In this document: positions 1 to 64,000 of the stretch, one piece after another | How the letters are laid out: each line of letters starts with the position of its first letter | How positions within the stretch are numbered: position 1 is the stretch's first letter | Assembly (NCBI GenBank): GCA_963722795.1 | Contig: CAVROD010000004.1 | Location: 267,768-331,767 of the forward strand | Source: an uncultured Actinomycetes bacterium | Lineage (GTDB): Bacteria > Actinomycetota > UBA4738 > HRBIN12 | Length of the DNA: 64,000 nucleotides | Reading direction: 5' to 3' | Position numbers and translations under genes: made by a program | Notes under the pieces: generated by a model | Seen by the model: the letters and a program-made list of their open reading frames with translations, nothing else | Told to the model about the DNA's origin: nothing | The model's database searches: none

Positions 1-75
1 GGGCCGATCGCCGGCGCAGCCCCACCTGGAGCGTCTCTTGCCTCATCGTCGCTCACCCGTCATCGGTCAGATGGC

Positions 76-981
76 TCACGCCACGTTGCTTATCTTCTGC
101 ACCATGATCGAGTAGTCCTGGATCGTGACCCCTGGGATCTGTGGGTAGGCGCTGAAGCTGAAGAGGAACGGTACCGGGGTGTCGCTGAAGTGGGCGAGGA
201 TGCCGTTGGCCACGAATCCGTCGTGCCCGGTGGCGACGGCACCTCCGGGGAATCCGGGCAGGTAGTACGGGGGTTGTCGAGTTCGTCTCCGACGACCGGC
301 GATGCGCTGTACCAGGTCAGCGTGATGCTCCCGTTCCATGTCACCCTCGTGATCGAGGTAGGCCGACACCGCATAGATGCCCTTGGGCAGTACCAGCGCG
401 CGTCCAGCCGGCACGACGTCGTCTGTCCCCGTCCAGTCACTCGTGGTCTCCACCGACGAGCTGGATGCCCAGAGCCCCCCGTCGTAGGAGTACCCTGCAG
501 CTCGCCTGGCAGATGCCTGGTCCAGCTGCAAGTAGGGGCTGATCGACGAGCCCGTGTTCCCGATGCCGACGGCTGGGTTCGTGCGGCTGTAGAAGACGAA
601 CCGCTCGTGAGCGGCGATGAGGGTGGGCGCCCGACGTTCGGCTGTTTCATACGGCCCGACATGGCCGACGGATGCGCCCGCCCGCTCGGCGGGGCCTCGG
701 GGAGCGCCGTCCGCCGGCCGCCACGGGCAGCGGTCGTCACGAGCAGCGCGGTGACGACAACGCCTGCAAGCACTCGACCTGCCGATGCTCGTATGGTCCA
801 GGCTCGCCGAGACGGCGAGGGCCGGACACGGCAACGATCCCTGCGGACGCTTGCGAGGCGATCGCTTCGTCGCTCCCAGCGTCTGGGGCGTCCGGGAAGG
901 GCGGGCGACACGATGTGGATGCTTTCGTCGTTGTGATGCATGTTGCTTATAGCCTGAGCCGAGAGCCGATGTCATCGGCAA
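76..981 (-). CDS. hypothetical protein, probably secreted; N-terminal part uncertain or frame-broken
   Basis: 301-aa ORF. The C-terminal ~200 aa (FVFYSRTNPAVGIGNTGSSISPYLQ...FLFSFSAYPQIPGVTIQDYSIMVQK) are aromatic-rich and not shadow-like. A signal-like segment (RVLAGVVVTALLVTTAA) lies in the overlapping 90..941 frame, suggesting an indel. Confidence 0.4.
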   Translation of the reverse strand: MPMTSALGSGYKQHASQRRKHPHRVARPSRTPQTLGATKRSPRKRPQGSLPCPALAVSASLDHTSIGRSSACRRCRHRAARDDRCPWRPADGAPRGPAERAGASVGHVGPYETAERRAPTLIAAHERFVFYSRTNPAVGIGNTGSSISPYLQLDQASARRAAGYSYDGGLWASSSSVETTSDWTGTDDVVPAGRALVLPKGIYAVSAYLDHEGDMEREHHADLVQRIAGRRRRTRQPPYYLPGFPGGAVATGHDGFVANGILAHFSDTPVPFLFSFSAYPQIPGVTIQDYSIMVQKISNVA

Positions 982-1023
982 ACGATGTTGATTCCAACAG
1001 CGCAGGGGATGTTCATGACCCCG

Positions 1024-2003
1024 TCAGGGGGACAACCTGGCGGGGGTGGGCCTCGCTGCTAGCTGGCCTCTCAGCGAGGCTTCACGATCACGCCCGAGGT
1101 TCTGGCGCTCGTTCTCGACGGGCCCGATGGCCTCGAACGCGACCCAAGTCGCATACCCCTCAACCGTCATCTCGATGGCCAACAGGTCCGACGACGTGGG
1201 ATCCAGCACGGTGTCGTCGGAGTCTCGTCCTCCTCGACGACCGCGATCCTGCCCGACCAGGGGGTCGGTGACCCTCCGAGGTCGGCGATGTCGGGAAGTC
1301 CGGCCGCCACTCGAAGAGGGCGGCACGCAATGCTGGCGATGCCCGGGGATCGACAGCAAAGCCCGATCTCGTCGAATACGGTGGAGGCGCCTGGCGCCTG
1401 CGCTTCGACCTGCGCAACGAGCTCGCGGCGCAGCGCTGCGGGCGTCGTGGGCAGCGATCCAACGTCGCGTGACGGGAAGGTGCCTGCTCTGAACCTCTCC
1501 TCATCCGGTCGGGTCAGGCTCGGAGAGCCGGCGTCCACCCAGGCCTGCTCGTCGGCGGACGTGAGGAATCGCGCGTCCTCGACCGTGGTCACGATCCGAC
1601 CCGATCCGTCCGGGGCCAGCCAGGATTCTCGGGTTACATCGACCACGTATCGCCATGACAAACCGCTGCAAGTCCGCGCCGCTCGGAGTTCCCTCGCCTC
1701 GAGCGTGTATACACGCACGAGCCGGGGGCAACGACACCAGGCTGCACGTGTTCGGCGAGCCCACGACGCGTCGCCTTCGCCGAAGTGGGCGGGGCTAATC
1801 CCGCTCGGCGAACAACGCGGCGATCGCGGCAGCGATCGCGGGCCACAGGACCCGAAGTCTCGGCCGCATCGGCTTCCCGGCGGTGCGCACACCGTGATCT
1901 GAGGCGATCTGTCGTCGCAGCTGTGACAGGGCGCGCTCCTCCGCGAGCTCGTCGACCTCCGTTGGCTCGAAAGGGCACCGCGCAAAGCGTCCAACTCATC
2001 CAT
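1024..2003 (-). pseudogene. putative anti-sigma-like protein downstream of the ECF sigma gene (frame-broken)
   Basis: Starts MDELDALRGAL, overlapping the sigma stop codon by 8 nt. Protein-like segments (YVVDVTRESWLAPDGSGRIVTTVEDARFLTSADEQAWVDAG; VLDPTSSDLLAIEMTVEGYATWVAFEAIGPVENE) lie in two different frames. Confidence 0.4.
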
Positions 2004-2580
2004 CTCTCGGCCCTTCGTCGGCAACAATCATGATTGCCTTGAGGGGCGGGAGATGTTCACGAAGGATACGCCTGGCCCGATGAATCCTCGAGCGAACGGT
2101 GCCCTTGGGGATCGCCAGGACGCTGGCGATGTCCTCGTAGGAGAGATCGGCGATCCCGTAGAGGAGGAGGGCCTCGCGGTCTCGTTCGTCGAGCGATGCG
2201 AGTGCGTCGAAGACGAGGGGGATCGTGTGGGCGATGATCATCCGATCATCGTCAGCGGCCATCACGCCCAAACTCAGTCGCGACTCTCGTTGGAGGATCT
2301 CACGATGGCGTTGCTCATCCCGCGCGTGGTGTCGAAGCAGATTGGTCGCGATCGCGAACAGCCAGGGTCGAGCCGACGGGTAGGCCATGTCATAGCTGGC
2401 CCTGCGTTCGAACGCCACCAGGAAGGTCTGGGCGCCGAGCTCCTCGCCAACGTCGGAACCGAGTCGGCGTTGGAGGTACCGACGGATCGGCTGATAGTGG
2501 CGTCGGAAAACGCCTTCGAAAGCCTCCGGGTCACGCAACGACGCTTCGATGAGCTCGGCGTCGGTCCGCGCGTCTGGCAT
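1996..2580 (-). CDS. ECF-type RNA polymerase sigma-70 factor
   Basis: 194 aa. Region 2 (FEGVFRRHYQPIRRYLQRRLG...ELGAQTFLVAF) and region 4 HTH (LSYEDIASVLAIPKGTVRSRIHRARRIL). Confidence 0.9.
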   Translation of the reverse strand: MPDARTDAELIEASLRDPEAFEGVFRRHYQPIRRYLQRRLGSDVGEELGAQTFLVAFERRASYDMAYPSARPWLFAIATNLLRHHARDEQRHREILQRESRLSLGVMAADDDRMIIAHTIPLVFDALASLDERDREALLLYGIADLSYEDIASVLAIPKGTVRSRIHRARRILREHLPPLKAIMIVADEGPRDG

Positions 2581-2591
2581 CGGCGGGAAGC

Positions 2592-3176
2592 CTAGCCGAG
2601 GCTGCCGCCCCGGTCAGGGCCGCCAGCGCAGCGATGAGACTTCCTGTTGAGGGCGCCGACCGCGCAGCTTGGGTTGCAGGTGCGGACATCACCGCCGAAA
2701 TCGCTGTGGGCGAACTTTCGATTGCTGTCACACCCACCGAACCCTTTACCGGACTCGAAGTCGTCATTCCAGCTGTCACCGACGTAGGCCACGCTCCAGG
2801 ACACGTCGGATGAGCAGGTCGAGGGCGCGAAGTAGCTACGAGAGTTCCCGTTGAACGACTGAAGGACGTATTCGGTGCCGATCAGCACGCTCGATGCACC
2901 TGGCTCGGTCGATTCCGCGAGGACAGCCTCGGTCAATGACGATGGGACCGAGCCTGGGGGCAGATGAGTGCCTCCGCTGGTCCCCACCTCGACGGCTTCG
3001 GCGTACGTGTCGAAGCACCCGAGGTCAACGAGCACTGCGTCGATGATCTTTTCTCCGGATGACTCGCTGGTTGGTTCGAGGATACTCACGCAATGCTCCG
3101 GGGATGATGCGATCGCCGACTGAGTGCCGCCAACGAGGCCGATGACGGCCACGACGAGGGCCGCGCGTCGAGTCAT
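2592..3176 (-). CDS. secreted hypothetical protein
   Basis: 194 aa with N-terminal signal peptide MTRRAALVVAVIGLVGGTQSAIASS. Cys-containing, non-shadow composition. Confidence 0.6.
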   Translation of the reverse strand: MTRRAALVVAVIGLVGGTQSAIASSPEHCVSILEPTSESSGEKIIDAVLVDLGCFDTYAEAVEVGTSGGTHLPPGSVPSSLTEAVLAESTEPGASSVLIGTEYVLQSFNGNSRSYFAPSTCSSDVSWSVAYVGDSWNDDFESGKGFGGCDSNRKFAHSDFGGDVRTCNPSCAVGALNRKSHRCAGGPDRGGSLG

Positions 3177-3552
3177 ACGGGCAAAGGGTGCCCTGCTGGT
3201 TGAGGGCGGAGGTCGATCGGTACGTGAACGTGCGCCGCGCGAAGGAAGGGTTGACCGAGTCGGAACGTCATCAATCGGGAATCGATGAAGTGGGGCTGGC
3301 GAGCCTCGCCTTGCAGTGCCATGAACCTCCGGCCCCGGGTATGGCTATCTGGTTGTCAGATGAGCACGCCAACGGTGCATTTGATCGGGACGGATGACCT
3401 TCTGCGCATCCTGGCTAGCTCGCCCTCGGGCCATCGCATCGCGGCGCGCGACGACGGTTCGGAGAGGGAGGCAGCCTTGAATCGAGCATCCTGTCGGACC
3501 CTCCGCTGAGGCCGGTCGGGGGGATCGCGATCGATGGGAAGGGCGACGCGCG

Positions 3553-3840
3553 ATGTGGCGCGGCCAGGAACTTGCCCTCACACCATTGGAGTTCAGAGTG
3601 ATGGCCTGGATGGCAGCACAACCAGGACGTGCCTGGTCCTTCGAAGATCTCCGCCGTGCCGGCTGGGGGGAAGGGGCGGCGGGTGGGATCGACATCTACG
3701 CGGTGCGCTCGGTCGTACAACGCTTGCGCCGCAAGCTCAGGGCAGCTGACGTTCCCGGGTCGATCGCCAGTGTCCGTGGTTTCGGTTTCCGCTTCGATCG
3801 AGCCCCCGCGGTCAGGGAGGGGCTGGCAGCCGTTCCGTGA
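3553..3840 (+). CDS. OmpR/PhoB-type winged-helix DNA-binding domain protein; no receiver domain recognisable
   Basis: ELALTPLEFRVMAWMAAQPGRAWSFEDL...IDIYAVRSVVQRLRRKL...SVRGFGFRF is a typical Trans_reg_C pattern. The frame stays open and protein-like a few codons upstream of the first ATG, so the start is uncertain. Confidence 0.6.
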   Translation: MWRGQELALTPLEFRVMAWMAAQPGRAWSFEDLRRAGWGEGAAGGIDIYAVRSVVQRLRRKLRAADVPGSIASVRGFGFRFDRAPAVREGLAAVP

Positions 3841-3892
3841 TGCGGGTGCAGGAGGCCGAAACCTCAGCGCAGGTCGTAACCCTAGCGCATCG

Positions 3893-5329
3893 TCACTCCC
3901 GCTCGAACACCTTGCCGACCGCCGTCGGCGCACCCGGCGGGCCACCGGTCGCCGACGTGTACTCGGGCACGCCGACGCAGGTGAACAGCAGGCCGTCGAG
4001 CGGTTCGCCCAGCAACGCCGGGATCTCGCTGTCGAGGAACGTCATGCCCGAGGCGCTCGCGCCGAGCGCGTACGCGAGCAGGTGCAGGCGCCCCTCGACC
4101 AGACCCGCGGCGAGGTGCGCCTCGCGGTAGGCGTGGTCGTCGAGCGCGCCGACGTCGGTGGCGCCGATCACGACGAACGCGGCGTCGCGCGCGAGCGACT
4201 GGTCGAGACAGATGCGGTACAGCTCGTCGCGCATGGCGCCCGGGTGCACGGGCGCCGTGAGGTCGGGCCAGCGGTAGACACCCGGCTCGAAGCCTTCGAC
4301 GTCGTGCACGGCGATGAAGTGCGGCATGTCGATGCCCCGCATGGCGGTCGGCAGGGCGCTGCGGAGCAACACTGCCGGCAGGCCGCACGTGGGGTCCATG
4401 CGCCGTTGCGAGCCTCGGGCGAGCACCACCTGCTCGACCGGACGAGGGTTCGCCGCCGGCACATCGACGGCGCCGCCGCGGTCCCACGACGGCCCGAGCG
4501 CGTCGAGGTCGCCCGCGTGCTGGGCGGCGGTGACGAGTGGGAACTCCAGCGGCTCGGCATCGACCTCGCCCGTCGTCGCCGCCCCGGTCGCGGGGAGCCC
4601 CGGCTCGCTCTCGCCGAGGGAGACGACCGCCACCGGCCATTCATGCACCCCGTCGGCGCCGACCAGCGTCGCGACCGCCGCATCCGGGAACCGTGTGTGC
4701 AACCTCGTGGTGAGCCCCGCGGAGTCGGCCACCGCGAGCAGTTGGGCGAGCATCGTGCCGGCGTCCCAGTACACGTGGCGGAACCCGCGCTCTCGGTATC
4801 GCCACCCGGTGCGCCACGGCACGCCGGTGACGACGACCGCGGGCGACCGTCCGTGAGGAGGCGGGCCGACCAGCACGAGCGCGTGTTCCCGCGGGTCGTA
4901 CCAGTGCACCCCGGCAGGCAGGCTCGAGCCCTCGGGCACGGCCACGTAGACCTCCAACGGGAAGCGGCCGCCCGCCGACCCCGACGCGCGGAACAGCCAC
5001 GTCGCGTAGGGACGCTCCATGGTCCGCACCACGCCGGCGGACAGATGGAGCAACCGGGCGAGCTGATGCAGGTCGACCGCGGCGGGCTCGACATCGGCCG
5101 AGCCGGCGAGCACGGCGACGGCCGGCGCCGTCGTGGTGGGCAACTCGCGAGGCAGCGACCGCCGCGGCAGCCGGTCGGGGTATCGCTTGGTGAACCACGG
5201 GAAGCGGTCGAGGTCGTTCACCTCGAGGTCCTGCACCACGAGAGGGTCCTCGACGGCCTCGTCCCATTCGCGACCGGGCTCGTACGACGTGAGCCGATGC
5301 AGCGTCTGCGTCGGGCTCTCCACCGGCAT
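3893..5329 (-). CDS. nitroreductase-superfamily (SagB/ThcOx-like) dehydrogenase, two-domain
   Basis: The 557-aa ORF is trimmed to MPVESPTQTLHRLTSYEPG (start 5329, just after the upstream stop at 5338). Two nitroreductase-like halves (FRASGSAGGRFPLEVYV...; AHLAAGLVEGRLHLLAYALGASASGMTFLD). Confidence 0.7.
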   Translation of the reverse strand: MPVESPTQTLHRLTSYEPGREWDEAVEDPLVVQDLEVNDLDRFPWFTKRYPDRLPRRSLPRELPTTTAPAVAVLAGSADVEPAAVDLHQLARLLHLSAGVVRTMERPYATWLFRASGSAGGRFPLEVYVAVPEGSSLPAGVHWYDPREHALVLVGPPPHGRSPAVVVTGVPWRTGWRYRERGFRHVYWDAGTMLAQLLAVADSAGLTTRLHTRFPDAAVATLVGADGVHEWPVAVVSLGESEPGLPATGAATTGEVDAEPLEFPLVTAAQHAGDLDALGPSWDRGGAVDVPAANPRPVEQVVLARGSQRRMDPTCGLPAVLLRSALPTAMRGIDMPHFIAVHDVEGFEPGVYRWPDLTAPVHPGAMRDELYRICLDQSLARDAAFVVIGATDVGALDDHAYREAHLAAGLVEGRLHLLAYALGASASGMTFLDSEIPALLGEPLDGLLFTCVGVPEYTSATGGPPGAPTAVGKVFERE

Positions 5330-5337
5330 CTCCCGGA

Positions 5338-6183
5338 TCAACGGTCGCGCGTGAGCGGGTCCGTTCGCAGTGCCAGCCCCGCCGCGCCGACATCGAGGGC
5401 CACGATGCTCCATCCGCCGAGGCTCGAGATGGCCAGACGGTCGAGGTCGGCGCCGATGAACGCCACGTTCGCCGGCTGGTTGAGGGACACCCCGTCGGGG
5501 TCGTCGAGCAAGATCTCGGGCGAGCCACCGGGTGCGATGCGCCACACGCGGTCGGGGCGGTAGCACCCCACGTACATCGTGCCGTCCGCCGCGAGGGCGA
5601 TGCCGTCGGGCTGCGAACCGGCGAGCTCGACGACCACCTCGGGCTCGCCCGCGTCACCATCTGCCCCGATGGGCACCCGCACCACGCGCCGCCGGCTCGA
5701 TTCCACGACCAGCAGCGCGTCGCCCTCGATCGACAGGCAGCAACCGTTCGGGAACCCCGGCACGCGCGCCGACCAGACCTGCGTCGTTCCCTCGGTGTCG
5801 ACGCGGAACATCAGGCCGTCGTCGGCGCCCCAGTTGCCCGAGTCGGTCACGTACAGGTTGCCGGCGTCGTCGAACGCCGAGAAGTTCGGCACGCGGATCG
5901 GATGGTCGGGCGTGCCGGTCGTCACGGTGGAGATGTCGCCGGTGCCCGTGATGCGCGAGATCTCGGCACGTCCGAAGTCGCACGCGATGATGTCACCACG
6001 GCCGTCGACGGTGACCCCGTACATGAATCCGCCCGTCGACGCGATCTCTCGCACCTCGCCGTCGTCGCCGATGGCGTAGATCTGTCCCGCTTCCCCGCCG
6101 GCATAGATGCGCCCGTCGGGCCCCCAGGCGACCCCCTCGGGGTGGTCGAGCCCGGTGGCGATCGTCACGAGCTTCTCGAGCAC
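5338..6183 (-). CDS. SMP-30/gluconolactonase/LRE-family beta-propeller protein
   Basis: GTG start at 6183, 3 nt after the upstream stop. Motifs LDHPEGVAWGPDGRIY, NLYVTDSGN, PNGCCLS, PDGIALAADGTMYV. The Arg-rich N-terminal extension of the 494-aa ORF is discarded. Confidence 0.8.
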   Translation of the reverse strand: MLEKLVTIATGLDHPEGVAWGPDGRIYAGGEAGQIYAIGDDGEVREIASTGGFMYGVTVDGRGDIIACDFGRAEISRITGTGDISTVTTGTPDHPIRVPNFSAFDDAGNLYVTDSGNWGADDGLMFRVDTEGTTQVWSARVPGFPNGCCLSIEGDALLVVESSRRRVVRVPIGADGDAGEPEVVVELAGSQPDGIALAADGTMYVGCYRPDRVWRIAPGGSPEILLDDPDGVSLNQPANVAFIGADLDRLAISSLGGWSIVALDVGAAGLALRTDPLTRDR

Positions 6184-6185
6184 GG

Positions 6186-6764
6186 TCAACCCTTCAGGTC
6201 GTAGGCCGAGATGAGTTCGACGAAGGCCGGCGCGGTCGCGCGGCGTCCGCCGGCGTGCAGGTACGACACCGACGAACCATGCTGCCACGCGGCGAGGAAG
6301 ACGGGTACGTCGTTGTGGCAGCAGCCGTCGGGGAGATGCCGGAACACGACGACCCCGTCGGGCACGCCATCGGGATCGATGCGTTCCGACGTGATGATCT
6401 CGGCGGGCGCATGGCCGGCGAACCACGCAACGAACGCGGCGGCGCCGGCCGCATCGGCGAAGGTGAGGCCCCGCGACAGCACCCTCGAGAACGGGCGGCC
6501 CGTGCCGCCCCCGAACGAACGTTGGGCGGCGCGCGAGAACCCGGCCTCGGCGAGCACCGCTCGCAGCTCGTCGGGATGGGTGACCTCGTTCGCGAGCCGG
6601 TCGATGTCGACCGGCGTCGTATCGCCGGACATGCGGGGCACCGCTGAGTTCGGCAACAACTGAGGCGGGGGACCGGATGCGGGGGTGTCGCGAGGAACGG
6701 CATCGGAGGCGCACGCCGCCGCCAGCAGGAGCACGACCGCTGCGACCCAGACAGAGCGTGTCAT
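6186..6764 (-). CDS. putative lipoprotein
   Basis: MTRSVWVAAVVLLLAAACAS is a lipobox-type signal. Coupled upstream of the SMP-30-like gene. Confidence 0.55.
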   Translation of the reverse strand: MTRSVWVAAVVLLLAAACASDAVPRDTPASGPPPQLLPNSAVPRMSGDTTPVDIDRLANEVTHPDELRAVLAEAGFSRAAQRSFGGGTGRPFSRVLSRGLTFADAAGAAAFVAWFAGHAPAEIITSERIDPDGVPDGVVVFRHLPDGCCHNDVPVFLAAWQHGSSVSYLHAGGRRATAPAFVELISAYDLKG

Positions 6765-6870
6765 CGGCCTCGCGTTCTCCCGCTTCCGTGTGTGCCTTGC
6801 CCCCAGCGCCTGTCGAGCGCATGATACGGCCATCACCGGGGCCTCGCGAATCGGCGGAGGGGAGAGCGGC

Positions 6871-8048
6871 ATGGTGGAAAAGCGCTTAGGCAACTCGATC
6901 GGCAGGCGGGACTTCCTGCGGTATGCCGGCTACACGGGGATGGCCGTGAGCATGGCGGGCGTGCTCGCCGCGTGCCGCGACGCGAGACACCCTCCGGAGC
7001 GCACGCAGGGTTCGGGCCAGGCCGCGATCCCGCCGATCGAGCAGGAGCCTGGCGGTCTGCAGGTCTTCGACTGGTCCGGCTACGGCAACGGCGACTACTA
7101 CCCCAAGGAAGAGAAGAAGTTCCTCTGGGGCCAGTACGCGAAGGCCACCGGCGACACGCCCGAGTTCGCCCTGTTCGAGAACGACGACTCCGCCTACACG
7201 AAGGTCGTCGCGGGCGCGCGCTACGACGTCGCGCACCCGTGCGGCTATCGCTACCAGGACTGGGTCGACCTCGGCGCCATGCAGCCCTGGGACACGTCCG
7301 CTGATCTCGAACTTCTCTCACGCTGAACCCGAAGCTCATGGAAGCGGGCCAGTTCGACGGCGAGCAGTACTTCGTGCCCCTGGACTGGGGCTTCATCGCC
7401 CCGCTCGTGAACCTCGACCACGTCGACGGCAGCGACGAGACGTTCGGCATGCTGTTCGACGAGCGCTACAAGGGCAAGATCGCCTGGGTCGACACGCTCA
7501 ACATGATGGTGCGTCGCCGGCCTACTGCCTCGGCATCGAGGACCCCTGGGACATGACCGACGAGGAGCTCGCCGAGGTGCGCGACTTCCTCGTCTCGAAG
7601 AAGGGCCTCGTGCGGTTCTACTGGAACCAGTCCTACGACTTCTGGCTCGCCTTCAAGAAGGAAGAGGTCTGGGCCGGCTACTCGTGGCCCGACACGGTCG
7701 GCTACGCCGACACGGCGGGCATGAACTACCAGTACATGCAGCCGAAGGAAGGGCGCATCTCGTGGGTGTGCGGACTGGGCCTGTTCGCCGACACGGAGAA
7801 CTACCACCACGCGCACGAGTACGTGGACTCGTGGGCGAGCAAGGAGGCGGCGGAGTTCCTGCTCGCGTACTACTACTACGGCCACACCAACACCGACGGC
7901 GGACCTCGACGTGGTGCCGGACGGGGTGCGCGCGGCGCTCGGCCTCGACGACCCGACCGTGCTGGACGAGCCGAACGCGCACCCCGAGTCGTAGATCCCG
8001 CGGCGCGACGTGTACCAGCAGTACTGGAGCGAGGTGCAGGCATCCTGA
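6871..8048 (+). pseudogene. ABC transporter substrate-binding protein, PotD/PotF-like, Tat signal; multiple frame breaks
   Basis: GGAGG-type RBS then ATG at 6871. Twin-arginine signal GRRDFLRYAG. Homologous segments occupy three frames (6871-7326, 7338-7556, 7553-~7900, tail ...DVYQQYWSEVQAS* ending 8048). Confidence 0.75.
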
Positions 8049-8077
8049 GCCGGCGGCCCGGACGCCGGTAGCGCTCC

Positions 8078-8985
8078 GTGGCGACGCTCGAAGCCACCGC
8101 CACCGGCCGGGGATGGCGACGACGGGACCGGCGGGTCACGGCGGGCCTGCTCGCCGGCCCGCTGCTGTGGCTGCTGATCTTCTTCGTGATCCCGGTCGGC
8201 TTCGTGGCGGCCTACAGCGTGGGGGCCGTGTCGTTGTTCCCGACGGACTCCGGCGTCGTCTCGCTCGAGGGCTGGCGAGCGCCTGCTGTTCAACGACTCC
8301 GTGTACATGGGCCTGTTCTGGAAGTCGATCCGCATGTCGCTGACGGTCTCGATCGGTCGTCGTGCTGCTCGCCTACCCGACCGGCTACTTCCTCGCGATG
8401 TGCGTCGCGCAGACGCAAGTACGTGCTGTTGCTGCTGATCATCGCCCCGTTCCTCACGAGCTACCTGCTGCGGTGCTCGCATGGAAGGTGATCCTCGGCG
8501 ACGGCGGCGTCATCGGCTCGTTCCTGTCGTGGACCGGCGTGCGGGGAGCCGACGACCCGGTCAGCTGGCTGATCTACAGCCGTTCACCGTGATGCTGGTG
8601 CTCGCCTACATGTGGGTGCCGTTCGTCGCGCTGCCGGTCTTCGTGAGCCTCGAACAACCTGGACCGCAGTCTGCTCGAGGCCGCGGGCGACCTCGGCGCG
8701 AGCCGGCTGGCGGACGTTCGTACGGGTGACGCTGCCGCTCAGCCTGTCCGGGCGTGTTCGCGGCGTTCCTGTTCGTGTTCATCCCGACGATCGGCGAGTT
8801 CGTGACGCCGCTGCTCGTCGGCGGCACGAGCGGCTACATGTACGGCAACGCGATCCAGGACCTGTTCACGGAGGGCCTCGACTGGCGAGACGGGCTCGAT
8901 GCTCGCGCTGTTCCTGCTCGGCATCGTGGCGGTGCTGATGGCGGCGTTCGGACGCTTCCTGCGCGTGCGAGCGGTGGCGCGATGA
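8078..8985 (+). pseudogene. ABC transporter permease (PotB-like), several frame breaks
   Basis: LLAGPLLWLLIFFVIPVGF; LLAYPTGYFLA; VMLVLAYMWVPFVALPVFVSLE; FLFVFIPTIGEFVTPLLVGGTSGYMYGN are spread over three frames. The stop overlaps the next start (ATGA at 8982). Confidence 0.7.
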
Positions 8986-9832
8986 GCGATATCGCGACCT
9001 CCCAGGGCGCGCGGCGTGGACTGACGCTGTTCTTCGTGCTGCTCGTGGTGTTCCTGTACGCGCCGATCGTGATCCTCGCGATCTTCTCGTTCAACGACGG
9101 CGACGTGGCGTTCCCGCTCGCCGGCTTCACGCTCGATTGGTACCGGCGGTTCTTCTCGAACCCGAAGATCCTCGGCGCTCGAGCGCAGCGCGATCGTGGC
9201 CGCCGATCTCGAGCCTGATCGCGGTGGCGCTCGGGGTGCGCGGCGGCCTTCGCCCTGCTGCGCCGGCGCTTCGCCGGCAAGTCGGCCGTCTCCGCCCTGC
9301 TGTTCTCGCCGCTCGTGGTGCCCTACCTGGTGTTCGGCGTCTCCCTGCTCGTGATCTTCACGGCGGTCGACAAGCTCCTCACCTCGACGACGGGCATACT
9401 ACTCGGGCTCGGGTCTGCACACGGTCGTGATCGGTCACGTGGTCGTGTCGCTGCCGTACACGGTGCTCACGATCATGCCGTTGCTCGAGCGATTGAGCGT
9501 CGAGCCTCGAGGAAGCGGCGAAGGACCTCGGAGCGAGCCCGTGGCAGTCGTTCCGCCGTGTCACGCTGCCGCTGCTGATGCCCGCGCTCGTCTCGGCCTT
9601 CATGATCGCGTTCACCCTGTCGTTCGACGAGTACGCGATCGCGTCGTTCCTGGCAGGGGAGACCCCGACGTGGCCGGTCTACCTGTTCGCGCAGCTGCGG
9701 GTGCCGAGCCAGCTGCCGCAGCTGCTCGCGGTGTCGTCGGTGGTGCTGATCGCCTCGCTCACGGTCGTGCTGGCGGCCGAGATCGGGCGCAGGCTCGCGG
9801 AGAAGCGGTACGCCGGAACCGAGAGCTCATGA
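8982..9832 (+). pseudogene. ABC transporter permease (PotC-like), several frame breaks
   Basis: MSDIATSQGARRGLTLFFVLLVVFLYAPIVILAIFSFND...; VVPYLVFGVSLLVIF; IGHVVVSLPYTVLTIMPLLERL; MPALVSAFMIAFTLSFDEYAIASFLAG lie in different frames. Confidence 0.7.
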
Positions 9833-9848
9833 GCGACGTTTGCGGTGT

Positions 9849-9885
9849 TTCTCAGAAGTTCTCAACAGTTGAGAAGTCCTGAGAA
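9849..9885. promoter_or_regulatory. AT-rich imperfect palindrome (candidate operator or hairpin) upstream of the AAA ATPase gene
   Basis: ttctcagaagttctcaac-ag-ttgagaagtcctgagaa. The arms match at 15 of 17 positions. It lies in the 74-nt gap between the permease stop (9832) and the ATG at 9907. Confidence 0.35.
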
Positions 9886-9906
9886 CAGATGTAACGTGCC
9901 GCCCTG

Positions 9907-11098
9907 ATGGATCCGGGCTTGAACCCATACACGCCGAACGCCGGTGCCAAGCCTCCGGCGCTCGTGGGTCGAGAGAACGAGCTCGCGGCGTTCGACGTGC
10001 TCCTCGCCAGGCTCCAACGCGGTCGCGCCGAGCAGTCGTTGCTCGTCACCGGGCTCCGAGGCGTCGGCAAGACCGTGCTGCTTGGCGCATTCCAGGAACG
10101 GGCTTTGAGCGCTGGATGGGTATCGGTCGAGACCGAGATCACGAGAACGACGACGTTCGCCGATCGCATGGCGCACCTCACCAAGCGGGCGCTGCTGGAG
10201 ATCGCCCCGAAGCAACGATGGAAGGAGCGAGCCCGCCGGGCAGGGCGCGTGCTCCAGTCCTTCTCACTCACGATCTCGACCGAAGGCTCCATCACCGGCA
10301 GCCTCGATCTGGAGCCCCTTGACGGCCGTGGTGACAGTGGCGACCTGGGGGAGGATCTCACGGACCTCCTGGTGGCGCTCGGAGAAGCCGCGCAGGACCA
10401 CGAACGCGGGGTGGTCTTCCTCATGGATGAGATCCAGTTCCTCGAGGACGAGCCGTTCGAGGCGTTGATCGCCGCGATCCACAAGACCGTGCAGCGGCAG
10501 CTGCCGATCACCTTGGTCGGCGCCGGTCTCCCGCAGCTTCCGCGGCTCGCGGGCGAGGCGAAGAGCTATGCCGAACGCCTGTTCAGATTCCCTCGCCTCG
10601 GTCCGCTCGACGATCGGGAGGCGACCGAGGCTCTCGTGGATCCTGCGCGTGCACTCGGTGTGGAGATCGACACACGCGCCGTCCGAACGGTGCTCGAGTA
10701 CACGCAGGGCTATCCGTACTTCATCCAGGAATACGGACGGTTCCTCTGGGATCGGGCCGACCGGTCACCGATCGGTCCGATCGAGGCTGTCGAGGCGCAG
10801 GGGATCGTCGAGGCCAAACTCGACGACGACTTCTTCGGCACACGCTTGGAGCGGGCGACCGACGCCGAAGTTGCGCTACCTTCGGGCGATGGCCGAGCTG
10901 GGTGGAGAGCCCCAGCGCACGAGCACGGTCGCCGACCAGATGGGCCGCCCGGTCCAGCGAGTCGCCGAAACGAGGGCCCGGCTGATCGACAAGGGCCTCC
11001 TCTACGCGCCGAAGCGGGGACTCACGGCCTTCACGGTGCCGCAGTTCGACAGGTTCCTTCGCCGAACATTCCCTCAGGGCTCGTCGAACGTGCCGTAG
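9907..11098 (+). pseudogene. AAA/P-loop ATP-binding protein with C-terminal winged-helix region (one frame break near 10870)
   Basis: Walker A GLRGVGKT, Walker B VVFLMDEIQF. The tail ...LRYLRAMAELGGEPQRTSTVADQMGRPVQRVAETRARLIDKGLLYAPKRG continues in the 10568..11098 frame. Confidence 0.7.
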
Positions 11099-11404
11099 AG
11101 GTCGCTCTTGGGGTCGAAGAAGCCGCCGGCGGGGCGTGCGTGCGCGTGCCAATGGTCGGGGATGCGCCGCCGTTCGGGGTCGACGTAGTAGCCCTCGTCG
11201 CCGTAGCGCTCGGCGGCCACCCGCTCCAGATGTGCGAGCAGTTGGGCTTCGTGCTGCGGGGTCGGGCAGACCGTGCGTGCGCCAGACGACCATCGGCGTG
11301 CGACACACGACGCATTCCGCGATCCAGCAGTCCTCGTCGTCGTGCAGCCAGTCGGTCATGCGCTCCGCCGTGCAGAGCATGCAGTCCTGGGGGTCCTCAG
11401 ACAT
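11064..11404 (-). pseudogene. small Cys-rich protein with HIT-like His triad (one frame break)
   Basis: Manual translation gives MSEDPQDCMLCTAERMTDWLHDDEDCWIAECVVCRTPMVVWRTHGLPDP, then after a 1-nt shift QHEAQLLAHLERVAAERYGDEGYYVDPERRRIPDHWHAHARPAGGFFDPKSDLYGTFDEP*. Confidence 0.4.
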
Positions 11405-11900
11405 GGCCGATCCTTTCGAGCGTGGCGCGGTCGCCGACCGCGATGCCGTGCGCCGTGAACCATCCTGCGTTCGCCTCGATCGCCAGCGTGTAGGTGGCGC
11501 CAGCCGAGTCCCACGTCGGGCAGGGGTCGGTCTCGCACGGCGTCATCTCCTCGATCGCCACGATACGGTCACCGTCGACGAACGCGATCGACAGCGGGAT
11601 GAGCGTGTCCTTCATCCAGAAGCTGCCGGCCGTGGGGTCGTCGTAGACGAACGCCATGCCGTGGTCCTCGCCGAGTGACTCCACGCCCATCAGCCCCTGC
11701 CGCTGCTCGTCGGCGGAGTCGGCGATGCGCACGATGAGGGTCGCCTCGGTGCCCGAGAACACCACGCGCGCGCCAGGGTCGACGGCGTCGCCTACGTCCG
11801 AGCCGCAGCCCGCCGCGACCATGATCAGCAGGAGCGCGATCGCCGCGACACGGGGCCTCGGCGGCTTCGCGCCGGGGGTCGCGATCCGCTCCATCATCAT
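11397..11900 (-). CDS. DUF192-family protein with lipoprotein-type signal
   Basis: MMMERIATPG...IALLLIMVAAGCGS signal. DEQRQGLMGVESLGEDHGMAFVY...FWMKDTLIPLSIAFVD is a typical DUF192 core. It overlaps the downstream start by 8 nt. Confidence 0.7.
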   Translation of the reverse strand: MMMERIATPGAKPPRPRVAAIALLLIMVAAGCGSDVGDAVDPGARVVFSGTEATLIVRIADSADEQRQGLMGVESLGEDHGMAFVYDDPTAGSFWMKDTLIPLSIAFVDGDRIVAIEEMTPCETDPCPTWDSAGATYTLAIEANAGWFTAHGIAVGDRATLERIGHV

Positions 11901-12070
11901 CGCATCGTCGCACGTGGTTGGCGCTTCGCGGGGGTTGTGGTTGCTATCATCGCCTGGGTCTTCGGGCGAACGGCCGTGGACCCATGACCGGGGTCTTTGG
12001 TCCGATGAAATTCGGCCGATGCCCATGACAAGATGCGCCGGAGACCGAAGGCCAGTCGAGACGTGCAAAG

Positions 12071-13678
12071 GTGCGTGCAACCTTGGAACGCCAGACCCCC
12101 GAGCTGAGTGACTATCTCGCCATCCTCTGGCGACGCAAGTGGACGATCGCGATCGCCACGATCGCCACGGTCTCGTTGTCACTGTTGAACTCCTTCCGCG
12201 AGGATCCGACCTACGTCTCGACCGCCGAGGTCCTCGTGATGCCGGTGCGCGACCCCTCACAGCCGTTCGCCACCACCGTCTTCATGGAGAACGAGGTTCG
12301 CATCGCGAGCTCGGCGCCGGTCAGCGAGCGCGCGCTCGATTCGCTTCCCTCCGACGCACCCGGGGTGGGCGCGATCTCGGTCTCGGCCGTGCCCGAGACC
12401 GATACCCTGATCTTCAACAGCCGTGCAGGGGACCCCCGCACCGCCCAGCTCACCGCGCATGCGTACGCGACGGCGTACCTCGGCTACCGCGAAACGACCC
12501 TGTTCGCCAGGGTGGACGCCCAGGAGGAGCAACTCGATACCCTCGCTTCCGACCTGCGGACGCAGATCGCCGAGGAGTCCGACCCTGCCGAGGTCGCCAG
12601 GCTGCAAGGCGAGCTGAGCGACATCGAGAGCCAGATCAGAGAGCTCACCCTCGTGCGCAGTCAGGAGGTCGGCGTGCTCCTGCAGGACGCGGTGGAGCCC
12701 CGGTCCCCCGCCTCGCCCAACCACATCAAGGCGTTCGTGCTCGGCCTCCTGCTGGGCCTGATCGCGGGCGTCTCACTCGCCCTGTTGTTCGAGCGCCTGG
12801 ATCCGCTCGTGCGCAATCGCGAGGAAGTCGAAGCCGCAACGGGCCTGTCGATCCTCGGCATGATCCCGACCAGCCAGAAGCGACCGAAGGTCAAGGGTGC
12901 CGTCACGCAGCTCGCCGATCTCTCGAAGGATCCGATGGTCACCGAGGCGTTCCGAGGACTCCGGTCTCGAGTGCTGTTCCTCGCATCGCAACAGCGCCTG
13001 CGCACGATCGTGATGACGAGCTCGAAGGAGGCGGAGGGCAAGACGACCACCTCGCTCGGGCTGGCTCGCACCCTCGCCGAAGCCGGCAAACGCGTGGTGT
13101 TCGTGGCGGCCGACCTCCGGCGCCCGTCGCTGGATCGCTTCGTGCCCGAGGCACGGAGCAAGTACGGCCTCTCCGATGTCCTCGCGGGGAAGATGATCCT
13201 CGACGACGCGATCGTGTCGACGTCGGTCGAGAACCTCTTCGTGGTGCCGCACGGTCGTTCCGGAGACCACACCGACAAAGGGCTCGCGACGCTCCCGATC
13301 TCCGAGGTGCTGGGCCAGCTCGAGGAGCAGGCCGATTTCGTGATCGTCGACACGACGCCCGTCCTCGGCGCGTCCGATGCCCTCGACCTGGTCCCTCTGG
13401 TCGACGGTGTGATCTTCGCGATCGACGCACGCAAGACACCCCGATCGGAGATCGGAAGCGCCATCAGCGACCTCTACTCGGTCGGAGCCCCGATGATCGG
13501 TGTGGTCGTCACGAACTACGACCCGGCCCGGTTCAGGGCTCGCGCTCACTACTACTCGACGTGGGTCCAAGAGCCCGAGATCGTCGCGCCGGCCCCGACG
13601 AGAGCCGTCAACGAGGATCCAGTCATGCTCACCCCGCGCGCGCGTCGTCGAGGCACCGGCACGTCGTCGATGCCGTGA
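12071..13678 (+). CDS. polysaccharide biosynthesis tyrosine autokinase (Wzz-like chain-length domain plus BY-kinase domain)
   Basis: N-terminal LSDYLAILWRRKWTIAIATIATV (Wzz-type TM). Walker A SSKEAEGKTTTSLGLA, A' VVFVAADLRRP, Walker B FVIVDTTPVL. Confidence 0.85.
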   Translation: MRATLERQTPELSDYLAILWRRKWTIAIATIATVSLSLLNSFREDPTYVSTAEVLVMPVRDPSQPFATTVFMENEVRIASSAPVSERALDSLPSDAPGVGAISVSAVPETDTLIFNSRAGDPRTAQLTAHAYATAYLGYRETTLFARVDAQEEQLDTLASDLRTQIAEESDPAEVARLQGELSDIESQIRELTLVRSQEVGVLLQDAVEPRSPASPNHIKAFVLGLLLGLIAGVSLALLFERLDPLVRNREEVEAATGLSILGMIPTSQKRPKVKGAVTQLADLSKDPMVTEAFRGLRSRVLFLASQQRLRTIVMTSSKEAEGKTTTSLGLARTLAEAGKRVVFVAADLRRPSLDRFVPEARSKYGLSDVLAGKMILDDAIVSTSVENLFVVPHGRSGDHTDKGLATLPISEVLGQLEEQADFVIVDTTPVLGASDALDLVPLVDGVIFAIDARKTPRSEIGSAISDLYSVGAPMIGVVVTNYDPARFRARAHYYSTWVQEPEIVAPAPTRAVNEDPVMLTPRARRRGTGTSSMP

Positions 13679-15465
13679 GCAGCCTCGGCGCGATCCTGGT
13701 GCGCAGGGGCAGGCCCGATCCTGCACAGTTGCGGCGGCTGCTGGAGGCATCCCCGCACCGTGGAGCCCCGGCGGCGCCCGCCGAGTTGGGAGCCGTGATC
13801 GTCGGGGTGACCACCGATGACGTCGGCGACACGAGCATGGCCGTCTCCGGTGACCTCGTCGCGGCGGTCGTCGGCTCCTTCGATGACGGCGAGGACCTCG
13901 CGGCCGAGCTCACGCGTGCCGGCATCGAGATGACCGGAACGTCGCCCGCGGATCTCCTGCTGGGCTCGCACCGAGCATGGGGTTCGGGATGCATCGAGCG
14001 TCTGCGGGGGACCTTCGCCTGCGTGGTGACCGATGGACGCACCCTCTGGAGCAGTCGCGATCACCTCGGGTTCCGGACACTCTTCTACCGCGACGATGCC
14101 GGCGCCTTCGTCGTGGCGACCGAGGCCAAGCAGGTCGCGGCGGGTGCCGGCATCGCGGCCGAGCCCGACCTCGACGTGCTCGAGACGGTCTTCTACAGCG
14201 AGTACGACGACGAGACGCCGTCGGCACTGCGGGGTGTCCGTCGCCAGCCCAAGGCCACGACGATCCGGGCCGAGGAGCATGGAAGCCGGATCCGGCGTTA
14301 CTGGTATCCGGAGCGACTGCTCGAGACGGCACGCCTCAGCGACGACGAGCTCGCCGAGGCATTCCACGAGCGCATGCGCGTGGCAACCGCCCGGAGCCTC
14401 GGCGGCGACGACGTCGTCGCCTTGTCCGGCGGCATCGACTCCCCTGCGGTCGCAGCCTATGCGGCGCCGACCTATCTCGAGCGCACGAGCGAGCCGCTCG
14501 GGGCGCTCTCCGCCGTGTACCCCGACCACCCCGAATGCGACGAGACGCCGTACATCGAGGATGCTGCCAACGCGATGGGCCTCAAGCTCCACACGTTCGT
14601 TCGGAGCGCGCCGATCATCAGCGACCTGCAGGAATGGGTTCGCCTCTTCGACGGCCCGGCGCCGCAATGGACGGTCTCGCAGGGCGTCGAGTTCCACCAC
14701 GTCGCGAAGGAACTCGGGTTCCGCAACATCATGACGGGCGAGATCGCCGAGTTCGTGATCGACTCGCGCCAGCACACGATGGAACACCTGCTGCTGCATC
14801 TGCGCCTCGGCGCCCTCCGCACCTACGTGGGCAGCATGCGATCGAAGGGCTTCGGGCGGAAACGCATCGCGCGAGAGCTGCTCGGGGGCATCGCCCCGCC
14901 GTCGGCATGGGCCGCGTACCTGCAACTGCGTCCGCCGAAGGACGCGTGGACGCCGGCGTGGGTCACGTCTCGCGGTCCCGGCGAAGGCATCGGCTACGAG
15001 GTGTACAAGCGTCCGGCCCGCGAGCGGTGGGAGAAGGCGCAGGTCATGAGTTTCTTCGGCGCCCCGGGCCTGTCGCAGGAAGCGGACAGCGTCGTCCAGG
15101 CCGTGACCGGCATGCGCGTGCGGCGGCCCTTCGCCGATGTGGACCTGTGGGAGTTCTTCCTCAGCCTGCCTGCCGAGCAGAAGTTCCCCCGGAACGAGAC
15201 GAAGGGCCTCATCCGGCAGCTCTTGCGAGGGCGGGTTCCCGATTCGATCCTCGATCGCACCGACAAGACGCATTTCAACGACTACATCATGGCGAGCGTC
15301 GACTACGAGGAGCTCGGTCGATGGGTGCGCGATCCGCAGGTCCGCGTGCGCGGGGTCGACTACGCGCTGCTCGCCCAGCGCCTGGACGCCAGGGACCTCA
15401 GCCTTCCGGAGTACATCTGGGCCAAGGACCTGGCCGGCGTCCACGCCTTCCTGGGGCTGTGGTGA
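13675..15465 (+). CDS. asparagine synthase-related protein lacking the N-terminal Cys nucleophile (lasso-cyclase-like or glycan amidotransferase)
   Basis: GTG start overlaps the kinase stop (GTGA). It begins VSSLGAILV rather than MCG. PP-loop VALSGGIDSPAVAAY. 596 aa. The upstream part of the 1108-aa ORF is shadow sequence. Confidence 0.8.
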   Translation: MSSLGAILVRRGRPDPAQLRRLLEASPHRGAPAAPAELGAVIVGVTTDDVGDTSMAVSGDLVAAVVGSFDDGEDLAAELTRAGIEMTGTSPADLLLGSHRAWGSGCIERLRGTFACVVTDGRTLWSSRDHLGFRTLFYRDDAGAFVVATEAKQVAAGAGIAAEPDLDVLETVFYSEYDDETPSALRGVRRQPKATTIRAEEHGSRIRRYWYPERLLETARLSDDELAEAFHERMRVATARSLGGDDVVALSGGIDSPAVAAYAAPTYLERTSEPLGALSAVYPDHPECDETPYIEDAANAMGLKLHTFVRSAPIISDLQEWVRLFDGPAPQWTVSQGVEFHHVAKELGFRNIMTGEIAEFVIDSRQHTMEHLLLHLRLGALRTYVGSMRSKGFGRKRIARELLGGIAPPSAWAAYLQLRPPKDAWTPAWVTSRGPGEGIGYEVYKRPARERWEKAQVMSFFGAPGLSQEADSVVQAVTGMRVRRPFADVDLWEFFLSLPAEQKFPRNETKGLIRQLLRGRVPDSILDRTDKTHFNDYIMASVDYEELGRWVRDPQVRVRGVDYALLAQRLDARDLSLPEYIWAKDLAGVHAFLGLW

Positions 15466-15469
15466 TCGC

Positions 15470-16471
15470 ATGCTGACCGCCGATGACACCGACCGATTGA
15501 AGGGATCGCGGCCCCCCGGCCCCCCCGCCGCGATCGATGTCGTCGATGTCGCTCGCTCGTTCGGCCCGAAGCAGGTCCTGCGCGATGTCTCGCTCGCCGT
15601 CGCGCCCGGCGAGATCCATGCCGTGCTCGGCCCCAACGGCGCGGGCAAGACGACCTTGATGCGCATCGTGGTCGGCCTCACGCACCCCGACAACGGCTCG
15701 GTGTGGATCGAGGGCGAGCAGACCCAGGAGGCACGCTCACGAGACGAGCGACGCCGGGTGCAGATGGTGCCCTCGGGCGACCGAACGTTGTACCTGCGCA
15801 TCTCTGGCATCGAGAACCTGGCCTTCTTCGGACGGCTCGCCGGCATGTCCCGCAAGGAGGCGCTCGAGGCCGGCTACCGCAGCCTCGGGGCAGTGGGACT
15901 CACCGACGTCGCCAAGCAGCGTGTGCACACCTACTCCCATGGCATGCAGAAGCGCCTGTCGATCGCCCGAGCGTTGCTCACGGAACCCCCGATCCTGGTC
16001 TTCGACGAGGCGACGCACGACCTCGACCCGGCAGGCGCGCACACCATCCTCGAGCTCGTTCGCGGCGCAGCGTCGCGCGGCACCGCGGTGATCTGGACCA
16101 CCCAGCGGGTCGAGGAGATCCGGGGGTTCTGCGATCGCGTCACCCTGCTGCACGAAGGCACGATCCGGTTCTCGGGCTCGGTGCCCGAACTCATCGCGCA
16201 GGGCTCCGGGCGTCGGTACCTGGTGCAACTTCGGACCGCCGACGGACGGGATCCGTTCGCCGCTGCGATCGCGACGAACCCCGACCACGTGGTGCTCGAG
16301 CGGCTCGAGCACGGCTCCGAGGGACAGGTCCGCATGTCGCTCGGCGAGCGGGCGTCCGTCGGCGACGCGATCGCCGCGCTCACCGGTGCGGGTATCGACG
16401 TCGTGGCCTGTCACCTCGAGGGGTCGGAGATCGAGGACGCGTTCCTGCGGCTCACGGGGGAGACGACGTGA
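15470..16471 (+). CDS. ABC transporter ATP-binding protein
   Basis: Walker A GPNGAGKTT, signature-like YSHGMQKRLSIA, Walker B ILVFDEATHDLD. It starts 4 nt after the upstream stop. Confidence 0.9.
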   Translation: MLTADDTDRLKGSRPPGPPAAIDVVDVARSFGPKQVLRDVSLAVAPGEIHAVLGPNGAGKTTLMRIVVGLTHPDNGSVWIEGEQTQEARSRDERRRVQMVPSGDRTLYLRISGIENLAFFGRLAGMSRKEALEAGYRSLGAVGLTDVAKQRVHTYSHGMQKRLSIARALLTEPPILVFDEATHDLDPAGAHTILELVRGAASRGTAVIWTTQRVEEIRGFCDRVTLLHEGTIRFSGSVPELIAQGSGRRYLVQLRTADGRDPFAAAIATNPDHVVLERLEHGSEGQVRMSLGERASVGDAIAALTGAGIDVVACHLEGSEIEDAFLRLTGETT

Positions 16472-17322
16472 GCGTGCAGCCGATGCACCGTTCCCGCCTC
16501 TCCGCGATCCCCGAGGACCTCCGCAAGCTCGGTGCGTTCATCCGGCGCGACTTCCTCGTGCTCATCAGCTACCGGATCGGGTTCCTCTCGGACTGGTTCA
16601 ACCTGCTCGTGCAGGTGCTGATCCTGTACTTCGTCGGCAAGCTGATCGACCCGTCGACCCTGCCGGAGTACGGAGGGACGCAGCCGAGCTACGTCGAGTT
16701 CGCCGCAGTGGGCATCGCCGTCGGATCGCTCGTGCAGGCCAACCTCGCCAGGGTGATGGCGGCCATCAGAGGCGAGCAGCTGATGGGCACCCTCGAGATG
16801 GTGTTCCTCACCCCGACCGCGCCCACCACCGTGCTGTTGGGCTCGGTCGTCTACGACCTGATCTACGTGCCGGTGCGCACGGTGATCTTCCTCGTGCTGT
16901 TGACGGTCCTGCTCGACCTCGGGTTCTCGTTCACGGCCATCGGGCCGTTGGTGATCGTGCTGTTGGCGTTCATCCCGTTCCTGTGGGGGCTCAGCTTGAT
17001 CGGCGCCGGCAGCATGCTCACGTTCCGTCGCGGCGGCGGCATCGCGGGCATCGTCGGGCTCGTGCTCGTGGTGGCATCAGGCAGCTACTTCCCGATCACC
17101 GTGCTGCCGACATGGCTGCAGTCCTTCGCCGAGAACAACCCGGTCACCGTGGCCGTCGACGGTGTGCGAGAAGCCTTGCTCGGGACCGCGAATGCCTCCG
17201 ACGCGATCAACGACGCGCTCACGATCCTTCCCTACGCGGTCGTCTCGCTCGCCGTCGGCCTCGTCGCGCTCCGCGTCGCGCTGCGTCGTGAGCGCCAGCG
17301 GGGCACGCTCGGCACGTACTGA
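16468..17322 (+). CDS. ABC-2 type transporter permease
   Basis: GTGA overlap with the ATPase gene. Six hydrophobic segments. FIRRDFLVLISYRIGFLSDWF is a typical ABC-2 N-terminus. Confidence 0.8.
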   Translation: MSVQPMHRSRLSAIPEDLRKLGAFIRRDFLVLISYRIGFLSDWFNLLVQVLILYFVGKLIDPSTLPEYGGTQPSYVEFAAVGIAVGSLVQANLARVMAAIRGEQLMGTLEMVFLTPTAPTTVLLGSVVYDLIYVPVRTVIFLVLLTVLLDLGFSFTAIGPLVIVLLAFIPFLWGLSLIGAGSMLTFRRGGGIAGIVGLVLVVASGSYFPITVLPTWLQSFAENNPVTVAVDGVREALLGTANASDAINDALTILPYAVVSLAVGLVALRVALRRERQRGTLGTY

Positions 17323-17371
17323 GGGCCTGCGCACGACCGGGCCGCACGGCGATCAGACGAGGAGCGACCGC

Positions 17372-18226
17372 ATGTGGGAGGACACGTTCGACCGGGCGGC
17401 TCCGGACTACGACGCTCCCGAGTTGTCGTTCCTCGACGACGCGGCGGCGGCCCTGGCCGAGGCGGCCGGCATCCAGGCGGGCGAGCGGGTGCTCGACGTC
17501 GCGACCGGCACCGGCAAGCTGGCGGCCTCGGCGGCCCGCGAGGTGGGAGAACGCGGTTTCGTGGCGGGCCTCGACGTCTCGGGCGGCATGTTGCGGCAGG
17601 CGCGGCGGAACGTGGCGAGCCCGAGAGCGTCGTTCGTGCAAGCCGATGCAGCCCTGCTCCCTCTGCGTGATGGCTCGTTCGATCTCGCGCTGATGGGGTT
17701 CGGCATCTCCTTCCTTCCCGCGCCGATCGCCGCGTTCCGCGATGTGCGTCGAGTGTTGCGGGGGAACGGCCGACTCGGGCTGTCGACCACAGCCCACGAT
17801 TGCTTCGCTCCGTTGCTCGGCGTCTTCCTCGACGCGCTCGAACGAGCCGGCATGCCTCGCCCCCGTCCCTCGCATGAAGCCTGGCGATCCGTCGACCGAC
17901 CCGAGCACCTCGAGCACGTGCTGCGGCGCGCGGGGTTCGCGGAGCGCCGGGTGCGGCGCCTCGAGCTCGGGACGTTCCTGGCGGATCCCCTGGAGTTCTG
18001 GGCGCTCCTGCGAGGGAGCGCCTGGCGTGGCACGATCGACCGGCTCTCGCCGGAGCACCGAGTGCGCGTGCGGGAAGAGCTCGGTGTGGGAGCCGAGAGG
18101 CTCCGGGAGGCGCGAGGCATCCCGCTTCGGACGCCCGTCTTGATCGCGACCGCCACGCGCGGCCGAGTGCCGCTGCGCACGCTGGCCGGGCCGATCGCCG
18201 GCCGGGTGAGGAAGGTCCTCGGTTGA
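17372..18226 (+). CDS. class I SAM-dependent methyltransferase
   Basis: GAGGAG RBS then ATG at 17372. Motif I VLDVATGTGKLA; post-I LDVSGGML; DGSFDLALMGFG. Confidence 0.8.
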   Translation: MWEDTFDRAAPDYDAPELSFLDDAAAALAEAAGIQAGERVLDVATGTGKLAASAAREVGERGFVAGLDVSGGMLRQARRNVASPRASFVQADAALLPLRDGSFDLALMGFGISFLPAPIAAFRDVRRVLRGNGRLGLSTTAHDCFAPLLGVFLDALERAGMPRPRPSHEAWRSVDRPEHLEHVLRRAGFAERRVRRLELGTFLADPLEFWALLRGSAWRGTIDRLSPEHRVRVREELGVGAERLREARGIPLRTPVLIATATRGRVPLRTLAGPIAGRVRKVLG

Positions 18227-19254
18227 GGGCCGCGGGCCGCACGCTCGTGGCGGGCTGGTTCAGCTTCCCCGACACCGGGGCGACGGCGGGCGACCTGATG
18301 GCGATGCAGGTCGTCCGCAGCTGGCTCGACGGTGCGCACATCCCCTACGACGTCGCGCTCGCCCCCAGGTACGGCCACGGCGTCGAGTGGGGCTCGGCCG
18401 ATCCGCAGCGGTACTCGCACGTCGTCTTCGTCTGCGGCCCCTTCTACCGCTCCGACCTGCTTCGCAGGTTCGAGGGGAGCCGCCTCGTGGGCGTCGATCT
18501 GTCGATGGTGGACCCGATCGAGGGATGGAACCCGTTCGACCTGCTGCTCGAGCGAGACAGCACGCAAGCCTCTCGGCCGGATCTCGCGATCGCCGCTCCG
18601 GTCACGCGGGTGCCCGTGGTCGGCGTGTGTCTGTTGCCGCCGGACACCGCGAAGGTCGCGACCGATCGATACCTCGCAGCCGACGAGGCCGTCGCCCGTC
18701 TCCTCGAGCGCCATGACGTTGCGCCGGTCGTGATCGACACCGAGCTGTCGGACGGCGCGATGGACCTCCGCAGCCCTGCGGCGGTCGATTCCCTCGTCGC
18801 CCGCGCCGACGTCGTCGTGTCCACGCGCCTGCACGGGCTCGTCCTGGGTCTTCGCAACGGGGTGCCGGTGCTGGCGATCGATCCCGTTCCCGGGGGTGAG
18901 CGGGTGCGCCGCCAGGCCGAGGCGCTCGGCTGGTCGCCCGTGCTGGGGCCAGATGAGCTGGATGATGCATCGCTCGACCGAGCGTTCGAGCAGTGCCTGT
19001 CACCCGAGGCCCGTGATCGGGCCGCGGCGAGCACGAACGAGGGGCGCGACGCGGTGGCCGAGATCGGGTCCACGCTGGTCGCGGCGATCGCCGACGACGA
19101 CGGCAGTCCCGGGTGGGGAGACGGTCGCCGTCGGGGTGGGTGGACGCTTCCCGAAGGCACGACATCGTCCCTGCAGGCGGCGCCCGGGCGCCTCGGTGGC
19201 GGAGCCCGGGCCGTGCGAGCCGTGCGCAGGCGGCTCGGGAAGGGGTCGAGGTGA
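18223..19254 (+). CDS. polysaccharide pyruvyl transferase family protein
   Basis: TTG start overlaps the upstream stop. GWFSFPDTGATAGDLMA...ADVVVSTRLHGLVLGLRNGVPVLAIDP resembles the PS_pyruv_trans pattern. This is a recollection-based call. Confidence 0.65.
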   Translation: MRAAGRTLVAGWFSFPDTGATAGDLMAMQVVRSWLDGAHIPYDVALAPRYGHGVEWGSADPQRYSHVVFVCGPFYRSDLLRRFEGSRLVGVDLSMVDPIEGWNPFDLLLERDSTQASRPDLAIAAPVTRVPVVGVCLLPPDTAKVATDRYLAADEAVARLLERHDVAPVVIDTELSDGAMDLRSPAAVDSLVARADVVVSTRLHGLVLGLRNGVPVLAIDPVPGGERVRRQAEALGWSPVLGPDELDDASLDRAFEQCLSPEARDRAAASTNEGRDAVAEIGSTLVAAIADDDGSPGWGDGRRRGGWTLPEGTTSSLQAAPGRLGGGARAVRAVRRRLGKGSR

Positions 19255-19928
19255 CGCCCGGCCGTGTGGTCGTGCTCTCGACCCATCTCGACGACGGGGT
19301 GCTGTCGATCGGGGGGTGGATGCATCGGGCGGCGCGCGGTGGCTCCGCCATCACCCTCGTCACCGTGCTCGCGGGCGATCCGAACGACACGAGACCGGGA
19401 AGCGACTGGGATCGCCGTTCGGGATTCTCGACGGTCGGTGAGGCGGCCACCGCCCGACGTGCCGAAGACCGGCGAGCATGCGCGATCCTGGGGCTTCGAA
19501 CCTCGTGGCTGCCGTTCGGCGACATGCTCCAGGGCAGGGGCGCTTCGGACGAGGCTGTCTGGAACGCGCTCGTGCCGCTGCTCGCGAACGCCGACCTCGT
19601 GCTGGGGCCGGGGTTCCCGCTGAGCCATCCCGATCACGCGTGGCTCGCGACGCTGTTGCACGGGGAGGGCGGGAGCCTGCCGACGGGCTTCTATGCCGAG
19701 CAGCCGTATCGTCACCATGGCGGGGGCGCGCTGGGCGATCCGCCGAGCGCGGGGGAGGGGATCCGTTGGGAGCCGGTCCGGTTGTCCCCCCGTGAACGGT
19801 GGGCCAAGTTCCGCGCCGTGCGTGAGTACCGCTCCCAGCTCGCCTTGCTGAGCGACCGCCGGGGGCTCGCCCGGCGGCTGGGTCTCGCCCGCGGCGATGC
19901 AGGGGAGGCGCTCGCATGGGGGCCCTGA
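19251..19928 (+). CDS. PIG-L/LmbE family deacetylase
   Basis: GTGA overlap with the upstream gene. VVVLSTHLDDGVLSIGG and LSHPDHAWL are metal-binding motifs of the family. Confidence 0.75.
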   Translation: MTPGRVVVLSTHLDDGVLSIGGWMHRAARGGSAITLVTVLAGDPNDTRPGSDWDRRSGFSTVGEAATARRAEDRRACAILGLRTSWLPFGDMLQGRGASDEAVWNALVPLLANADLVLGPGFPLSHPDHAWLATLLHGEGGSLPTGFYAEQPYRHHGGGALGDPPSAGEGIRWEPVRLSPRERWAKFRAVREYRSQLALLSDRRGLARRLGLARGDAGEALAWGP

Positions 19929-20620
19929 GCTCGGTCCGCCGCCGGGTCCGCCGCTTCAGGCGCTTGGTCGCGCGGCGACCGCCCGTGGGCCTGGTGCGCT
20001 TCGGCAGCCTGCGCAGGACGACGCCGATCGGCCATGAGTGGGGTGAGGATCGGGGTCTGCCCGTCGACCGGGTTTACATCGACCGATTCATGAACGCCCA
20101 TCGCTCCGACATGCGCGGGCACGTGCTCGAGGTTCAGTACCCGGTGTACACCGGCCGCTTCGGCTCGGCGGTCACGGAGACCGACGTGCTCGACATCCGT
20201 GCGGACAACCCCGCGGCCACGATCGTGGCCGACCTCACCGCGGCCGCCATGGTCCCCGATGACACGTTCGACTGCGTGGTGCTGACACAGACGCTGCACC
20301 TGATCCACGACCACGTGGCGGCGGTTCGAGAGGTACACCGCATGCTGCGCCCTGGCGGGGTGCTGCTGGCGACGGTCCCGGGCATCTCGCCCGTCGTCGA
20401 CACCACCGCGCGGTGGTGCTACACGCCGTTGTCCGTTCGTGAGATCTTCGCCGGCGTGTTCGGGTCCGAGCACATCGATGTCGAGTCGTTCGGCAACGTG
20501 CTCACCGCGACGGCGTTCCTCTACCAGCTGGGGGCGCGGGAACTGCGGGCGGCGGACTATGCCGCGCGCGACCCCGCGTACCCCATGGTGATCGCGGTGC
20601 GGGCGGAGAAAGGGTCGTGA
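19916..20620 (+). CDS. class I SAM-dependent methyltransferase
   Basis: 234 aa. FDCVVLTQTLHLIHD...MLRPGGVLLATVPG (Methyltransf_11-like). It overlaps the upstream gene by 13 nt. Confidence 0.8.
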   Translation: MGALSSVRRRVRRFRRLVARRPPVGLVRFGSLRRTTPIGHEWGEDRGLPVDRVYIDRFMNAHRSDMRGHVLEVQYPVYTGRFGSAVTETDVLDIRADNPAATIVADLTAAAMVPDDTFDCVVLTQTLHLIHDHVAAVREVHRMLRPGGVLLATVPGISPVVDTTARWCYTPLSVREIFAGVFGSEHIDVESFGNVLTATAFLYQLGARELRAADYAARDPAYPMVIAVRAEKGS

Positions 20621-21616
20621 CCGCGATCAGCGTCGTCGTGCCGACGAGGAACCGAGCCCAGGTGCTGGGGTCCTCGCTCGCCTCGATCGCAGCGCAGCGA
20701 GCGGGCGCCGACTTCGAGGTGATCGTCGTCGACAACGCCTCCTCCGACGGCACGACGGATCTGCTCCGTGCATGGACCGCTCGGGACGACCGGTTCCGCC
20801 TCGTACGGGAAGAGCGGCTCGGGCGGAGCTGCGCGATGAACGCCGGGATCTCGGTCGCCGCAGGTTCCCTGCTGTTGTTCACCGACGACGACGTGGAGCT
20901 CGCTCCCGGCTGGGTGGAATCGTTCCGTCGGTTCTTCGCGTCGCACGAAGGCCCTCGTCATCGCCGGAGGGGCGATCGAGCCCGCGCCCCCCGACCTGTC
21001 GTCGTGGCCCTCGTGGTTGTCGCCGGCGTCGCGTTCGGCCGACGGCCCGGGCCTCGACCACGGCGAGGATGAGCGAGCGCTGGCGTCCCACGAGTTCCTG
21101 TGGGGCGCGAGCATGGCGGTGCCCGCCGAGGTCTTCGAACGACTGGGCACCTGGAACGAGACGGTCGGCCGACGAGGAGACCATCGGGGTACCTTCGAGG
21201 ACATCGACTTCCAGCAGCGCCTGCGCGCGGCGGGCGGCTCGGTCTGGTACCTGCCCGACGCTCGGCTGCGCCACCGCGTGCCCACGGCCGAGGTGACGCC
21301 CCGGCGCATCCTCCTGCGGGCGTACCGCAACGGCCGCAACGACGCATGGTTCCCGCCGGGCGGCGAGGCACGTCCGCCGCGGGCGTCGTGGGTGCGGGGG
21401 AGGCCTTCGCGCGGTGGATGGCCGTGACGATCGCCTTCCGTGCTCGCCCCGATGCCGCCGCCTTCGATCGTGCCCGCGATGCCGCCCGGCACGCCGGTCG
21501 GGCCGGCGAGCGGGTGGCGATCGGCCGCCATCGAGCTCGCGCCTTCGTCCAGCGGCTCGCGTGGGCTTTCGCGAGCGCGGATCCTGAGGGTCGCGCCCGA
21601 TCGACCGTCGCGTTAG
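20617..21616 (+). pseudogene. family 2 glycosyltransferase (at least 2 frame breaks; 3' end uncertain)
   Basis: ISVVVPTRNRAQVL...EVIVVDNASSDGT...LLLFTDDDV. It continues in other frames (WGASMAVPAEVFERLGTWNE...FEDIDFQQRL...WYLPDARLRHR). Confidence 0.65.
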
Positions 21617-22561
21617 GGCAGGCAGGTCGCCACGATGAGCTCGACCAGGTCGTCGAGGTCATCGAAGCGAAGATCGCGGTGCAGGTTCCAGGAGGGGACG
21701 CTCGCCGCCAGCCCCGCGACACCGTGGAAGCATCGCGATCGGTCCTCGTGCGTCGGCAGGTGCAGGCTGAGCGCCCACAGGTCGGGGATCGTGTCGGCCG
21801 GCTGCCGGCGCTCGAGCACCGGGGAGCCCTCGCCTCGGCGCAGGAACACGATGCCTGCGATCGGCACCGGGTCGCCGGTGCCTCGCCGCGGTGGCGTCGA
21901 GGGCGACGTGCACCCGGTCGGGCTCCTCGGCGATGACCTCCACGTCGGGCACGTCGATCGAGCCGTGCACGTCGGGGCGGAGCCGGAGCAACGCGGGTCC
22001 GGGGAAGATCGAGGGATGCGATGTCGGCCGGATGCGGGCCAGATCCTCCGAGAGCATGCGGTAGCCCGCCCGATGGAAGGCCGCCGCGGTCGTGGTCTTG
22101 CCGTGGCGCCCCGGAGCGGGGAAGAGGATCGCCCGTCCGCCTACCTCGACGGCGGCGCTATGCAGCGAGATGTCGCCGTGGGCGAGATAGCTCGTCGCCG
22201 TCGGGATGCCCCACAGCCGCTGCTCGCGCCTGACCGAGTGCCCTCGATCGGAGAGCCCGATCGAGGGTACCGACGGATCGGCGACGAACCAGCCTTCGCG
22301 GTCGGTCCAGAACGCGAACCGTCCGTCGTCGGCGTAGAGCGAGGCACGGAAGTCCCGTCCTGCTCGCAGCGGCCACTCCAGCATCGCGTCGCCCACCGGA
22401 GCCGGATCGGCGTCGAGCTGGTGCACGTCGAGGGGATCCGTGATGCCTCCGAGGTCACGCAGGAACCGCCACGCGATCGGTGAGCGCACGGCATAGCCGT
22501 GGATCGCGCCCAGCGGGGCGATGCGCTCGTCGTCGGTGCTCTCGGCCCCGGTCGCGGTCAC
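21613..22561 (-). pseudogene. HPr kinase-related P-loop kinase (one frame break near 21870)
   Basis: LHSAAVEVGGRAILFPAPGRHGKTTTAAAFHRAGYRMLSEDL resembles HprK C-terminal domains. GTG start overlaps the oxygenase stop (GTGA at 22558-22561). The tail IAGIVFLRRGEGSPVLERR... lies in the 21613..21867 frame. Confidence 0.7.
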
Positions 22562-23268
22562 CGAGCGCGGTGGTACCAGCCACCGATCGAGACACGGGCC
22601 GTGCCCTGCGACGCACTCTCGACCGGCAAGACCTCGTGCACCGATTGAGCCTGCACGTCGAACATCACGATCGAGTTGAAGTCGGCATGTACCTGGTGGG
22701 TGGTGCCGGCGCCGTCGATCATCGCGAGCGTGCCGCCGTACTCCGGCCGCCAATCCGGGTTCAGGTAGAGCACGAGCGCGAGCCGGCGGTCCTTGTTGTC
22801 GTCGGTGTGATGCCGCAGGAAGTCGCCTGTTCGCATCGAGTGCACGCCGAAGTCGTCGCTCGCCGTGAGCGGCAACCCGCTCACCGCGGCGAAGAACGAG
22901 CGGAAGGCGTCGGTCTGCAGCGCCTGTCGGAACTGCAGGTACGTCAGGGCGTTCGGGCTGAACTGGTGCTCGGCGGGCACCCCGTGCAGCCTGGAGAGCC
23001 GGAAGAACCGGTCGTCCTCGGTCGCACCCTCGTACTGCGACTCGGAGACGCCCCCCTCGACCGAGAAGATGCCGTACTCGGTCTCGTAGTCGGCCTCGTC
23101 GAGCAGGAACCGTGCGAGGTGTTCGGCCTTCTCCTGCACGAGCAGGTCGTGCACGACGAGCATGCGCGCAGGATGGGAGTCGAGCGATGTTCGATACGAC
23201 GCGAGTGCGTCGTCGTCGAGGTGCTGGGGCTGGAACCAGGGCTCGAGGGCGTTGCGATCGATCGTCAT
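22558..23268 (-). CDS. 2OG-Fe(II) oxygenase, prolyl-4-hydroxylase-like
   Basis: Starts MTIDRNALEPW. Facial triad candidates FLRHHTDDN (HxD) and SVHEVLPV. RLALVLYLNPDW...GGTL is typical of 2OG-FeII_Oxy_3. Confidence 0.75.
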   Translation of the reverse strand: MTIDRNALEPWFQPQHLDDDALASYRTSLDSHPARMLVVHDLLVQEKAEHLARFLLDEADYETEYGIFSVEGGVSESQYEGATEDDRFFRLSRLHGVPAEHQFSPNALTYLQFRQALQTDAFRSFFAAVSGLPLTASDDFGVHSMRTGDFLRHHTDDNKDRRLALVLYLNPDWRPEYGGTLAMIDGAGTTHQVHADFNSIVMFDVQAQSVHEVLPVESASQGTARVSIGGWYHRAR

Positions 23269-23403
23269 GGTTCGCCGATGGTAGTCGACCGATGGGGGCG
23301 AGACATCCGTCCGATGGTCACTCCTCGGGGGCCGTGTGGCACTGCTAGGATGCGCCACACCCGCGAGGCTGCGAGGCAGTTCCCGAGAGGAGATGGGCAC
23401 GCG

Positions 23404-23706
23404 ATGATCGATGATGCCACCGTCGTCCGGCGCAACCCGACCGTCGAGTACAGGAGCTTGGGCGCCGACGACGGGGGAGGCGTGCTGCTGCACGTCGGCA
23501 CCGGCGCCTATCACGGGTTGAACGAGGTCGGCGCCGCCGTCTGGGCCCTGCTCGAGCCCGAGCAGGGAGTCGCCTTCGGCTCGATCGTCGAAGGGGTGCG
23601 CGGCCAGGTCGAGGAGGCGCCGGAGAACCTCGCCGAGGAGATCGGCGAGTTCCTCGAGGACCTCTCGACCCGCGACCTTGTGAGCCTGGGCGCGACGGAA
23701 GGCTGA
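23404..23706 (+). CDS. PqqD-family protein (RiPP recognition element, lasso B1-like)
   Basis: 100 aa: MIDDATVVRRNPTVEYRSLGADDGGGVLLHVGTGAYHGLNEVGAAVWALLEP... is the canonical PqqD pattern. An alternative ATG exists at 23350. Confidence 0.8.
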   Translation: MIDDATVVRRNPTVEYRSLGADDGGGVLLHVGTGAYHGLNEVGAAVWALLEPEQGVAFGSIVEGVRGQVEEAPENLAEEIGEFLEDLSTRDLVSLGATEG

Positions 23707-23721
23707 GCGCCGCCGCCGACC

Positions 23722-24159
23722 CTACGAGTATCGAGCGATCTGCTCGTGCCGCCCCTTGCCGGGCGGTGGTCCCACGTCGACCCCGCCGATCTCGATCCAT
23801 GCATGCGCGTCCTTGTCGCGGGGCTCGCGCGGCAGGCCGATCACCAGCTCGACCCCGTCGCCCTGCTCCCGCAGGAGCCGGAACAGCACCAGCGACGTGA
23901 ACAGGCATCTGGCCTTGAGCGGGCCGAATCGCAGCACCATGTACACGAGCTGTCCGAGGCGTCGTGGGTGCGCGTAGAGGGTGCGACCGGGGCGGGCCGG
24001 CGCTCGCAACGTGGCCACCACGGCGGGGAGCGGTCGCGTGCGAACAGCGCGAGCCACCAACACGTATGACGCGAGGATGTGCGGCGCGAGCCTGATCTTG
24101 TCCAGCAGACGCAGTGGGCGGGGCACTCCGCGGAGCTCGGGCTGGGGGCGTGTGCTCAT
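23722..24159 (-). CDS. lasso peptide B2-like transglutaminase-fold cysteine protease
   Basis: 145 aa from MSTRPQPEL. KARCLFTSLVLFRLLREQG...DKDAHAWIEIGGVDV gives the Cys/His catalytic context typical of B2 proteins. Confidence 0.8.
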   Translation of the reverse strand: MSTRPQPELRGVPRPLRLLDKIRLAPHILASYVLVARAVRTRPLPAVVATLRAPARPGRTLYAHPRRLGQLVYMVLRFGPLKARCLFTSLVLFRLLREQGDGVELVIGLPREPRDKDAHAWIEIGGVDVGPPPGKGRHEQIARYS

Positions 24160-24208
24160 GGGCGGGTGGAGGTCACCTGGCGCCTCAGAGCTCGTTGCCC
24201 TCGCACGC

Positions 24209-24241
24209 AAGAACGCCCGCGCCGAGGGCGCGGGCGTTCTT
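24209..24241 (-). terminator. perfect hairpin between the precursor and B2 genes (attenuator/terminator candidate)
   Basis: aagaacgcccgcgcc-gag-ggcgcgggcgttctt: 15-bp stem, 3-nt loop, 27 nt downstream of the precursor stop. There is no clear U tract. Confidence 0.5.
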
Positions 24242-24268
24242 GTCGAAACGCGTTTCGATCAGAAGCGG

Positions 24269-24415
24269 TTAGCTTCCGACTTCCTCGTGCGACAGCTCGC
24301 CGTACTCGTCCGGCTTCGCAGGCGGCTTGCCGCCCTTCTGCTGTCCACCAGGGGTGGTGAACGTGTGGTCGGAGATAGGACCGAAGTCCGTCACCTGGGG
24401 CTTCTCGTACTGCAT
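24269..24415 (-). CDS. RiPP precursor peptide with lasso-type leader (48 aa; below the ORF-track cutoff)
   Basis: Manual translation: MQYEKPQVTDFGPISDHTFTTPGGQQKGGKPPAKPDEYGELSHEEVGS*. GGAGG lies 6 nt upstream of the ATG. The leader fits YxxPxL/V...G.....T-x. It sits between the NTase and B2 genes on the same strand. Confidence 0.7.
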   Translation of the reverse strand: MQYEKPQVTDFGPISDHTFTTPGGQQKGGKPPAKPDEYGELSHEEVGS

Positions 24416-24547
24416 ACCCAACCTCCATGGTCGTCGGGGTCGGCCGACTATAACCCAGAATGACCCACACTGTGTAGGCCGAATGGGCTAATCCTGCAAG
24501 AAATTTCACCTGCGTCGGATGACCCGGCGGGCACATGCATCCGGGCG

Positions 24548-25570
24548 TCATCTCCCGACTTTCCCGACTTTCCGGGCTTTGCGGGCTGCTCGGATCGCTG
24601 GTATGAGTTTCCATGCAACCCAGAACGGGCGAGCGATGTAGGCGAGCGCAAGGCCGAGTCTACCTCGTCGGGCGAGGGGCGACCACGCGCGCATGTGTGC
24701 GGGCGGTGGCCACACCTTGCGGGCCGCCACTCGAAGTCCTTCGGTGGGCGTCGCGTCATGCATCATCCAGTCCACCCCCACCGCGAGCGGCGGCGGTTGC
24801 TGCAGCCTGAGCGCGACCTCCGGGCTCATCCGATCGGTGAGCTCCAGCTCGTCTGCCAAGAGCCCTCCGGCCTCGATGCGGCGAAGGCCCGCGGCGAACG
24901 CTTCCAGGGCGTCGAGCTGGGTCGCGAGCTCGGCCGTGTGGCGCCAATCCTCGACGGGGATCCTGGCGACGGCCAGCTCCAAGTCCCTGATGGCCTTGCC
25001 CCCGCGCCCTTCGCGCTTGCCGCCGTCCTTCGCGGCGTGCAGCACCAGCACCAAGGCCCGAGCGACCGGGTCCAAGACCGGCACCTGACCGCCGGCGAGG
25101 GGCATGGTTTGTGTCCGAGCCTCGAGTGTGTCCCACACCCGGTCGGGGGGCGCCTTGATACCGAGGAACGTGGTGTGCAGGTCGACGGACACGTTGTCGG
25201 CGCGCCAGAGTGGGAAGCCGTAACGCGGTCGGTCACGCACGACGGATTCGAACCCGCGGCGCACGAATCCGGCGCCGGCCAGGACCGATTCCGCCCCCGC
25301 CGCATCCCCGGGAGGGATCAGCAAGTCGCAGTCGGCGTAGGTGCGCTCATCGGGGTCGTCGTACAGCCACCGGGCATGGCTCGCCCCTTTGAGCAGGATG
25401 CTCGGGATACCGGCGTCGCGCAGGCGGGGGATGACCTCGACCACCGCTCGGTCGACCGACATCGATCGGACCGCCGCCCGCATCGCCGCGGGGATCGGCG
25501 TGGTGACGTCCGACCCGAGGTCGGTCACGACCGGTCGGACGCTGGTGTGCTCGCTTCGGTCTCTCGCCAT
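24548..25570 (-). CDS. nucleotidyltransferase family protein (NTP_transf_5-like)
   Basis: 340 aa. VEVIPRLRDAGIPSILLKGASHARWLYDDPDERTYADCDLLIPP matches my recollection of the uncharacterised-nucleotidyltransferase family seen in lasso/kinase clusters. Confidence 0.7.
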   Translation of the reverse strand: MARDRSEHTSVRPVVTDLGSDVTTPIPAAMRAAVRSMSVDRAVVEVIPRLRDAGIPSILLKGASHARWLYDDPDERTYADCDLLIPPGDAAGAESVLAGAGFVRRGFESVVRDRPRYGFPLWRADNVSVDLHTTFLGIKAPPDRVWDTLEARTQTMPLAGGQVPVLDPVARALVLVLHAAKDGGKREGRGGKAIRDLELAVARIPVEDWRHTAELATQLDALEAFAAGLRRIEAGGLLADELELTDRMSPEVALRLQQPPPLAVGVDWMMHDATPTEGLRVAARKVWPPPAHMRAWSPLARRGRLGLALAYIARPFWVAWKLIPAIRAARKARKVGKVGR

Positions 25571-25771
25571 CGACCCTTCAGACCAGCCGGGTCCGCAGCT
25601 CGATGGGTTCGATGCCGTTCACATCCCCATCTTCCCATAGCGATCGCGACCCGCCCGCGCCGGAGTGGTCTCGAACGCAGCTTAGGTCTGACGGCAGGGG
25701 TGCCGATAGGAGTCCGGAGAGGGAGCGGGGCCTGAACGGGCCACTGCGGATAGCGAGGGGGTTGTTGATAT

Positions 25772-27385
25772 ATGAGGGCACCCATCAGGCAACTGATGAC
25801 GTGGGGACTGGCGCTGGTCTTGATCAGCAGCGGGCTGGCCTGGGGCGCGACCGGCGATCCGGTCGGAACGGCCCTGTACCGGGTGAACGCGGGTGGACCC
25901 GCGCTCGCCGGCGGCGCATGGGCTGCCGACGACTCGCCTGAGGTGTCCGCGCTCACGAACGAGGAGCGCACGAGGATCGCATCCACCGATCATGCGATCG
26001 ACATGTCGCACCCGTCGGTGCCGGCCGGCACCCCTGCGGCGCTCTTCTCGACGCAGCGCTGGGATCCCCGCGAGCAACCGAGGATGGCCTGGCGGTTCCG
26101 GGTTGAGCCCGGCCAGTACGAGGTGCGGCTCTATTTCGCCGAGATCTCGCCCGACGCCCAAGGTGTCGGGTTGCGGTCGTTCCATGTGGCGATCGAAGGA
26201 TCGGTGCTGCTTCGCGACTACGACGTCTTCCGCGTCGCCGGCGGCGGCTACCGAGGTGTGATGGAGTCGTTCGCGGTCGACTCTGATGAACGACTCCGGA
26301 TCGCGTTCCGTCACCAGCGAGGTATGCCCGTGGTGAACGGCATCGAGGTGCTGCCGTTCGGCTCGACGCCCGATCCGACCGTGGACCCCGATCCGACCGT
26401 GGACCCCGATCCGACCGTGGACCCCGATCCTGAGCCCGATCCGGACGGCACGCCTATCGGAACCGCGTGCGGGGGCGTCAACGTGGCTTCGAGCACGAAT
26501 CTGCAGGCGGCGGTCGATGCGAACCCGACCGGCACGACGTTCTGCCTCCAGGGGACCTACCGGCTCTCCAAGCCTGTCAAGCCGAAGGCGGGGCAGTCGT
26601 TCGTGGGGCCGGCCGTGCTCCTCGGAGCCGGCGCAGCCTCGGCGTTCGACCTCAACAACGGCACGAGTGGCGTCGCCGGTGTCTCGTTCGTCCATCTCGA
26701 CGTCTCCGGCTTCACCGAACGAGGCATCGACTGCTGGGTCGGGACCCGCGTCATCGGCGGGCGATACCATCACAACGACCGGAACGGCATCGGCTGTGGT
26801 CTGGACTACGAGCGCGGCCAGATCCTGATCGTCGGGGTCGAGATCGACCACAACGGTTCGGAGGACGATCTCGGCCAGGGCAGCGGCGGCCTGAAGATCG
26901 CCCGTCTCGGTCCCGACGGCCTGACCGTTCGATACTCGAACATCCATGACAACCTCGGCAGCGGTGTCTGGTGCGACGTGCAGTGCATCGGTACCTTCCT
27001 GGTCGAGGACAACCTGATCGCGCGGAACTCGCGCAAGGGCGTGCACTACGAGAAGTCGGGTGCAACCGACGAGTACATCGAGGGCAGGGTCGTCGAAGGC
27101 CAGGCGGTGATCCGTCGCAACGTCGTCACCGGCAACGGGTGGGAAGGTCGCGATCACGCAGCCGACGGCGGCATCGGCGGTGTGAGCTCGGTGAACATGC
27201 TGATCGAGGGCAACATCACGTCGGGCAACCCCCGCGGCGGGATCTTCCTTCGCACCGACGGGCGTCTGTCGGGCGACAAGCACGGCTGGCCGATGGAGGC
27301 GATCGTGCGCAACAACCAGACCCTCGACGGCATCCGCGGGTGCGTGGAGGAGCCGGGGGTCACCTGCATCGGCAACCTCCTCTGA
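25772..27385 (+). CDS. secreted malectin-domain / right-handed beta-helix protein
   Basis: Signal MTWGLALVLISSGLAWG. Malectin-like YRVNAGG...QRWDP...YEVRLYFAEI...VNGIEVL. (PTVDPD)n linker. Repetitive beta-helix turns (NGIGCG, IHDNLGSGVWCD, IARNSRKGVHYE, VTGNGWEG, EGNITSGN). Confidence 0.8.
   Translation: MRAPIRQLMTWGLALVLISSGLAWGATGDPVGTALYRVNAGGPALAGGAWAADDSPEVSALTNEERTRIASTDHAIDMSHPSVPAGTPAALFSTQRWDPREQPRMAWRFRVEPGQYEVRLYFAEISPDAQGVGLRSFHVAIEGSVLLRDYDVFRVAGGGYRGVMESFAVDSDERLRIAFRHQRGMPVVNGIEVLPFGSTPDPTVDPDPTVDPDPTVDPDPEPDPDGTPIGTACGGVNVASSTNLQAAVDANPTGTTFCLQGTYRLSKPVKPKAGQSFVGPAVLLGAGAASAFDLNNGTSGVAGVSFVHLDVSGFTERGIDCWVGTRVIGGRYHHNDRNGIGCGLDYERGQILIVGVEIDHNGSEDDLGQGSGGLKIARLGPDGLTVRYSNIHDNLGSGVWCDVQCIGTFLVEDNLIARNSRKGVHYEKSGATDEYIEGRVVEGQAVIRRNVVTGNGWEGRDHAADGGIGGVSSVNMLIEGNITSGNPRGGIFLRTDGRLSGDKHGWPMEAIVRNNQTLDGIRGCVEEPGVTCIGNLL
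26369..26446 (+). repeat. 18-bp tandem repeat (3 perfect units plus degenerate tail) encoding the PTVDPD linker
   Basis: cccgatccgaccgtggac x3 at 26369-26422, followed by cccgatcctgagcccgatccggac. Confidence 0.8.
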
Positions 27386-27394
27386 GACCGCGCG

Positions 27395-27420
27395 CCCGGC
27401 CGGACTTGCGTCCGGCCGGG
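27395..27420. terminator. GC-rich hairpin between convergent genes (bidirectional terminator candidate)
   Basis: cccggccggac-ttgc-gtccggccggg: 11-bp perfect stem between the stops at 27385 (+) and 27429 (-). Confidence 0.5.
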
Positions 27421-27428
27421 CGGGCCGA

Positions 27429-28274
27429 TCAGGGTTCGTAGCCGTAGGCCCGCAACCGCTCGTCATTCACTCGGGCGCTGAAGCGCTCGGTGAGCTCATC
27501 GTCGAACCGCTCGCGCCAGCCGCCGATCGCTCCCTTGCGGAAGGTCGGGCTGGCGTCAGAGAAGAGCTCTCCGCAGACCCGCTCGACGAGCGCGGTGTCG
27601 ACGTCGAGTCCCAGGTGACGGAAGATGCGCTCGACCGCGTCGCGCTGACGAGCGGCGTCGCCGCCGCCGTTCGGTCCGATCAGGTCCTCGAAACGGACCG
27701 TCTCGGCCGGGCCGCGGAGCCAGCCGACGTACCGCTCGAGCCGGTCCCCGATCGACGGGAGGCCGGTGGCAGGGTCGCCCTCGATCGCCACGAGCACCCG
27801 GCCTCGCAGGTCGGTCTGGCCGGCGAAGGCTTGGTGGAACGGGTGATCGGGCTTCTGCACCGCGTAATGCGCCTGTGAGAGCACGATGTCGCGTGGGTCG
27901 CGCGTGAGGAACAGCGCTCGCACCCCGCCGGCCTCGATCACCGCCGGATAGTCGGGCTCGAAGGGCAGGTGCGCCACGACGACCTGGCCGGGAGCGAGGG
28001 TGTCGAGCAGCCCCGAGAGTCCCCGCCATCGCTCGAGCGCCTCGGGCCAGACGGTGGCGAGCATCTTGCGATGCAGCCGCGGATGCAGGCACACAGCACG
28101 CTCGAGCAGATGCGTGCCGGCCTTCGGGAGCGAGATCGACAGGACCCGCGGCGCCCCGCGATCGGTGAGCCGGTGGGCGAGCCTGGACGGGGTGAGGCCG
28201 AACCGCTGCAGTGTCCAGGTGTTCAGTGGCAGACTCGCCGCGCGCGCTCGGATCGAGGAGCCGAAGCCGCTCAC
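27429..28274 (-). CDS. sulfotransferase domain protein (PKxGT type)
   Basis: GTG start overlaps the upstream stop (GTGA at 28271-28274). 5'-PSB-like SLPKAGTHLL. LFLTRDPRDIVLSQ (3'-PB region). C-terminal FRKGAIGGWRERF. Confidence 0.8.
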   Translation of the reverse strand: MSGFGSSIRARAASLPLNTWTLQRFGLTPSRLAHRLTDRGAPRVLSISLPKAGTHLLERAVCLHPRLHRKMLATVWPEALERWRGLSGLLDTLAPGQVVVAHLPFEPDYPAVIEAGGVRALFLTRDPRDIVLSQAHYAVQKPDHPFHQAFAGQTDLRGRVLVAIEGDPATGLPSIGDRLERYVGWLRGPAETVRFEDLIGPNGGGDAARQRDAVERIFRHLGLDVDTALVERVCGELFSDASPTFRKGAIGGWRERFDDELTERFSARVNDERLRAYGYEP

Positions 28275-29203
28275 GAGGTGGCCTTCCACCGATAGCCGTA
28301 GCGACCCAGCCAGGGGGCCGTCAGGGTGGACGCGATGAGCTGCGTGCTGCGGGGCGCCCGGCGCCAGGCGTCGTCGAGTCGGATCTCGACGTCGCCCTCG
28401 GAGAAGCGGCTGCGGTTGCCCGAGACGGCGTGGCTGACGGCGAGCCGCACGGTGCGATCGTCGACGAAAGGCAGTCGGTCGGACGGAGCGCCCACGAACC
28501 GACAGATGGCTTCGACGACCTGTTTCGGGTGCTCGGCGAAGTCCTCGTAGCGCAGCAGCATGGTGCGGGCGGCCGGCAACCGGCGCCGCACGGAGTCGCC
28601 GAGCACGTTGGTCGAGACCCAACGTCCCGACGTGCGCACCGGCCCGGGCGAATACTCTCGCGGACCATGCGCATCCTCGCCCGCCGGCCGCCCGCGTTCC
28701 CAGGAGAACGCGACGCCGCGGGGGTCGCGCACGAGGTGCAGGATCGAAAGGTCGATCTCGTCGAGTCGTTCCAAGATCGCGGCGGCCGCGGGGGTCTTCG
28801 ACGAATCGACGATCACGTCGGCGCCGGAAGCCCGTCGGACCTCGGGGTAGAGACGACGAAGCAGGTCGACGTAGCGGTCGAGGTCGGCTCGTCCGGTCAC
28901 CGGCCATCGGTCGGTGCGCAGTAGCCGCGGGGTGTGGAGCATGCGCGCCTGAGCGAGCTGCCACCGGTACACCTCGTTCGGGTCGTCGGGGCTGCCGACC
29001 TCGGTCAGCACGGCCGACCAGAAGGGGCACGACGCGATCTCCTGGCCGCATCCGCACCGGAACCCACGCGCCATGCCGCGCCACAGCATGTGGATCTCGC
29101 CGGCTGCGAAGAACCCCGGGGCGCTGCCGAGCACGTTCTCGAGGATCGTCGATCCGCACCGTGTGGTGCCCAGGATGAAGAGCACCTTCACTCGATCGCT
29201 CAT
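28271..29203 (-). CDS. sulfotransferase family protein (RSGST-type P-loop with CGCG-x7-C motif), paralogue A
   Basis: Starts MSDRVKVLFILGTTRCGSTILENVLG. FRCGCGQEIASCPFW. HLVRDPRGVAFS. Ends PWLGRYGY. Confidence 0.8.
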   Translation of the reverse strand: MSDRVKVLFILGTTRCGSTILENVLGSAPGFFAAGEIHMLWRGMARGFRCGCGQEIASCPFWSAVLTEVGSPDDPNEVYRWQLAQARMLHTPRLLRTDRWPVTGRADLDRYVDLLRRLYPEVRRASGADVIVDSSKTPAAAAILERLDEIDLSILHLVRDPRGVAFSWERGRPAGEDAHGPREYSPGPVRTSGRWVSTNVLGDSVRRRLPAARTMLLRYEDFAEHPKQVVEAICRFVGAPSDRLPFVDDRTVRLAVSHAVSGNRSRFSEGDVEIRLDDAWRRAPRSTQLIASTLTAPWLGRYGYRWKATS

Positions 29204-29331
29204 GTCGACGTCGAACTCCCGGTTCTCGTGGGGGGCAGGCGAGCGGTCGGGCGACACGCGTCCGGATCCGCCGGGTACCGACGATAGCATCGGCACGGAC
29301 GCCCACGTCCTGACCTCGTAGCATCGGCGAC

Positions 29332-30309
29332 ATGGTGGGACGCCCCGAGGGACACGCCGAGCCATATCCCTCGCGGGTCAAGGTCGTCGCGATCGTCGGC
29401 TACACGCGAAGTGGCAGCACGCTGCTCGACTCGATCCTCGGCCAGATCCCAGGCTTCTTCTCCACCGGAGAGCTGCACTACATCTGGGAACGCGGGCTGA
29501 TCGATCGGAGGCGATGTGGGTGCGGGGTGCCGATCCCCGAGTGCGAGGTCTGGTCGGACGTGCTCGAGCGGGCGTTCGATGACTCGCCTCCGGATCCTCG
29601 CCAGGTGATGCGGTGGCAGGACGGGGCGGTGCGTACCCGGCACACCTGGGGTCTGCTCAAAGGCGGCGTGCGCCCGGTGGACCGAGCCGCCCTCGAGGCG
29701 TACCTGGCGGTTGCCGGCCCCCTCTACGGTGCGATCGCCGGTTCCACGGGGGCGCGCGTGATCGTGGACTCGTCCAAGCGTGCCTCCGATGGCGCCGTGC
29801 TTCGCCTGCTGGACGAGATCGATCCCTACGTGGTGCACCTCGTCCGCGATCCCCGGGCGGTGATCCACTCCTGGCGTCGTCGGAAGGTCGAGCTCGACAG
29901 CGACCAGCCGAGCGAGATGCCCCGTCAGGGCCGGGCCCGCACCGCGGCAGAATGGTCGCAGTCCAACATCGCAGCCGACGCGCTGCGCAAGCGGATGGGT
30001 CCGGGTCGGTCGATGCTGCTGCGGTACGAAGATCTGATGCGCGCTCCGAGGACCGCGGTGGAGGCGATCGCCCGCATGGTCGGCGAGGGCGACGCCGCGC
30101 TCCCGTTCGACGACGAGCACAGCGTGCGGCTCGGACCCAATCACACCGTGGGCGGGAATCCCGCCAGGTTCTCGGCCGGAGCGACCGAGTTGCGCGCCGA
30201 CGACGAGTGGCAGCGGCGGATGCCTGCCGCGGCGCGCATCGGGGCCACCGCCCTCACCGCGCCGCTGCTCCCACGCTACGGCTATCCCGTGATCGGGGCG
30301 GGCCGATGA
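29332..30309 (+). CDS. sulfotransferase family protein (RSGST-type with CGCG-x7-C motif), paralogue B
   Basis: VKVVAIVGYTRSGSTLLDSILG. RRCGCGVPIPECEVW. HLVRDPRAVIHS. PLLPRYGY. Divergent from paralogue A across a 128-bp gap. Confidence 0.8.
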   Translation: MVGRPEGHAEPYPSRVKVVAIVGYTRSGSTLLDSILGQIPGFFSTGELHYIWERGLIDRRRCGCGVPIPECEVWSDVLERAFDDSPPDPRQVMRWQDGAVRTRHTWGLLKGGVRPVDRAALEAYLAVAGPLYGAIAGSTGARVIVDSSKRASDGAVLRLLDEIDPYVVHLVRDPRAVIHSWRRRKVELDSDQPSEMPRQGRARTAAEWSQSNIAADALRKRMGPGRSMLLRYEDLMRAPRTAVEAIARMVGEGDAALPFDDEHSVRLGPNHTVGGNPARFSAGATELRADDEWQRRMPAAARIGATALTAPLLPRYGYPVIGAGR

Positions 30310-31157
30310 GCCTGCCTGCGACGCTGCGGCGGGCGAGATTCCGCAGCCGCCTGCTACGGGCTCCCGTCGTCGTGATGCGCCATCGCCATCTCGACGCTGC
30401 CGACGCCCTGCTCGTGAGCTATCCGCGGTCGGGCACGACCTGGCTGCGGTTCCTGCTGACGCAGGCGTTGACCGGCGAGGTGGCCGACTTCCATCCCGAC
30501 CGCCAGGCGGTGCGCTATGTGGGCGATCATCGTGGCGCACCGCGCATCGTGCCCGGTCCGGGGCGGCTGATCTACTCGCACGAACGCAGGTCCGCGGGCG
30601 ATCGCACGGTGCTGTACATCGCGCGTGACCCGCGCGCGGTCGCGATCTCGGAGTGGCGCTGGCTGCAGCGGCGAGGGCTTGCCGATCGGGACTTCGATTC
30701 GTTCCTCGGGCGGTTCGTCCGCGGCCGGTCGAACCCATGGGGACGATGGGACGAGCACGTGCGGTGGTGGCTCGACACGTCCGAGCCCGCACGGTCCGGG
30801 CGGGTGCGTTTCACGCGCTTCGAGGACCTCCGCTCGCAGACGTCGGCGACCCTCGCCGAGCTGGTCACCTTCCTGGGCGCCGACGCGACCCCCGGTCGGA
30901 TCGAGGGCGCCGTTCGTGACAACTCTCTGGAACGCATGCAGGAGAAGGAATCCGACGCACCGGACCGCGCCTTCGCGAAGGGCGTTCGACGCGACGTCAA
31001 GTTCGTGCGGACCGGCTCGGTCGGGGGGTGGCGTGAGGCGCTGTCGGCGGAGCAGCAACACCACATCGGCGACGCGTTCGGTCCCGTGATGCAGCGGCTC
31101 GGTTATGACCCCGCGCCCACGGTCTCCGAGGCCGGCGGCTCCGAACGCAGCGGGTAG
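30306..31157 (+). CDS. sulfotransferase domain protein (Sulfotransfer_1-like)
   Basis: ATGA overlap with the upstream gene. LVSYPRSGTTWLRFLL (PAPS 5'-phosphate loop). YIARDPRAVAISEW. RTGSVGGWREAL. Confidence 0.85.
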   Translation: MSLPATLRRARFRSRLLRAPVVVMRHRHLDAADALLVSYPRSGTTWLRFLLTQALTGEVADFHPDRQAVRYVGDHRGAPRIVPGPGRLIYSHERRSAGDRTVLYIARDPRAVAISEWRWLQRRGLADRDFDSFLGRFVRGRSNPWGRWDEHVRWWLDTSEPARSGRVRFTRFEDLRSQTSATLAELVTFLGADATPGRIEGAVRDNSLERMQEKESDAPDRAFAKGVRRDVKFVRTGSVGGWREALSAEQQHHIGDAFGPVMQRLGYDPAPTVSEAGGSERSG

Positions 31158-32077
31158 CCGTATCGGTGGAGCCACGGTGAGCACATCGCGGTCACGAGAC
31201 GCCGTTGTCCCGCGCGCGACGCCGTGCGCCACGCCTCGTCGGAGCGGATCGCGACCGAGCCGGTCGCGAACCTGCTGCGGTTGCCCCACACGTTGTGGTT
31301 CGCGCCCAGCTCGACGACGCCGGGCCCGGTGAACGGAGACGGGTGTGGTTCACCGCCGTCGAGGCCGAGGATGGTCTCCGCCGTCTCGCGCGGTTCGGAG
31401 GCGAACCGCTCGTAGGGCACCAGGGTCCACTCGCTGCCATAGCGCCGCCGGACCCGCTCGGTGAGCAGGTTCACGCTGACCCACCGCAGGGAGCTCTCGA
31501 TGGTGCCGCGGCGGTGCATGGTCTCGCCGCCACGGTGGACGTCGAGCGTCGGCTTCTCCCGGCCCTGGGAGTAGGCGACCGCTCGCGGGTCGCGCACCAG
31601 GTGCACGAGCCGGGCGTGCAGACCGTCGAGCCCGGGAAGCAGCGCAGCATCGGCCGGCGTCTTCGAGGAGTCCACGATCGTGCGCGCGCCGGTCACACGG
31701 GCGATCGATGCATACAGCTGCGTGAGCAACTCGCGGTAGCGGTCGAGGTCGGGCCTGCCGGTGGGGCCGGTCAGGGGGAGGCCGAGCGATCGGCGGGTAT
31801 GGGCCACACGAGCCTCCCCGAGTTGCCACCGACGAACGGTGTGTGGATCGCCGTCCCAGACGCTCGTGGCCCGGAGCTCCTCGAGAACGCGGGACCAGAC
31901 CGGACAGGCGGCCACGGTCTTCCCGCAGCCACATCCGGTCTCGCGGACCAGCGCCTGCCAGAGCAGATGGAGCTCGCCGGTGGAGAACACGCCGTCGTAG
32001 GCGCCCAGCACGTTGCCGAGCAGCGTCGATCCCGACCGGCCGAACCCGGCGATGTAGATCACCTCGACGGTGCTCAT
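31103..32077 (-). CDS. sulfotransferase family protein (RSGST-type with CGCG-x7-C motif), paralogue C
   Basis: MSTVEVIYIAGFGRSGSTLLGNVLG. TGCGCGKTVAACPVW. HLVRDPRAVAYS. PWLHRYGY. The start overlaps the GT4 stop (ATGA). Confidence 0.8.
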   Translation of the reverse strand: MSTVEVIYIAGFGRSGSTLLGNVLGAYDGVFSTGELHLLWQALVRETGCGCGKTVAACPVWSRVLEELRATSVWDGDPHTVRRWQLGEARVAHTRRSLGLPLTGPTGRPDLDRYRELLTQLYASIARVTGARTIVDSSKTPADAALLPGLDGLHARLVHLVRDPRAVAYSQGREKPTLDVHRGGETMHRRGTIESSLRWVSVNLLTERVRRRYGSEWTLVPYERFASEPRETAETILGLDGGEPHPSPFTGPGVVELGANHNVWGNRSRFATGSVAIRSDEAWRTASRAGQRRLVTAMCSPWLHRYGYPLRSEPPASETVGAGS

Positions 32078-33225
32078 GGACGCGTCCGCTCGCGCCGGGT
32101 CTCTGCTGCCACGCGATACGTCATCTCGAGCCCGGCCAGGCTCTGGGCAGGGTCGTGCACCTCGACCCAGCGTCGGTGGGCGGCCTCGCCCATGCGAACG
32201 GCGACCTCATCGGCGGCCATCCTGCGGGCGCCCTCGATCCACGCGCTCGCGTCGGAGGGCGGGACCAGGAAGCCGGTCTCACCGTCGACGACGATCTCGG
32301 GCAGGGCACCGATCTCGCTCGCCAACACCGGCACCCCTGCGGCGTAGGCCTCGATGATGGCCCGGGGTGCGCCCTCGTACCAGGTCGACGGCACGACCAG
32401 CGCGCGCGCCCCCCGCAGCAGATCGGGCACATCGGATGCCGGCACGCTGCCCCGGAACTCGACCTGGCCCGAGGCCTGCGCCCGGAGGGCTTCCTCCTCG
32501 GGCCCCTCTCCGACGATGAGCAGGGGCACGGGGACCTGTTCCCAGGCGCGCACGAACGGCGCCAGTCCCTTCTCGGGAGCCAGGCGTCCGAGGTAGAGGA
32601 AGTAGCCGCCCGGACCCTGCCTGCGCTCGGTCGGCCACGAGAAGTTCGTCTGCACGACCATGCGATCGGCAGGCAGCCCCGCGTGCTCGTGCTTTCGGCG
32701 CATGAAGTCGCTGAGCGCGATGAACGTGTCGACCCCCGCCCAGCTGTCGATGCCCCGGTGCAACGTGATCGACGACGCGAGCGTGGCACTGGCTGCCTTC
32801 GAGTCCCGATAACAGCCGTGCACGACCCCGGGCCAGGGCACGCGCCCGACGCAGTCCTCGCAGATGCGTCCGTCGCGGAACAGCGTGCCCGACAGGCACA
32901 TGTATCGGAAGTTGTGCAGGGTCACCACCACGGGCACGTCGTCATTCATCCGCAGCACCGCCGGTGAGAGCATCGGGAAGAGGTTGTGCACGTGCACCAC
33001 GTCTGGTCGGGTCTCGGCGACGAGGCGGCGGACGGTGTTCGCGGCCCTGCGGGACCAGATCGTGCCGAGCCCCGCCTGCACCATCGAGACCTCCTCGGCA
33101 GATGGCGCATACACGACGACCTCGTGGCCCGCCTCTCGCAGCAGCCGAGCCTGGTCCTCGACCACGCGGTTCTCGCCCGACACCGGTCCGGACAGATAGC
33201 GGGAGTGCAAGATCGCGACGCGCAC
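32074..33225 (-). CDS. family 4 glycosyltransferase
   Basis: Starts VRVAILHSRYL (GTG at 33225 overlapping the flippase stop). EGAPRAIIEAYAAGVPVLASEIGALPEIVVDGETGFLV (E-x7-E region). The upstream part of the 738-aa ORF is shadow. Confidence 0.85.
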   Translation of the reverse strand: MRVAILHSRYLSGPVSGENRVVEDQARLLREAGHEVVVYAPSAEEVSMVQAGLGTIWSRRAANTVRRLVAETRPDVVHVHNLFPMLSPAVLRMNDDVPVVVTLHNFRYMCLSGTLFRDGRICEDCVGRVPWPGVVHGCYRDSKAASATLASSITLHRGIDSWAGVDTFIALSDFMRRKHEHAGLPADRMVVQTNFSWPTERRQGPGGYFLYLGRLAPEKGLAPFVRAWEQVPVPLLIVGEGPEEEALRAQASGQVEFRGSVPASDVPDLLRGARALVVPSTWYEGAPRAIIEAYAAGVPVLASEIGALPEIVVDGETGFLVPPSDASAWIEGARRMAADEVAVRMGEAAHRRWVEVHDPAQSLAGLEMTYRVAAETRRERTRP

Positions 33226-34517
33226 TAGGCCAGCCCCTCGTTGGTGACGATCTCGGCGGGGGCCTCCACGGGGACCTCGGCGGCGCCTCGGAGCTCGGGC
33301 CGACCGCGCGAGGCCGCGCGGAGTTGCCACCACCAGAACGGCACGCTCAACAGGTTCGCCGTCGCGATGCCCCATGCGCCGCCCACCGCACCGTCGAGCC
33401 AGAGGCCGGCCGTGCCTGCCGCCACCGTGAGCACCGAGTTGGCCAGCCGAGCTCGAAGACTGCGCTTGGCCTCCTGCATCGCCCGCAGCGTCACCGTCGG
33501 ACCGACCCACAACCCCCATGCGACGGCCGCGATCCCCAGCGGCACGATCACCGGCTGCGCGTTCGTCCACGACTCGCCGAGCAGCAGTGGCCCGATCTGT
33601 TCTTCGAACGCGACCAGCACGATCGTGTACAGGGCCCCGATCGCACCCAGGCCGAGTGAGAGCAGGCCGGCGACCGTGATCAGCTTGGTCGGCCGGTGGC
33701 GCAACGTGCGGACCTGTTCGGGGATGGCCACGATCCAGATGCCCTGGAAGGCCACGTTCAACGGCCCCAGGAGCACCTGGCCGGCGCGCAGCGCCCCGGC
33801 CGCCACCAGGCCGCCTATCGCCCCAGCCGCATACATCACGAACTGGTTCGAGCCGGAGTTGGCCGCGAACTCGCCGAGCTGGCGGCCGCCGAGATCCCAG
33901 TGGGCCCTGACCCAGGCGACGCCGTGCATCGGGCGGGGCCACACGCGCGCCTGGAGGATGCCGGCGAGCCCGGCGGCACCACCCGCGAGGCCCCATCCGA
34001 GCACGAATGGCTCTGCAGATGTGGTGCCTGACGACACCGGGATCATGAGGGCAGGGATCATGAACAGCGCCCACAGGAAGTCGTTCAGGAAGGCCGCCCA
34101 CGTGGTTCCCCGCGCGAGGAACGCGTGACGCCACGAGTCCTGGAGCAGGAGGAGCGGCAGCGTCACGGCGAGCGCGAGCAGCGGTCCCCGCGTCCCCGGG
34201 AGGATCGCGGCCGCGGCCGCGCAGACGACGCCCCCGGCCACGCCTGTGATCAGCGCGGTACCGGTCGCCGATGCGGCTGCGGTGCGCCACGACGGATCCT
34301 CGACGCCGCTGAAGCGCACCAACAGGGGCAGGGTGTTCACCGACCTCGAGATGCCGAGCGCCAAGAGGTACGTTGCGAAGACGAGTGCGAATTCACCGAA
34401 CGCGTCGGGCGTGACCGAGCGGGCCACGATCGCGCTGAGGGCGAAGTTGGTCAGGCTCGAGAACGCCTGGTCCGCGACCCCCCAGACGGCCCGCCCCGAG
34501 ACGCCCCGCGAGCTCAC
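33225..34517 (-). CDS. polysaccharide flippase (Wzx/MOP-superfamily-like)
   Basis: GTGA overlap with the upstream gene at 34514-34517. About 430 aa with 10-12 hydrophobic segments. ADQAFSSLTNFALSAIVARSV...FGEFALVF is a typical polysaccharide-biosynthesis-protein N-terminus. Confidence 0.7.
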   Translation of the reverse strand: MSSRGVSGRAVWGVADQAFSSLTNFALSAIVARSVTPDAFGEFALVFATYLLALGISRSVNTLPLLVRFSGVEDPSWRTAAASATGTALITGVAGGVVCAAAAAILPGTRGPLLALAVTLPLLLLQDSWRHAFLARGTTWAAFLNDFLWALFMIPALMIPVSSGTTSAEPFVLGWGLAGGAAGLAGILQARVWPRPMHGVAWVRAHWDLGGRQLGEFAANSGSNQFVMYAAGAIGGLVAAGALRAGQVLLGPLNVAFQGIWIVAIPEQVRTLRHRPTKLITVAGLLSLGLGAIGALYTIVLVAFEEQIGPLLLGESWTNAQPVIVPLGIAAVAWGLWVGPTVTLRAMQEAKRSLRARLANSVLTVAAGTAGLWLDGAVGGAWGIATANLLSVPFWWWQLRAASRGRPELRGAAEVPVEAPAEIVTNEGLA

Positions 34518-35887
34518 CTGCCGATCAGTGCCCGCGCCGTGGGCGATGTCGGACGGGGCTGGAGCTCGACCCGTGTCTGCCTTCCGCGCTGCAACGCCGG
34601 CGCAGCGGCCATACCGGTGATCACCCACACGGGGATGGCGGCGTACGGGGTCTCGAAGTAGTTCGAGAACGTCGCGATCGTGACCGACGAGGCGAGGAAC
34701 GCGAGTCCGAACGCCTGTCCGGTGAGGCGGAAGGTTCGCCACAACAGGGACCCCAGCGCGAGCAGCAGGAACACGAAGCTCAGCACGCCGAGCCAGCCTC
34801 CGTACCCGAGGGCGTACATGAACCAATTGTGCGGTGTTCGAAGGTCGTCCTCGCTGGATCGCAGATCGGCGGTGCTCGTGAGTTCGAAGCCGTAGCCCGG
34901 ACCGAAGGCGGTCAGCGTCGGCTCGGAGTGGATCGAATCCCAGATGCCGGCCCACCATGTCTTCCGCCACTCGGTCGTGCCGGAGAAGTTCCGCGCGTCT
35001 TCGGAGTAGCGGGCGGCAGCCTGCTCGTCGAAGGGGGCGATCACCGCAGCAGCGATGTTGCGGGCCGAGTACTCGCTCGCGCCCCGAGCGAACTCGATGC
35101 GCAGGTCGAGGATCCATGCGGCCGCGAGCAAGGAAACAGCCACCGCGATCACCGCCAACGTCTGGCCGATCCGTTTGGACAGCACGGCCCAGATCGCGAG
35201 GCCGACCACGAAGCCGGCGTAGGACGCCCTGCTCTGGATGCCGAGCAAGATCACGAGGTTGAGGATGAACGGTACCGCCATCTTGTACCCCTTCGGCCGG
35301 AAGGCCATGAGGGCGAGCAGCAGGGTCGACTGGCCCAGCGGCGAGCGGAAGAGCAGGACGTTGGTGCCGGGCAGCGTCAGCAGCGTCTGGTTCAGGACCG
35401 CGATGTACAGGATGCCGTAGATGCCGTTCACCCATGCGAGACCCAGCATGAAACGCTCGAGCAGGCGCGGGTCCTGCTCCGCGAGCCAGATCCCGAGCAG
35501 GATGTACAGCGGGTAGATGTTGAACACCAGCTCCTGCACCAGGAGACGCCGCGGATAGCCTGCCGCGTCTCCTCGGATCGCCAAGACGAAGCCGTAGGCG
35601 ACCAGGATCAGCATGCTCCACGCCAGGGCACCGAGCGGGCTCGGCTCGGTCAGCGCCACCATCAGGCGATGGCCCGACACCTGCGGCCGGAACACGAAGA
35701 AGGCCGCGAGCATCATCTCGCCCATGAACAGCGGCACGCCGGGTACACCGAGGTAGGCGAACGGGCGTTGGAACACCATGTATCCGCCGACGACCACCAT
35801 CGTCGCGATCGCCCACCTCCGGACGCCGGCGTCGGTGGCGGCCTGCGCGACCCCTCGCGCATGGCTCGCGGCGTCCGCCCTCATCAT
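34514..35887 (-). CDS. O-antigen ligase/polymerase (Wzy_C) family membrane protein
   Basis: ATGA overlap with the GT2 stop at 35884-35887. Polytopic. LVILLGIQSRASYAGFVVGLAIWAVL followed by a long periplasmic loop ending HNWFMYALGYGGWLG, typical of the family. Confidence 0.75.
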   Translation of the reverse strand: MMRADAASHARGVAQAATDAGVRRWAIATMVVVGGYMVFQRPFAYLGVPGVPLFMGEMMLAAFFVFRPQVSGHRLMVALTEPSPLGALAWSMLILVAYGFVLAIRGDAAGYPRRLLVQELVFNIYPLYILLGIWLAEQDPRLLERFMLGLAWVNGIYGILYIAVLNQTLLTLPGTNVLLFRSPLGQSTLLLALMAFRPKGYKMAVPFILNLVILLGIQSRASYAGFVVGLAIWAVLSKRIGQTLAVIAVAVSLLAAAWILDLRIEFARGASEYSARNIAAAVIAPFDEQAAARYSEDARNFSGTTEWRKTWWAGIWDSIHSEPTLTAFGPGYGFELTSTADLRSSEDDLRTPHNWFMYALGYGGWLGVLSFVFLLLALGSLLWRTFRLTGQAFGLAFLASSVTIATFSNYFETPYAAIPVWVITGMAAAPALQRGRQTRVELQPRPTSPTARALIGR

Positions 35888-37089
35888 GGCGTCGCCTCCG
35901 CGCTCCCGCCGCCGGTCGAACGGATGCCAGGCCGCCAGCGCACCACTCGGCGAACCAGATCCTTGGCCGCCGACGCGGACAGGCTCGCCGAGAGCCAGGG
36001 CACGCGCATCTGGCGCGGCAGCGCGATGGCCACGAGGTACATCACACGTGCCCACCGCCGCTGGAGGGCGCCGTAGAGGTCGTCGTCCGCGAAGGCCGAT
36101 GACAGGGGGCGGTAGCGACGCCACAGTGAGCGCCGGCCGATGCCTGCGTCGAACAGAGCGGCCTGGAACACCAGCTCACGGTACTTCAGATTCCGCTCGA
36201 GATTGAGTGCGACGTCGTCATGGCCGAGCGCCTGGAGCCGGGCATTCACCTCGTCGACGGACAGGCGCAGGTTGCCGATCAGCCGGTCGGTACGCTCGGG
36301 ATCGAGCTGGGCCCGAGCGTAGACGTTCGCGCCGTGGCGCCGGTAGGTGCCGAGCACCTCGTCGACCGAAGCGATCGGCGTGAGCAGGGGTACGAGCATC
36401 AGGAAGAACGTGTCGGCCGAGCTGCTGAAGCCTTCCTCGGGCATCGGGAAGACGAGGTCGGCGACCTGACGGCGCATCGCGATGCCGCTCGTGGGGACCC
36501 ATCGCCATCTGCCTCCGCGGCGCAGGACCCGGGGGGCGAGCCATCCGTCCTCGAATCGGGTGAGCGCCGGGATGCGCTGGATGGGCTCGCCCTCGGCATC
36601 GGTGACCATGAGCGGATGCACGACCGCGCCGACCTGGCCGCTGCGCAGCTCGTGGACGACGGCGTCGAGTTTGCCTGACTCGAACGTGTCGTCGGCGTCG
36701 AGGAACGCGATGATCTCGCCGCGTGCCCGCCCGAAGGCCGTGTTGAACCCGGCGCCCTGACCACGGTTCACCTCGTGACGCTCGAGGCAGAACCGCGGGT
36801 CGCGCTCGACGAACGAGGTCGCGATGTCGACCGAGTCGTCGCTCGACCCGTCGTCACAGACGATGACCTCGAGGTTGACGTACGTCTGCGCCCGGATGCT
36901 GTCGAGCGCCGCCGTGAGGAACCGGCCATAGTCCTTGTTCGGGACCAGCACCGAGACGAGCGGTTCGGGCGATGACGGCTCGAGCCGCACCGGTTGCAGC
37001 ACTGCATCGCTCACCGCCCGAGGGTACGAGGCGGGTGCGCTGCTTTCGCCCTGGGGTCGATCGTCGCCCCGGCCGACCTCGATGTCCAT
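35884..37089 (-). CDS. family 2 glycosyltransferase
   Basis: VSVLVPNKDYGRFL...VIVCDDGSSDDS...IAFLDADD. It starts 6 nt after the upstream stop. Confidence 0.85.
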   Translation of the reverse strand: MDIEVGRGDDRPQGESSAPASYPRAVSDAVLQPVRLEPSSPEPLVSVLVPNKDYGRFLTAALDSIRAQTYVNLEVIVCDDGSSDDSVDIATSFVERDPRFCLERHEVNRGQGAGFNTAFGRARGEIIAFLDADDTFESGKLDAVVHELRSGQVGAVVHPLMVTDAEGEPIQRIPALTRFEDGWLAPRVLRRGGRWRWVPTSGIAMRRQVADLVFPMPEEGFSSSADTFFLMLVPLLTPIASVDEVLGTYRRHGANVYARAQLDPERTDRLIGNLRLSVDEVNARLQALGHDDVALNLERNLKYRELVFQAALFDAGIGRRSLWRRYRPLSSAFADDDLYGALQRRWARVMYLVAIALPRQMRVPWLSASLSASAAKDLVRRVVRWRPGIRSTGGGSAEATP

Positions 37090-37095
37090 CGCTGC

Positions 37096-39586
37096 CTACG
37101 GGATGGGCTCGACGTGCATGAAGTCCCACGAGGCCGGGAACTCGGGAGCCTTCCCGGCGGACGTGGAGATCATGCCGACCGCGAGGCCGCGGGTGGCAGC
37201 GTCGACCCAGGAGGCGAGCGTGCCGGCCTGGAGCGTGATCGGTCCACCCAACTTGATCTCGGGTCCGAACGTGGAGCCCTGGAACGCCTGGGCGAACCCC
37301 TGCACCGTGCCGGCGCCGGGCTTCACGATGAGCCAGAGGTCGATGAAGTCGGGGCCGGGCATGACCATGTCCTTGTTCCGCTTCACGATGACCGCACCGT
37401 TGTCTTCATAGAGCAGGTTGACCTTGTCCGGCGTGCTGTTCGTCCCCTTCAGCACGACCTTCAGGTAGTCGTCTTGGGTGCCGTCGCCGATGAACAGCCC
37501 CATCGACTGGCTGGCTGCGGGCGTGATGCCCGAGAAGGGGTTCACGATGCGGGTCGACACCTTGAAGTCGGTGCTCGGTGCGTTGACCCCGAATTGGAAC
37601 CCGTATTCCTGCTTGTTCTTGGCCTTGAAGGCGTCGCCCGCCGGCACGTGCTCGATCGTGAACACGCCGGCTGCGCCACCGACCACCATGTTGTTCTCGT
37701 TGAACTGGTTCAGGTAGTCGGTCGTGCCGTTCGTCATCAGCCCCGTGAAGCCGGTGTTCGCGATGCCGCCCGGTGGCGGCTCGCCGTTCTCCCACGAGAT
37801 CACGAAGGGCAGGCCCTGCGAGAGCCCGTTGGTCGGGATCGATCGCGAACGCGTCGTTCTTGTCGGTGACGCCGTCGTTGTCGTCGTCGGGGTCGTTCAG
37901 ATCGGAGATGAAGTCGCCGTCGTTGTCGGCGGGCGTCGACGCCGCCGAGCAGGGGTCGTGCCGTTGTCGATCTCGTCGGCGTTGTCGTAGCCGTCGCCGT
38001 CCTCGTCGAGGGCCGGGTTGTCGGCGCCCGTGCACGGCGGCCTCCGCCGCCGTCGAAGTCGTTCGGCTCCATGACGATGATCTTGCCCGGTCGTCGAGGT
38101 CGGCGATCCAGATCGTGCCCGGGAAGGTCCGCCGGTCGCCCGATCGTCGTGACGTCGAGCGGGCGCGCGGGTCGACTGGAAGGTCGCGAACGTGTCGTCG
38201 ACGCGAGCGTGACCGCGGTGCCGGCGGAGTTCAGGGTGACCCGCGCGAGCAGCGCGACCCTGGTATCCGGCGAGCAGAAGATCGCCCTGCATCGCGCCGT
38301 CGAAGTTGCCGGCCGTGTACTCGGCGATGCCGTTGGACGAGTCGGGGAGCGTCGCGAGCGATGGCGATCTCCGGCTGGTCCGACTCCGGATAGTCGCACT
38401 CGACCGGGTTGGCTGCGACGATCGGCGACTCTCCGTGGAACGTGTTCGCCGCGTTGCCGCGAGTCGGGTTGGGATGCCCGCCGTAGTAGCCCTGGCCGTC
38501 ACCAGATGCAGCGCAGTCCGGCGTGCCGTCCAGGCCGTCGACGTTCAGCTGGTTCGTGCAGTTCGGGGTGCCCTCGCCGATCGGGACGTCACCCCACGAT
38601 CCGTTCGGGCCGTTGTCGGGCACGTACATCTTCCCGGCGTGGTTGCCGACGGTCGCGATCACCAGGTCGTAGGGGTTGCGGAAGCCCGACGCATGGACCT
38701 GCACCGGGCTTCCGGCGGTGATCTTCGCCTGGTTCGCGCCGTCGTTGCCGCCGAACGGGTCGTTGACGTCCTGGCCTCCCGAGTTGGCCCGGCCCGGGTC
38801 GTCGAGCGTCGGCAGGTCGTACGGCGGGTTCGTGATCGCCTCGAGGTCGATGCTCAGGATCGCCGCCGAGTACGCGAACTCAGGGAGGCCGGCGAACTTG
38901 AACGACGGGCCTCCCTTGTTCGTGTTCCCGCCATAGGCCCAGTAGAGGGTGTTCCCGTTCGGGCTCAGCGCGATGCCGTTGGGGCCGTGGTTCTCCTCGG
39001 AGCGCGGGAGCCCCCGCACGAGCACCGTGTGCGTCCACGAGCTGTCCGTTCCACGTCAGGCGCGAGAGCGTGCCGGAGTTCGTGTCGAGGTCGAGGTCGC
39101 TCCCTTCGGTGCCCGCCCCGATGCGTGGGTCCGAGGAGGTCGCGTAGATCACGGGGTTGTTCGCTGTGCCGGTGACGACGATGCCGAGGAGGAGCCGCGT
39201 CTGCGAAAGTCGATGCCGTCGACTACGGAAGTGTTGACCGCACCGTCGTCGTCGTGGTTCGGGATGGTCGTCACGCCATCGATCGTCTCGGTGTTCGTCA
39301 CGTCGTAGTTGTTGACCCCGTTGCGCACCACCGTGAACACACGGATCGTGCCGTCGAAGTACCCGACGTACAGTCGTCCGTCGGGCCCCCACTGGAGTGT
39401 GGTGGGCGCGAACCCCGAGGTGCCCCCGAGGAAGCTCGCGGCCGTGAACCCGATCGGCGCGGCATGGGCGACCGTGACCGGCAACAGCGACGCCAGCATC
39501 GCCACGACGGCGAAGGCTCCAACCGTGAATCGCGAACGTGTCCGTGAGTGCTGCATGACGCTCCTCGGGGGTCGGTGTTCCGTCAT
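37096..39586 (-). pseudogene. secreted modular protein: GSDH/SGL-like beta-propeller, TSP3 Asp-rich repeats, shared C-terminal module (many frame breaks)
   Basis: Signal FTVGAFAVVAMLASLLPVTVAHA. WGPDGRLYVGYFDG, RGLPRSEENHGPNGIALSPNGNTLYWAYGGNTN, HASGFRNPYDL. DEDGDGYDNADEIDNGT and DNDGDFISDLNDPDDDNDGVTD. Intact C-terminal 235 aa (37096..37803). Confidence 0.6.
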
Positions 39587-40693
39587 CCGCATCCTGTGCC
39601 TGCGCTGAGGCGGAACACGTCGTGGTAGGGCGATGCGCCGCCTCCTCCCTGCTTGATCGAGCCGGTGGCGATGTAGAAGGCGCCCCCGCACTCGGCGACC
39701 TGGAAGCCGTGCCGGGGCTTGGCCATCGAGGTCAACGAGCGCCACGAATCGGTCGACGTGTCGTAGGCCTGCACGGCGGCCTGGACCCCCCCGCCCTCAC
39801 CGCCGAAGACGATGACCTCACTCCCGGCCACCCCGATGCCGAAGCCGCCGCGCTTCGTCGGGATCGGGGCGTACCCCGTCTCCCACCTGCCCGTCGAGAA
39901 GTCGAACGCGTCGGTCGGCATGACCGTGGAGTTGATCGGTCCCTGGCGCCCGCCGATCGCCCAGAACTTCCCACCCGCGGTCGCGCCGTGGAAGTGCTCC
40001 CGGGCCCGGGGCATGTTGGGCAGGGCGGTCCAGTCGTCCGTCGCGGGGTCGTAGACGTCGAACCACGAGACCGCGGTGCCGCCGTGCAATCCGCCGGCGT
40101 AGTAGATCTTGCCGTTGCGCACGGCAACCGCGCCGGCGCCGCGCCCGCGGTTGCCCATCGACGCTCCCTGCGTCCATCGGTTCGTGGACGGGGTTGTAGA
40201 TGTAGACGGTGTTGACGTCGCCGTCGGGCCACGAGGTCAGGCCGCCGATCATGTAGATCTTGCCGTCGACCGCGACGGCCTGCACGTGGTGACGTTGCAC
40301 CGGCATCGGGGCCTTGGAGCTCCACGAGTTGGTGGCAGGGTTGTACGCTTTGTGCGCCGTCGTCCACCCGAGCAGGTGGAGCGTGCCGTTGAGGTTGACG
40401 TAGGAGGCTTCCTGCCGTTTGGCGGGCGCGTCAGCGAGACGCTGCCAGGACCCGGCAGCTGCGCCAGCGTCGCGCACCGGCAGGAACGAGAGCATGAGGC
40501 CGCACGCGAGCAGCAGCGCGACGACGGGGCGCGATCGAACGGTGCGTGCTGCTGCCGTGCCGGCGTGGGTGGGGGTTACCCGATGCACATCCGCCAGGCT
40601 AGCACTCGCACCGGGAGACGGGGAGGGCGACGGCTGAGCGCCGCCGCCCTCTCGCCCACGCAGGGTCCTCGATGTCGAGTCGCTAGCCACCAT
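39583..40693 (-). pseudogene. secreted Kelch-repeat beta-propeller protein (one frame break at the G-run 40187-40190)
   Basis: VVALLLACGLMLSF signal. HHVQAVAVDGKIYMIGG, AVRNGKIYYAGG, GGKFWAIGG, SEVIVFGG, GAFYIATG blades. The frames rejoin if one C is removed from AACCCCG. Confidence 0.65.
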
Positions 40694-42635
40694 TGCCCCC
40701 GACGACCTCGAGCGATCCCCAGGTCGCGGGGAAGGGGTCGCCGGGTCCCCTCGAGGTGGAGATGATGCCCACCGCGAGCGCCTTGGACCCGTCGTACCAC
40801 GATGCCGGGATCGGGATCGGCTTGCTGAGCTTGGTCCGTGGCCCTGCCACGCCGCCGGTGGTGGCGACGAAGCTGCCCTTCACGGTGCCGGCCACCGGGT
40901 TGATCGTGAGGAACAGCTCGACCGAGTCGAGGCCGGGCATCGCGAGCGCGTGCCGGGACCGCTTGATCAGCGAGTCCTTGATCTCCTTGGTCAGGTTGAC
41001 CCGGCCACCCGCGTCGCCCTGGGCGACGAGCTTCACGTAGCCGGACTGCGACCCGGAGCCGACGAACAGCCCCATCGATTGGCCGGCTTCGGCGGAGCCA
41101 CCGAACGGGTCCTCGAGCGTGGTCGAGGCCGTGAACTTCCCGGCGGTCGGCATCACGCCGAGCTGGAAGCCGAACCGCTGGTTGTTGAGGAGCCTGTACG
41201 CGTCGCCGGACGGCACCCCGTCGATCGTGAGGCTGCTCCCGAGCGTGATCTTGCCGCGTTGAACTGCTGCTGGTAGTTCGTCGTGCCGTTCTTCATGAGT
41301 CCGGTGAATCCGGTGCCGGCGATGCCGCCGGCAGGACCGCTCCAGCTCATCGACACCGGCACATCTGTGCTCGTGCCGTTGTCGGGATCGATCGCGAAGG
41401 CGTCGGTCTGGTCGGGCTTGCCGTCATCGTCATCGTCGGCGTCGTTCAGATCGGAGTTACCGTCGCCGTCGTTGTCGGGAGGCGTGGACGCCGTCGTCGC
41501 AGGGGTCGGTGCCGTTGTCGATCTCGTCGGCGTTGTCGTACCCGTCACTCGTCCTCGTCGAGCGCCCCGTTGTCCGCTCCGGTGCACACGGGCGGAGGAG
41601 TGGTCGTCGTGGTCGTCGTCGTCGTGGCTCGTGCCACAGCCGGCACCGTCGCTCAGGCGGAAGACGTCGTGGTAGGTCGTGGCGCCACCGCCGCCCTGCT
41701 TCGTGCCGCCGGTCGCGATGTAGAACGCGCCGCCACACTCGGCGACCTGGATGCCATGGCGTGGCACCGGCATCGAGGTGAGCGAACGCCAGTCGTCGTC
41801 GGAGACGTCGTAGGCCTCGACCTCCGCGTGAGCCGCGCCGCCGCCCTCACCGCCGAAGACGAGGATCTCGTCGCCGGAGACGCCGACACCGTAGCCGGCC
41901 CGCTGCGTGGGGATCTGGGCGAACCCGGTCTCCCACGTGCCGGTCGAGAAGTTGAACGCGTCGGTCTGACCGACCGTGGTGTTGATCGCGCCTTGCCGCC
42001 CGCCGATCGCCCAGAGCTTCCCGCCGACGATCGCAGCGTGGAAGTGCTCGCGCGCGCGAGGCATGTCGGGGAGCGAGCGTCCACGAGTCCGTCGCAGGGT
42101 CGTAGACGTCGAACACGGCCACTGCGGTGCCACCGTGCAGCCCGCCGGCGCACGTAGATCTTCCCATCGCGCACGGCGAGCCGGATGCGCCGCGGCCGCG
42201 GCCCGCGGGGAACGGGCTGCCCTGCGTCCAGGCGTCGTCCGCCGGGTCGTAGATGTAGACCGTGTCGACGTCACCGTCGGGCCAGGCCGCAGCCCGCCGA
42301 TCATGTAGATCTTGCCCCCGACGGCCACTGCCTGCACGTGGTCGAGCTTGATCGGCATGGCGGCGCTGCACGACCCACGAGTCGGTCTTCGGGTTGTACA
42401 CGTGATGGTCTTCGCCATCCCATCAGGTAGAGCTTGTTGCCGGCGTTGACATACGACGCTTCTTGGCGCGCGAACGTTCGCGTCGGCCAGATGCTCCCAG
42501 GAGCCATCGGAGGCGGAGTGCCGCGGAATGCGGTCGGCAGCAGCGTTGCCATACAGCGGTCGATGGCGCGAGATCGTCAACCGTCAGTCGCGTCCGGCTT
42601 CGTCATGAGACGGAACGTTCGGGATCGCTTGCCAT
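40683..42635 (-). pseudogene. Kelch-repeat propeller, TSP3 repeats, shared C-terminal module (several frame breaks; start uncertain)
   Basis: Blades GGKIYMIGG, GGKLWAIGG, DEILVFGG, GAFYIATGG. DNDGDGNSDLNDADDDDDGKPD. Intact C-terminal part 40683..41216 is paralogous to 37096..37803. Confidence 0.6.
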
Positions 42636-42740
42636 CGTGCTCCTCGGGGGATGGGGATGCGTCGTCGGGGGGAACCAAGTTACCACCAGTGATGTAGCAC
42701 TGCTATCGGACCATGGGCGGCCGCTCGTAGGCCCATCGGC

Positions 42741-45166
42741 CTATGTGGTGCCCCTGAACACGTGGACGAAGTCCCAGGTCGCCGGGAACGGAGTCGCCGG
42801 GGCCCCTCGAGGTCGAGATGATGCCGACCGCCAGCGCCTTCGACCGGTCGTACCACGTCGCGGGGATCTTGATCGGCATCCGAGGCGCGGTCCGCGGCCC
42901 GGCGTCGCCGTCGGTCGTCGCGATGAAGCTCGCCCTTCACCGTGCCCTTGCAGGTCGTTGATCGTGAGGAAGAGGTCGACGAAGTCCGGGCCCGGCATCG
43001 CGAGCGCGTTGCATCGCTGTGATTCGCACGGTCGTCCTTCAGCTCCTTCAGCAGCTGCACCTGTCCCGCCGGCGTTCGCCCTGGATCACGAGCTTCACGT
43101 AGCGGGACTGGGTGCCGCTGCCGAGCACCAGGCCCATCGACTGGCCGCGGCTCGGGTCGAGGCCGTCGAACGGCCCCACGATGCGCGTCGACGGCCGTGA
43201 ACTTGCCCGACTTCGGCGGGCTCACGCCGAGCTGGAATCCGTACCGCTGGGAGTTGAGGCGCGGTAGCGCGTCGCCGGCGGGCACCGGTGCGATCGTGAG
43301 CACGCCCGCCGCACCGCCCACGACCATGTTCGACTCGTCGAACTGGTTCAGGTAGTCGGCCGATCCGTTCGTCATGAGCCCCGTGAACCCCGTGTTGGCG
43401 ATGCCGCCGGCGGGTGAGGAGTCGTTCTCCCACGAGATCTCGACCGGCAGCCTGGTGCGTCGTGCCATCGCGCGCGATCGATCGCGAAGGGGTCCTTGCG
43501 GTCGGGGGTGCCGTCGTCGTCGTCGTCGGCGTCGTTGAGGTCGGACGTGCCGTCGCCGTCGTTGTCGCGGCGGCACCGACGCGGCGGAGCAGGGGTTCGT
43601 GCCGTTGTCGATCTCGTCGGCGTTGTCGTAGCCGTCGCCGTCCTCGTCGAGATCTGGGTTGTTCGTGCCCGACGCAACCGCCGCCCCGCCACCGCCGCCG
43701 AAGTCGTTCGGCTCCATCACGTAGATCTTGTCGGTCGCGAACGCCGGCGATCCAGATCGTGCCCGGGAAGTCCTCGCCGTGTCCCATCGTCGTGACGTCG
43801 AGCGGCTTCACATCGCCCTCGGGGAAGGTCGCGAAGTTCTCGTCACTGCGCGGTCACGGCGGTGCCGGCCTGCGTTGAGCGAGACCCGCACGATCTTGCT
43901 CGGCCCGTACGCCGCGAGCACGAGGTCTCCCTGCATCGCGCCGTCGAAGTTGCCGGTCGTGTACTCGGCGATGCCGTTGGACGAGTTGGGGAGCAAGGTG
44001 AGCGAGGTCGTCTCGTTCGACTTCGATGCCCGGTAGTCGCACTCGACCGGGTTGTCCGAGACGATCGGCGACTCGCCGTGGAACGTGTTGGCATCGTTGC
44101 CGCGCGTCGGGTTCGGGTGGCCGCCGTAGTACCCGTTCGAGACGAGGTGCAGCGCGTCGTTCGACCCGGTGTCCCCGCCGGGCACGGTGGCGTTCGTGCA
44201 GTTGTTCGTGCCCTCGCCGACCGGGGGCTCGCCCCAGCTCTTGTTCGGGCCGTTGTCGGACAGGTACATCTTGCCGGCGTGGCTGCCGACGGTCGCGATC
44301 ACGAGGTCGTAGGGGTTGCGGAATCCGGGCGCGTGCACCTGCACCGGGCTGCCGGCGGTGATCTTCGCCATGTTCGCGCCGTCGTTCCCGCCGAACGGAT
44401 CGTTCACGTCCCTCCTCCCGAGTTCGCGCGGTCGGGGTCGTCGAGCGTGGGCATGTCGTAGGTGCGTGTTCCCGATCGCAGCGAGGTCGACCTTGAGCAC
44501 CGCCGCCGAGTACGCGTACTCGGGCAGGTTCGCGAACTTGAACGACGGGCCGCCCTGGTTCGTGTGCCCCCCGTACGCCCAATAGAGGGTGTTGCCGTTG
44601 GGGCTCAGCGCGATGCCGTTCGGCCCGTGGTTCTCCTCGGAGCGGGGGAGCCCCCGCACGAGCAGCTTGTGGGTCCATGCCGAGCCGCTCCAGGTCAGGC
44701 GCGAGAGGGTGCCGGAGTTCGTGTCGAGGTTGAGGTCCGCCCCCTCGCTGCCGCCGCCGATGCGGGGATCGGACGACGTCGCGTAGATCACGGGGCTCTG
44801 CGCGGTGCCGGTGAGCGCGAGGCCGAGCAGCAGACGGGTGTTCATCGCGCGTGTTCTCGGTGCCGTTGTCGTTGTGGTTCGGGATGTTCTTGACGGCGCT
44901 GATCGTCTCGGTGCCGTCACCCGGTAGTCGTTCTTCGCGTCGCGCGTCACGGTGTAGGCGCGGATCGAGCCGTCGAAGTAGCCGACGTAGAGACGGCCGT
45001 CGGGACCCCACGCGAGGGTCGTCGGCATGTTCGCCGACGTGCCTGCGAGCGTGCTCGAGGCCGAAGCCGACCGGCTGCCTGGGCCGGGAGCGCCGGGAGG
45101 AGCGACGCGCATGAGCGCGATGCAGGGCAACGGGAGACGAGCGAGCGGGGAAGGCGGGACCTGCAT
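42741..45166 (-). pseudogene. paralogue of 37096..39586 (GSDH-like propeller, TSP3, C-terminal module; many frame breaks)
   Basis: WGPDGRLYVGYFDGSIRAYTV, RGLPRSEENHGPNGIALSPNGNTLYWAYGGHTN, GYYGGHPNPTRGN. DEDGDGYDNADEIDNGTNP. The tail ...TPFPATWDFVHVFRGTT* ends at 42741. Confidence 0.6.
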
Positions 45167-45340
45167 GTACGAACTCCTTGTCGTTCAGGTACCCCCTGAG
45201 CGTCCGTTTCGCGCCGAAGCTAACACAGCTGCTCGTAGGACGCGGAACGGGCCGATCGGCCCACGCAGCGTAGGCCGAAGGTCGAGCATCCCCGGCCCCG
45301 AGGCCTCGCCGGAGCCGTGTTCGCTACGCCCGTGGCGGAG

Positions 45341-46949
45341 TCAGAAGTTGTCGGTGCACTCCACGAGTGGCTCGGAGCACACGCCCACGCCGTCGGCGGC
45401 GTCGTTGTTGCGCACGATCGCGTGCATCTGCCAGCCGTGCTTCTCGCCCGAGAGCCGGCCGTCGGTCCGCAGGAACACGCCCCCGCGGCCGTTGCCGGAG
45501 GTGATGTTGTTCTCGATCAGCATGTTGCGGGAGCTCACGCCCGAGATGCCGCCGTCGGCGGCGTGGTCGCGACCCTCCCAGCCGTTGTCGGTGACGACGT
45601 TGTTCCGGATGATCGCGCGGCCCTCCACGACGCGGCCCGCGATGTACTCGTCGCTCGCCCCCGACTTCTCGTAGTGGACGCCCTTGCGCGAGTTCCGCGA
45701 GATCACGTTGTTCTCGATCAGGAACGTGCCGATGCACTGCACGTCGCACCACACGCCGTTGCCGAGGTTGTCGTGGATGTACGAGTTGCGAACCGTGAGC
45801 CCGTCCTCGCCAAGACGCGCGAACTTCAGGCCGCCCGCGCCCGATCCGAGGTGCTCGTCAGAACCGTTGTGGTCGATCTCCGCGCCGTCGATCAGGATAT
45901 GGCCGCGCGCATAGTCGAGGCCGCATCCGATGCCGTTGCGATCGTTGTGGTGGTACCGGCCGCGGATCACCTGCGTGCCCGTCCAACACTCGATCGCGCG
46001 CAGCTCGAAGCCGGAGATGTCGAGGTCCACGAACGACACGTCTCGATGCGCCCCGTCGCCGTTCGTCAGGTCGAAGCGCCATGTCGGCTCCGCGCGCCCA
46101 CGATCGTGGCGGGGCCCACGAAGGTCTGGCCGGTCTTGGGCTGACCGGCTCGTCGAACCGATACGTGCCGTGCAGGCAGAACGTCGTGCCGGGCCGGCGT
46201 GTGCGTCGACGGCGGCCTGCACGTTCGCGCCGGACGCGACGTGCGACGCCGTGACACTCGGTGATCGGCGGCTGCGTCACCGGGGTCTCTTCCGCCGGTG
46301 GCTCCGTGGGCGCGGGTTCCTCCGGCTCGACGGTCTCCCTCGGCACGATCGATCCGGTCGCGAGCACCTCGATGCCCTTGATGGCCGGATGCTGCTCGTC
46401 GTTGCGGAACGCGACGCGCAGCCGATGATCGGACTCGACCACGAAGGATTCCATCACGCCCCGGTACCCGCCGCCGGCCTCGGTGAAGACGTCATAGCTC
46501 CTGAGCACGGTCGAGCCCTCGATCACGACGGCGAACTGCCTCGCGCCCGTCGAGAAGGCCTCCGGGAAGGTCTCGGCGAAGTACAGGCGCACCTCGTAGG
46601 TGCCGGGCTCGACCGGCAGCCGCCAGCGCATCCGTGGATCCTCGTCGGGGTCCCATCGCTCGCTCTGGAACATCGCGGCAGGCGTGCCGTCGGGGATCGA
46701 CGGGTGGGAGATGTCGATGACCTGCTGGGTGCCGGATGTGCTCGTGTCCTCGGCGTTCACGTACGGCGAGGGCCGCGACTCCGTGTCGCGCGACCACCCG
46801 CCGGCGAGGTCGGGTCCGCCCGCATTGATGCGATAGCGCACCACGGCCCCGACCGTCTCCGCATCTGATGCCTCGAACGAGGCGAGTCCTGCACTGACGA
46901 CCGCGAGCAGCAAGCCCGCGATCGCGAACGACTCGATCCGTGTCCGCAT
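45341..46949 (-). pseudogene. malectin / beta-helix protein, paralogue of 25772..27385 (frame break near 46150-46230)
   Basis: Signal FAIAGLLLAVVSAGLASF. YRINAGG...ERWDP...YEVRLYFAE...IKGIEVL. The beta-helix half lies in the 45341..46222 frame (IHDNLGNGVWCDVQCIGTFLIENN...). Confidence 0.7.
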
Positions 46950-47378
46950 CGTGTCCCCCTCCGTCGTTGCGGTGGTCTCTGACCACCGCTCGTGCGGCCT
47001 GCGGGCCCCCCGGGGCTACCACGTGACCTCCGTGCCGGCCCGCCTACCGAGCCGCCTTCGGTGCGTGTGTGCGATCGATCCGTGCTCCGATATGGGAGAA
47101 CCTCCCGACCGTCTCGTCATCGTGACGGTGGGGAGGCTGTAAGCCAGAAACGCTACAGAATCGATCGCGGGGCGACCACTGAATCTCGCGAAGGCGCCCG
47201 GCGCTTCTCGGCGAAAGGGCGCACCTGCGTTGCAGGTGTTGGGGGAAGTCCACCATGGACGAGCCGGTAGCCAAATCGTCGATGGGATCGAGGAAGCTCG
47301 CAGGAAGGGCAAGCCATGAGGATTCAGCTATGGCGAGTTCGCCGACGTGTATCGCGGCGGAGGGTTCGACGACCGGCT

Positions 47379-47870
47379 CTAAGGGGCTGGACTGTCGGAA
47401 GTCGGGCCGCTGGTTGCGTCCTGGATCGCGGAAACGAATATCGCCGCCGGTTCCGCCAGGAACACGAGCATGATCACGTGCAGGTATCCGACGCTGCCGA
47501 CGGCAACGTTGCCGAGAACGAATGCGCACTGGAACGCCCAGAGCGCCATGGTGGAGCGCCGCCAACGCTCGTCTGGCCACGCGGCACTCGGTCGCGAGGC
47601 TTGCCAGCTTCGGACCGCCATGAGTAACGCCCCGAGCCCGCTCGCGATACGTGCCGTCTGCTCGGAGTCCTCGATGAGCGAGTAGATCGCTATGACGCCG
47701 AAGCCGAGGAGGGTGACATGGAGGCCCCAGGACACGACGCGACCGATGCGCCACCTCGCCAGCGCAGAGTCGCGTTGCTGCTCCGGCGTCAAGGCAGCGA
47801 TCAAACCAGCGAAGCCGGCGAGCGAGACGCCGAGCCCCCCGATAGCCATGAAAAAGAACTCCCCCGGCAT
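47379..47870 (-). CDS. hypothetical membrane protein (about 4 TM segments) in a lower-GC patch
   Basis: 163 aa: FFFMAIGGLGVSLAGFAGLIAAL, VVSWGLHVTLLGFGVIAIYSLI, ALWAFQCAFVLGNVAVGSVGYLHVIMLVFL. No recognisable family. Confidence 0.4.
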   Translation of the reverse strand: MPGEFFFMAIGGLGVSLAGFAGLIAALTPEQQRDSALARWRIGRVVSWGLHVTLLGFGVIAIYSLIEDSEQTARIASGLGALLMAVRSWQASRPSAAWPDERWRRSTMALWAFQCAFVLGNVAVGSVGYLHVIMLVFLAEPAAIFVSAIQDATSGPTSDSPAP

Positions 47871-48463
47871 CGCGCCGTACTATAGGGGTCGTGGGGAGTC
47901 GGCTGCATCTCAGCGCCGAGGCGCGCGCTGTTCGTAAGGTCGTCCGTGATATGCAGCTCGCCAGCCTCGAGCTTCCGGCATCGGCGAAGCGTGAGGTGCA
48001 GCCGTACGGCCATCTCGATCTCCCACAGGCCACCTCTGCTCCCGGTCACGCGGCAGGAGCTGGACCAGGATGAGATGCATGGGGAGGCTGGTCCGGGCTC
48101 GGACGGCGCCTTGGCGTTCTGCGGCTGCTTCCCCCGCCTTGCGTCGCCACCTCGAGCCCGCCGTGCAACGCCCCTCAGACTCAGGACCTCTTGTGACCTC
48201 GTAGCCATCCGCGACTCGCGCTCGGGTGAGCGAGGGTTCCCGTCGCGCCAGTCGCGTCCATGGAAGAGTCGATCGTGCTCGGCGACTTGTCCTCGGCTCC
48301 TCGTGTGACAATCGCCACGGAGGCGTCAGAGTGCTGAGGTCGGATACACTCGCCGCCGTGACACGTGCCGCTCTGGTCGTTCCCACCGACTCCCTGGGGT
48401 GCCGTCTTAGGTGCTGTGGGACGAGGCTGCAACGTCCTTGAATAGGAAACGCGCAGGTCACAC

Positions 48464-48536
48464 GCCGGAGTAGCTCAGTCGGCAGAGCGCCTCCATGGTA
48501 AGGAGGAGGTCAGGGGTTCGATTCCCCTCTCCGGCT
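48464..48536 (+). tRNA. tRNA-Thr (anticodon GGT)
   Basis: Hand-folded cloverleaf: acceptor GCCGGAG/CTCCGGC, D stem GCTC/GAGC, anticodon stem CCTCC/GGAGG with loop AT-GGT-AA, T arm AGGGG-TTCGATT-CCCCT. Confidence 0.9.
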
Positions 48537-49722
48537 CTCGGACACGGTCGGCCTGCTCGCGAGCGACGACCGATGCCGCCAGCCAGGTCGTGATCGGCAT
48601 CGCGGCGACGAGGCCGATCGAGCCGACGAGCGTCCTGACGATCTCGGTCGCGACGATCTCGGTCCCGATGACCTGACCGAGCGGCTGCTGCGAGAGCTGG
48701 AACAGGATCAACAGCGGTAGCGACGCACCGGCGTAGGCCAACGCCAGGGTGTTCACGATGGAACCGACGTGATCGCGCCCCACGCGCATGCCCGCGCGGA
48801 ACAGCCCGACGGAGCCGAGTTCCGGGTCGGCCGAGCGGAGCTCCCAGACGGTGGATGCTTGCGTGACCGCGACGTCGTCGATCGCGCCGAGCGCACCGAT
48901 CATGATCCCGGCGAGCAGCAGACCCCCGAGGTCGATCTCGGCCCCCACCGCCTGGATGACGAACGCCGACTCCGACGCGAGGCCCGACAGCTTGGCGAAC
49001 GGTGTCCAGAGCAAGGACAGCGCCAGGGTGACGGCGACACCGGTCAGGGTGCCGAGCAAGGCGACCGTCGTCAGCCCGGTGAAGCCATGGGCGAGGTACA
49101 ACACGATGAAGCTGATGGCGCCCGCCCCGACCGAGGCGACGAGGACCGGCGAGGCTCCTTCGAGGATGCCCGGGATCACGAAGGTGAGCAGGATCGCGAC
49201 CGAGACCCCGAGACCGACCAGCGCTGCGAGCCCGCGAAGCCTTCCCACGAGGACCACGAGGATGCCGAAGATGAGGGCCAGCCAGATCAGCGAGGGCGTG
49301 CGGACCTGATCGTAGAAGGCGTACGGCGCACCGGGGACCTCGACCGGTGGTCGTTCGAGCAGCACGGTCTCACCCGCCGACAGGTCAGGCGCGGTCGATC
49401 GTTCCGGCAGCTCGATCGTCACGCCCGTGCCCTCGTCCGGACCCGTGACGACGACCAGCTCGATGGCCCGGCACTGCGGCGCATCCGCGGGCGGGGGAGC
49501 GACGTCGCCATCGACCGCCGTCGTCGAGCCACAGGGGACCACCTCGATCGTCGTCACGTCCGCCTCGACGATCGCGCCTCGACGCAGCAGCTCCGCCCCC
49601 TCCGGGGGCTGCACGTCGCTCGGCCAGAGCACCACCATGCCGACGACGATGGCGATCGCGAGGGCGGCCGTGACACCGGTCAGGAGCGGGTGGGCCGATG
49701 GCCGTCGATGCGCCTGCGCCAT
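48475..49722 (-). CDS. YibE/F family membrane protein
   Basis: Starts MAQAHRRPSAHPLLTGVTAALAIAIVVGMVV. GAIDDVAVTQASTVWEL...GRDHVGSIVNTLALAYAGASLPLLILF. The last ~20 codons are antisense to tRNA-Thr. The upstream part of the 646-aa ORF is discarded. Confidence 0.75.
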   Translation of the reverse strand: MAQAHRRPSAHPLLTGVTAALAIAIVVGMVVLWPSDVQPPEGAELLRRGAIVEADVTTIEVVPCGSTTAVDGDVAPPPADAPQCRAIELVVVTGPDEGTGVTIELPERSTAPDLSAGETVLLERPPVEVPGAPYAFYDQVRTPSLIWLALIFGILVVLVGRLRGLAALVGLGVSVAILLTFVIPGILEGASPVLVASVGAGAISFIVLYLAHGFTGLTTVALLGTLTGVAVTLALSLLWTPFAKLSGLASESAFVIQAVGAEIDLGGLLLAGIMIGALGAIDDVAVTQASTVWELRSADPELGSVGLFRAGMRVGRDHVGSIVNTLALAYAGASLPLLILFQLSQQPLGQVIGTEIVATEIVRTLVGSIGLVAAMPITTWLAASVVAREQADRVREPERGIEPLTSSLPWRRSAD

Positions 49723-49809
49723 GGCGCCAAACGTACCGGTACCTCGCCCAGCGGTCGGTAGCCGGCGGCATCTCGGTACCGTGAACCCCCAACGAGACGG
49801 GAGGACGGT

Positions 49810-51205
49810 ATGGCGGGCGACACCTTCGACGTCATCGTGATCGGGGCCGGACCGCCCGGTGAGAACGCCGCGGGTCGATGCGCCGACGCGGGACTCAGCG
49901 TCGCGATCGTCGAGTCGCGACTCGTCGGCGGGGAGTGCTCGTTCTGGGGCTGCATCCCGAGCAAGACGCTGCTGCGACCGGGCGACGTGATCGCGGCCGC
50001 GCGGCGCGTGCCGGGGGCCGCCGAGGCCATCACCGGGTCGCTCGATGCGGCCGCTGCCTTCGCCCAGCGCGACTACATGACCAGCTCGTGGAGCGACGAG
50101 ACGCAGACCCCGTGGCTCGACTCCAAGGGCATCGAGCTCGTGCGAGGCGTCGGGCGGCTCGCAGGCGAGCGCGCCGTCGAGGTCGAGACCGGCTCGGGCG
50201 TGCGCGCGCTCGCCGCGTCGCGCGCGGTCGTGCTGGCGACCGGCACGACGCCGTCCATGCCGCCGATCGAGGGCCTGGCCGATGCCGGGGCCTGGGACAA
50301 CCGAGACGCGACATCGACCAAGCGAGGTGCCGCCTCGCTTCCTCGTGCTGGGCGGAGGGCCGATCGGGGTGGAGCTGGCGCAGGCGTTCCGGCGACTCGG
50401 GTCCGAGCAGGTCACGGTGATCGAGGGCGGCGAGCCGACTGCTCGCCCGCGAGGAGCCGTTCGCCGGCGACGAGGTGGGGGCGGCGTTCGAGGGCGAGGG
50501 CATCACGGTGCGCACCGGCGTCACCGCGACGGCCGCCTCGCGCGACGCCGACGGGGTGCGGCTCGTCGCTGAGCGACGGCGACACCCTCGTGGGCGACGA
50601 GCTGCTCGTGGCGGTCGGGCGGCGCGCCAACACCGCCGACGTGGGGCTCGAGACGGTCGGGCTCGAGCCCGGCGCGCGGCTCGCGGTCGACGAGCGGCTG
50701 CGGGTCGGGCGGCGTGGCGGGGGAGTGGCTCTACGCGGTGGGCGATGTGGCGGGCCTGCGCCCAGCTCACGCACATGGGCAAGTACCAGGGGCGGCTCGT
50801 GGGCGACGTGATCGCCGGGCGCGACGTGACCGACGAGTCCGACGCGGCGGCGGTGCCGCGGGTCACCTTCACCGATCCGCAGGTGGCGGCGGTCGGTCCG
50901 ACCGAAGCCGAGGCGCGCGGCGCCGGCATCGACGTACGGGTGCTGCGGGTGGGCACCGGCGAGCGTGGCAGGCGCCTACGTGCGCGGCAACGACATCGCA
51001 GGGCACCAGCCAGCTGGTCGTCGACGACGGCCGGCGTGTGGTCGTGGGCGCCACGTTCACCGGCCCCGACGTGCAGGAGATGCTGCACGCGGCCACGATC
51101 GCGATCGTGGGCGAGGTGCCGCTCGAGCGCCTGTGGCATGCGGTGCCGGCCTTCCCCACGATGAGCGAGGTGTGGCTGCGCCTGTTGGAGCAGTACGGGT
51201 TGTGA
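49810..51205 (+). pseudogene. FAD-dependent pyridine nucleotide-disulfide oxidoreductase (Lpd/mycothione-reductase-like), about 5 frame breaks
   Basis: [16 protein letters not shown], redox-active [36 protein letters not shown], dimerisation tail HAATIAIVGEVPLERLWHAVPAFPTMSE. The segments are spread over three frames. Confidence 0.75.
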
Positions 51206-51247
51206 GGCTCGAGGCCCTGACCGCGTGCCCGCGGTAGCCTGCATCCC

Positions 51248-51691
51248 GTGTCCGTCACCCGTCTCGCGATCGCGATGTCCTTCGCGGCCGGCCTCGCCGG
51301 TGCGGCACAGGCGTCGGTGAGCGGCACCCTCGGCAAGCGCGTCGGCAGCGTGCAAGCGGCGGCGTTCGGCGCGATCGTGGCCGCCGTGCTGCTCGTGGGC
51401 CTTGCCGTCGTCTCCGGACGGGGCGCCGGCATCGCCGACGTCATTCGCCAGCCCGCGTGGCTGCTCCTGTCGGGCGTCTTCGGCGCCGGCATCGTGCTGA
51501 CGCTCGCCTACGCCCCCTCGCGCATCGGCACCTTCGCCGCGGTGGCGCTCATGATCGCGGGGCAGCTGCTGGCGGGTGCCGCGATCGACGCGTTCGGATG
51601 GCTCGGCAGCGAGCGCATACCCGTGACCGCGTCGCGGGTTCTCGGACTACTCCTACTCACGGCGGGGGCCGTGCTCATCGTTCGGCGCTGA
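51248..51691 (+). CDS. DMT-superfamily small membrane protein (DUF606/YdcZ-like)
   Basis: 147 aa from a GTG start with five hydrophobic segments. The family call is from recollection of the pattern only. Confidence 0.55.
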   Translation: MSVTRLAIAMSFAAGLAGAAQASVSGTLGKRVGSVQAAAFGAIVAAVLLVGLAVVSGRGAGIADVIRQPAWLLLSGVFGAGIVLTLAYAPSRIGTFAAVALMIAGQLLAGAAIDAFGWLGSERIPVTASRVLGLLLLTAGAVLIVRR

Positions 51692-52445
51692 CCGAGGGCA
51701 TTGGGGCGATCGCAGGGCGTGTCAGCTCGCTCCCGAGGTCGGCCGTTGCTTGCGACGGTGCCACCTGCAGCTCTCGGTCGAGCATGTCTTCGAGCTGATG
51801 GAACACCTGCAAGGCCCTCGCCCGATTGCCCTCGGCGATGTGTGCCCGCATCAACGCCCGATGCGACGATTCACGCAGCGGCTCGCCCTGCACCGCCAAC
51901 AAGCCGCACTGCACCGCATCGGCGTGCTCGCCGAGGGCGCTCAACCGGTCGCACAGGCGCTCGAGAGCATGGATGCGCAGGTCTCGGAACCGCTCGCGGT
52001 CGAACTCCAGCCACTCGTCGTCCCAGTCTGGCAACAGGTCGCGGGAGAGAGGCGACGAGGCGCTCCGAGCCAGATGGAGCGGAGGCGCTCCGTACAGGCA
52101 GCGGTGCGCCATCGCGTCGGCCTCACGCAGGTCGATCGTGACTTCCGGATCCAGTCGGAGATTCGGTCCGGACGAACGGACGATGTCTGTGGAGAGGCCG
52201 CGGAGCCTCCAGAGGGCGGTGCGCAGGTTCGCCGAGGCGTGCCCGTGCTCCACTTCCGGCCACAGGATGCCGGCCGCGTGCGACCGCTCGATCTCGCCCC
52301 GCAGGGCCAGCAGCGCCATCAGGCGCTGGGCCGGGAGTGGGAGGGCAGGTCGGGCGTTCCCCAGCATCATGTCGAAGCACCCGAGCAGGTTGAGAGCGAC
52401 CGGCTCCCTGCGTTCGGACACCCGGTCCGAAGGGTCCATCCGCAT
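51675..52445 (-). CDS. SARP/AfsR-family transcriptional regulator (OmpR-type wHTH plus BTAD domain)
   Basis: Starts MRMDPSDRV. LNLLGCFDMMLG...QRLMALLALRG...ANLRTALWRLR. BTAD region DDEWLEFDRERFRDLRIHALERL...ESSHRALMRAHIAEGNRARALQVFHQLEDMLDRELQVAPS. Confidence 0.75.
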   Translation of the reverse strand: MRMDPSDRVSERREPVALNLLGCFDMMLGNARPALPLPAQRLMALLALRGEIERSHAAGILWPEVEHGHASANLRTALWRLRGLSTDIVRSSGPNLRLDPEVTIDLREADAMAHRCLYGAPPLHLARSASSPLSRDLLPDWDDEWLEFDRERFRDLRIHALERLCDRLSALGEHADAVQCGLLAVQGEPLRESSHRALMRAHIAEGNRARALQVFHQLEDMLDRELQVAPSQATADLGSELTRPAIAPMPSVSAER

Positions 52446-52731
52446 CGCGGATCTCCACGCTGCCAGGGGGGGAAGTCTCCCCGAATCGGCGGCTCCCGCC
52501 GGTCGACGTGCCTCCCAGCCGAACGCCCATCGAGGTCCTGCTCGTCTGATGCGTTCTACCCCGGCACAACCCGATGGCGCAAGTCGGACATCCTGCGCAG
52601 TGCATTGACGCTCCCCTGACGCAACGTCGACGCCGCGCAGACGGGGGTGTGACGCCGCGTGGTGACGATGTTGCCGGCGGCCGGGGACGCTGCCCCGCTT
52701 TCGGGCGGAGATGCTTCGGAGGGAGGGATCG

Positions 52732-54000
52732 ATGCAGATCTCAACGAGGAGACACCGGCTTCGCACGCGGAGCGCCGCGACGGTCGGTGCGCTGTTGATC
52801 TACATGGTGGTCGCCGCGGTGCCAGCCACCGCGGCCGTGACGTGTGTCGTGACCGGGACGAGCCCGAACGAGACGATGACCGTCACGATGGATGCTGACG
52901 CCGACGCGGTGACGCTCGCGGTCGACGGGGCGAACATCGAGTGGAACGGCAATCCGTGCACGCCGGTCGCGACGACGGCGGGGGTGTCCACGATCGTCGT
53001 GAACGCTGACACGCTCGCACAGGTGGAAGCGCAGACCGTCACGATCGACGGATCCGGCGGATCGTTCACCGCGTCGATCGCGATCAACACCGGCGACGGC
53101 GGGGACACCGTCAACGTCAACGACACGGTGGCGGCGGACGCGGTGTCGGCCGACCTGGGAGCCGGCAACGATGACTTCAACACGAGCGCTGCCAACGGGG
53201 CCGTGACGGTGACCGCTGGGACCGGGATCGACACGGTCGACGGGGGCACGGGGAACGACACGATCCACGGTGGGCCCGGCGCGAACATCTTGAGCGGCGG
53301 CGGCGGCAACGACACCGTCGATGCCGGCGACGACGGCAACACCCTCGCCGGCGGCGCCGGCCTCGACTCGCTCACGACCGGCGCCGGGGCCGACACGATC
53401 GACGGTGGCGATGATGCCGACACGATCAGTGCGGGCGCCGGAGCCGACATGGTCAGTGCCGGCGATGGCGATGACACCGCGAGCGGTGGGGCTGGAGCCG
53501 ATGAGCTCGACGGCGGCACCGACAGGGATGCGCTCTCGGGTGACGGCGACGACGACGACCTCTTCGGTGGCGAGGGCCGCGACTGGCTCCAGCCAGGGGA
53601 AGGCGACGACTTCGTCGACGGCCAAGCCCACAAGGACACCGTCTCGTTCGCCGATGCGACCGCTTCGGTCGACGTCGACCTGAGCGATGGGACCTCGTCG
53701 ACGGGCAACGACGATGACACCCTCGAGAACGTCGAGAACGTGGACGGCTCGCCGTTCGTCGATACGGTCCGCGGCACCGGCACGAACAACGACATCAGTA
53801 CCGGCGGGGGCGGGGACGCCGTTCGTGCCGCCGGCGGTGACGACGACGTGCACGGTGGCGGTGGTAAGGACAGCCTGCGCGGCGGTGAAGGTGACGACGA
53901 CTTGTTCGGCCAGGGTGGCGCTGACGCCTTGTTCGGCGGTCCAGGCACGGACCTGTGCAAGGGCGGGAAGGGAGTCGACACCATCAGCGGCTGCGAGTGA
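52732..54000 (+). CDS. secreted calcium-binding repeat protein (RTX/hemolysin-type GGxGxD repeats)
   Basis: GGAGGGAGG RBS then ATG at 52732. Signal AATVGALLIYMVVAAVPATAA. More than 15 nonapeptide-like repeats (GGTGNDTIHGGPGANILSGGGGNDTVDAG...). Confidence 0.75.
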   Translation: MQISTRRHRLRTRSAATVGALLIYMVVAAVPATAAVTCVVTGTSPNETMTVTMDADADAVTLAVDGANIEWNGNPCTPVATTAGVSTIVVNADTLAQVEAQTVTIDGSGGSFTASIAINTGDGGDTVNVNDTVAADAVSADLGAGNDDFNTSAANGAVTVTAGTGIDTVDGGTGNDTIHGGPGANILSGGGGNDTVDAGDDGNTLAGGAGLDSLTTGAGADTIDGGDDADTISAGAGADMVSAGDGDDTASGGAGADELDGGTDRDALSGDGDDDDLFGGEGRDWLQPGEGDDFVDGQAHKDTVSFADATASVDVDLSDGTSSTGNDDDTLENVENVDGSPFVDTVRGTGTNNDISTGGGGDAVRAAGGDDDVHGGGGKDSLRGGEGDDDLFGQGGADALFGGPGTDLCKGGKGVDTISGCE

Positions 54001-54024
54001 TCCCCCCAGATCCCTCGCGATCGA

Positions 54025-54052
54025 GAAGGGCCGGCCCTCGGGCCGGCCCTTC
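54025..54052 (+). terminator. intrinsic terminator candidate after the RTX-like gene
   Basis: gaagggccggcc-ctcg-ggccggcccttc: 12-bp perfect stem followed by ttccatct. Confidence 0.6.
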
Positions 54053-54125
54053 TTCCATCTGGTCGCTCTCGGGTCGGTTCCTGCCGCGGGGCCGCGTCGC
54101 GGGTAGAATCCTGCACCGGACGCAC

Positions 54126-54200
54126 GGCGGCGTAGCTCAGAGGTAGAGCAAGCGGCTCATAATCGCTGTGTCGGTGGTTCGAGTCCACCCGCCGCTACCA
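54126..54200 (+). tRNA. tRNA-Met (anticodon CAT), CCA encoded
   Basis: Acceptor GGCGGCG/CGCCGCT (G1-U72 wobble), D stem GCTC/GAGC, anticodon loop CT-CAT-AA, T arm GGTGG-TTCGAGT-CCACC, 3' ACCA. Confidence 0.9.
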
Positions 54201-54245
54201 TCCCCAGACCGTCGGACGCGCGAGAGAGGAACCGAAGGGAGTCAG

Positions 54246-55431
<1,186 letters not shown>

Positions 55432-55485
55432 TCGAGCGCGAAAGGAACGGGCCTCAGGTAGCGCAGCGATAGGCCCAACGAAGAG

Positions 55486-55650
55486 ATGGCCAAGGCCGAC
55501 AACCGCCCGAAGATCACGCTCGCGTGCACCGAGTGCAAGCGACGCAACTACAACACGGTCAAGAACAAGGTGAACGATCGCGACCGCATCGAGCTGAAGA
55601 AGTACTGCCGCTGGTGCCGCTCGCACACCTTGCACCGCGAGACGCGCTGA
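55486..55650 (+). CDS. rpmG: 50S ribosomal protein L33
   Basis: Manual translation (54 aa, below the ORF-track cutoff): [54 protein letters not shown]. Confidence 0.9.
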
Positions 55651-55662
55651 CGCGTCGCCGGT

Positions 55663-56388
55663 TCAGGCCGGTTCGTCGGCCTCGCTCGCCTCGAGGTCTT
55701 CGGGTGTGACGTCGATCGTCTGCACCTTGCCGTAGCGGATCGCCGCCACGATCGCGTCGAGCTTCGAATGCACGCCCAGCTTCGTGAGCACGTTCTGCGT
55801 GTGCGTGCGCAGCGTGTGCTTGCTCATGGTGAGGTCGGTCGCGATCTTCTCGGGCGTGTCGCCGTTGGCCATGCGCTGCAGGATCTCCAGCTCGCGAGGC
55901 GTGAGGCGCTCGATGCGCTGGGCGAGGTTGCCGTCGTGCGCCCGGCGACGCCGCAGGCGCTTGAGCGACTCTTCGACCTCGGCGCTCGTGTGCAACGGCT
56001 CGCCTCGGTACGCGCGGCGGATCGCGTCGGCGAGGCCCTCGATCGCCTCCTCTTCGTCAGGTACCCCCGCGCCCCGGCCTGGATCGCCCGGGCGAGCGCG
56101 ATGTCGTCGGTCTCGGCCCGACAGGATGATGACCGACGTGCCGGCGGTCTCGTCGTGGATGCGCCTGGTGGCCTCGATGCCGTCGACACCCGGCATCTGC
56201 AGGTCCATGAGCACGATGTCGGGGTGCTCCTTCGAGGCGCTGTCGATCGCCGACTGACCGTCGGTGACGACCTCGATCACCCGCAGGTCGTCTTCCTGGT
56301 CGAGGGCCACCTCGAGGGCTTCGCCGAACGAGCGATGATCGTCGGCGATCACGACGGTGATCGGCTCATGGGTCTTCCGCGTTGGCAT
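55663..56388 (-). pseudogene. NarL/LuxR-family response regulator with two compensating 1-nt indels
   Basis: Receiver ITVVIADDHRSFGEAL...DIVLMDLQMPGVDG. LuxR HTH LTPRELEILQRMANGDTPEKIATDLTMSKHTLRTHTQNVLTKLG. The middle segment AETDDIALARAIQAGARGYLTK is only in the 55824..56189 frame. Confidence 0.8.
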
Positions 56389-56489
56389 CGCGGAGCATCG
56401 TAGGTCGGCGCTCACGTCGTTTCACGCACCTACGGCAAGTTGCTGAGGCCCGCGTGGAACGGTTGCCGAGCACGGAGTGCGGGGCTACG

Positions 56490-56886
56490 GTGCCCGCCGT
56501 GAACCCCGAGGCGGAAGGCACCACCTACCCCGCGGTCGAGTTCGTGGTCGAGCCGGAGCGTGTGGCGGCGTTCCGAGACGTGTTCGGCCAACGCCGAGGG
56601 GGTGCCGCCCACGTTCCTCACAGCGGCGGAGTTCGCCGTCTTCCCGCAGGTGCTGGGCGACCCCGCCCTGGACCTCGACTTCGCCAGGGTGCTGCACGGC
56701 GGGCAGTCCTACGAGCTCGAGCGACCGCTGCGTGCGGGCGAGACCCTCACGGTGCACGCGAGCATCGAGTCGGTGCGGGTGCGCGGGGGCGCGGGCTTCC
56801 TCGTGATCGCGATGCGGCTCGACGACGAGACCGGCGCGCCGGTCGCGCGCACGCGCTCCACGATGATCGAGCAGGCCACGGCGTGA
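56490..56886 (+). pseudogene. MaoC-like/hotdog dehydratase subunit (HadA-like), one frame break near 56590
   Basis: YPAVEFVVEPERVAAFRDVFGQ, then after a shift GVPPTFLTAAEFAVFPQVLGDPALDLDFARVLHGGQSYELERPLRAGETLTVHASI. Position between rpmG and secE matches mycobacterial hadABC. Confidence 0.55.
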
Positions 56887-57305
56887 CCCGTGCCTTCGAC
56901 TCGGTCTCGGTGGGCGACGAGCTGCCCGAGCTGCGTCGGGTGGTCACGCGCGACGATGTCAATGCCTACGCCGATGCGAGCGGCGATCAGAACCCGTTGC
57001 ACCAGCGCGACGAGGTCGCCCGCGCGGCCGGGTTCGACGGCATCATCGCCCACGGCATGTTCACCATGGGGCACATGGCCGCCTGCGTCGTCTCGTGGGC
57101 GGGCGAGCCCGACGCGGTCACCACCATCGCGGCCCAGTTCCGCGCGCCGGTGTCGATGGGCCAGGAGCTGGTCGCGGGAGGGCGGGTGCGCTCGCTCGAC
57201 GAGGAAGCTCGCACGGTCGCGCTCGACCTGTGGGTCACGAGCGAGCGTGACGGCGCGACCGAGTGGCCGATCAAGCGCGGCGACGCGACCGTGCGACTGG
57301 ACTGA
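56883..57305 (+). CDS. MaoC family dehydratase (HadB-like)
   Basis: GTGA overlap with the upstream gene. DDVNAYADASGDQNPLHQRDEVARAAGFDGIIAHGMFTMG is the canonical hydratase motif. Confidence 0.8.
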   Translation: MTRAFDSVSVGDELPELRRVVTRDDVNAYADASGDQNPLHQRDEVARAAGFDGIIAHGMFTMGHMAACVVSWAGEPDAVTTIAAQFRAPVSMGQELVAGGRVRSLDEEARTVALDLWVTSERDGATEWPIKRGDATVRLD

Positions 57306-57314
57306 CCGTGCGCC

Positions 57315-58844
57315 TCAGGCGCTGCGGCGTGTCGCCGACATCGCCTGGATCGCGTCGGTCATGCGATCGATCACGACCTGCATGTCGTTGCCGACCCCCT
57401 CGTCGACACGCACGCTGAGCCGGTCGATCTTCTCGCCGAGCACCTCGGCCACCTTCACCATCGACTCGGTCGTGGACTGGGTCTCCTGGTGCAGCTGGTC
57501 GCTGATCGAGCGCAGGTTCGCGTCGACGCGGGTCTGCACGTCCTCGGCGAGGCCGGCCTGCAGCTCCTTGATCGCCCGCAGGGTCTGGCGGACGAGCTCG
57601 GCGTCGAGCGGCTCGCTCGGCGTGATCGGCTGCTGCTCGCGCACGGCCGAGGCCAGGGCCTGGTTGTCGGAGCGGATCAGCCGGGCGATCGCCGTCATGC
57701 GATCGTCGATGTGGGCGCGCATGCGCTCCTCGACGCCCGCCTGGCCCTCGGCCAGCATCTCGTCGAGCCCCTCGATCGAGCCGGGGGTGGACGACAGCGA
57801 CGAGGCCACGGTCTCGTTCACCGACGACGCCACCTCGGTCGCGATCGAGCCGAGCTTCTCGTCGATGCGCTCGGCGAACGCGGCCATGCGCCAGTCGACC
57901 GTCTCCCGGATCGTCTCGACCTGCACGTCGGTGCGGTCCTCGATCAGCTGCCGCAGCGCCTCGGAATCTGCCCGGATCAGCTGCGCGACGCCCATGATGC
58001 GCGCCTCGACGAGTCGCTCGATCGCGCCGCGCACCTGCTCCTGGTCGCGTCCGTGCAGGCCGACCTGCTCCGCCAGCAGCTCGAGCTGCTCGGCGACCGG
58101 GGCGATCTCGGTGGCGACCCGGTCCGCCACCGTCTGGCTGATGGTGCCGTCGTGAAGGGCGAACGCCTCGGCGTGCTCCTCGACCCGCTGGCTCAGCGTG
58201 CCCATCGCCTCGGCGCCGGTCTGCACGTAGGCGTCGATGGCCCCGATGACCTTGGCGGTCTCCTCGGCGAGCAGCTGTCCGTGTGCCTGCACCTGCTTGG
58301 TGACCGTCTGCACGATGGCGCGGTCGCGATCCTGCATCGTGGCGAGCGCGGCGGCGATGTGGTGCTCGACCTGTTCGAGCTGGGACCGCACGCCCTCGAC
58401 GCCGTGCAGCGTGGGGGAGTCGGCGATCTCGCGGATCGCGAGCAGCGATGCCTCGACCGCGTCGCGGGACGTGCGGCCGTGCTCGGCGACCTCGTTGACG
58501 GCGTCCTCGACCCTCGCCGAACGCAGCGCGAGTGACTGGAACCGCTCGTCGTTCGAGGCGATGAGCGTCTTGATCGTCTGGTCGCGTGAGAGCAGGGACA
58601 CGATGCGTTCCTGCTCGGGGCGCATGTCGTTGCCCGAGGCACGCCAGATCTCGCCGGCGATCTCGCGCATGAGGTCGGTCGCCTGCTCCTCGAGCGCTCG
58701 CAGACCTTCTTCGAGCTGCCCGTCGATCGACCTGCGCAGCGAGGCCGAGATGCGGTGCTCGCTGCTCGTCATGAGCTGTTCGTCGTCATCGTGTTCCAGC
58801 CGGCGGAACATGCTTCGCCGGGGGGTGCCGGACTGCTCTTCCAT
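57315..58844 (-). CDS. long alpha-helical/coiled-coil protein of unknown function
   Basis: About 510 aa, rich in E/A/R/Q/L with repeating ...VEE..A...L..Q segments. No hydrophobic segments. The start (MEEQSG) is uncertain. Confidence 0.55.
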   Translation of the reverse strand: MEEQSGTPRRSMFRRLEHDDDEQLMTSSEHRISASLRRSIDGQLEEGLRALEEQATDLMREIAGEIWRASGNDMRPEQERIVSLLSRDQTIKTLIASNDERFQSLALRSARVEDAVNEVAEHGRTSRDAVEASLLAIREIADSPTLHGVEGVRSQLEQVEHHIAAALATMQDRDRAIVQTVTKQVQAHGQLLAEETAKVIGAIDAYVQTGAEAMGTLSQRVEEHAEAFALHDGTISQTVADRVATEIAPVAEQLELLAEQVGLHGRDQEQVRGAIERLVEARIMGVAQLIRADSEALRQLIEDRTDVQVETIRETVDWRMAAFAERIDEKLGSIATEVASSVNETVASSLSSTPGSIEGLDEMLAEGQAGVEERMRAHIDDRMTAIARLIRSDNQALASAVREQQPITPSEPLDAELVRQTLRAIKELQAGLAEDVQTRVDANLRSISDQLHQETQSTTESMVKVAEVLGEKIDRLSVRVDEGVGNDMQVVIDRMTDAIQAMSATRRSA

Positions 58845-58936
58845 GACGTCTCTCGCGATCCGGGGCCGCCGCGGTGTCGTCCGCAGGAGCATAGGTCACG
58901 ACCTGGGCCGACTCACGCACCTGCGAGCAGTGAATC

Positions 58937-60592
58937 TCAGGGGATCTCGGTGGCCTGGCGGTCGGCTTCCCGGACCCCCGCAGCGTCGGCCGGGAAGCGC
59001 TCGAGGTGCTCTTCGACCCATGCCGCGGCTGCATCGTCGTCGCGAAGGAGCGTCTCCACGTCGGCGGCCCACAGCCGAACGTCGACGTCCCATGGATGTC
59101 GGATCACCGCGTCTCCGATGACGACCCGAGCTCGGTCGGCAGCGTCGGCATCCCCCGCCCGCCCATCGATGGCCAAGCGCAAGGCCAGTCGCTGGGCCGC
59201 ACTGACCCGCCACGGCTGCACTTCGAGGGCCTGCTCCAGTGCCCAGGCTTCCCCGTAGGTCCTGCCCCATTGCTCGAGCGTGGCACCGGCGATCATGATC
59301 GCTGAACCCACCAGGCAGACCGACAAGATGCTCGTGATGATGGCCGTCACCGGCCTGCTGACCTCGATCTGCTGATGCGCTCGCTCCCGCCCGCCGGCCA
59401 TGCTTGCGAACAGGAAGAGCAAGGGCGTCAGCACGAGGCCGACCGGCTCGACGAGGGCGAACGCCCCCAGGGCAGCTGCAGAGCCGAAGGCCCATGCACG
59501 GTCCGGCGGGCATCGCATCGCCCTCACGGCCATCAACAGGAGCAGCGCCAAGAGCACGACCGCAGCCGGGAAGCCCGATGTCACCGCCGTCTCGAGCACG
59601 ATGTCGTGCGCGTCCGCCCAGGTTCGCGTCGCCCGGGCGATGTCCTCCGGCCGAGCGGTGGCGAGGTAGGCGGACTGGGAGGAGCCGGGTCCCCAGCCGA
59701 GCGCCGGGCGCTCGGATGCTGCCCGTGCCATGGTGTCCCAGACCACGAACCGTTGCGAGTCTGTCGCCTGCTGCGCGAAGCCGCCGACGGCTTCGCCTCG
59801 GCCGGTGGTGTCGGGCAGGATCGATTCGCCTGCGAGTTGCCACACCGTCAGCGGCAGGACGACGCTCGCCAGGAGCACCGCCGAGGTGCGGCGCCCGATG
59901 CCCGATCGCCAGATCGTCGCGCCCGCCGCGATCAGCGGCACGACGATCGACGTCCGTTCGCCGAACGTCGCTGCGCCGAGCGAGAGCACCGCGACGGCGA
60001 GCACGACCCGACGAAGCGGACGTGATCTCGCCGCGCCGATCGCGGCGGCGATGCCGGCTCCGAGCAGCCCGGCGGCATACAGCTGATTGCCGAGCGTGGC
60101 TCCGATGAACTCCAGATCGAACCATGACGTCGTGAGATCGGGGAAGACGCGAACCGAGAGGCCGATGACCGCCACGACTGAGCATGACGCCACGAACCAT
60201 CGACGCGCTCGTTCGCGGAGATCATCCGGCACCGAGGCACCGACGGCCGCGAGGGCGACACAGCAGATGACCAGGATCGCACCCCCTCCCTCACCCTCGG
60301 TCCGCGCGGTCAGCCCTCGCATGACGTCGACCCCGGTGAAGGCAGAGATGACGACGAGCGTCGCCAGGATCACTCCGAGGGCCCCGAGACGGCGGTCGAT
60401 CGCGAGCCCGGAGGCCCACAGCGCCAGCGTGCCGCCCACGAGCACGACCAGCTTCGGGTCGCCGAAGGGGCTCGCCGAGAACGGCGTGAACACGAGCGGC
60501 AGGGCCACGACCAGCAGGAACACCCCGAGTTCGGCGAGCTGGGGGCGTCGGGCCGGCATGACCTGGCGCATGCTAGTGCCGACCTGTGGCAT
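58937..60592 (-). CDS. O-antigen ligase-like polytopic membrane protein with soluble helical C-terminal domain
   Basis: About 10 TM segments. A loop with GWGPGSSQSAYL...ADAHDIVLETAVTSGFPAAVVLL resembles Wzy_C. The C-terminal ~130 aa are TPR-like. Confidence 0.65.
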   Translation of the reverse strand: MPQVGTSMRQVMPARRPQLAELGVFLLVVALPLVFTPFSASPFGDPKLVVLVGGTLALWASGLAIDRRLGALGVILATLVVISAFTGVDVMRGLTARTEGEGGGAILVICCVALAAVGASVPDDLRERARRWFVASCSVVAVIGLSVRVFPDLTTSWFDLEFIGATLGNQLYAAGLLGAGIAAAIGAARSRPLRRVVLAVAVLSLGAATFGERTSIVVPLIAAGATIWRSGIGRRTSAVLLASVVLPLTVWQLAGESILPDTTGRGEAVGGFAQQATDSQRFVVWDTMARAASERPALGWGPGSSQSAYLATARPEDIARATRTWADAHDIVLETAVTSGFPAAVVLLALLLLMAVRAMRCPPDRAWAFGSAAALGAFALVEPVGLVLTPLLFLFASMAGGRERAHQQIEVSRPVTAIITSILSVCLVGSAIMIAGATLEQWGRTYGEAWALEQALEVQPWRVSAAQRLALRLAIDGRAGDADAADRARVVIGDAVIRHPWDVDVRLWAADVETLLRDDDAAAAWVEEHLERFPADAAGVREADRQATEIP

Positions 60593-60690
60593 GGTGGGGG
60601 AGCGGAGACCGCGGCCTTTGCCGTGGCCTCGGGGCGAACCCTATACTGACCCTTCCGAACGCGCCCCAACCGGGGTGGCCGAGGTCTCGG

Positions 60691-60764
60691 AGGCGCGTAG
60701 CTCAACTTGGTAGAGCACCGGTCTCCAAAACCGGGGGTTGGGGGTTCAAGTCCCTCCGCGCCTG
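60691..60764 (+). tRNA. tRNA-Trp (anticodon CCA)
   Basis: Acceptor AGGCGCG/CGCGCCT, D stem GCTC/GAGC, anticodon stem CCGGT/ACCGG with loop CT-CCA-AA, T arm GGGGG-TTCAAGT-CCCTC. Confidence 0.9.
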
Positions 60765-60779
60765 CAAGGGGAACATCGC

Positions 60780-61085
60780 ATGAACCGACAGATGAAGAGG
60801 ATGCAGGAGCGCGCCGAGCGCCAGAAGAAGCGCGGCGGCTCCGAGCGTGCGGCCGCGCCCACGGCGGCGGCTCGCCGTGCCCAGACGCCCGAGAAGCGCA
60901 AGCGCGCCGGCATCCGACAGTTCCTGCGTGAGGTTCGCCTCGAGCTCAAGAAGGTCGATTGGCCGAGCCGGCGCGAACTCGTCTCCTACACGGTCGTGGT
61001 GCTCGCCACGCTCATCGTGACCACGGCCTATGTCGCGGGGCTCGACTTCGTGTTCTCGAAGGCGATCCTCGACCTGCTGTCCTGA
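60780..61085 (+). CDS. secE: preprotein translocase subunit SecE
   Basis: Basic N-terminus then [48 protein letters not shown]. Conserved position tRNA-Trp/secE/nusG. Confidence 0.85.
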
Positions 61086-61111
61086 CACAGAAAGAACCGC
61101 CAGGGAAACCC

Positions 61112-62194
61112 ATGGAAGACGTCAACACCACGCCCGACTCGCCCGTCGTCGATGCCCTCGACGATGGCTCCGATCCGCACGACCTCACCGACGACGCGCC
61201 CGCCGAGACGCCTGAGGAGTCGGTCGCCGAGGCTGTCGCCGACGCCGAGATGGTCCAGGCCGTCGCCGACGCGAGCGCCGACGTCGTGCTCGCCGAAGGC
61301 CTCGAGGAGGCGTCCACGCTGATCGACGCCGGTCAGCCCGACGAGGCCGAGGCAGTGCTCTCGCAATCGCTCGCCGACGCCGCAGGCGTCGAAGAGGTGG
61401 GCGCGGAGGTCGCCGAGGAGATCGTCACCGAGGCGGTCGGCCAGACTGAGTACCTCGCGATGGAAGCCGAGCAGGGCGACGGCGAGCTCGCACCCGGCAC
61501 GATGTCGTCCGCCGAGACCGCCGCCGCAGCGGAACCCGAGCCCGAGCCTGAACCCGAGCCCGAGCCCAAGGCTGAACCCGAGCCGGAACCCGAGCCGGAA
61601 CCGGCTCCCCAAGAGGCTGCCGCGGTCGACGCCGAGCCGGCTGCGTCCGACCCGTTCCGTGGCCCGGGCGAGTGGTACGTCGTGCACACCTACGCCGGCT
61701 ACGAGAACAAGGTGAAGACCAACCTGGAATCGCGCATCCACACGATGCAGATGGAAGGCAAGATCTTCCGCGTCCACATCCCCATGGAAGACGTGATGGA
61801 GATCAAGGGCGGCAAGAAGCAGATCGTGCAGAAGAAGGTCTTCCCGGGCTACCTGCTCGTGAAGATGGATTACGACAACGACTCCTGGTACGTCGTGCGC
61901 AACACGCCCGGCGTGACGGGCTTCGTGAGCGCCGGCACCGGCACGAAGCCGACGCCGCTCAGCAAGCGCGAGGTCGAGAAGATCCTCGTCGTGAAGAAGG
62001 AAGAGGTGAAGCCCCAGGTGCGCCTGGGATTCGACGAGGGCGACGTGGTCCGCATCATCTCGGGGCCCTTCGCCGATTTCAACGGCACGATCAGCGAGAT
62101 CAACGCCGACCAGGCCAAGCTCAAGGTGCTGGTCAACATCTTCGACCGCGAGACGCCGGTCGAGCTGGGCTTCGACCAGGTGTCGAAGGTCTAG
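61112..62194 (+). CDS. nusG: transcription termination/antitermination factor NusG with about 180-aa acidic N-terminal extension
   Basis: NGN domain [22 protein letters not shown]...[55 protein letters not shown]. Confidence 0.9.
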
Positions 62195-62291
62195 AGCGGG
62201 CTCAAGAGAGCGGAGCGTAGCCCGGAGAGTATCCACAACCGAGAGAGCGGGAGGCCTCACGGCCGCTTGCACCGCTGGAGGTGAACGCCAT

Positions 62292-62720
62292 ATGGCACCC
62301 AAGAAGGTGCTCGCGAACGTCAAGCTGCAGATCAGAGCCGGTCAGGCCACGCCGGCGCCGCCCGTGGGCACCGCCCTCGGCCAGCACGGCGTGAACATCA
62401 TGGAATTCTGCAAGCAGTACAACGACGCCACGCAGTCCATGAACGGCCAGGTCATCCCGGTCGAGCTCACGATCTACGAGGACCGCTCGTTCACGTTCGT
62501 CACGAAGCAGCCGCCGGCCGCCGAGCTCATCAAGCAGGCCGCGGGCGTCGAGAAGGGCTCGGGCGAGCCGAACCGCGAGAAGGTCGCGCGCCTCAGCCAG
62601 TCGCAGGTGCGCGAGATCGCCGAGAAGAAGATGGTCGACCTCAACGCCAACGACCTCGACAACGCGATGCGCATCATCGAGGGCACGGCGCGCAGCATGG
62701 GCGTGGAGGTGGACGCATGA
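62292..62720 (+). CDS. rplK: 50S ribosomal protein L11
   Basis: [44 protein letters not shown]... Confidence 0.95.
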
Positions 62721-63436
62721 CCACCACCCACGGCAAGCGCTACCGCAACGGCATCGCGGCCTACGATCACGAGCAGACGCACATGCCCGTCGACGCGATC
62801 AAGATCCTCAAGGCGCAGCCCGAGGCGAAGTTCGACGAGACGGTCGAGCTCGCCCTGCGGCTCGGCATCGACACCCGCAAGGCCGACCAGGCCCTGCGCG
62901 GCACCGTGTCGCTCCCCAACGGCACCGGCCGCTCGGTGCGCGTCGGCGTGTTCGCCGTGGGCGAGAAGGCCCGTGAGGCCACCGAGGCCGGCGCCGACAT
63001 CGTCGGCGGCGAGGAGCTGGTGGAGCAGGTGATGGGCGGCGAGATCGATTTCGATGCCGCCGTCGCGACCCCCGACATGATGGCCGCGGTCGGCAAGGCC
63101 GGGCGCGTGCTGGGCCCCCGCGGCCTGATGCCGAACCCGAAGACCGGCACGGTCACGAACGACATCGGCAAGGCGGTCGCCGACATCAAGGGCGGCAAGG
63201 TCGAGTACCGGGCCGACCGCACCTCGAACGTGCACATGGTGATCGGCAAGAAGTCGTTCGGCGAGCAGCAGCTGATCGAGAACTACCTCGCCGCCGTGGA
63301 CGAGATCCTGAAGGCGAAGCCATCGTCGGCCAAGGGCCGCTACATCCAATCCCTCACGCTCTCGTCCACGATGGGCCCCGCGGTGCGCATCGACCCCACC
63401 CGCCCGAAGGGCATGGACGCCCCGATCTCGGAGTGA
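62717..63436 (+). CDS. rplA: 50S ribosomal protein L1
   Basis: ATGA overlap with rpl[34 protein letters not shown]...[15 protein letters not shown]... Confidence 0.95.
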
Positions 63437-63562
63437 CGCTGTAGCCCGGCCGGGGGGTTTCGGTGCCTGCGGCGGGTGACGCGGCTTTGCAACTCGAATA
63501 GCCCGCGACAGCTTCAGTCCCCCGGGAAATCCCTGCGCTTCATCCCGGCCGTGTGTGGGCCG

Positions 63563-64000
63563 ATGATGCAGGCGCATATGGAATCCGTCAGCGACGCATC
63601 CGCTCGCCCCGCCCCGGAGGGTCTCGCCGGAGCGCTCACCACCATCGGCACCGGCGCCGCGATCCGCGCCGGCTGGAGGGTGCTGATCACCCTGTGCACC
63701 TTCACGACGACCGCTCTCGTGGTCCGTGCGGCGGGCGCGCAGCGGTACGGCGCGCTCGCATTCGGGCTCTCGATCGTCGGACTCATCGCGGGCCTGTTCA
63801 CAGGGCTCGCGACGGCCTCGAACCGGACGATCGCCGCCGCCCTCGCTCGGGGCGAACGTCCACACGACGAGATCCGTGCGCTCGCTGCAGTCGTCTTCGC
63901 CGTGGCGGGCTCGGGGGCCGCCGCGATCTTCTTGGCATTGGGTCTCACCCAACGCCAGCTCGATGGATCCGAGTTGTGGATCATCGGCGTGGCGATGTGC
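63563..64000 (+). CDS. polytopic membrane protein, 5' partial (runs off the window); possibly flippase-like
   Basis: Open frame from ATG 63563/63578 to the window end: MESVSDAS...WRVLITLCTFTTTALVVRAAGAQRYGALAFGLSIVGLIAGLFTG... The polysaccharide-biosynthesis-protein-like N-terminus is tentative. Confidence 0.45.
   Translation, partial: MMQAHMESVSDASARPAPEGLAGALTTIGTGAAIRAGWRVLITLCTFTTTALVVRAAGAQRYGALAFGLSIVGLIAGLFTGLATASNRTIAAALARGERPHDEIRALAAVVFAVAGSGAAAIFLALGLTQRQLDGSELWIIGVAMC

What the first reader, a model, noticed from the sequence alone, without database searches (positions are those of the whole stretch)
13675..17322. Asn-synthase homologue without the Cys nucleophile, coupled to an ABC-2 exporter: candidate displaced lasso cyclase or glycan amidotransferase
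Seen: a 596-aa protein with an intact PP-loop (SGGIDS) begins VSSLGAIL instead of the MCG(I/V) glutaminase nucleophile. Its start overlaps the BY-kinase stop, and it is followed after 4 nt by an ABC ATPase and an ABC-2 permease (GTGA-coupled). Established: lasso cyclases are Asn-synthase B homologues that lack glutaminase chemistry, and actinobacterial lasso clusters usually carry an ABC exporter. However, Asn-synthase homologues also amidate sugars in O-antigen/EPS loci, and ABC-2 (Wzm/Wzt-type) pumps export glycans. Inference: this pair, 6 kb from the B1/B2/precursor module, may be its missing C and D functions. Equally it may belong only to the polysaccharide pathway. The sequence alone does not decide.
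Basis: partly seen in the sequence, partly recalled or inferred. Interest (0 to 1): 0.6.

Follow-up and report, generated by a model that had tools for sequence, protein, structure and literature searches.

The report
Lasso-type peptide cyclase and exporter
The asparagine-synthase look-alike and its two-gene pump are the ring-closing enzyme and exporter of a lasso-type peptide gene cluster, not sugar-pathway genes, and they belong to a large unstudied enzyme clade whose peptides lack the residue that normal lasso rings need.

Summary
A 596-aa AsnB-fold protein (13675-15465) has Ser in place of the Cys nucleophile and an intact SGGIDS loop. It overlaps the BY-kinase stop (GTGA). An ABC ATPase follows after 4 nt, and a GTGA-coupled ABC-2 permease follows that.

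I fetched 80 loci that encode a homologue. Of the 46 with at least 8 kb on both sides:
- 45 carry the HprK-like kinase, 44 the ABC ATPase, 43 PqqD/B1, 41 the ABC-2 permease and 41 B2.
- Only 5 carry a BY-kinase and 1 a sulfotransferase.

The usual gene order is precursor > cyclase > D1 > D2 > B1. The pair is therefore the C and D function of the lasso-type module. Here tailoring genes separate it from B1/B2/A, and a 79%-identical relative has the same order.

The family has more than 1000 members, none of the aligned ones with Cys. It forms a 100/100-supported clade outside the Cys-bearing Asn synthases. It fails NCBI's lasso-cyclase cut-off.

Strict lasso chemistry does not fit. This window's core has no Asp/Glu at positions 7-9. 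Instead, 50 of 56 cores carrying the E-x-S motif have a Lys 12-14 residues before that Glu.

Earlier follow-ups on this same window reached the same cluster-level reading. A look-up by sequence found no note on other DNA.

The parts
12083..13678 (+). BY-kinase (Wzz plus P-loop tyrosine autokinase). It is the upstream neighbour, and its stop overlaps the cyclase start. It is context and probably not a core part of the module.
   Evidence: It passes TIGR01007 eps_fam at 116.5 bits against a cut-off of 108. The overlap is GTGA. A BY-kinase lies within 10 kb in only 6 of 80 related loci.
13675..15465 (+). Cys-less AsnB-fold ATP-dependent amide-bond enzyme. It is the C (cyclase-type) protein of the lasso-type cluster.
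   Evidence: Sequence and domains. Family alignment. Synteny. Tree. The AF2 model has pLDDT 91.4. The best fold matches are TsnB9, beta-lactam synthetase and AsnB.
15470..16471 (+). ABC exporter ATPase (D1), DrrA-like.
   Evidence: ABC_tran 2e-32. The best NCBIfam match is TIGR01188 drrA at 183.7 bits, below the cut-off of 312. It is present in 68 of 80 related loci.
16468..17322 (+). ABC-2 permease (D2), DrrB-like, GTGA-coupled to D1.
   Evidence: ABC2_membrane 1.3e-13. The overlap is shown. It is present in 62 of 80 related loci at a median 49% identity.
17372..18226 (+). UbiE-type methyltransferase, lineage-specific. It is the first gene of the block inserted between D2 and B1.
   Evidence: Methyltransf_25/11. 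It occupies the same position in L119 and was not found in the 80 loci.
18223..19254 (+). Polysaccharide pyruvyl-transferase-like gene, lineage-specific.
   Evidence: PS_pyruv_trans 3.5e-9. It occupies the same position in L119 and was not found in the 80 loci.
19239..19928 (+). PIG-L-type deacetylase-like gene.
   Evidence: tblastn with the L119 PIG-L product gives 61% identity over 231 aa at 19239-19919.
19916..20620 (+). Second methyltransferase.
   Evidence: Methyltransf_11 7.6e-11. A homologue is present in 4 of 80 loci.
20617..21564 (+). GT2 glycosyltransferase, read in three frames in this assembly (two frame changes).
   Evidence: Glycos_transf_2 7.7e-26 on the first piece. The tblastn pieces lie at 20617-20949, 20957-21361 and 21364-21564. 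GT2 plus the 2OG oxygenase recur beside the precursor in related loci.
21619..22510 (-). HprK-like peptide kinase, with one frame change near 21898.
   Evidence: TIGR04352 HprK_rel_A 7.5e-11, below its cut-off. It is present in 75 of 80 related loci.
22558..23268 (-). 2OG-Fe(II) oxygenase.
   Evidence: 2OG-FeII_Oxy_4 6e-19. It is present in 10 of 80 related loci, usually next to GT2 and the precursor.
23350..23706 (+). PqqD-type RiPP recognition element (B1). The start is ATG 23350 or ATG 23404.
   Evidence: PqqD 8.4e-11. The L119 homologue aligns from 23350. It is present in 70 of 80 related loci.
23722..24159 (-). Lasso leader peptidase B2.
   Evidence: It passes NF033537 lasso_biosyn_B2 at 47.9 bits against a cut-off of 33. 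It is present in 64 of 80 related loci.
24269..24415 (-). Precursor peptide MQYEKPQVTDFGPISDHTF / TTPGGQQKGGKPPAKPDEYGELSHEEVGS.
   Evidence: The ORF is listed. The leader fits Y(-17)xxP(-14)xV(-12)xxxG(-8)xxxxxT(-2)x. The same leader type occurs in 62 of 81 sources, that is the 80 loci plus the window.
24548..25570 (-). PF14907 nucleotidyltransferase (N).
   Evidence: NTP_transf_5 4.5e-28. It is present in 24 of 80 related loci.

Best explanation
**What the genes are.** The genes at 13675-17322 are the C and D components of a paeninodin-like, lasso-type RiPP cluster that spans about 13675-25570.

- The 596-aa protein is an AsnB-fold enzyme whose glutaminase half is catalytically dead (Ser2 in place of Cys) and whose ATP-pyrophosphatase half is intact.
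- It most likely adenylates a side-chain carboxylate of the precursor's core peptide and closes an intramolecular amide (isopeptide) bond, as lasso cyclases do. It would work together with the RRE (B1) and the leader peptidase (B2).
- The two downstream genes form a DrrAB-type ABC-2 exporter that pumps out the mature peptide, and may also protect the producer.

**Shown here:**
- the fold;
- the loss of Cys;
- the conserved PP-loop and conserved Arg and Lys in the C-terminal domain, whose catalytic role I take from recall of AsnB and beta-lactam synthetase;
- tight genomic linkage to A, B1, B2, K and D across phyla;
- purifying selection.

**Inferred:**
- that the reaction is a macrocyclisation;
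- which atoms are joined.

**Which bond.** The canonical N-terminus-to-Asp/Glu(7-9) ring is not possible on this window's core. My preferred guess is a Lys-to-Glu (or Lys-to-Asp) side-chain isopeptide between K8 and E21 (or D17). A Lys lies at a fixed distance before a conserved Glu across the family, while its distance from the N-terminus varies.
For: **Sequence and family**
- the sequence features, and a DrrA/DrrB-like pump.
- more than 1000 homologues. The 120 best are 556-639 aa except one of 512, and all 30 aligned ones begin M[GS][SA][IL] without Cys.
- S251-G-G-x-D255-S256, R483, D488, D490 and K531 are invariant.
- R483, D488 and K531 align with the RVPFLD and K-E-A-F stretches of asparagine synthetase.
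- NCBI-named lasso cyclases (Rubrobacter taiwanensis P0123, and the Priestia cluster with B1/B2) also begin MS[AG]I[AV]G.

**Synteny and distribution**
- the neighbour counts, and the usual order precursor>C>D1>D2>B1.
- C is immediately followed by D1 and D2 in 20 loci. D1 and D2 lie just upstream in 26.
- L119 (79% identity) has the window's order, with the genes abutting or overlapping.
- neither the protein nor B2 was found in the 4 same-genus genomes.
- the genome's only other Asn_synthase homologue sits in a separate B1-B2-C-A cluster with a canonical core (A1...E9). The window's B1/B2/A therefore has no partner other than this gene.

**Phylogeny, structure and selection**
- the family clade has 100/100 support and lies outside the 100/99 Cys2 clade, which includes the S. 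meliloti pSymB asnB.
- the model is confident and the best fold matches are AsnB-type.
- dN/dS 0.14-0.17.

**Core peptides**
- Lys lies 12-14 residues before the E of E-x-S in 50 of 56 cores. Shuffles give a mean of 13 and a maximum of 25 in 2000. That Lys lies 7-22 residues from the N-terminus.
- residue 1 is highly variable (D, T, Q, S, V, I, M, Y, R...).

**Literature**
- PMC8498205: paeninodin and pseudomycoidin clusters carry the same A/B1/B2/C/D/K/N gene set.
- PMC13381572: paeninodin-like lasso clusters embedded in capsule loci have been described.
Against: - The protein does not reach the curated score of the NCBI lasso-cyclase model (144 bits against 525). It scores equally against Asn synthase (151.6 bits against 267).
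- The tree does not resolve whether the family is sister to lasso cyclases.
- The window's core has no acceptor at positions 7-9. Only 20 of 63 distinct cores do.
- One family member (L022), nested inside the clade, sits next to two canonical cores (G1...D8). This argues that at least some members use the N-terminal amine.
- The Lys...Glu spacing could instead reflect recognition motifs for the kinase, the oxygenase or the glycosyltransferase. Related sequences also inflate the shuffle statistic.
- In this assembly the kinase and the GT2 gene are frame-broken, so the pathway may not be complete in this strain.
- No product has been observed.
Confidence: 0.8

Rival explanations
1. It is a canonical lasso cyclase. 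It joins the N-terminal alpha-amine of core residue 1 to an Asp/Glu side chain at position 7-9 and so makes a threaded lasso.
For: - The gene set and the leader motif are those of lasso clusters.
- L022, a family member, has two cores with G1 and D8.
- 20 of 63 cores have an acid at positions 7-9, for example DNPGxGD7K.
Against: - The window's core TTPGGQQKGGKPPAKPDEY... has its first acid at position 17.
- 43 of 63 cores have none at positions 7-9.
- Residue 1 is often bulky or beta-branched (T, V, I, Y, R).
- In the P3-G4 register, position 8 is Lys where L022 has Asp.
Confidence: 0.05
2. It is a glycan or sugar-nucleotide amidotransferase of the surrounding exopolysaccharide locus, and the ABC-2 pair is a Wzm/Wzt-type glycan exporter.
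For: - Its start overlaps the BY-kinase stop.
- Methyltransferase, pyruvyl-transferase, PIG-L and GT2 genes follow in the same operon.
- A Wzy-type EPS locus with five sulfotransferases lies downstream.
- It gives a weak hit to TIGR03108 eps_aminotran_1 (96 bits).
Against: - No member aligned has the Cys nucleophile, so glutamine cannot be the nitrogen donor.
- The TIGR03108 score is 96 bits against a cut-off of 817.
- In the 46 fully flanked loci, BY-kinase occurs in 5 and sulfotransferase in 1. The pyruvyl-transferase and the UbiE-type methyltransferase were found in none of the 80 loci. RiPP genes occur in 41-45 of the 46.
- It lies outside the Cys2 clade.
- The pump's best matches are DrrA/DrrB, and the Pfam scan listed no further domain on the ATPase.
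- The EPS locus carries a Wzy_C gene and a BY-kinase. By general knowledge such loci are Wzx/Wzy-dependent and need no ABC pump.
Confidence: 0.04
3. It acts on the peptide but does not cyclise it. Either it amidates a Glu, Asp or C-terminal carboxylate with free ammonia, or it ligates the peptide through a carboxylate or through Lys to another molecule, such as an amino sugar or a carboxylated (pyruvylated or uronic) sugar made by the neighbouring genes.
For: - AsnB-fold enzymes carry out many amide-forming reactions. TsnB9 hydroxyamidotransferase and beta-lactam synthetase are the closest solved relatives.
- GT2, PIG-L and pyruvyl-transferase genes lie within the same operon here and in L119.
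- The cluster is embedded in a glycan locus.
Against: - The pyruvyl-transferase was found in none of the 80 loci, and PIG-L was not sought there. Any general function of the family cannot depend on the pyruvyl-transferase.
- The fixed Lys-Glu spacing, with a variable N-terminal length, fits an intramolecular pairing better.
- The family keeps the gene order and partners of lasso cyclases.
Confidence: 0.12
4. The three genes are intact, but the pathway is decaying in this strain, so the pair has no working substrate pathway here.
For: - Relative to L119, the GT2 gene has two frame changes and the HprK-like kinase has one.
- The genome is a 67%-complete, 4-contig assembly.
Against: - C, D1, D2, B1, B2, A, N and the 2OG gene are intact.
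- dN/dS is 0.14-0.17.
- The frame changes may be assembly errors.
- The kinase and GT2 are tailoring functions, not core ones.
Confidence: 0.15

Closest known systems
Paeninodin (pade) and pseudomycoidin (psm) lasso-peptide clusters of Bacillota, and related proteobacterial clusters (PMC8498205; Zhu et al. 2016 and Zyubko et al. 2019 as cited there)
   Same: - The gene set matches: precursor with a YxxP...T(-2) leader, PqqD RRE (B1), B2 peptidase, Cys-less AsnB-type cyclase (C), ABC exporter (D), HprK-like kinase (K) and PF14907 nucleotidyltransferase (N).
- The core ends in Ser (39 of 63 cores), the residue that the paeninodin kinase phosphorylates.
- Paeninodin-like clusters embedded in capsule loci have been reported (PMC13381572).
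   Different: - The cyclase is only about 25% identical to an NCBI-named cyclase of that type (P0123) and forms its own clade.
- The exporter is a split DrrAB-type ABC-2 pair rather than a fused ABC transporter. The Rubrobacter, Priestia and Antarctobacter reference clusters each carry a single long ABC gene.
- The core lacks Asp/Glu at positions 7-9. It carries instead a conserved Lys...(12-14)...E-x-S module.
- 2OG oxygenase and GT2 are recurrent extra genes.
Lasso peptide isopeptide bond-forming cyclase (NCBIfam NF033535), for example Rubrobacter taiwanensis P0123
   Same: - Two-domain AsnB fold.
- Ser replaces Cys at residue 2 (MSAIAG... against MSSLGA...).
- SGGxDS loop.
- Next to an HprK-like kinase and an ABC exporter.
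   Different: - It scores 144 bits against a cut-off of 525.
- It sits in a separate 100/100-supported clade on a long stem.
- The substrate core is non-canonical.
Class V lasso peptides (lariocidin B, gelatinamin A; PMC13178200)
   Same: - A Lys side-chain isopeptide exists in a lasso-type peptide.
- The exporter is encoded by two genes (gelD1/gelD2).
   Different: - There the Lys2-to-C-terminus bond is made by a clostripain-like transpeptidase (GelP), after a canonical N-terminus-to-Asp8 ring made by GelC.
- Here I saw no such peptidase in the cluster, and the canonical acceptor is missing.
Glutamine-dependent asparagine synthetase B and EPS-associated amidotransferases (TIGR01536, TIGR03108; E. 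coli AsnB 1ct9)
   Same: - The overall fold and the PP-loop ATP site.
   Different: - No Cys nucleophile.
- The residues that align with 'GETYN' of the solved relative 7ylz read GSFDD here. I recall that stretch as the glutamine-binding NGE motif of AsnB.
- It scores below both cut-offs.
- It falls in a different clade.
- Its neighbours are RiPP genes, not sugar-pathway genes.
Linear polyphosphorylated peptides (LPP) of Bacillota (Popov et al. 2026, PMC13381572)
   Same: - RRE, HprK-like kinase and PF14907 NTP-transferase.
- Location within polysaccharide loci.
   Different: - LPP clusters use an SpI-type signal peptidase and have no cyclase.
- This cluster has B2 and the AsnB-type enzyme.

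Membership tests
Lasso peptide cyclase (C protein) | AsnB-type two-domain fold with an intact PP-loop (SGGxDS) ATP site | tested here: met
   GATase_7 plus Asn_synthase. S251GGIDS256 is invariant across the family. The AF2 model has pLDDT 91.4, and the best fold matches are TsnB9, beta-LS, AsnB and CarA.
Lasso peptide cyclase (C protein) | No N-terminal Cys nucleophile (no glutaminase chemistry) | tested here: met
   Residue 2 is Ser here and G/S/A in the aligned homologues. NCBI-named cyclases in my set also start MS[AG]I.
Lasso peptide cyclase (C protein) | Encoded with B1 (PqqD RRE), B2 (Transglut_core3) and a precursor whose leader has YxxP and Thr at -2 | tested here: met
   In the window all lie within 9 kb. 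Of the 46 fully flanked loci, 43 have PqqD, 41 have B2 and 45 have HprK. Precursors with this leader occur in 62 of 81 sources.
Lasso peptide cyclase (C protein) | Reaches the curated score of NCBIfam NF033535 | tested here: not met
   144 bits against a cut-off of 525. All 30 family members match, the best at E 2.7e-48. The window's score is below the cut-off; scores of the other 29 were not listed.
Lasso peptide cyclase (C protein) | Substrate core with Asp/Glu at positions 7-9 to receive the N-terminal amine | tested here: not met
   The window's core has its first acid at position 17. Only 20 of 63 family cores have an acid at positions 7-9.
Lasso peptide cyclase (C protein) | Falls within the lasso-cyclase radiation in a phylogeny | tested here: inconclusive
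   It is a distinct 100/100 clade outside the Cys2 clade. Reference cyclases are long, unresolved branches. The nearest is the genome's own canonical cyclase, at only 67/67 support.
Lasso peptide cyclase (C protein) | Product is a dehydrated (-18 Da), threaded macrolactam | not testable with these tools
   This needs expression and MS/NMR.
Glutamine-dependent Asn synthase / glycan amidotransferase (TIGR01536, TIGR03108, WbpS-type) | N-terminal Cys nucleophile | tested here: not met
Glutamine-dependent Asn synthase / glycan amidotransferase (TIGR01536, TIGR03108, WbpS-type) | Reaches the curated family scores | tested here: not met
   TIGR01536: 151.6 bits against 267. TIGR03108: 96.2 against 817. 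TIGR03104: 97 against 570.
Glutamine-dependent Asn synthase / glycan amidotransferase (TIGR01536, TIGR03108, WbpS-type) | Conserved linkage to polysaccharide genes | tested here: not met
   Of the 46 fully flanked loci, BY-kinase occurs in 5, GT1 in 10 and sulfotransferase in 1. The pyruvyl-transferase was found in none of the 80 loci. No WbpS sequence was available for the tree.
DrrAB-type ABC-2 exporter | Separate ABC ATPase and ABC-2 membrane protein, adjacent and co-oriented | tested here: met
   ABC_tran and ABC2_membrane, with a GTGA overlap. The best NCBIfam hits are drrA (183.7 bits) and drrB (39.9 bits), both below their cut-offs.
Wzm/Wzt glycan ABC exporter | Wzt-type ATPase with a C-terminal glycan-binding domain, and linkage to an ABC-dependent glycan pathway | tested here: not met
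   The Pfam scan of the 333-aa ATPase listed only ABC_tran and AAA-type families. The adjoining locus has Wzy_C and a BY-kinase. The pump co-occurs with RiPP genes.

The most novel reading that the evidence does not exclude
This clade of Cys-less AsnB-fold enzymes does not make the N-terminal lasso ring. It closes a side-chain-to-side-chain isopeptide between a conserved Lys and a Glu (or Asp) 12-14 (or about 9) residues downstream. In this window that would be K8-E21 or K8-D17. The product would be a macrocycle of new connectivity, possibly threaded, made with lasso leader, RRE and peptidase machinery. It would then be phosphorylated, glycosylated or hydroxylated by the K, N, GT2 and 2OG enzymes. 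The family is widespread in soil Actinomycetota, Chloroflexota, Gemmatimonadota and Acidobacteriota.
Probability: 0.33. Interest if true: 0.85.

Novelty: new variant of a known kind. Interest (0 to 1): 0.6.

Why it matters
- **Annotation.** The result assigns a gene pair that sequence alone left ambiguous. It also shows that this 'EPS locus' contains a complete 12-kb peptide natural-product cluster.
- **A large unstudied clade.** The cyclase belongs to a clade of more than 1000 proteins. Public sources name them 'asparagine synthase' or 'asparagine synthase-related protein'. Their substrates mostly lack the residue that defines lasso ring closure.
- **Possible new chemistry.** If the enzyme joins Lys to Glu or Asp, that would be a new macrocyclisation carried out by a lasso-type enzyme, and a new peptide scaffold. 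If it does something else, the limits of what lasso cyclases accept would need redrawing.
- **Genome mining.** Tools that require an acid at positions 7-9 will probably miss these precursors. That is an inference, not something I tested.
- **An experimental handle.** A cultured strain with a family member exists: Phytoactinopolyspora alkaliphila CGMCC 4.7225 (L075).

Tried and rejected
- **Reference cyclases from genomes.** A search with NF033535 across 301 genomes of the phylum mostly returned housekeeping AsnB. Only one genome passed the cut-off. I therefore took reference cyclases from that hit's homologues and from annotated plasmid clusters.
- **Plasmid search with the window protein.** tblastn against plasmids found nothing closer than 27% identity.
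- **Solved structures.** PDB searches by sequence and by fold listed no chain named as a lasso cyclase. They cannot discriminate cyclase from synthetase.
- **First tree.** It contained a mis-extracted row (FAM_L019) and only quick support values. I rebuilt it without that row.
- **Tree resolution.** Even the careful tree leaves the position of the family relative to lasso cyclases unresolved.
- **Sugar amidotransferases.** I could not include a characterised WbpS-type enzyme, because none was reachable with the tools. S. meliloti pSymB asnB and the TIGR03108 score stand in for that comparison.
- **Literature.** Searches for Lys-type lasso cores or Lys-Glu cyclisation by a lasso cyclase found nothing. 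One query was too loose and returned noise.
- **L075.** It first looked like an exception with no B1, B2 or K. Its genome does have one Transglut_core3 gene, at coordinates that would fall inside the locus if contig C23 is Scaffold3.
- **Second cyclase.** I considered that the genome's second Asn_synthase homologue might serve the window's B1/B2/A. I rejected this, because that gene sits in its own B1-B2-C-A cluster with a canonical core.

Full report
**1.

- GTG at 13675 overlaps the TGA of the upstream gene (GTGA). That gene passes the curated model for polysaccharide tyrosine autokinases (TIGR01007, 116.5 bits against 108).
- The ORF 13675-15465 encodes 596 aa. It begins VSSLGAIL and carries LSGGIDSP. 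Pfam finds a glutamine-amidotransferase-type N-terminal domain and an Asn_synthase C-terminal domain.
- Four bases after its stop an ABC ATPase starts (ATG 15470). That gene's stop overlaps the GTG of an ABC-2 permease (16468-17322).
- The GTG start is real. Homologues of 590-600 aa align from the first residue, and their consensus is MGSIxAxL. Residue 2 is G, S or A in the aligned set and is never Cys.

**2. The surrounding genes**

| Position | Strand | Gene |
|---|---|---|
| 17372-20620 | + | UbiE-type methyltransferase, pyruvyl-transferase-like, PIG-L-like, second methyltransferase |
| 20617-21564 | + | GT2 glycosyltransferase |
| 21619-22510 | - | HprK-like kinase |
| 22558-23268 | - | 2OG-Fe(II) oxygenase |
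| 23350/23404-23706 | + | PqqD-type RRE (B1) |
| 23722-24159 | - | B2 peptidase, passes NF033537 |
| 24269-24415 | - | 48-aa precursor |
| 24548-25570 | - | PF14907 nucleotidyltransferase |

- The precursor's leader fits the lasso rule Y(-17)xxP(-14)xV(-12)xxxG(-8)xxxxxT(-2)x exactly.
- Beyond these genes lie a malectin/beta-helix protein, five sulfotransferases, a GT1 and a Wzy_C gene. That stretch is a Wzy-type glycan locus.

**3. Which neighbourhood the gene belongs to**

- The protein has more than 1000 homologues at 45-50% identity and of similar length.
- A scan of one genome per species returned 80 loci from Actinomycetota, Chloroflexota, Gemmatimonadota, Vicinamibacterales, a spirochaete and a Steroidobacteraceae MAG.
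- I ran tblastn with the window's proteins against these loci. The table gives the number of loci with a match.

| Gene | All 80 loci | 46 loci with at least 8 kb on both sides |
|---|---|---|
| HprK-like kinase | 75 | 45 |
| ABC ATPase | 68 | 44 |
| PqqD (B1) | 70 | 43 |
| ABC-2 permease | 62 | 41 |
| B2 | 64 | 41 |
| BY-kinase | 6 | 5 |
| Sulfotransferase | 1 | 1 |
| Pyruvyl-transferase, UbiE-type methyltransferase | 0 | 0 |

- The commonest order is precursor > AsnB-like > ABC ATPase > ABC-2 permease > PqqD, with B2 and the kinase convergent. The AsnB-like gene thus sits where the C gene of a lasso cluster sits. The pump sits where D sits.
- A leader-motif search found a precursor with the YExPxVxDFGSIADHTF-type leader in 62 of 81 sources. 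It is usually about 250 nt upstream of the AsnB-like gene.
- A 79%-identical relative (L119) has exactly the window's order. Its genes from the ABC ATPase to GT2 abut or overlap, followed by the kinase, oxygenase, PqqD and B2. The window's arrangement is therefore not an assembly artefact.
- The cluster is best described as contiguous (13675-25570) with a lineage-specific insert (17372-20614). It is not a cyclase displaced to another locus.
- The GT2-oxygenase pair recurs next to the precursor in other loci, so it is probably part of the peptide pathway.

**4. Distribution**

- The family is patchy. It was found in 4 of 61 genomes sampled in the order, counting the window's own. It was found in none of the 4 other genomes of the genus (92-97% complete).
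- Those four genomes also gave no Transglut_core3 match. Their BY-kinase homologues are only 30-34% identical.
- The cyclase and B2 are thus present together or absent together among close relatives.
- The genome's only other Asn_synthase homologue lies about 20 kb beyond the window. It sits in a compact B1-B2-C-A cluster of its own, and its core (ATTTGVKNE9...) is canonical.
- That second cluster is self-sufficient. It shows that the same organism also keeps ordinary lasso logic.

**5. What the protein is**

- It scores about equally against the Asn-synthase model (151.6 bits, cut-off 267) and the lasso-cyclase model (144 bits, cut-off 525). All 30 aligned members match both models with similar best E-values.
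- Conserved in the synthetase half are S251GGxDS256, R483-x-P-[FW]-x-D488, D490 and K531-T-x-F. R483, D488 and K531 align with the RVPFLD and K-E-A-F stretches of asparagine synthetase.
- In the N-terminal half, the residues that align with 'GETYN' of the solved relative 7ylz read GSFDD here. The family consensus there is GxLDN. The Rubrobacter lasso cyclase reads ARIDNREEL in its N-terminal part. That the GE.YN stretch is the glutamine-binding motif is again my recollection.
- NCBI-named lasso cyclases and a Priestia cyclase flanked by annotated B1 and B2 start MS[AG]I[AV]G. They have the same Cys-to-Ser change as this protein.
- The AF2 model is confident (pLDDT 91.4, pTM 0.91). Its best PDB matches are TsnB9, beta-lactam synthetase, AsnB and carbapenam synthetase. 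No chain named as a lasso cyclase was listed.
- A careful ML tree of 44 rows gives the following.
  - The family is one clade (100/100) on a long stem.
  - The Cys-bearing synthases, including S. meliloti pSymB asnB, form another clade (100/99).
  - The reference cyclases are long unresolved branches between the two.
- The tree excludes membership of the glutamine-dependent group. It does not prove sisterhood with lasso cyclases.
- dN/dS against L119 is 0.14-0.17 for all three genes.

**6. The pump**

- Its best family matches are DrrA and DrrB, both below their cut-offs. The Pfam scan listed no further domain on the ATPase.
- It stays next to the cyclase across phyla. It lies directly downstream in 20 loci and directly upstream in 26.
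- Two-gene exporters in lasso clusters are known, for example gelD1/gelD2 (PMC13178200).

**7. What the enzyme does**

The function is inferred.

- The window's core, TTPGGQQKGGKPPAKPDEYGELSHEEVGS, has no acid at positions 7-9. The class-defining lasso ring therefore cannot form.
- Among 63 distinct cores, only 20 have such an acid.
- 56 cores share a C-terminal block D-[KPM]-[FYM]-[GC]-E-x-S. A Lys lies 12-14 residues before that Glu in 50 of the 56. In 2000 shuffles of the residues upstream of that block the mean was 13 and the maximum 25. Relatedness inflates this contrast.
- That Lys is 7-22 residues from the N-terminus, and residue 1 is highly variable. Two cores without E-x-S (L010, L065) still have a Glu 13 residues after a Lys.
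- The conserved geometry is therefore Lys-to-Glu (or Lys-to-Asp at -4), not N-terminus-to-acid. An adenylating enzyme could join these side chains. This is my preferred mechanism, at roughly one chance in three.
- Against it: L022, nested inside the family clade, sits beside two canonical cores (GKPGHRYD8..., GQPGHRYD8...). These align in register with TTPGGQQK8. At least some members therefore probably use the N-terminal amine.
- The conserved Ser and Lys could equally be targets of the kinase and of the oxygenase or GT2.

**8. Comparison with the literature**

- The gene set is that of paeninodin/pseudomycoidin-type clusters. [quoted passage not shown]
- Paeninodin-like lasso clusters inside capsule loci have been described, together with the cyclase-less LPP family that uses a signal-peptidase-type leader peptidase (PMC13381572). 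This cluster has B2 and a cyclase, so it is not LPP.
- Lys side-chain isopeptides occur in class V lasso peptides. There a clostripain-like transpeptidase makes them after a canonical ring has formed (PMC13178200).
- I found no paper on lasso-type cores with Lys in place of the acceptor acid, or on this enzyme clade.

**9. Earlier notes of this scan**

- Follow-ups on this same window had already called the cluster lasso-type with a distant cyclase, and had noted the Lys in the core.
- My synteny, tree and congener tests reach the same cluster-level reading by my own computations.
- They add the quantified co-occurrence, the pump assignment, the exclusion of the glycan reading, the Lys-Glu spacing, the canonical-core member L022 and the second cluster.
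- A look-up by sequence found no note on other DNA.

**10. Verdict**

- The pair is the C and D of a lasso-type RiPP cluster (confidence about 0.8).
- The glycan reading is essentially excluded.
- The protein is not a demonstrable member of the strict lasso-cyclase family, because its substrate lacks the defining acceptor and it fails the curated score. It most likely works like one.
- Caveats:
  - The kinase and GT2 are frame-broken in this assembly.
  - The genome is 67% complete.
  - No product is known.

Noticed in passing
outside the window: G000:C4:350872-353250 (about 19-21 kb past window end): A second, compact lasso cluster in the same genome. It has PqqD (350872-351066), a weak B2 match (351132-351401) and a Cys-less Asn_synthase homologue (about 351.4-352.9 kb) that starts ..LSAIFGV and may be frame-shifted. 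Its precursor has the leader YEAPSVKDLGTLEAITG and the canonical core ATTTGVKNE9GGSVKT.
   Followed up: partly
window 20617-21564 and 21619-22510: Relative to the 79%-identical locus L119, the GT2 gene is split over three frames (breaks near 20949/20957 and 21361/21364). The HprK-like kinase is split over two frames (break near 21898). These are either assembly errors or real decay. The cyclase and pump genes are intact.
   Followed up: partly
window 12083-13678 / 13675: The BY-kinase is translationally coupled (GTGA) to the cyclase gene, and in L119 it also lies directly upstream. Yet a BY-kinase is within 10 kb in only 6 of 80 related loci. I did not explain why a polysaccharide co-polymerase kinase heads this peptide operon.
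   Followed up: partly
L022 (CAZRMD010000010.1), about 12120-12365 (-): A family member 44% identical to the window protein, nested inside the clade, lies next to two canonical lasso precursors. Their cores are GKPGHRYD8HGVFPASVP and GQPGHRYD8HGIFPASA, with the family's usual leader. In the P3-G4 register, position 8 is Asp there and Lys in the window.
   Followed up: partly
L075 (Phytoactinopolyspora alkaliphila CGMCC 4.7225, NZ_JAAGOB010000003.1): This is the only one of the 80 loci whose record title names a cultured strain rather than a MAG or uncultured isolate. Directly upstream of its family member (39% identical to the window protein) lies a precursor with the core SRCNPNLSGPPPK13DSADVPHHIDQHGE27CS... 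About 6 kb away lies a second, canonical-type precursor. This strain is a possible experimental handle.
   Followed up: no
window 24269-24415 and precursors in L001-L080: The cores share a C-terminal block D-[KPM]-[FYM]-[GC]-E-x-S-[HC]-[PG]. A Lys lies 12-14 residues before the Glu in 50 of 56 cores, although the N-terminal segment varies from 7 to 22 residues. Many cores also carry a pair of Cys.
   Followed up: yes
L086, L101, L105 (other Actinomycetota genomes): Further AsnB homologues start MSGIAG or MSGFIA, with Ser in place of Cys. L101 and L098 nest inside the Cys-bearing clade, so the nucleophile has been lost more than once. I did not examine their contexts.
   Followed up: no
window 19239-19928: A PIG-L-type deacetylase-like gene lies between the pyruvyl-transferase-like gene and the second methyltransferase.
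   Followed up: partly

Follow-up and report, generated by a model that had tools for sequence, protein, structure and literature searches.

Related lasso peptide systems

Phosphorylated and phospho-glycosylated lasso peptides are known from Bacillota, as products of the pseudomycoidin (psm) and paeninodin (pade) clusters, which have an enzyme set in common with the cluster described here: a precursor, split B1 and B2 proteins, an Asn-synthetase-like cyclase, an HPr-kinase-like kinase, a nucleotidyltransferase (NTase)-fold protein of the PF14907 type and ABC export. The ring predicted under our preferred model, nine residues closing on Asp9, would also be that of pseudomycoidin and paeninodin. 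Phosphorylation by the kinase followed by NTase-dependent transfer of a hexose to the phospho-Ser has a precedent (PMC6993621), and a sulfotransferase gene occurs in some psm/pade-type clusters too (PMC8498205; PMC6993621). Unlike these clusters, the present one shows an extra conserved eight-residue segment, xTPGGxxK, after the canonical-looking end of the leader, a conserved internal Ser instead of a conserved C-terminal one, a conserved prolyl-hydroxylase-like oxygenase with a GT2 glycosyltransferase (and a deacetylase), and a split DrrAB-type pump in place of a fused ABC exporter. It also lies in an operon with BY-kinase/Wzz and glycan-tailoring genes, its gene order is rearranged, with the precursor (A) and cyclase (C) genes 8.8 kb apart, and its relatives are labelled Actinomycetota or Acidobacteriota rather than Bacillota.

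The Bsf cluster of Bradymonas sediminis (BsfA/B1/B2/C/D/K/N) likewise contains an NTase gene, and its kinase and B1 are homologous to those of the present cluster. It provides two precedents (PMC10368454): the target of its kinase is an internal residue, Ser3, and not the C-terminus, and the residue at position -2 of its leader is not Thr. The oxygenase, GT2 and EPS-type genes of the present cluster are absent from Bsf.

The ‘HPr-rel-A system’ of TIGRFAMs, which comprises a kinase (TIGR04352) and a PqqD-related protein (PqqD_rel_X, TIGR04353), is linked to proteobacterial exopolysaccharide loci; we know of no precursor peptide described for it. The association with polysaccharide-type genes is found in both systems, TIGR04352 was the best family match of the kinase in all six members tested, and the PqqD protein matches TIGR04353 weakly. 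Membership was rejected, since the scores fall far under the equivalog cutoffs (46 versus 200 bits for the kinase, 19 versus 35 bits for PqqD). Finally, clusters for hydroxylated lasso peptides of the canucin type resemble the present one in including a 2OG/Fe(II) oxygenase gene (PMC8498205). The canucin enzyme hydroxylates the beta-carbon of a C-terminal Asp, whereas the oxygenase of the present cluster most closely resembles prolyl hydroxylases (OGFOD1, PPHD and Tpa1) and is paired with GT2.

Organisation of the cluster

The window, a 64,000-nucleotide stretch of DNA, had been described in the earlier note as carrying, at 21613-25570, six genes that would place a lasso-type RiPP system in the kinase/nucleotidyltransferase branch. 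All six were found at these positions, the family calls for B1, B2, NTase and oxygenase were upheld by profile searches, and the assignment to this branch is supported. Probably, the six genes constitute half of the cluster, the other half comprising an Asn-synthetase-like cyclase and a DrrAB-type exporter. We regard as likely a single lasso-type RiPP cluster of about 13.5 kb (12071-25570, plus downstream sulfotransferases), with its cyclase half at 13675-15465, belonging to the same kinase/nucleotidyltransferase branch as paeninodin, pseudomycoidin and Bsf. The genes for A, B1, B2, C, ABC, kinase (K), NTase (N), oxygenase (Oxy) and GT2 recur together across related loci at 40-55% identity. 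The cluster belongs to a large, unstudied family from soil bacteria in which lasso genes are combined with enzymes that add sugar, phosphate and sulfate, and in which the precursor has an unusual architecture. The proposed actinobacterial context is plausible, as relatives are labelled Actinomycetota, Gaiellaceae.

The first gene of the plus-strand operon encodes a Wzz/BY-kinase-like protein (12071..13678, plus strand), a chain-length determinant with a P-loop ATPase (Pfam Wzz, AAA_31 and CbiA; TIGR01007 at 116 bits, above cutoff). It adjoins NTase/A in four related loci (L012, L015, L018 and L031) and in the P0007 contig, and is a neighbour of NTase-A-C in relatives. Start and stop codons overlap along the operon from Wzz through GT2, and the cyclase and exporter genes appear to head a translationally coupled series leading to methyltransferase, pyruvyl transferase, PIG-L deacetylase and GT2. 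A module merely lying between glycan genes is not supported: these genes are start/stop-coupled to cyclase and exporter, and recur in relatives.

The typical order in relatives is Wzz-N-A-C-ABC-B1 / B2-K … Oxy-GT2. By comparison, the NTase-precursor pair appears to have been relocated, in inverted orientation, to the opposite end of the cluster in the present lineage, which explains why no cyclase adjoins the precursor gene. The rearranged order is found on many contigs whose kinase and GT2 genes are unbroken (L002-L011).

Candidate cyclase and putative exporter

The candidate lasso macrolactam cyclase (13675-15465, plus strand) is an Asn-synthetase-like protein of 596 aa with Pfam domains Asn_synthase and GATase_7. 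Against this role, it scores no better on the lasso cyclase model NF033535 (144 bits, cutoff 525) than on generic AsnB (asn_synth_AEB, 152 bits, also below cutoff). Its AF2 model (pLDDT 91) matches TsnB9, beta-lactam synthetase and AsnB in fold; known structures include no solved lasso cyclase for this comparison.

The earlier note had seen no cyclase next to the module. Indeed none is encoded within 21613-25570, but this homologue, 8.8 kb away from the precursor gene, lies in the same cluster. In a truly cyclase-less module, which we consider highly improbable, the product would be a linear peptide bearing phosphoryl, nucleotidyl and hydroxyl groups, and the distant Asn-synthase would belong to glycan biosynthesis. 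EPS loci do contain Asn-synthase paralogues, and the candidate matches the XrtA/PEP-CTERM amidotransferase model at 1.9e-27; however, it begins with VSSLG and lacks Cys2, the glutaminase cysteine, which is missing in all 106 family members checked, while the SGGxDS PP-loop is kept in 105 of them. This rules out a glutamine-dependent amidotransferase. Furthermore, at least nine diverged loci (L012, L013, L015, L018, L019, L020, L022-24, L026 and L031) have an orthologue with 43-53% identity immediately downstream of the precursor gene, and every locus fetched via the candidate-cyclase family carries a precursor of the present family. Three acidobacterial-type contigs with the order N-B1-B2-ABC-A-Oxy (L014, L027 and L030) have no C within 5-8.6 kb, but these contigs are short and the missing gene is therefore uninformative. 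Judged by synteny, the cyclase-less reading appears largely refuted.

The putative exporter consists of a DrrA-like ABC transporter ATPase (15470..16471, plus strand; Pfam ABC_tran 4e-32, top NCBIfam match drrA) and a DrrB-like ABC-2 permease (16468..17322, plus strand; Pfam ABC2_membrane), the start of which overlaps the ATPase stop codon (GTGA); both coordinates follow the start codons selected in the present analysis. The ATPase gene comes after C in relatives, and the pair is also found in L031.

Precursor peptide

The precursor gene (24269-24415, minus strand) encodes a peptide of 48 aa, MQYEKPQVTDFGPISDHTFTTPGGQQKGGKPPAKPDEYGELSHEEVGS. This ORF, absent from the program-made gene list and proposed in the earlier note to carry a lasso-type leader, is a real gene conserved in syntenic loci of relatives. 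Identical copies of its product are encoded on 30 public contigs, and relatives share 68-85% identity. Most differences from relatives are at third codon positions, and synonymous changes are more numerous than non-synonymous ones in four of five comparisons and equally numerous in the fifth, showing that the gene is under purifying selection. The family of the peptide comprises about 100 peptide clusters and is marked by the canonical lasso leader, which was found in 124 of 127 family peptides. A GGAGG ribosome-binding site is located at 24422-24426, and upstream of the gene a consensus scan gave one promoter-like site, TACACA-18-TATAGT (24447..24476, minus strand), as a pattern match only, against 0.2 expected. 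Directly after the stop codon, before B2, lies a GC-rich hairpin of 16 bp (24206..24245, minus strand; RNA fold -39.4 kcal/mol, z = -5.1, with an equally good fold in 0 of 200 shuffles), possibly an attenuator, or a terminator without a U-tract.

The leader fits YxxPxLxxxGxxxxxTx exactly, and the canonical H-T-F (Thr at -2) stands exactly at the normal leader end, which under the -17 rule for YxxPxL would place the core start at T20 (PMC10368454). After cleavage at HTF|T no Asp or Glu is found at core positions 7-9 of the window peptide, and only 21 of 124 family members have one there. Nine residues ahead of a conserved Asp there is a conserved [V/I]-K|G junction; it resembles the validated junction I-R|G of BsfA, and Lys27, Pro22 and Gly23 are near-invariant. 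The distance from the conserved Lys to the Asp is 9 in 53 of 81 family peptides and 8-10 in 68, and is still 8-12 where the segment before the Lys grows to 11-15. Gly directly follows the Lys in 60 of the 81 peptides (74%), and Val or Ile directly precedes it in 33. These features suggest, as our preferred reading, an extended leader of 27 residues, the canonical 19 plus the conserved xTPGGxxK spacer. Cleavage at [V/I/Q]-K27|G28 would then release a 21-residue core, GGKPPAKPDEYGELSHEEVGS, with a ring Gly1-Asp9 (Gly28-Asp36). Against an extended leader, YxxPxL would lie at -25 to -20, as opposed to the usual -17 to -12 that it occupies in BsfA (ring Gly1-Asp8), and the residue at -2 to K|G is not uniform, being Gln in the window. 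The core of paeninodin starts with A-G-P-G, which resembles T-T-P-G here and makes a core start at T20 conceivable.

Such a start would fit a lasso-derived but non-lasso RiPP, a rather unlikely reading in which B2 cuts at HTF|T, TTPGGxxK is retained as a hydroxylation and glycosylation site (X-Pro-Gly and X-Lys-Gly motifs), and the Asn-synthetase-like enzyme makes an unusual amide, either from Lys27 N-epsilon to Asp36 (side chain to side chain, a 10-residue ring) or from the N-terminus to Asp36 (a 17-residue ring). Besides the exact leader, the scarcity of Asp/Glu at positions 7-9 and the near-invariant residues, it would account for Pro22 as the sole family-wide conserved Pro apart from the YxxP motif, given the resemblance of the oxygenase to prolyl hydroxylases; the neighbouring oxygenase and GT2 genes of five loci recall hydroxylation followed by glycosylation. 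However, we know of no Asn-synthetase-type RiPP cyclase that uses a Lys side chain, the combination of Gly after the Lys with a basic residue in P1 and Val/Ile in P2 resembles a cleavage junction, and the distance to the Asp varies more from the N-terminus left by canonical cleavage (sd 2.1) than from the Lys (sd 1.4).

Leader-processing proteins and nucleotidyltransferase

The PqqD-family RRE protein B1 (23404..23706, plus strand; Pfam PqqD PF05402, 6e-12) has weak matches to lasso PqqD models and is 28% identical to BsfB1 over 72 aa (E 7e-6). Its gene is on the opposite strand to B2 and is read towards B2 and away from the oxygenase gene. The lasso leader peptidase B2 (23722..24210, minus strand), a transglutaminase-fold Cys protease (Transglut_core3 1e-14; NF033537 47 bits, cutoff 33), contains both reported motifs, KARCLF (Cys) and DAHAW (His), and likely starts so as to give 145 aa (23722-24159). 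As a point against the preferred cluster model, it is not clearly nearer to kinase-type B2 proteins than to canonical ones. The PsmN-like NTase-fold protein of the NTP_transf_5 family (24548..25570, minus strand; PF14907 4.5e-28) has a readable G[AS]S…DxD motif, and its gene adjoins the precursor gene in most related loci.

Kinase, oxygenase and glycan-tailoring genes

The HPr-kinase-related P-loop kinase (21613..22561, minus strand) contains APGRHGKTT. Its assignment as HprK-like is favoured by the GRHGKTT motif, homology to BsfK, a validated lasso kinase (29% identity over 110 aa, E 1e-6), and TIGR04352 HprK_rel_A (5e-11), although the latter score is below the model cutoff and there is no Pfam match; the family profile matches HPrK/P 1ko7 at E 0.006. 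The gene is coupled, as noted earlier, to that of the oxygenase, the TGA stop codon of the latter overlapping the GTG start codon of the kinase (GTGA).

The oxygenase (22558..23268, minus strand; Pfam 2OG-FeII_Oxy_3/4, E ~1e-17 to 1e-19) shows the HxD…H…R residues, and OGFOD1 is its closest solved structure (3.6e-14), with PPHD and Tpa1. The earlier note regarded it as acquired, yet both oxygenase and GT2 are conserved family members: with identities of around 50% they turn up throughout the family, mostly as neighbours, as in L021, L022, L026, L030 and L033. The GT2 gene (20617..21616, plus strand) has Pfam Glycos_transf_2 matches on both ORF pieces, being broken by indels near 20954 and 21371; it is intact in L002 and L010, and the protein has 332 aa in relatives. 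Between exporter and GT2, all on the plus strand, are genes for a SAM-dependent methyltransferase (17372..18226; Pfam Methyltransf_25/11; homologues in L012 and L021), a polysaccharide pyruvyl transferase-like protein (18223..19254; PS_pyruv_trans 3.5e-9; homologues in L002, L012 and L021), a PIG-L family de-N-acetylase (19251..19928; PIG-L 7e-12; also in L002 and L012), replaced by a Polysacc_deac_1 protein in L030, and a second methyltransferase (19916..20620; Methyltransf_11).

The kinase frame is broken by an additional base near 21898. Together with those in GT2, this makes three unpaired 1-bp indels in a stretch of about 1 kb, which may reflect either assembly error or decay. Kinase orthologues are intact, with 314 aa, in L002, L006, L010 and L011, and L035 reads through the frameshift site. 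Decay of the pathway, with kinase and GT2 as true pseudogenes, the rearrangement as loss of function and no mature product made, seems improbable. The indels are absent from five contigs with 90-97% identity and are unevenly spread, the remaining cluster genes being intact; but precursor, B1, B2, NTase, oxygenase, C and ABC are among these intact genes, contigs with unbroken kinase and GT2 have the rearranged order as well, and a local assembly error is equally likely in the 908-kb source contig, related long contigs such as L012 being full of frameshifts.

Proposed pathway

The chemistry of the product, with its threading and the position of its ring, is predicted from the genes by analogy with characterised homologues, as is each tailoring step. 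The YEKPQV leader would be bound by PqqD/B1 and removed by B2, and the cyclase would adenylate Asp36 and close the macrolactam. The kinase would then phosphorylate a Ser. The earlier expectation of a C-terminal Ser is weakened, since the C-terminus is variable (…GS, …GGTP, …AGT, …SP) and the internal Ser42 is far better conserved and the likelier target. The NTase-fold enzyme may add a sugar to the phosphate and the oxygenase may hydroxylate a conserved residue, while GT2, deacetylase and methyl-, pyruvyl- and sulfotransferases could elaborate the glycan before putative export via the ABC-2 pump.

Flanking genes

Beyond the NTase gene, a secreted malectin and right-handed beta-helix protein (25772..27385, plus strand; Pfam Malectin and Beta_helix) is encoded, which recurs beside B2/NTase in L031 with 44% identity. 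It is followed by four sulfotransferase genes (Pfam Sulfotransfer_1/3) at 27429-28292, 28271-29365 and 31103-32077 on the minus strand and 29332-30309 on the plus strand. All four (27429..32077) are kept only in the closest relatives, L003-L005, and L031 carries an APS kinase gene instead.

Leader-processing and tailoring genes

The window has a GC content of ~69% over 64 kb and therefore contains many long spurious ORFs; frames were picked by GC3, profile matches and homologues. By these means all six genes that an earlier note had placed at 21613-25570 were found. The leader peptidase B2 (23722-24210, minus strand) scores 47.4 bits against a cutoff of 33 with the NCBIfam lasso-B2 model NF033537, and contains the Cys of KARCLF and the His of DAHAW. 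In a BLAST comparison with 15 reference B2 proteins (PMC10368454 supplement) it was equally far from the kinase-type and the canonical enzymes, while the B2 proteins of two acidobacterial-type loci, L014 and L030, were nearest the PadeB2 group. The PqqD-family protein B1 is encoded on the plus strand (23404-23706), convergent with B2. It matches PF05402 (6e-12, 46 bits, cutoff 23.4) and aligns with BsfB1 of the Bradymonas sediminis lasso cluster (E 7e-6); its matches to the lasso-specific NCBIfam PqqD models are all under cutoff. The product of the NTase gene (24548-25570, minus strand) matches PF14907 (4.5e-28, 98.9 bits, cutoff 31.2) and, through this Pfam family, is assigned as a putative nucleotidyltransferase-fold protein like PsmN of the pseudomycoidin system.

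The oxygenase gene (22558-23268, minus strand) encodes a protein matching 2OG-FeII_Oxy_3/4, so that the family assignments proposed from the sequence for PqqD, B2, NTase and oxygenase are all matched by profiles (PF05402, NF033537, PF14907 and 2OG-FeII_Oxy_3/4, respectively). Among solved structures, it comes closest to the prolyl hydroxylases OGFOD1 (3.6e-14), Pseudomonas PPHD and yeast Tpa1. The TGA stop of this gene overlaps the GTG start of the kinase gene (22561->21613, minus strand), in agreement with the translational coupling suggested previously. The kinase contains the P-loop APGRHGKTT and yielded no match in Pfam. It matches TIGR04352, 'HprK-related kinase A' (5e-11), well under the model cutoff, as do all six orthologues tested. 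The profile of the kinase family matches the HPr kinase/phosphorylase 1ko7 (E 0.006), and the family aligns with BsfK (29% over 110 aa, E 1e-6). Unlike members of the HPr-rel-A system of TIGRFAMs, the kinase and PqqD of the window miss the equivalog cutoffs, with 46 vs 200 bits for TIGR04352 and 19 vs 35 bits for TIGR04353.

The kinase frame shifts near 21898, and the protein goes on in the frame of ORF 21613-21867. One base fewer is present at this site in the related contigs L002, L006, L010 and L011 (~90% identical) and L035 (97%), where the kinase is an intact 314-aa protein or reads through the site. The adjacent glycosyltransferase gene GT2 carries 1-bp indels at two places, near 20954 and near 21371, both unpaired, and its orthologues are intact at 332 aa. 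The three indels lie within ~1 kb, the surrounding genes being intact, and may represent assembly error or strain-specific decay. A near-identical Logan contig (L001, 99.7%) has one base fewer relative to window position 22508, in the 5' part of the kinase gene close to its end, and the gene caller starts the kinase later there; this is a further sign of indel noise or variation among near-identical assemblies.

The precursor gene

The 48-codon precursor gene A (24269-24415, minus strand) encodes the peptide MQYEKPQVTDFGPISDHTFTTPGGQQKGGKPPAKPDEYGELSHEEVGS. A GGAGG motif is located six bases 5' of its ATG, a promoter-like TACACA-18-TATAGT element is found nearby (1 found vs 0.2 expected), and a 16-bp GC hairpin directly follows the stop codon (-39 kcal/mol, z = -5.1). 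An identical called peptide is carried by 30 public contigs, and other relatives are 68-85% identical. The differences between orthologues fall mostly at third codon positions; four of five comparisons with orthologues show more synonymous than non-synonymous codon changes (e.g. 16 vs 7 for L018), and L012 shows 9 of each. The proposal that this ORF is conserved in the syntenic loci of relatives is borne out by orthologous precursors across the related public contigs.

A search of 1.84 billion representative proteins with the precursor profile returned 102 matches at E <= 1e-3, of which about 100 are peptides of 40-90 residues. The 2285-aa protein P0192, matched 17 times, was rejected as a spurious match, being an EGF-repeat protein of eukaryotic origin. 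Scanning a genome-contig collection with the precursor gave two loci, the window's own genome being apparently outside the collection. The NF033521 lasso_leader model matches the precursor weakly (best E 0.006, under cutoff).

Precursor architecture and the predicted core

The canonical lasso leader is recognisable in 124 of the 127 peptides of the family, and residues Y3, P6, V8, G12, T18 and F19 of the window precursor fit YxxPxLxxxGxxxxxTx. According to the published rule, YxxPxL occupies positions -17 to -12 (PMC10368454), which would make T20 the first core residue. With this cleavage, after HTF, an Asp or Glu falls at core positions 7-9 in 21 of 124 members, and the window peptide is not among them. 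The pattern conserved after HT[FYW] is x[T/N]PGxGxK, followed by about eight variable residues and D-x-[F/H/Y]-[G/C/N]-E-x-S. The conserved Lys (K27) and the conserved Asp (D36) lie at a distance of 9 in 53 of 81 peptides and of 8-10 in 68, and this spacing holds at 8-12 even where the segment preceding the Lys is lengthened to 11-15 residues. Gly directly follows this Lys in 60 of the 81 peptides, and Val or Ile directly precedes it in 33. In BsfA, which has Ile at -2, the validated junction is I-R|G (PMC10368454). The Lys-Asp spacing, the residues flanking the Lys and the BsfA junction together favour an extended leader that would be cut at K27|G28, giving a 21-residue core with a Gly1-Asp9 ring. 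The rings of paeninodin and pseudomycoidin likewise comprise nine residues.

Alternatively, the canonical cut may be kept, so that TTPGGxxK stays in the product and the ring is closed either through the N-epsilon of the Lys or from the N-terminus, with 17 residues. This reading has some support in the resemblance of the oxygenase to prolyl hydroxylases, Pro22 being the only core-side Pro conserved throughout the family; the Lys-Asp distance and the Gly following the Lys speak for the cut at K27|G28, which is preferred here. As to a C-terminal Ser as phospho-acceptor, the window precursor ends in Ser, and the C-termini of the family vary (among them GS, GGS, GGTP, AGT, SP and AS); conservation is higher for an internal Ser that follows the conserved Asp by six residues than for the C-terminal one. 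Because the precursor departs from the usual leader-core junction rule, genome mining with standard scoring would misplace its core or overlook it. Identification of the B2 cut site and of the ring-closing amine would test how rigidly YxxPxL is bound to -17 and Thr to -2.

A candidate cyclase

The module had been described in the earlier note as having no adjacent cyclase. However, the cluster (12071-25570) includes an Asn-synthetase-like gene, C (Asn_synthase and GATase_7 domains; 13675-15465, plus strand), behind which lie genes for an ABC ATPase and a permease of the DrrA/DrrB type, and orthologues of C directly follow the precursor gene in relatives. Its product begins with VSSLG… and is without the N-terminal Cys nucleophile. 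It scores 152 bits with the generic AsnB model and 144 bits with the lasso-cyclase model NF033535 (cutoff 525), both under cutoff. There are 938 homologues at E <= 1e-20; the 106 that are full-length all lack Cys2, and the SGGxDS PP-loop is present in 105 of them. A glutamine-dependent EPS amidotransferase was also considered for this enzyme and rejected, as Cys2 is absent in 106/106 members. The AF2 model of C (pLDDT 91) matches TsnB9, beta-lactam synthetase, carbapenam synthetase and AsnB; a PDB fold search with this model and a profile search found no deposited lasso cyclase, so these matches cannot discriminate.

The strongest evidence comes from synteny. In L013 a precursor homologue is followed at once by a 47%-identical orthologue of C, and the same adjacency is observed in L012, L015, L018, L019, L020, L022-24, L026 and L031. 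Loci retrieved through the C enzyme also carry a precursor of the same family. This gene order argues that the predicted cyclase is present, not missing, and shows that before a cyclase is called missing, the surrounding region and the gene order of related loci should be inspected.

Gene order and the glycan operon

The plus-strand genes preceding the kinase encode Wzz (12071-13678), C, the ABC ATPase (15470-16471), the permease (16468-17322), an MTase (17372-18226), a pyruvyl transferase (18223-19254), PIG-L (19251-19928), a second MTase (19916-20620) and GT2 (20617 to ~21616). Most of them are joined by start/stop overlaps of 4 nt or more. The peptide genes are therefore not merely inserted between glycan genes, as had been supposed: the latter are coupled in an operon with C and the exporter, and they recur in relatives. 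Relatives usually have the order [Wzz]-NTase-A-C-ABC-(permease)-PqqD, with B2 and the kinase on the other strand and the oxygenase and GT2 genes nearby. Since this order differs from that of the window, while L012 has MTase, pyruvyl transferase, PIG-L and GT2 genes between the ABC and kinase genes as in the window, the NTase-A pair appears to have been relocated and inverted to the far end in the window and its close relatives L002-L011.

The oxygenase, previously regarded as acquired, adjoins GT2 in L021, L022, L026, L030 and L033, and this recurrence indicates that it is ancestral to the family. A deacetylase also recurs (PIG-L in the window, Polysacc_deac_1 in L030), as does a malectin/beta-helix protein in L031. 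In the window, the secreted 537-aa protein of this type has its malectin and beta-helix domains joined by a Pro/Asp/Thr-rich tandem linker, PDPTVDPDPTVDPDPTVDPDPEPDPDG (26360-26470). Further downstream are four sulfotransferases, in place of which L031 has an APS kinase, and the pyruvyl and sulfo tailoring genes belong to the window's lineage. The glycan locus extends well beyond the sulfotransferases, with genes for a glycosyltransferase of the GT4/GT1 type (32074-34290), a Wzy_C membrane protein resembling O-antigen ligases/polymerases (34514-36124) and a further GT2 (35884-37089).

Relation to known systems

Lasso clusters with kinase, NTase and sulfotransferase genes are documented in Bacillota and Proteobacteria (PMC8498205). 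In the pseudomycoidin system, PsmK phosphorylates the precursor and PsmN is needed for the addition of one or two hexoses to the phosphate (PMC6993621). BsfK phosphorylates Ser3, aided by B1 (PMC10368454). A search of a literature library for the precursor family, for EPS-linked lasso clusters and for glycosylated or hydroxyproline lasso peptides returned only the known kinase/NTase papers, which is absence of evidence only. The homology of the kinase to BsfK and of PqqD to BsfB1, together with the PF14907 NTase, upholds the earlier assignment to the kinase/NTase lasso branch; what had been added to it, a cyclase-less module with an acquired oxygenase lying merely between glycan genes, is withdrawn. 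The cluster is best described as a variant of this known branch, its chemistry being predicted wholly from sequence. What sets it apart is the precursor architecture and the conserved coupling to predicted hydroxylase, glycosyl and deacetylase tailoring, and in the window's lineage also to pyruvyl and sulfo tailoring, in a polysaccharide-type operon.

It represents a large uncharacterised lasso-type family from soil, present in uncultured Actinomycetota and Acidobacteriota, for which some 100 precursor clusters (at 50% identity) and over 900 homologues of the cyclase were counted. Its members unite kinase/NTase tailoring, of which three systems have been studied, with conserved hydroxylase, glycosyltransferase and deacetylase genes, and could reveal a heavily glycosylated or sulfated class of RiPPs. 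A more speculative and rather unlikely proposal is that the product is a RiPP-glycan hybrid instead of a conventional lasso antibiotic. A small ring-closed peptide, possibly closed via the invariant Lys side chain and not the N-terminus, would be hydroxylated at collagen-like X-Pro-Gly/X-Lys-Gly sites and/or phosphorylated, and would anchor a pyruvylated, methylated and sulfated glycan assembled by GT2, the deacetylase and machinery of the Wzy/BY-kinase type from the same operon. If true, the product would amount to a 'mini-proteoglycan' that a bacterium makes on a ribosomal template, and would account for the association of HprK/PqqD cassettes with exopolysaccharide loci.

Other features of the related loci and the window

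In L033 (JGI Ga0208454_1000025, 1740-9826) the oxygenase and GT2 genes and a run of membrane GT-C-type genes (GT87, two PMT-like and one Alg6/Alg8-like) lie ahead of the cyclase and kinase, which hints at extracytoplasmic, polyprenol-sugar-dependent glycosylation in this lineage. The acidobacterial-type loci L014 (a Vicinamibacterales MAG) and L030 (a soil contig) have the order NTase-PqqD-B2-fused 617-aa ABC exporter-A-Oxy-(polysaccharide deacetylase)-GT2, with neither cyclase nor kinase within ~8 kb; their cores contain a G-C-x3-C-H-L-D motif with two Cys. A protein of 457-462 aa is encoded directly upstream of the precursor gene in L015 (4542-5930) and L031 (8197-9570). The L015 protein comprises an N-terminal region that is NTase-like by eye and a C-terminal SAM methyltransferase; for its L031 counterpart, methyltransferase Pfam matches only are on record.

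A second RiPP-type locus, unrelated to the cluster and about 7 kb upstream of it, may be marked by a 557-aa protein resembling SagB-family peptide dehydrogenases (3893-5566, minus strand; TIGR03605 86.5 bits, cutoff 78.4; Pfam Nitroreductase match). The minus strand at 39818-42580 encodes two beta-propeller proteins with Kelch repeats (291 and 475 aa), followed by ORFs without a family match, and a further beta-helix protein at 45341-46222. The tRNA genes for Thr(GGT) (48464-48537), Met(CAT) (54126-54200) and Trp(CCA) (60691-60765) are all on the plus strand; the first of these runs into the annotated end of a long ORF on the minus strand (48475-50415), which encodes a YibE/F-like membrane protein.

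Follow-up and report, generated by a model that had tools for sequence, protein, structure and literature searches.

A conserved lasso-like peptide precursor with a lysine in place of the acidic ring-closing residue of lasso peptides

A small conserved gene on the minus strand at 24269-24415 of the window, the 64,000-nt stretch of contig CAVROD010000004.1 analysed here, encodes a 48-aa peptide with the leader of a lasso peptide but with a lysine where lasso peptides need an acidic ring-closing residue. This peptide belongs to a broad family (99 clusters at 50% identity, 147 distinct cores) found in soil bacteria of the Actinomycetota and Acidobacteriota, whose conserved core feature is a Lys located 8–10 residues before an invariant Asp in a D-x-[F/H]-G-E-x-S motif, which points to an undescribed way of cyclising or decorating such peptides. 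The gene translates exactly as given in the first-pass annotation (MQYEKPQVTDFGPISDHTFTTPGGQQKGGKPPAKPDEYGELSHEEVGS*), and the observation reported there, i.e. a lasso leader followed by a core devoid of any Asp or Glu at positions 7–9, is confirmed. The interpretation offered alongside it is only partly supported: the leader assignment holds up and an otherwise cyclised peptide reusing lasso machinery is the option that the evidence favours, while most of the proposed substrate–enzyme pairings are not supported by conservation. The features considered here, with related loci designated by L numbers, are as follows:

24269..24415, minus strand: precursor peptide gene A, with leader M1-F19 and predicted core T20-S48 (core numbering: P3, K8, D17, E21, S23)
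24422..24426, minus strand: Shine-Dalgarno GGAGG, 6 nt before the ATG
24447..24476, minus strand: promoter-like site TACACA-18-TATAGT upstream of A
24208..24242, minus strand: 16-bp GC-rich hairpin in the 110-nt A-B2 spacer, a likely terminator/attenuator that would set the A:enzyme ratio
23722..24159, minus strand: B2 leader peptidase (transglutaminase-like Cys protease), 145 aa, start taken from the orthologue
23404..23706, plus strand: B1 / PqqD-type RiPP recognition element, 100 aa, convergent with B2
22558..23268, minus strand: 2OG/Fe(II) oxygenase of the protein prolyl-hydroxylase type, 236 aa
21616..22561, minus strand: HprK-like peptide kinase, disrupted by a 1-nt insertion near 21898 that puts the C-terminal ~94 aa out of frame
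24548..25570, minus strand: NTP_transf_5 nucleotidyltransferase (PsmN/LppN type), immediately upstream of A
13675..15465, plus strand: lasso-cyclase homologue (Asn-synthetase fold), 596 aa
15137..17322, plus strand: ABC-2 type exporter, ATPase followed by membrane subunit (ORF limits; the true starts are probably further downstream)
17162..21620, plus strand: candidate tailoring block of methyltransferase, pyruvyl-transferase-like, PIG-L deacetylase, methyltransferase and GT2 (the GT2 frameshifted twice)
12071..13678, plus strand: Wzz/BY-kinase-type polysaccharide co-polymerase, its stop overlapping the start of the cyclase homologue
27429..32077: five sulfotransferase genes, given as context and probably not part of the conserved peptide system

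Several lines of evidence indicate that gene A is real. In addition to the ribosome-binding site and a TAA stop, a perfect 16-bp stem starts 27 nt after the stop and folds at -41.8 kcal/mol (z = -3.5), with 0 of 200 shuffled sequences folding as well, although no U-tract follows it and a search for known RNA elements returned only sub-threshold Rfam leader hits caused by the hairpin itself. A consensus scan identified one sigma-70-like site upstream where 0.1 was expected, which is not proof of function. GC content by codon position (0.64/0.44/0.82) is typical of coding sequence in this 69% GC window. The identical protein occurs on 30 public contigs, with 7 further clusters at 68–85% identity, and the gene shows 7 synonymous and 0 non-synonymous changes against a relative with 89% nucleotide identity (L001), as well as a dN/dS of about 0.10 against L041. 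The description of the gene as unannotated in the first-pass annotation is not quite right, since public sources already hold the identical sequence as “hypothetical protein”. The other neighbours named there (a P4H-like oxygenase, five sulfotransferases, a kinase, and a nucleotidyltransferase) are all present, although the kinase carries the insertion noted above relative to its intact orthologues in L001/L005, and both the B1/PqqD gene and the distal cyclase homologue had been missed.

The leader is a genuine lasso leader, in which Y3, P6, V8, G12, and T18 fit YxxPxL-x3-G-x5-T-x, with P6, G12, and T18 invariant in 30 diverse family members. The only PDB match of the family profile is the TbiA-alpha lasso leader bound to its B1 (5v1v), which aligns over Y, P, L, G, and T. 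Standard annotation does not see the family, however, as the NCBIfam model lasso_leader_L3 gives only 13.3 bits against a cut-off of 19, and only 1 of 10 relatives passes it. B2 was identified by Pfam Transglut_core3 (1e-14) and passes the NCBIfam lasso_biosyn_B2 model (NF033537, 47.4 bits against a cut-off of 33). B1 was assigned from its translation and from a 97%-identical orthologue carrying PF05402 (PqqD), and its best NCBIfam hits are lasso PqqD chaperones at 24–31 bits, below cut-off. Alternative cleavage after Thr-Pro, which would yield a GGQQKGG core, was rejected because it still provides no acceptor and because Thr18/Phe19 is the conserved -2/-1 pair.

Core positions 7–9 are Q-K-G here, and the same holds in all 8 close clusters, which share G-G-Q-x-K-G-G. 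A family profile search retrieved 99 representatives at E <= 1e-3, and among 96 cores, Lys is at positions 7–9 in 64 and Asp/Glu in only 22, while position 1 is hypervariable, with 17 residue types including Pro, Asp, Glu, and Lys, unlike lasso position 1. Of 123 distinct cores with D-x3/4-E-x-[SCT], 115 have a Lys 8–10 residues before that Asp (shuffles give 32.6 +/- 4.7, maximum 50 of 2000). Among the 30 of these cores in which the Asp lies at position 20 or later, 27 keep this spacing, but only 5 have Lys at 7–9 from the N-terminus and only 3 have an acid there. The Lys is never replaced by Arg (123/123), the Asp column is always Asp, never Glu or Asn, and Lys at this place is invariant across the 30 diverse members. 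Importantly, however, the spacing statistic in cores with several Lys depends on which one is chosen, with the first Lys giving sd 2.8 for N-terminus-to-K and 4.0 for K-to-D, and the last Lys giving 4.2 and 1.4, and 32 of the 123 cores do have Asp/Glu at 7–9, usually next to the Lys, and could make ordinary rings. A genome-collection scan with a narrow peptide alignment found only 2 loci, and a 2285-aa protein with 17 matches to the core (P0018) was discarded as a false positive, being a eukaryotic EGF-repeat protein whose score is summed over Cys/Gly/Pro-rich repeats.

In this window the cyclase homologue and ABC-2 exporter lie about 9 kb from the peptide gene, whereas in relatives they directly follow it. 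The cyclase homologue (Pfam Asn_synthase and GATase_7) lacks the N-terminal catalytic glutaminase Cys and retains an intact SGGxDS PP-loop, and scores 144 bits against the NCBIfam lasso cyclase model (NF033535, cut-off 525) and 152 bits against Asn synthase, i.e. below cut-off in both cases, with no close match among solved structures (only the TsnB9-like 7ylz at 1e-8). It is 43–47% identical over its full length to the gene directly downstream of A in L007, L008, L010, L013, and L016, and is under purifying selection in the acceptor-less sub-family (dN/dS 0.16 against L017). Of 67 evaluable loci found with the cyclase homologue, 60 hold a family peptide, 40 of these directly upstream on the same strand and 6 divergent. 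The exporter (Pfam ABC_tran and ABC2_membrane) follows the cyclase homologue in L007, L010, L013, L017, and L018.

Other partners recur as well: the kinase is present in 22 of 26 loci of 8 kb or more, ABC, PqqD, and B2 genes recur, and L013 has the full set. The kinase matches NCBIfam HprK_rel_A (7.5e-11; 41.6–46.4 bits, below cut-off) and is 42–51% identical to kinases in L007, L010, and L013. The nucleotidyltransferase (PF14907, 4.5e-28), for which no close match was found among solved structures, occupies the same position in L001-6, L007, L041, L013, and a further related contig (P0007). The oxygenase (Pfam 2OG-FeII_Oxy_3/4), whose nearest solved relatives are OGFOD1 (3.6e-14), PPHD, and Tpa1, recurs next to a GT2 in L043, L044/45, and L076, with a GT2 beside the oxygenase in 4 other loci in total. 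The tailoring block, assigned by Pfam, has the same content and order in L007, with PIG-L and methyltransferase genes also in L011/12, and the Wzz/BY-kinase neighbour (Pfam Wzz and AAA_31) is shared with L010, L017, L018, L041, and the P0007 contig. No priming phosphoglycosyltransferase was found among the ORFs scanned, which did not include every ORF.

Conservation argues against the modifications proposed in the first-pass annotation. For sulfation of the Tyr in DEYGE, this Tyr is His in 6 of 8 close clusters, Phe in one, and Trp in one cluster member. The five sulfotransferases (Pfam Sulfotransfer_1/3) have no homologues in any non-identical related locus and are lineage-specific neighbours in a Wzy/Wzz/glycosyltransferase polysaccharide locus, and no APS kinase is present in the window, although L010 has one. 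The KPPAKP segment is disfavoured as the oxygenase substrate, since oxygenase homologues at 44–50% identity sit beside family peptides that lack this segment, one of which has only the conserved Pro3. As for phosphorylation of the C-terminal Ser, this peptide does end in Ser, but only 32 of 96 family cores do, whereas Ser23 in GE-x-S is at least 90% conserved, and known kinases of this type also use an internal Ser3.

The closest known systems are phosphorylated lasso peptides of the paeninodin, pseudomycoidin, and BsfA type, which share split B1/B2, an Asn-synthetase-type C, an HprK-like kinase, a PF14907 nucleotidyltransferase, an exporter, the YxxPxL...T-x leader logic, and a frequent location inside polysaccharide loci; Pro-Gly at core positions 3–4 is likewise found in the AGPG of paeninodin. 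Those cores close Ala1-Asp9 or Gly1-Asp8, however, whereas here the acceptor window holds an invariant Lys and no acid, the K-x8-D-x-F-G-E-x-S scaffold has no counterpart there, the exporter is of ABC-2 type, and the cyclase, B1, and kinase fall below NCBIfam lasso/HprK cut-offs. In addition, paeninodins are described as restricted to Bacillota (Popov et al.). Linear polyphosphorylated peptides (LPP; Popov et al. 2026, PMC13381572) similarly combine an RRE, HprK-like kinase, and NTP transferase acting on a YxxP leader inside capsule/EPS loci, but use an SpI/SipW-like signal peptidase, have no B2 and no cyclase, and have a YxxPxVLxHQxIxFETxxS leader and highly variable C-termini, while the present family has B2, a cyclase homologue, and a conserved core, and no signal-peptidase family appeared among the ORFs scanned at 12–37 kb. 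Canonical class II lasso peptides with split B (e.g. TbiA, fusilassin) share the leader motif, a B1 wHTH/PqqD, a B2 protease, and an ATP-dependent Asn-synthetase-like enzyme, but here there is no Asp/Glu at 7–9, position 1 is unconstrained, and the core is more conserved than the leader across phyla, whereas lasso cores are normally hypervariable. The NCBIfam “HPr-rel-A system” provides best or near-best hits for the kinase (TIGR04352, HprK-related kinase A) and one of the hits for B1 (TIGR04353, PqqD family peptide chaperone), with the same kinase–chaperone pairing, but scores are far below cut-off (41–46 against 200 bits and 19 against 35 bits), and no paper in the literature searched mentions this system. 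Searches of open-access papers on PF14907 and lasso peptides, on lasso peptides with a TPGG motif, and on lysine isopeptides formed by lasso cyclases likewise found no description of this family.

Taken together, this suggests that the gene is the precursor of an undescribed “lysine-core” branch of the kinase/nucleotidyltransferase (paeninodin-type) lasso-like RiPPs, embedded in a cell-envelope polysaccharide locus. The reality of the gene, its leader type, the conservation of its core, and its genomic association with the cyclase homologue are established by the analysis, and it is well supported from sequence that B1 binds the leader, that B2 cleaves after Phe19, and that the released core TTPGGQQKGG... 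(calculated monoisotopic mass of 2979.421 Da) cannot form the canonical ring between the N-terminus and an Asp/Glu at 7–9. The chemistry that follows is inferred. In our tentative model, which falls short of an even likelihood, the cyclase homologue would adenylate Asp17 and the epsilon-amine of Lys8 would attack it, yielding a 10-residue side-chain-to-side-chain macrolactam with a free 7-residue N-terminal arm and a 12-residue acidic tail. By analogy with paeninodin, pseudomycoidin, LPP, and BsfA, for which the kinase and nucleotidyltransferase chemistry has literature precedents, the kinase would phosphorylate a Ser on the leader-bound precursor, with Ser23 as the conserved candidate, and the NTP_transf_5 enzyme would then add sugar to the phosphate, while the oxygenase and GT2 may hydroxylate and glycosylate Pro3, and the ABC-2 pump would export the product. 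The Lys-Asp link rests on conservation and spacing only, without chemical evidence, and the fixed K-x8-D-x-F-G-E-x-S block could equally be a binding epitope for the kinase or nucleotidyltransferase, or a metal site, since many members have C-x3-C-H-x-D. All characterised lasso cyclases use the alpha-amine, and the model gives B2 cleavage no chemical role. The proposed crosslink would be comparable in kind to the Lys-Asp/Glu side-chain macrolactams that an ATP-dependent enzyme makes on leader-bound peptides in graspetides and microviridins, but these use ATP-grasp ligases (acyl-phosphate chemistry), and no ATP-grasp domain appeared in any ORF scanned in the window or in L009, L010, or L013, the candidate enzyme here being an adenylating Asn-synthetase/lasso-cyclase homologue.

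Among alternative explanations, the one that survives best, although we consider it unlikely, is that the mature peptide stays linear and is only phosphorylated, glycosylated, or hydroxylated, as in LPP. The Asn-synthetase homologue would then perform a different amide-forming reaction, for instance coupling Lys8 or the new N-terminus to an external carboxylate, such as a uronic or pyruvylated sugar of the neighbouring polysaccharide pathway, or activating Asp17 for an external amine. LPP provides a precedent for linear products made with the same kinase/NTase/RRE set inside capsule loci, every informative locus has glycan genes beside the peptide system (Wzz/BY-kinase, GT2, GT4, Wzx, PIG-L, and pyruvyl transferase), and the invariant Lys and Asp would fit external coupling sites just as well. 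However, LPP clusters lack both a cyclase and B2, which are conserved here, the tight A-to-cyclase adjacency (46 of 67 loci) and fixed K-to-D spacing are more simply explained by an intramolecular reaction, and without a glutaminase Cys the enzyme is not a classical amidotransferase.

It is also possible, but improbable, that the locus is a decaying or non-functional copy in this particular genome, in which the peptide gene survives but the pathway no longer yields the normal product of the family. Relative to intact orthologues at 89% nucleotide identity, there are single-base insertions in the kinase (about 21898) and GT2 (about 20950, plus a second frame change at 21370-21418), such that this particular strain may not make the fully decorated product, and the NTase-A-B2 segment has been moved about 9 kb away from the cyclase compared with L007, L041, L016, and the P0007 contig. 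Yet A, B1, B2, NTase, oxygenase, and cyclase are all intact, A and the cyclase show the selection signatures given above, L017 and L018 share the rearranged Wzz-to-cyclase junction, so that this layout is inherited and stable, and the indels could be assembly errors. More doubtful still is a cyclase that keeps the N-terminal alpha-amine as nucleophile but closes onto Asp17 or Glu21, both at least 90% conserved, in an unprecedentedly large 17–21-residue head-to-side-chain ring, with Lys8 conserved for another reason. This would retain the known chemistry of lasso cyclases and explain why B2 cleavage is kept, but the Asp lies anywhere from position 14 to 32 from the cleavage site, so ring size would vary more than two-fold within one enzyme family, position 1 is hypervariable, and the strict Lys would be left unexplained. 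Finally, an ordinary lasso precursor altered by sequencing error, for which there is nothing beyond the a priori expectation of an acid at 7–9, is refuted by the identical acceptor-less product on 30 independent contigs and by the recurrence of the same architecture in 123 distinct cores.

Every genome-mining rule for lasso peptides, and the textbook definition, requires Asp/Glu at core position 7–9, whereas this family of more than a hundred distinct peptides keeps B1, B2, and a cyclase homologue, the last under purifying selection, while replacing that residue with an invariant Lys. Either the cyclase family has a second chemistry, which would give a new macrocycle type and a new enzyme activity for peptide engineering, or the lasso machinery has been recruited to make a linear, decorated peptide. 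The consistent location inside polysaccharide loci extends to other phyla the unexplained link between kinase/NTase RiPPs and capsule loci recently noted in Bacilli, and the conserved core gives a defined, testable substrate for that question. In the most far-reaching reading, which is unlikely but compatible with the evidence, cyclase homologues of this family would have switched nucleophile from the N-terminal alpha-amine to a Lys side chain, joining it to an Asp 8–10 residues downstream in a new RiPP macrocycle (a side-chain lariat with a free N-terminal arm) widespread in soil Actinomycetota and Acidobacteriota. The conserved peptide would then serve as a ribosomal scaffold carrying phospho-glycan (Ser-P-sugar, via kinase and NTP_transf_5) and possibly hydroxyproline-linked glycan (prolyl hydroxylase and GT2), functionally tied to the surrounding envelope-polysaccharide machinery rather than acting as an antibiotic.

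The open reading frame underlying the observation was recovered exactly as it had been described in the first-pass annotation, at 24415..24269 on the minus strand, and encodes MQYEKPQVTDFGPISDHTFTTPGGQQKGGKPPAKPDEYGELSHEEVGS. A GGAGG motif lies 6 nt before the ATG, the stop codon is TAA, and a 16-bp perfect hairpin starts 27 nt downstream (-41.8 kcal/mol, z -3.5, with 0 of 200 shuffled sequences as stable). A promoter-like TACACA-18-TATAGT site was also identified upstream, GC content by codon position (0.64/0.44/0.82) is coding-like in this 69% GC window, and no Rfam model reached threshold at this site. The gene is real: the identical protein is found on 30 public contigs, where it is listed as "hypothetical protein", and seven further 90%-identity clusters are 68-85% identical to it. 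Against a relative whose DNA is 89% identical, the gene shows 7 synonymous and 0 non-synonymous differences, while against the related locus L041 (related loci are hereafter designated by L-numbers) dN/dS is about 0.10.

The genes surrounding this precursor (A) were annotated based on conserved domains, on gene calls from near-identical contigs, and on translation of the window, and include the following features:

24548-25570, minus strand: NTP_transf_5 nucleotidyltransferase (NTase), directly upstream of A
23722-24159, minus strand: B2 protease, downstream of A after the hairpin, which passes the NCBIfam lasso B2 model
23404-23706, plus strand: convergent 100-aa PqqD/B1 gene, missed in the first-pass annotation and evident from gene calls on near-identical contigs and from the translation
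20617-23268: span of the GT2 glycosyltransferase gene (20617-21620, plus strand) and a 236-aa 2OG oxygenase, whose nearest solved relatives are the protein prolyl hydroxylases OGFOD1, PPHD and Tpa1
21616-22561, minus strand: HprK-like kinase
13675-15465, plus strand: 596-aa Asn-synthetase homologue, about 9 kb away, followed by an ABC-2 exporter

Two methyltransferases, a pyruvyl-transferase-like gene, a PIG-L deacetylase and the GT2 gene lie between the Asn-synthetase homologue and exporter on one side and the kinase on the other. The wider region is a polysaccharide locus, with Wzz/BY-kinase, five sulfotransferases, GT4, Wzy and GT2 genes, including two Wzy_C (O-antigen ligase/polymerase-like) genes at 58937-60592 (minus strand) and 34514-36124 (minus strand), although no priming phosphoglycosyltransferase was found among the ORFs scanned. 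A malectin/right-handed beta-helix protein next to the NTase gene (25772-27385, plus strand) has a paralogue (47-66% identity) at 45344-46949 (minus strand), and weaker malectin/beta-helix homologues occur in five cyclase loci (L019, L022, L023, L046 and L078). Other genes, at 3893-5566 (minus strand), 9907-11493 (plus strand) and 51675-54000, include a 557-aa protein with a weak nitroreductase domain, an AAA_16/STAND-type ATPase, and a BTAD regulator next to an RTX-repeat protein, along with Kelch-repeat ORFs at 39583-40158. Finally, a tRNA-Trp, a NusG with a long Pro/acidic N-terminal extension (411-aa ORF), and two following ORFs that are probably rplK/rplA, together at 60691-63436, mark the window as chromosomal.

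Despite its distance from the precursor, the Asn-synthetase homologue belongs to the peptide system, as it is 43-47% identical over its full length to the gene that directly follows the precursor in L007, L008, L010, L013 and L016. L007, whose peptide is 81% identical to the one studied here, displays the gene order NTase-A-cyclase-ABC-ABC2-MT-PyrT-PIG-L-GT2-kinase, i.e., the gene set of the window in a contiguous order. In L041 and in the contig encoding family member P0007, the order is Wzz/BY-kinase-NTase-A-cyclase, whereas in the window, as in L017 and L018, the NTase-A segment is moved so that Wzz abuts the cyclase homologue. The enzyme lacks the N-terminal glutaminase Cys and keeps the SGGxD PP-loop, and is therefore, as read from its sequence, an adenylating enzyme and not a glutamine amidotransferase. 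Its dN/dS against L017 is 0.16.

To delineate the family, we searched a profile of the eight close peptides against 1.84 billion cluster representatives, which returned 99 proteins at E <= 1e-3, nearly all of them 40-80 aa long. One hit (P0018) is a eukaryotic EGF-repeat protein and a false positive. Members share the leader M-x-Y-E-x-P-x-v-x-D-y-G-S-I-x-x-H-T-F and, unusually for lasso-type peptides, also a core scaffold, x-T/N-P-G-G-x-x-K-G ... D-x-F/H-G-E-x-S. In an alignment of 30 diverse members, the invariant columns are P6, G12 and T18 in the leader along with K27, which corresponds to core Lys8, while Pro3, Asp17, Glu21 and Ser23 are at least 90% conserved. Lys lies at core positions 7-9 in 64 of 96 cores and Asp/Glu in only 22, position 1 takes 17 different residues, and only 32 of 96 cores end in Ser. 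Many sub-families carry K-G-C-x3-C-H-x-D or several Cys after the E-x-S motif, which suggests disulfides or a metal site, whereas the sub-family of the window replaces this with K-P-P-x-K-P. Named genomes place members in a Vicinamibacterales (Acidobacteriota) MAG and in an Actinomycetota MAG.

We next evaluated how consistently the peptide and the cyclase homologue co-occur by scanning metagenome contigs with an alignment of cyclase homologues, which yielded 80 loci at 41-81% identity. Thirteen of these have the gene at the contig edge, and of the other 67, 60 contain a family peptide: 40 directly upstream on the same strand, 6 directly upstream and divergent, and 14 within 2-4 kb. Two of the seven loci without a peptide are L017 and L018, the closest relatives of the window, in which the peptide is expected about 9 kb away. 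Within loci of 8 kb or more, tblastn detected the kinase in 22 of 26, the ABC ATPase in 20, PqqD in 17 and B2 in 11. L013 shows the full set, followed by a Wzx-type flippase and three glycosyltransferases. In L010, which derives from an Actinomycetota MAG, a 462-aa protein directly upstream of the precursor (4542-5930) combines an unassigned N-terminal part of ~280 aa with a C-terminal class I methyltransferase domain, the latter containing an NVPY sequence that resembles the NPPY motif of HemK/PrmC-type methyltransferases.

We then asked what the conserved Lys is positioned against. Pooling all sources gave 147 distinct cores, of which 123 carry D-x3/4-E-x-[S/C/T], and in 115 of these a Lys lies 8-10 residues before that Asp, compared to 32.6 +/- 4.7 when upstream residues were shuffled (maximum of 50 in 2000 trials). 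One caveat is that, in cores with multiple Lys, the spacing variance depends on which Lys is picked. The informative cases are 30 "long" cores in which the Asp is at position 20-49: 27 of these still have the Lys at -8 to -10, but only 5 have a Lys at positions 7-9 from the cleavage site and only 3 have an acid there, so that the Lys tracks the Asp and not the N-terminus. The Lys is never replaced by Arg (123/123), and the Asp column is always Asp, as six apparent exceptions are pattern mis-registers with an Asp one residue over.

Taken together, these data show or strongly support that the gene encodes a lasso-type precursor associated with B1, B2, a cyclase homologue, a kinase, an NTase and an exporter, and that this precursor cannot make the canonical ring. 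The chemistry of the cyclase homologue is, in contrast, inferred. We tentatively favor a model, held with less than even confidence, in which the adenylating cyclase homologue would activate Asp17 and the Lys8 epsilon-amine would close a 10-residue side-chain macrolactam. Three observations support this reading: the pair is strictly K and D, the spacing is fixed while the N-terminal arm varies from 5 to about 20 residues, and position 1 carries no constraint. Of the main rivals, one that is possible although less likely is a linear decorated peptide, with the enzyme coupling Lys or Asp to something external. Local decay of the pathway in this strain is unlikely, but not exclusive of the other readings. 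Compared to intact orthologues, the kinase gene of the window has a 1-nt insertion near 21898 (CTCGACGCC vs CTC-ACGCC in two independent orthologous contigs, L001 and L005), which puts the C-terminal ~94 aa in another frame. The GT2 gene is split over three frame segments relative to the intact 332-aa orthologue in L001, with changes near 20950 and at 21370-21418, one 1-nt insertion having been seen directly in the DNA alignment. These indels may be real frameshifts or assembly errors, and A, B1, B2, NTase, oxygenase and cyclase homologue are intact. A very large alpha-amine-to-Asp ring appears least likely.

Phosphorylation and sugar transfer are inferred by analogy to characterized homologues: PadeK and PsmK act on a C-terminal Ser, BsfK and LppK act on Ser3, and PsmN adds one or two hexoses to the phosphate. 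Conservation points to Ser23 rather than to the C-terminal Ser as the candidate site here, in contrast to the pairing of the terminal Ser with the kinase that was initially hypothesized. The other proposed enzyme-substrate pairings were likewise weighed against conservation, and the initial interpretation is supported only in part. Tyr19, proposed as a target of O-sulfation by the nearby sulfotransferases, is His in most close relatives, so that Tyr O-sulfation is unlikely to be the conserved function. Sulfotransferase homologues are absent from every non-identical related locus, and no APS kinase homologue is found in the window despite its five sulfotransferases, although in L010 an APS kinase (PAPS supply) and a type I phosphodiesterase/nucleotide pyrophosphatase (13022-15069) lie beside the Lys-core peptide cluster. 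The oxygenase, for which the Pro-rich segment had been suggested as substrate, really is prolyl-hydroxylase-like. However, its 44-50% identical homologues occur next to family peptides that lack KPPxKP, including one whose only Pro is the conserved Pro3. In four loci (L043 690-1751, L044 98-1215, L045 1895-3012 and L076 2166-3215), as in the window, the oxygenase and a GT2 homologue form a recurring adjacent gene pair next to family peptides of different core sub-types. If the oxygenase acts on the peptide, Pro3 is the shared candidate, and hydroxyproline formation followed by O-glycosylation is a reasonable hypothesis.

The closest known systems are the kinase/NTase ("paeninodin-type") lasso clusters of Bacillota, Bradymonadales, Sphingomonadales and Acidobacteriaceae, all of which have canonical Ala1-Asp9 or Gly1-Asp8 cores, along with the linear polyphosphorylated peptides of Bacilli, which lack B2 and a cyclase. 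Popov et al. (PMC13381572) note that these clusters sit in capsule loci and that their function is unknown. The present family shares the machinery and the polysaccharide context, but fails the defining core feature of lasso peptides and falls below curated cut-offs for the cyclase, B1, kinase and leader models, and no description of it was found in the open-access literature searched. Overall, the initial observation is confirmed and strengthened by this analysis, and this family, which departs from kinase/NTase lasso clusters in its core, has a realistic chance of representing new cyclization chemistry.
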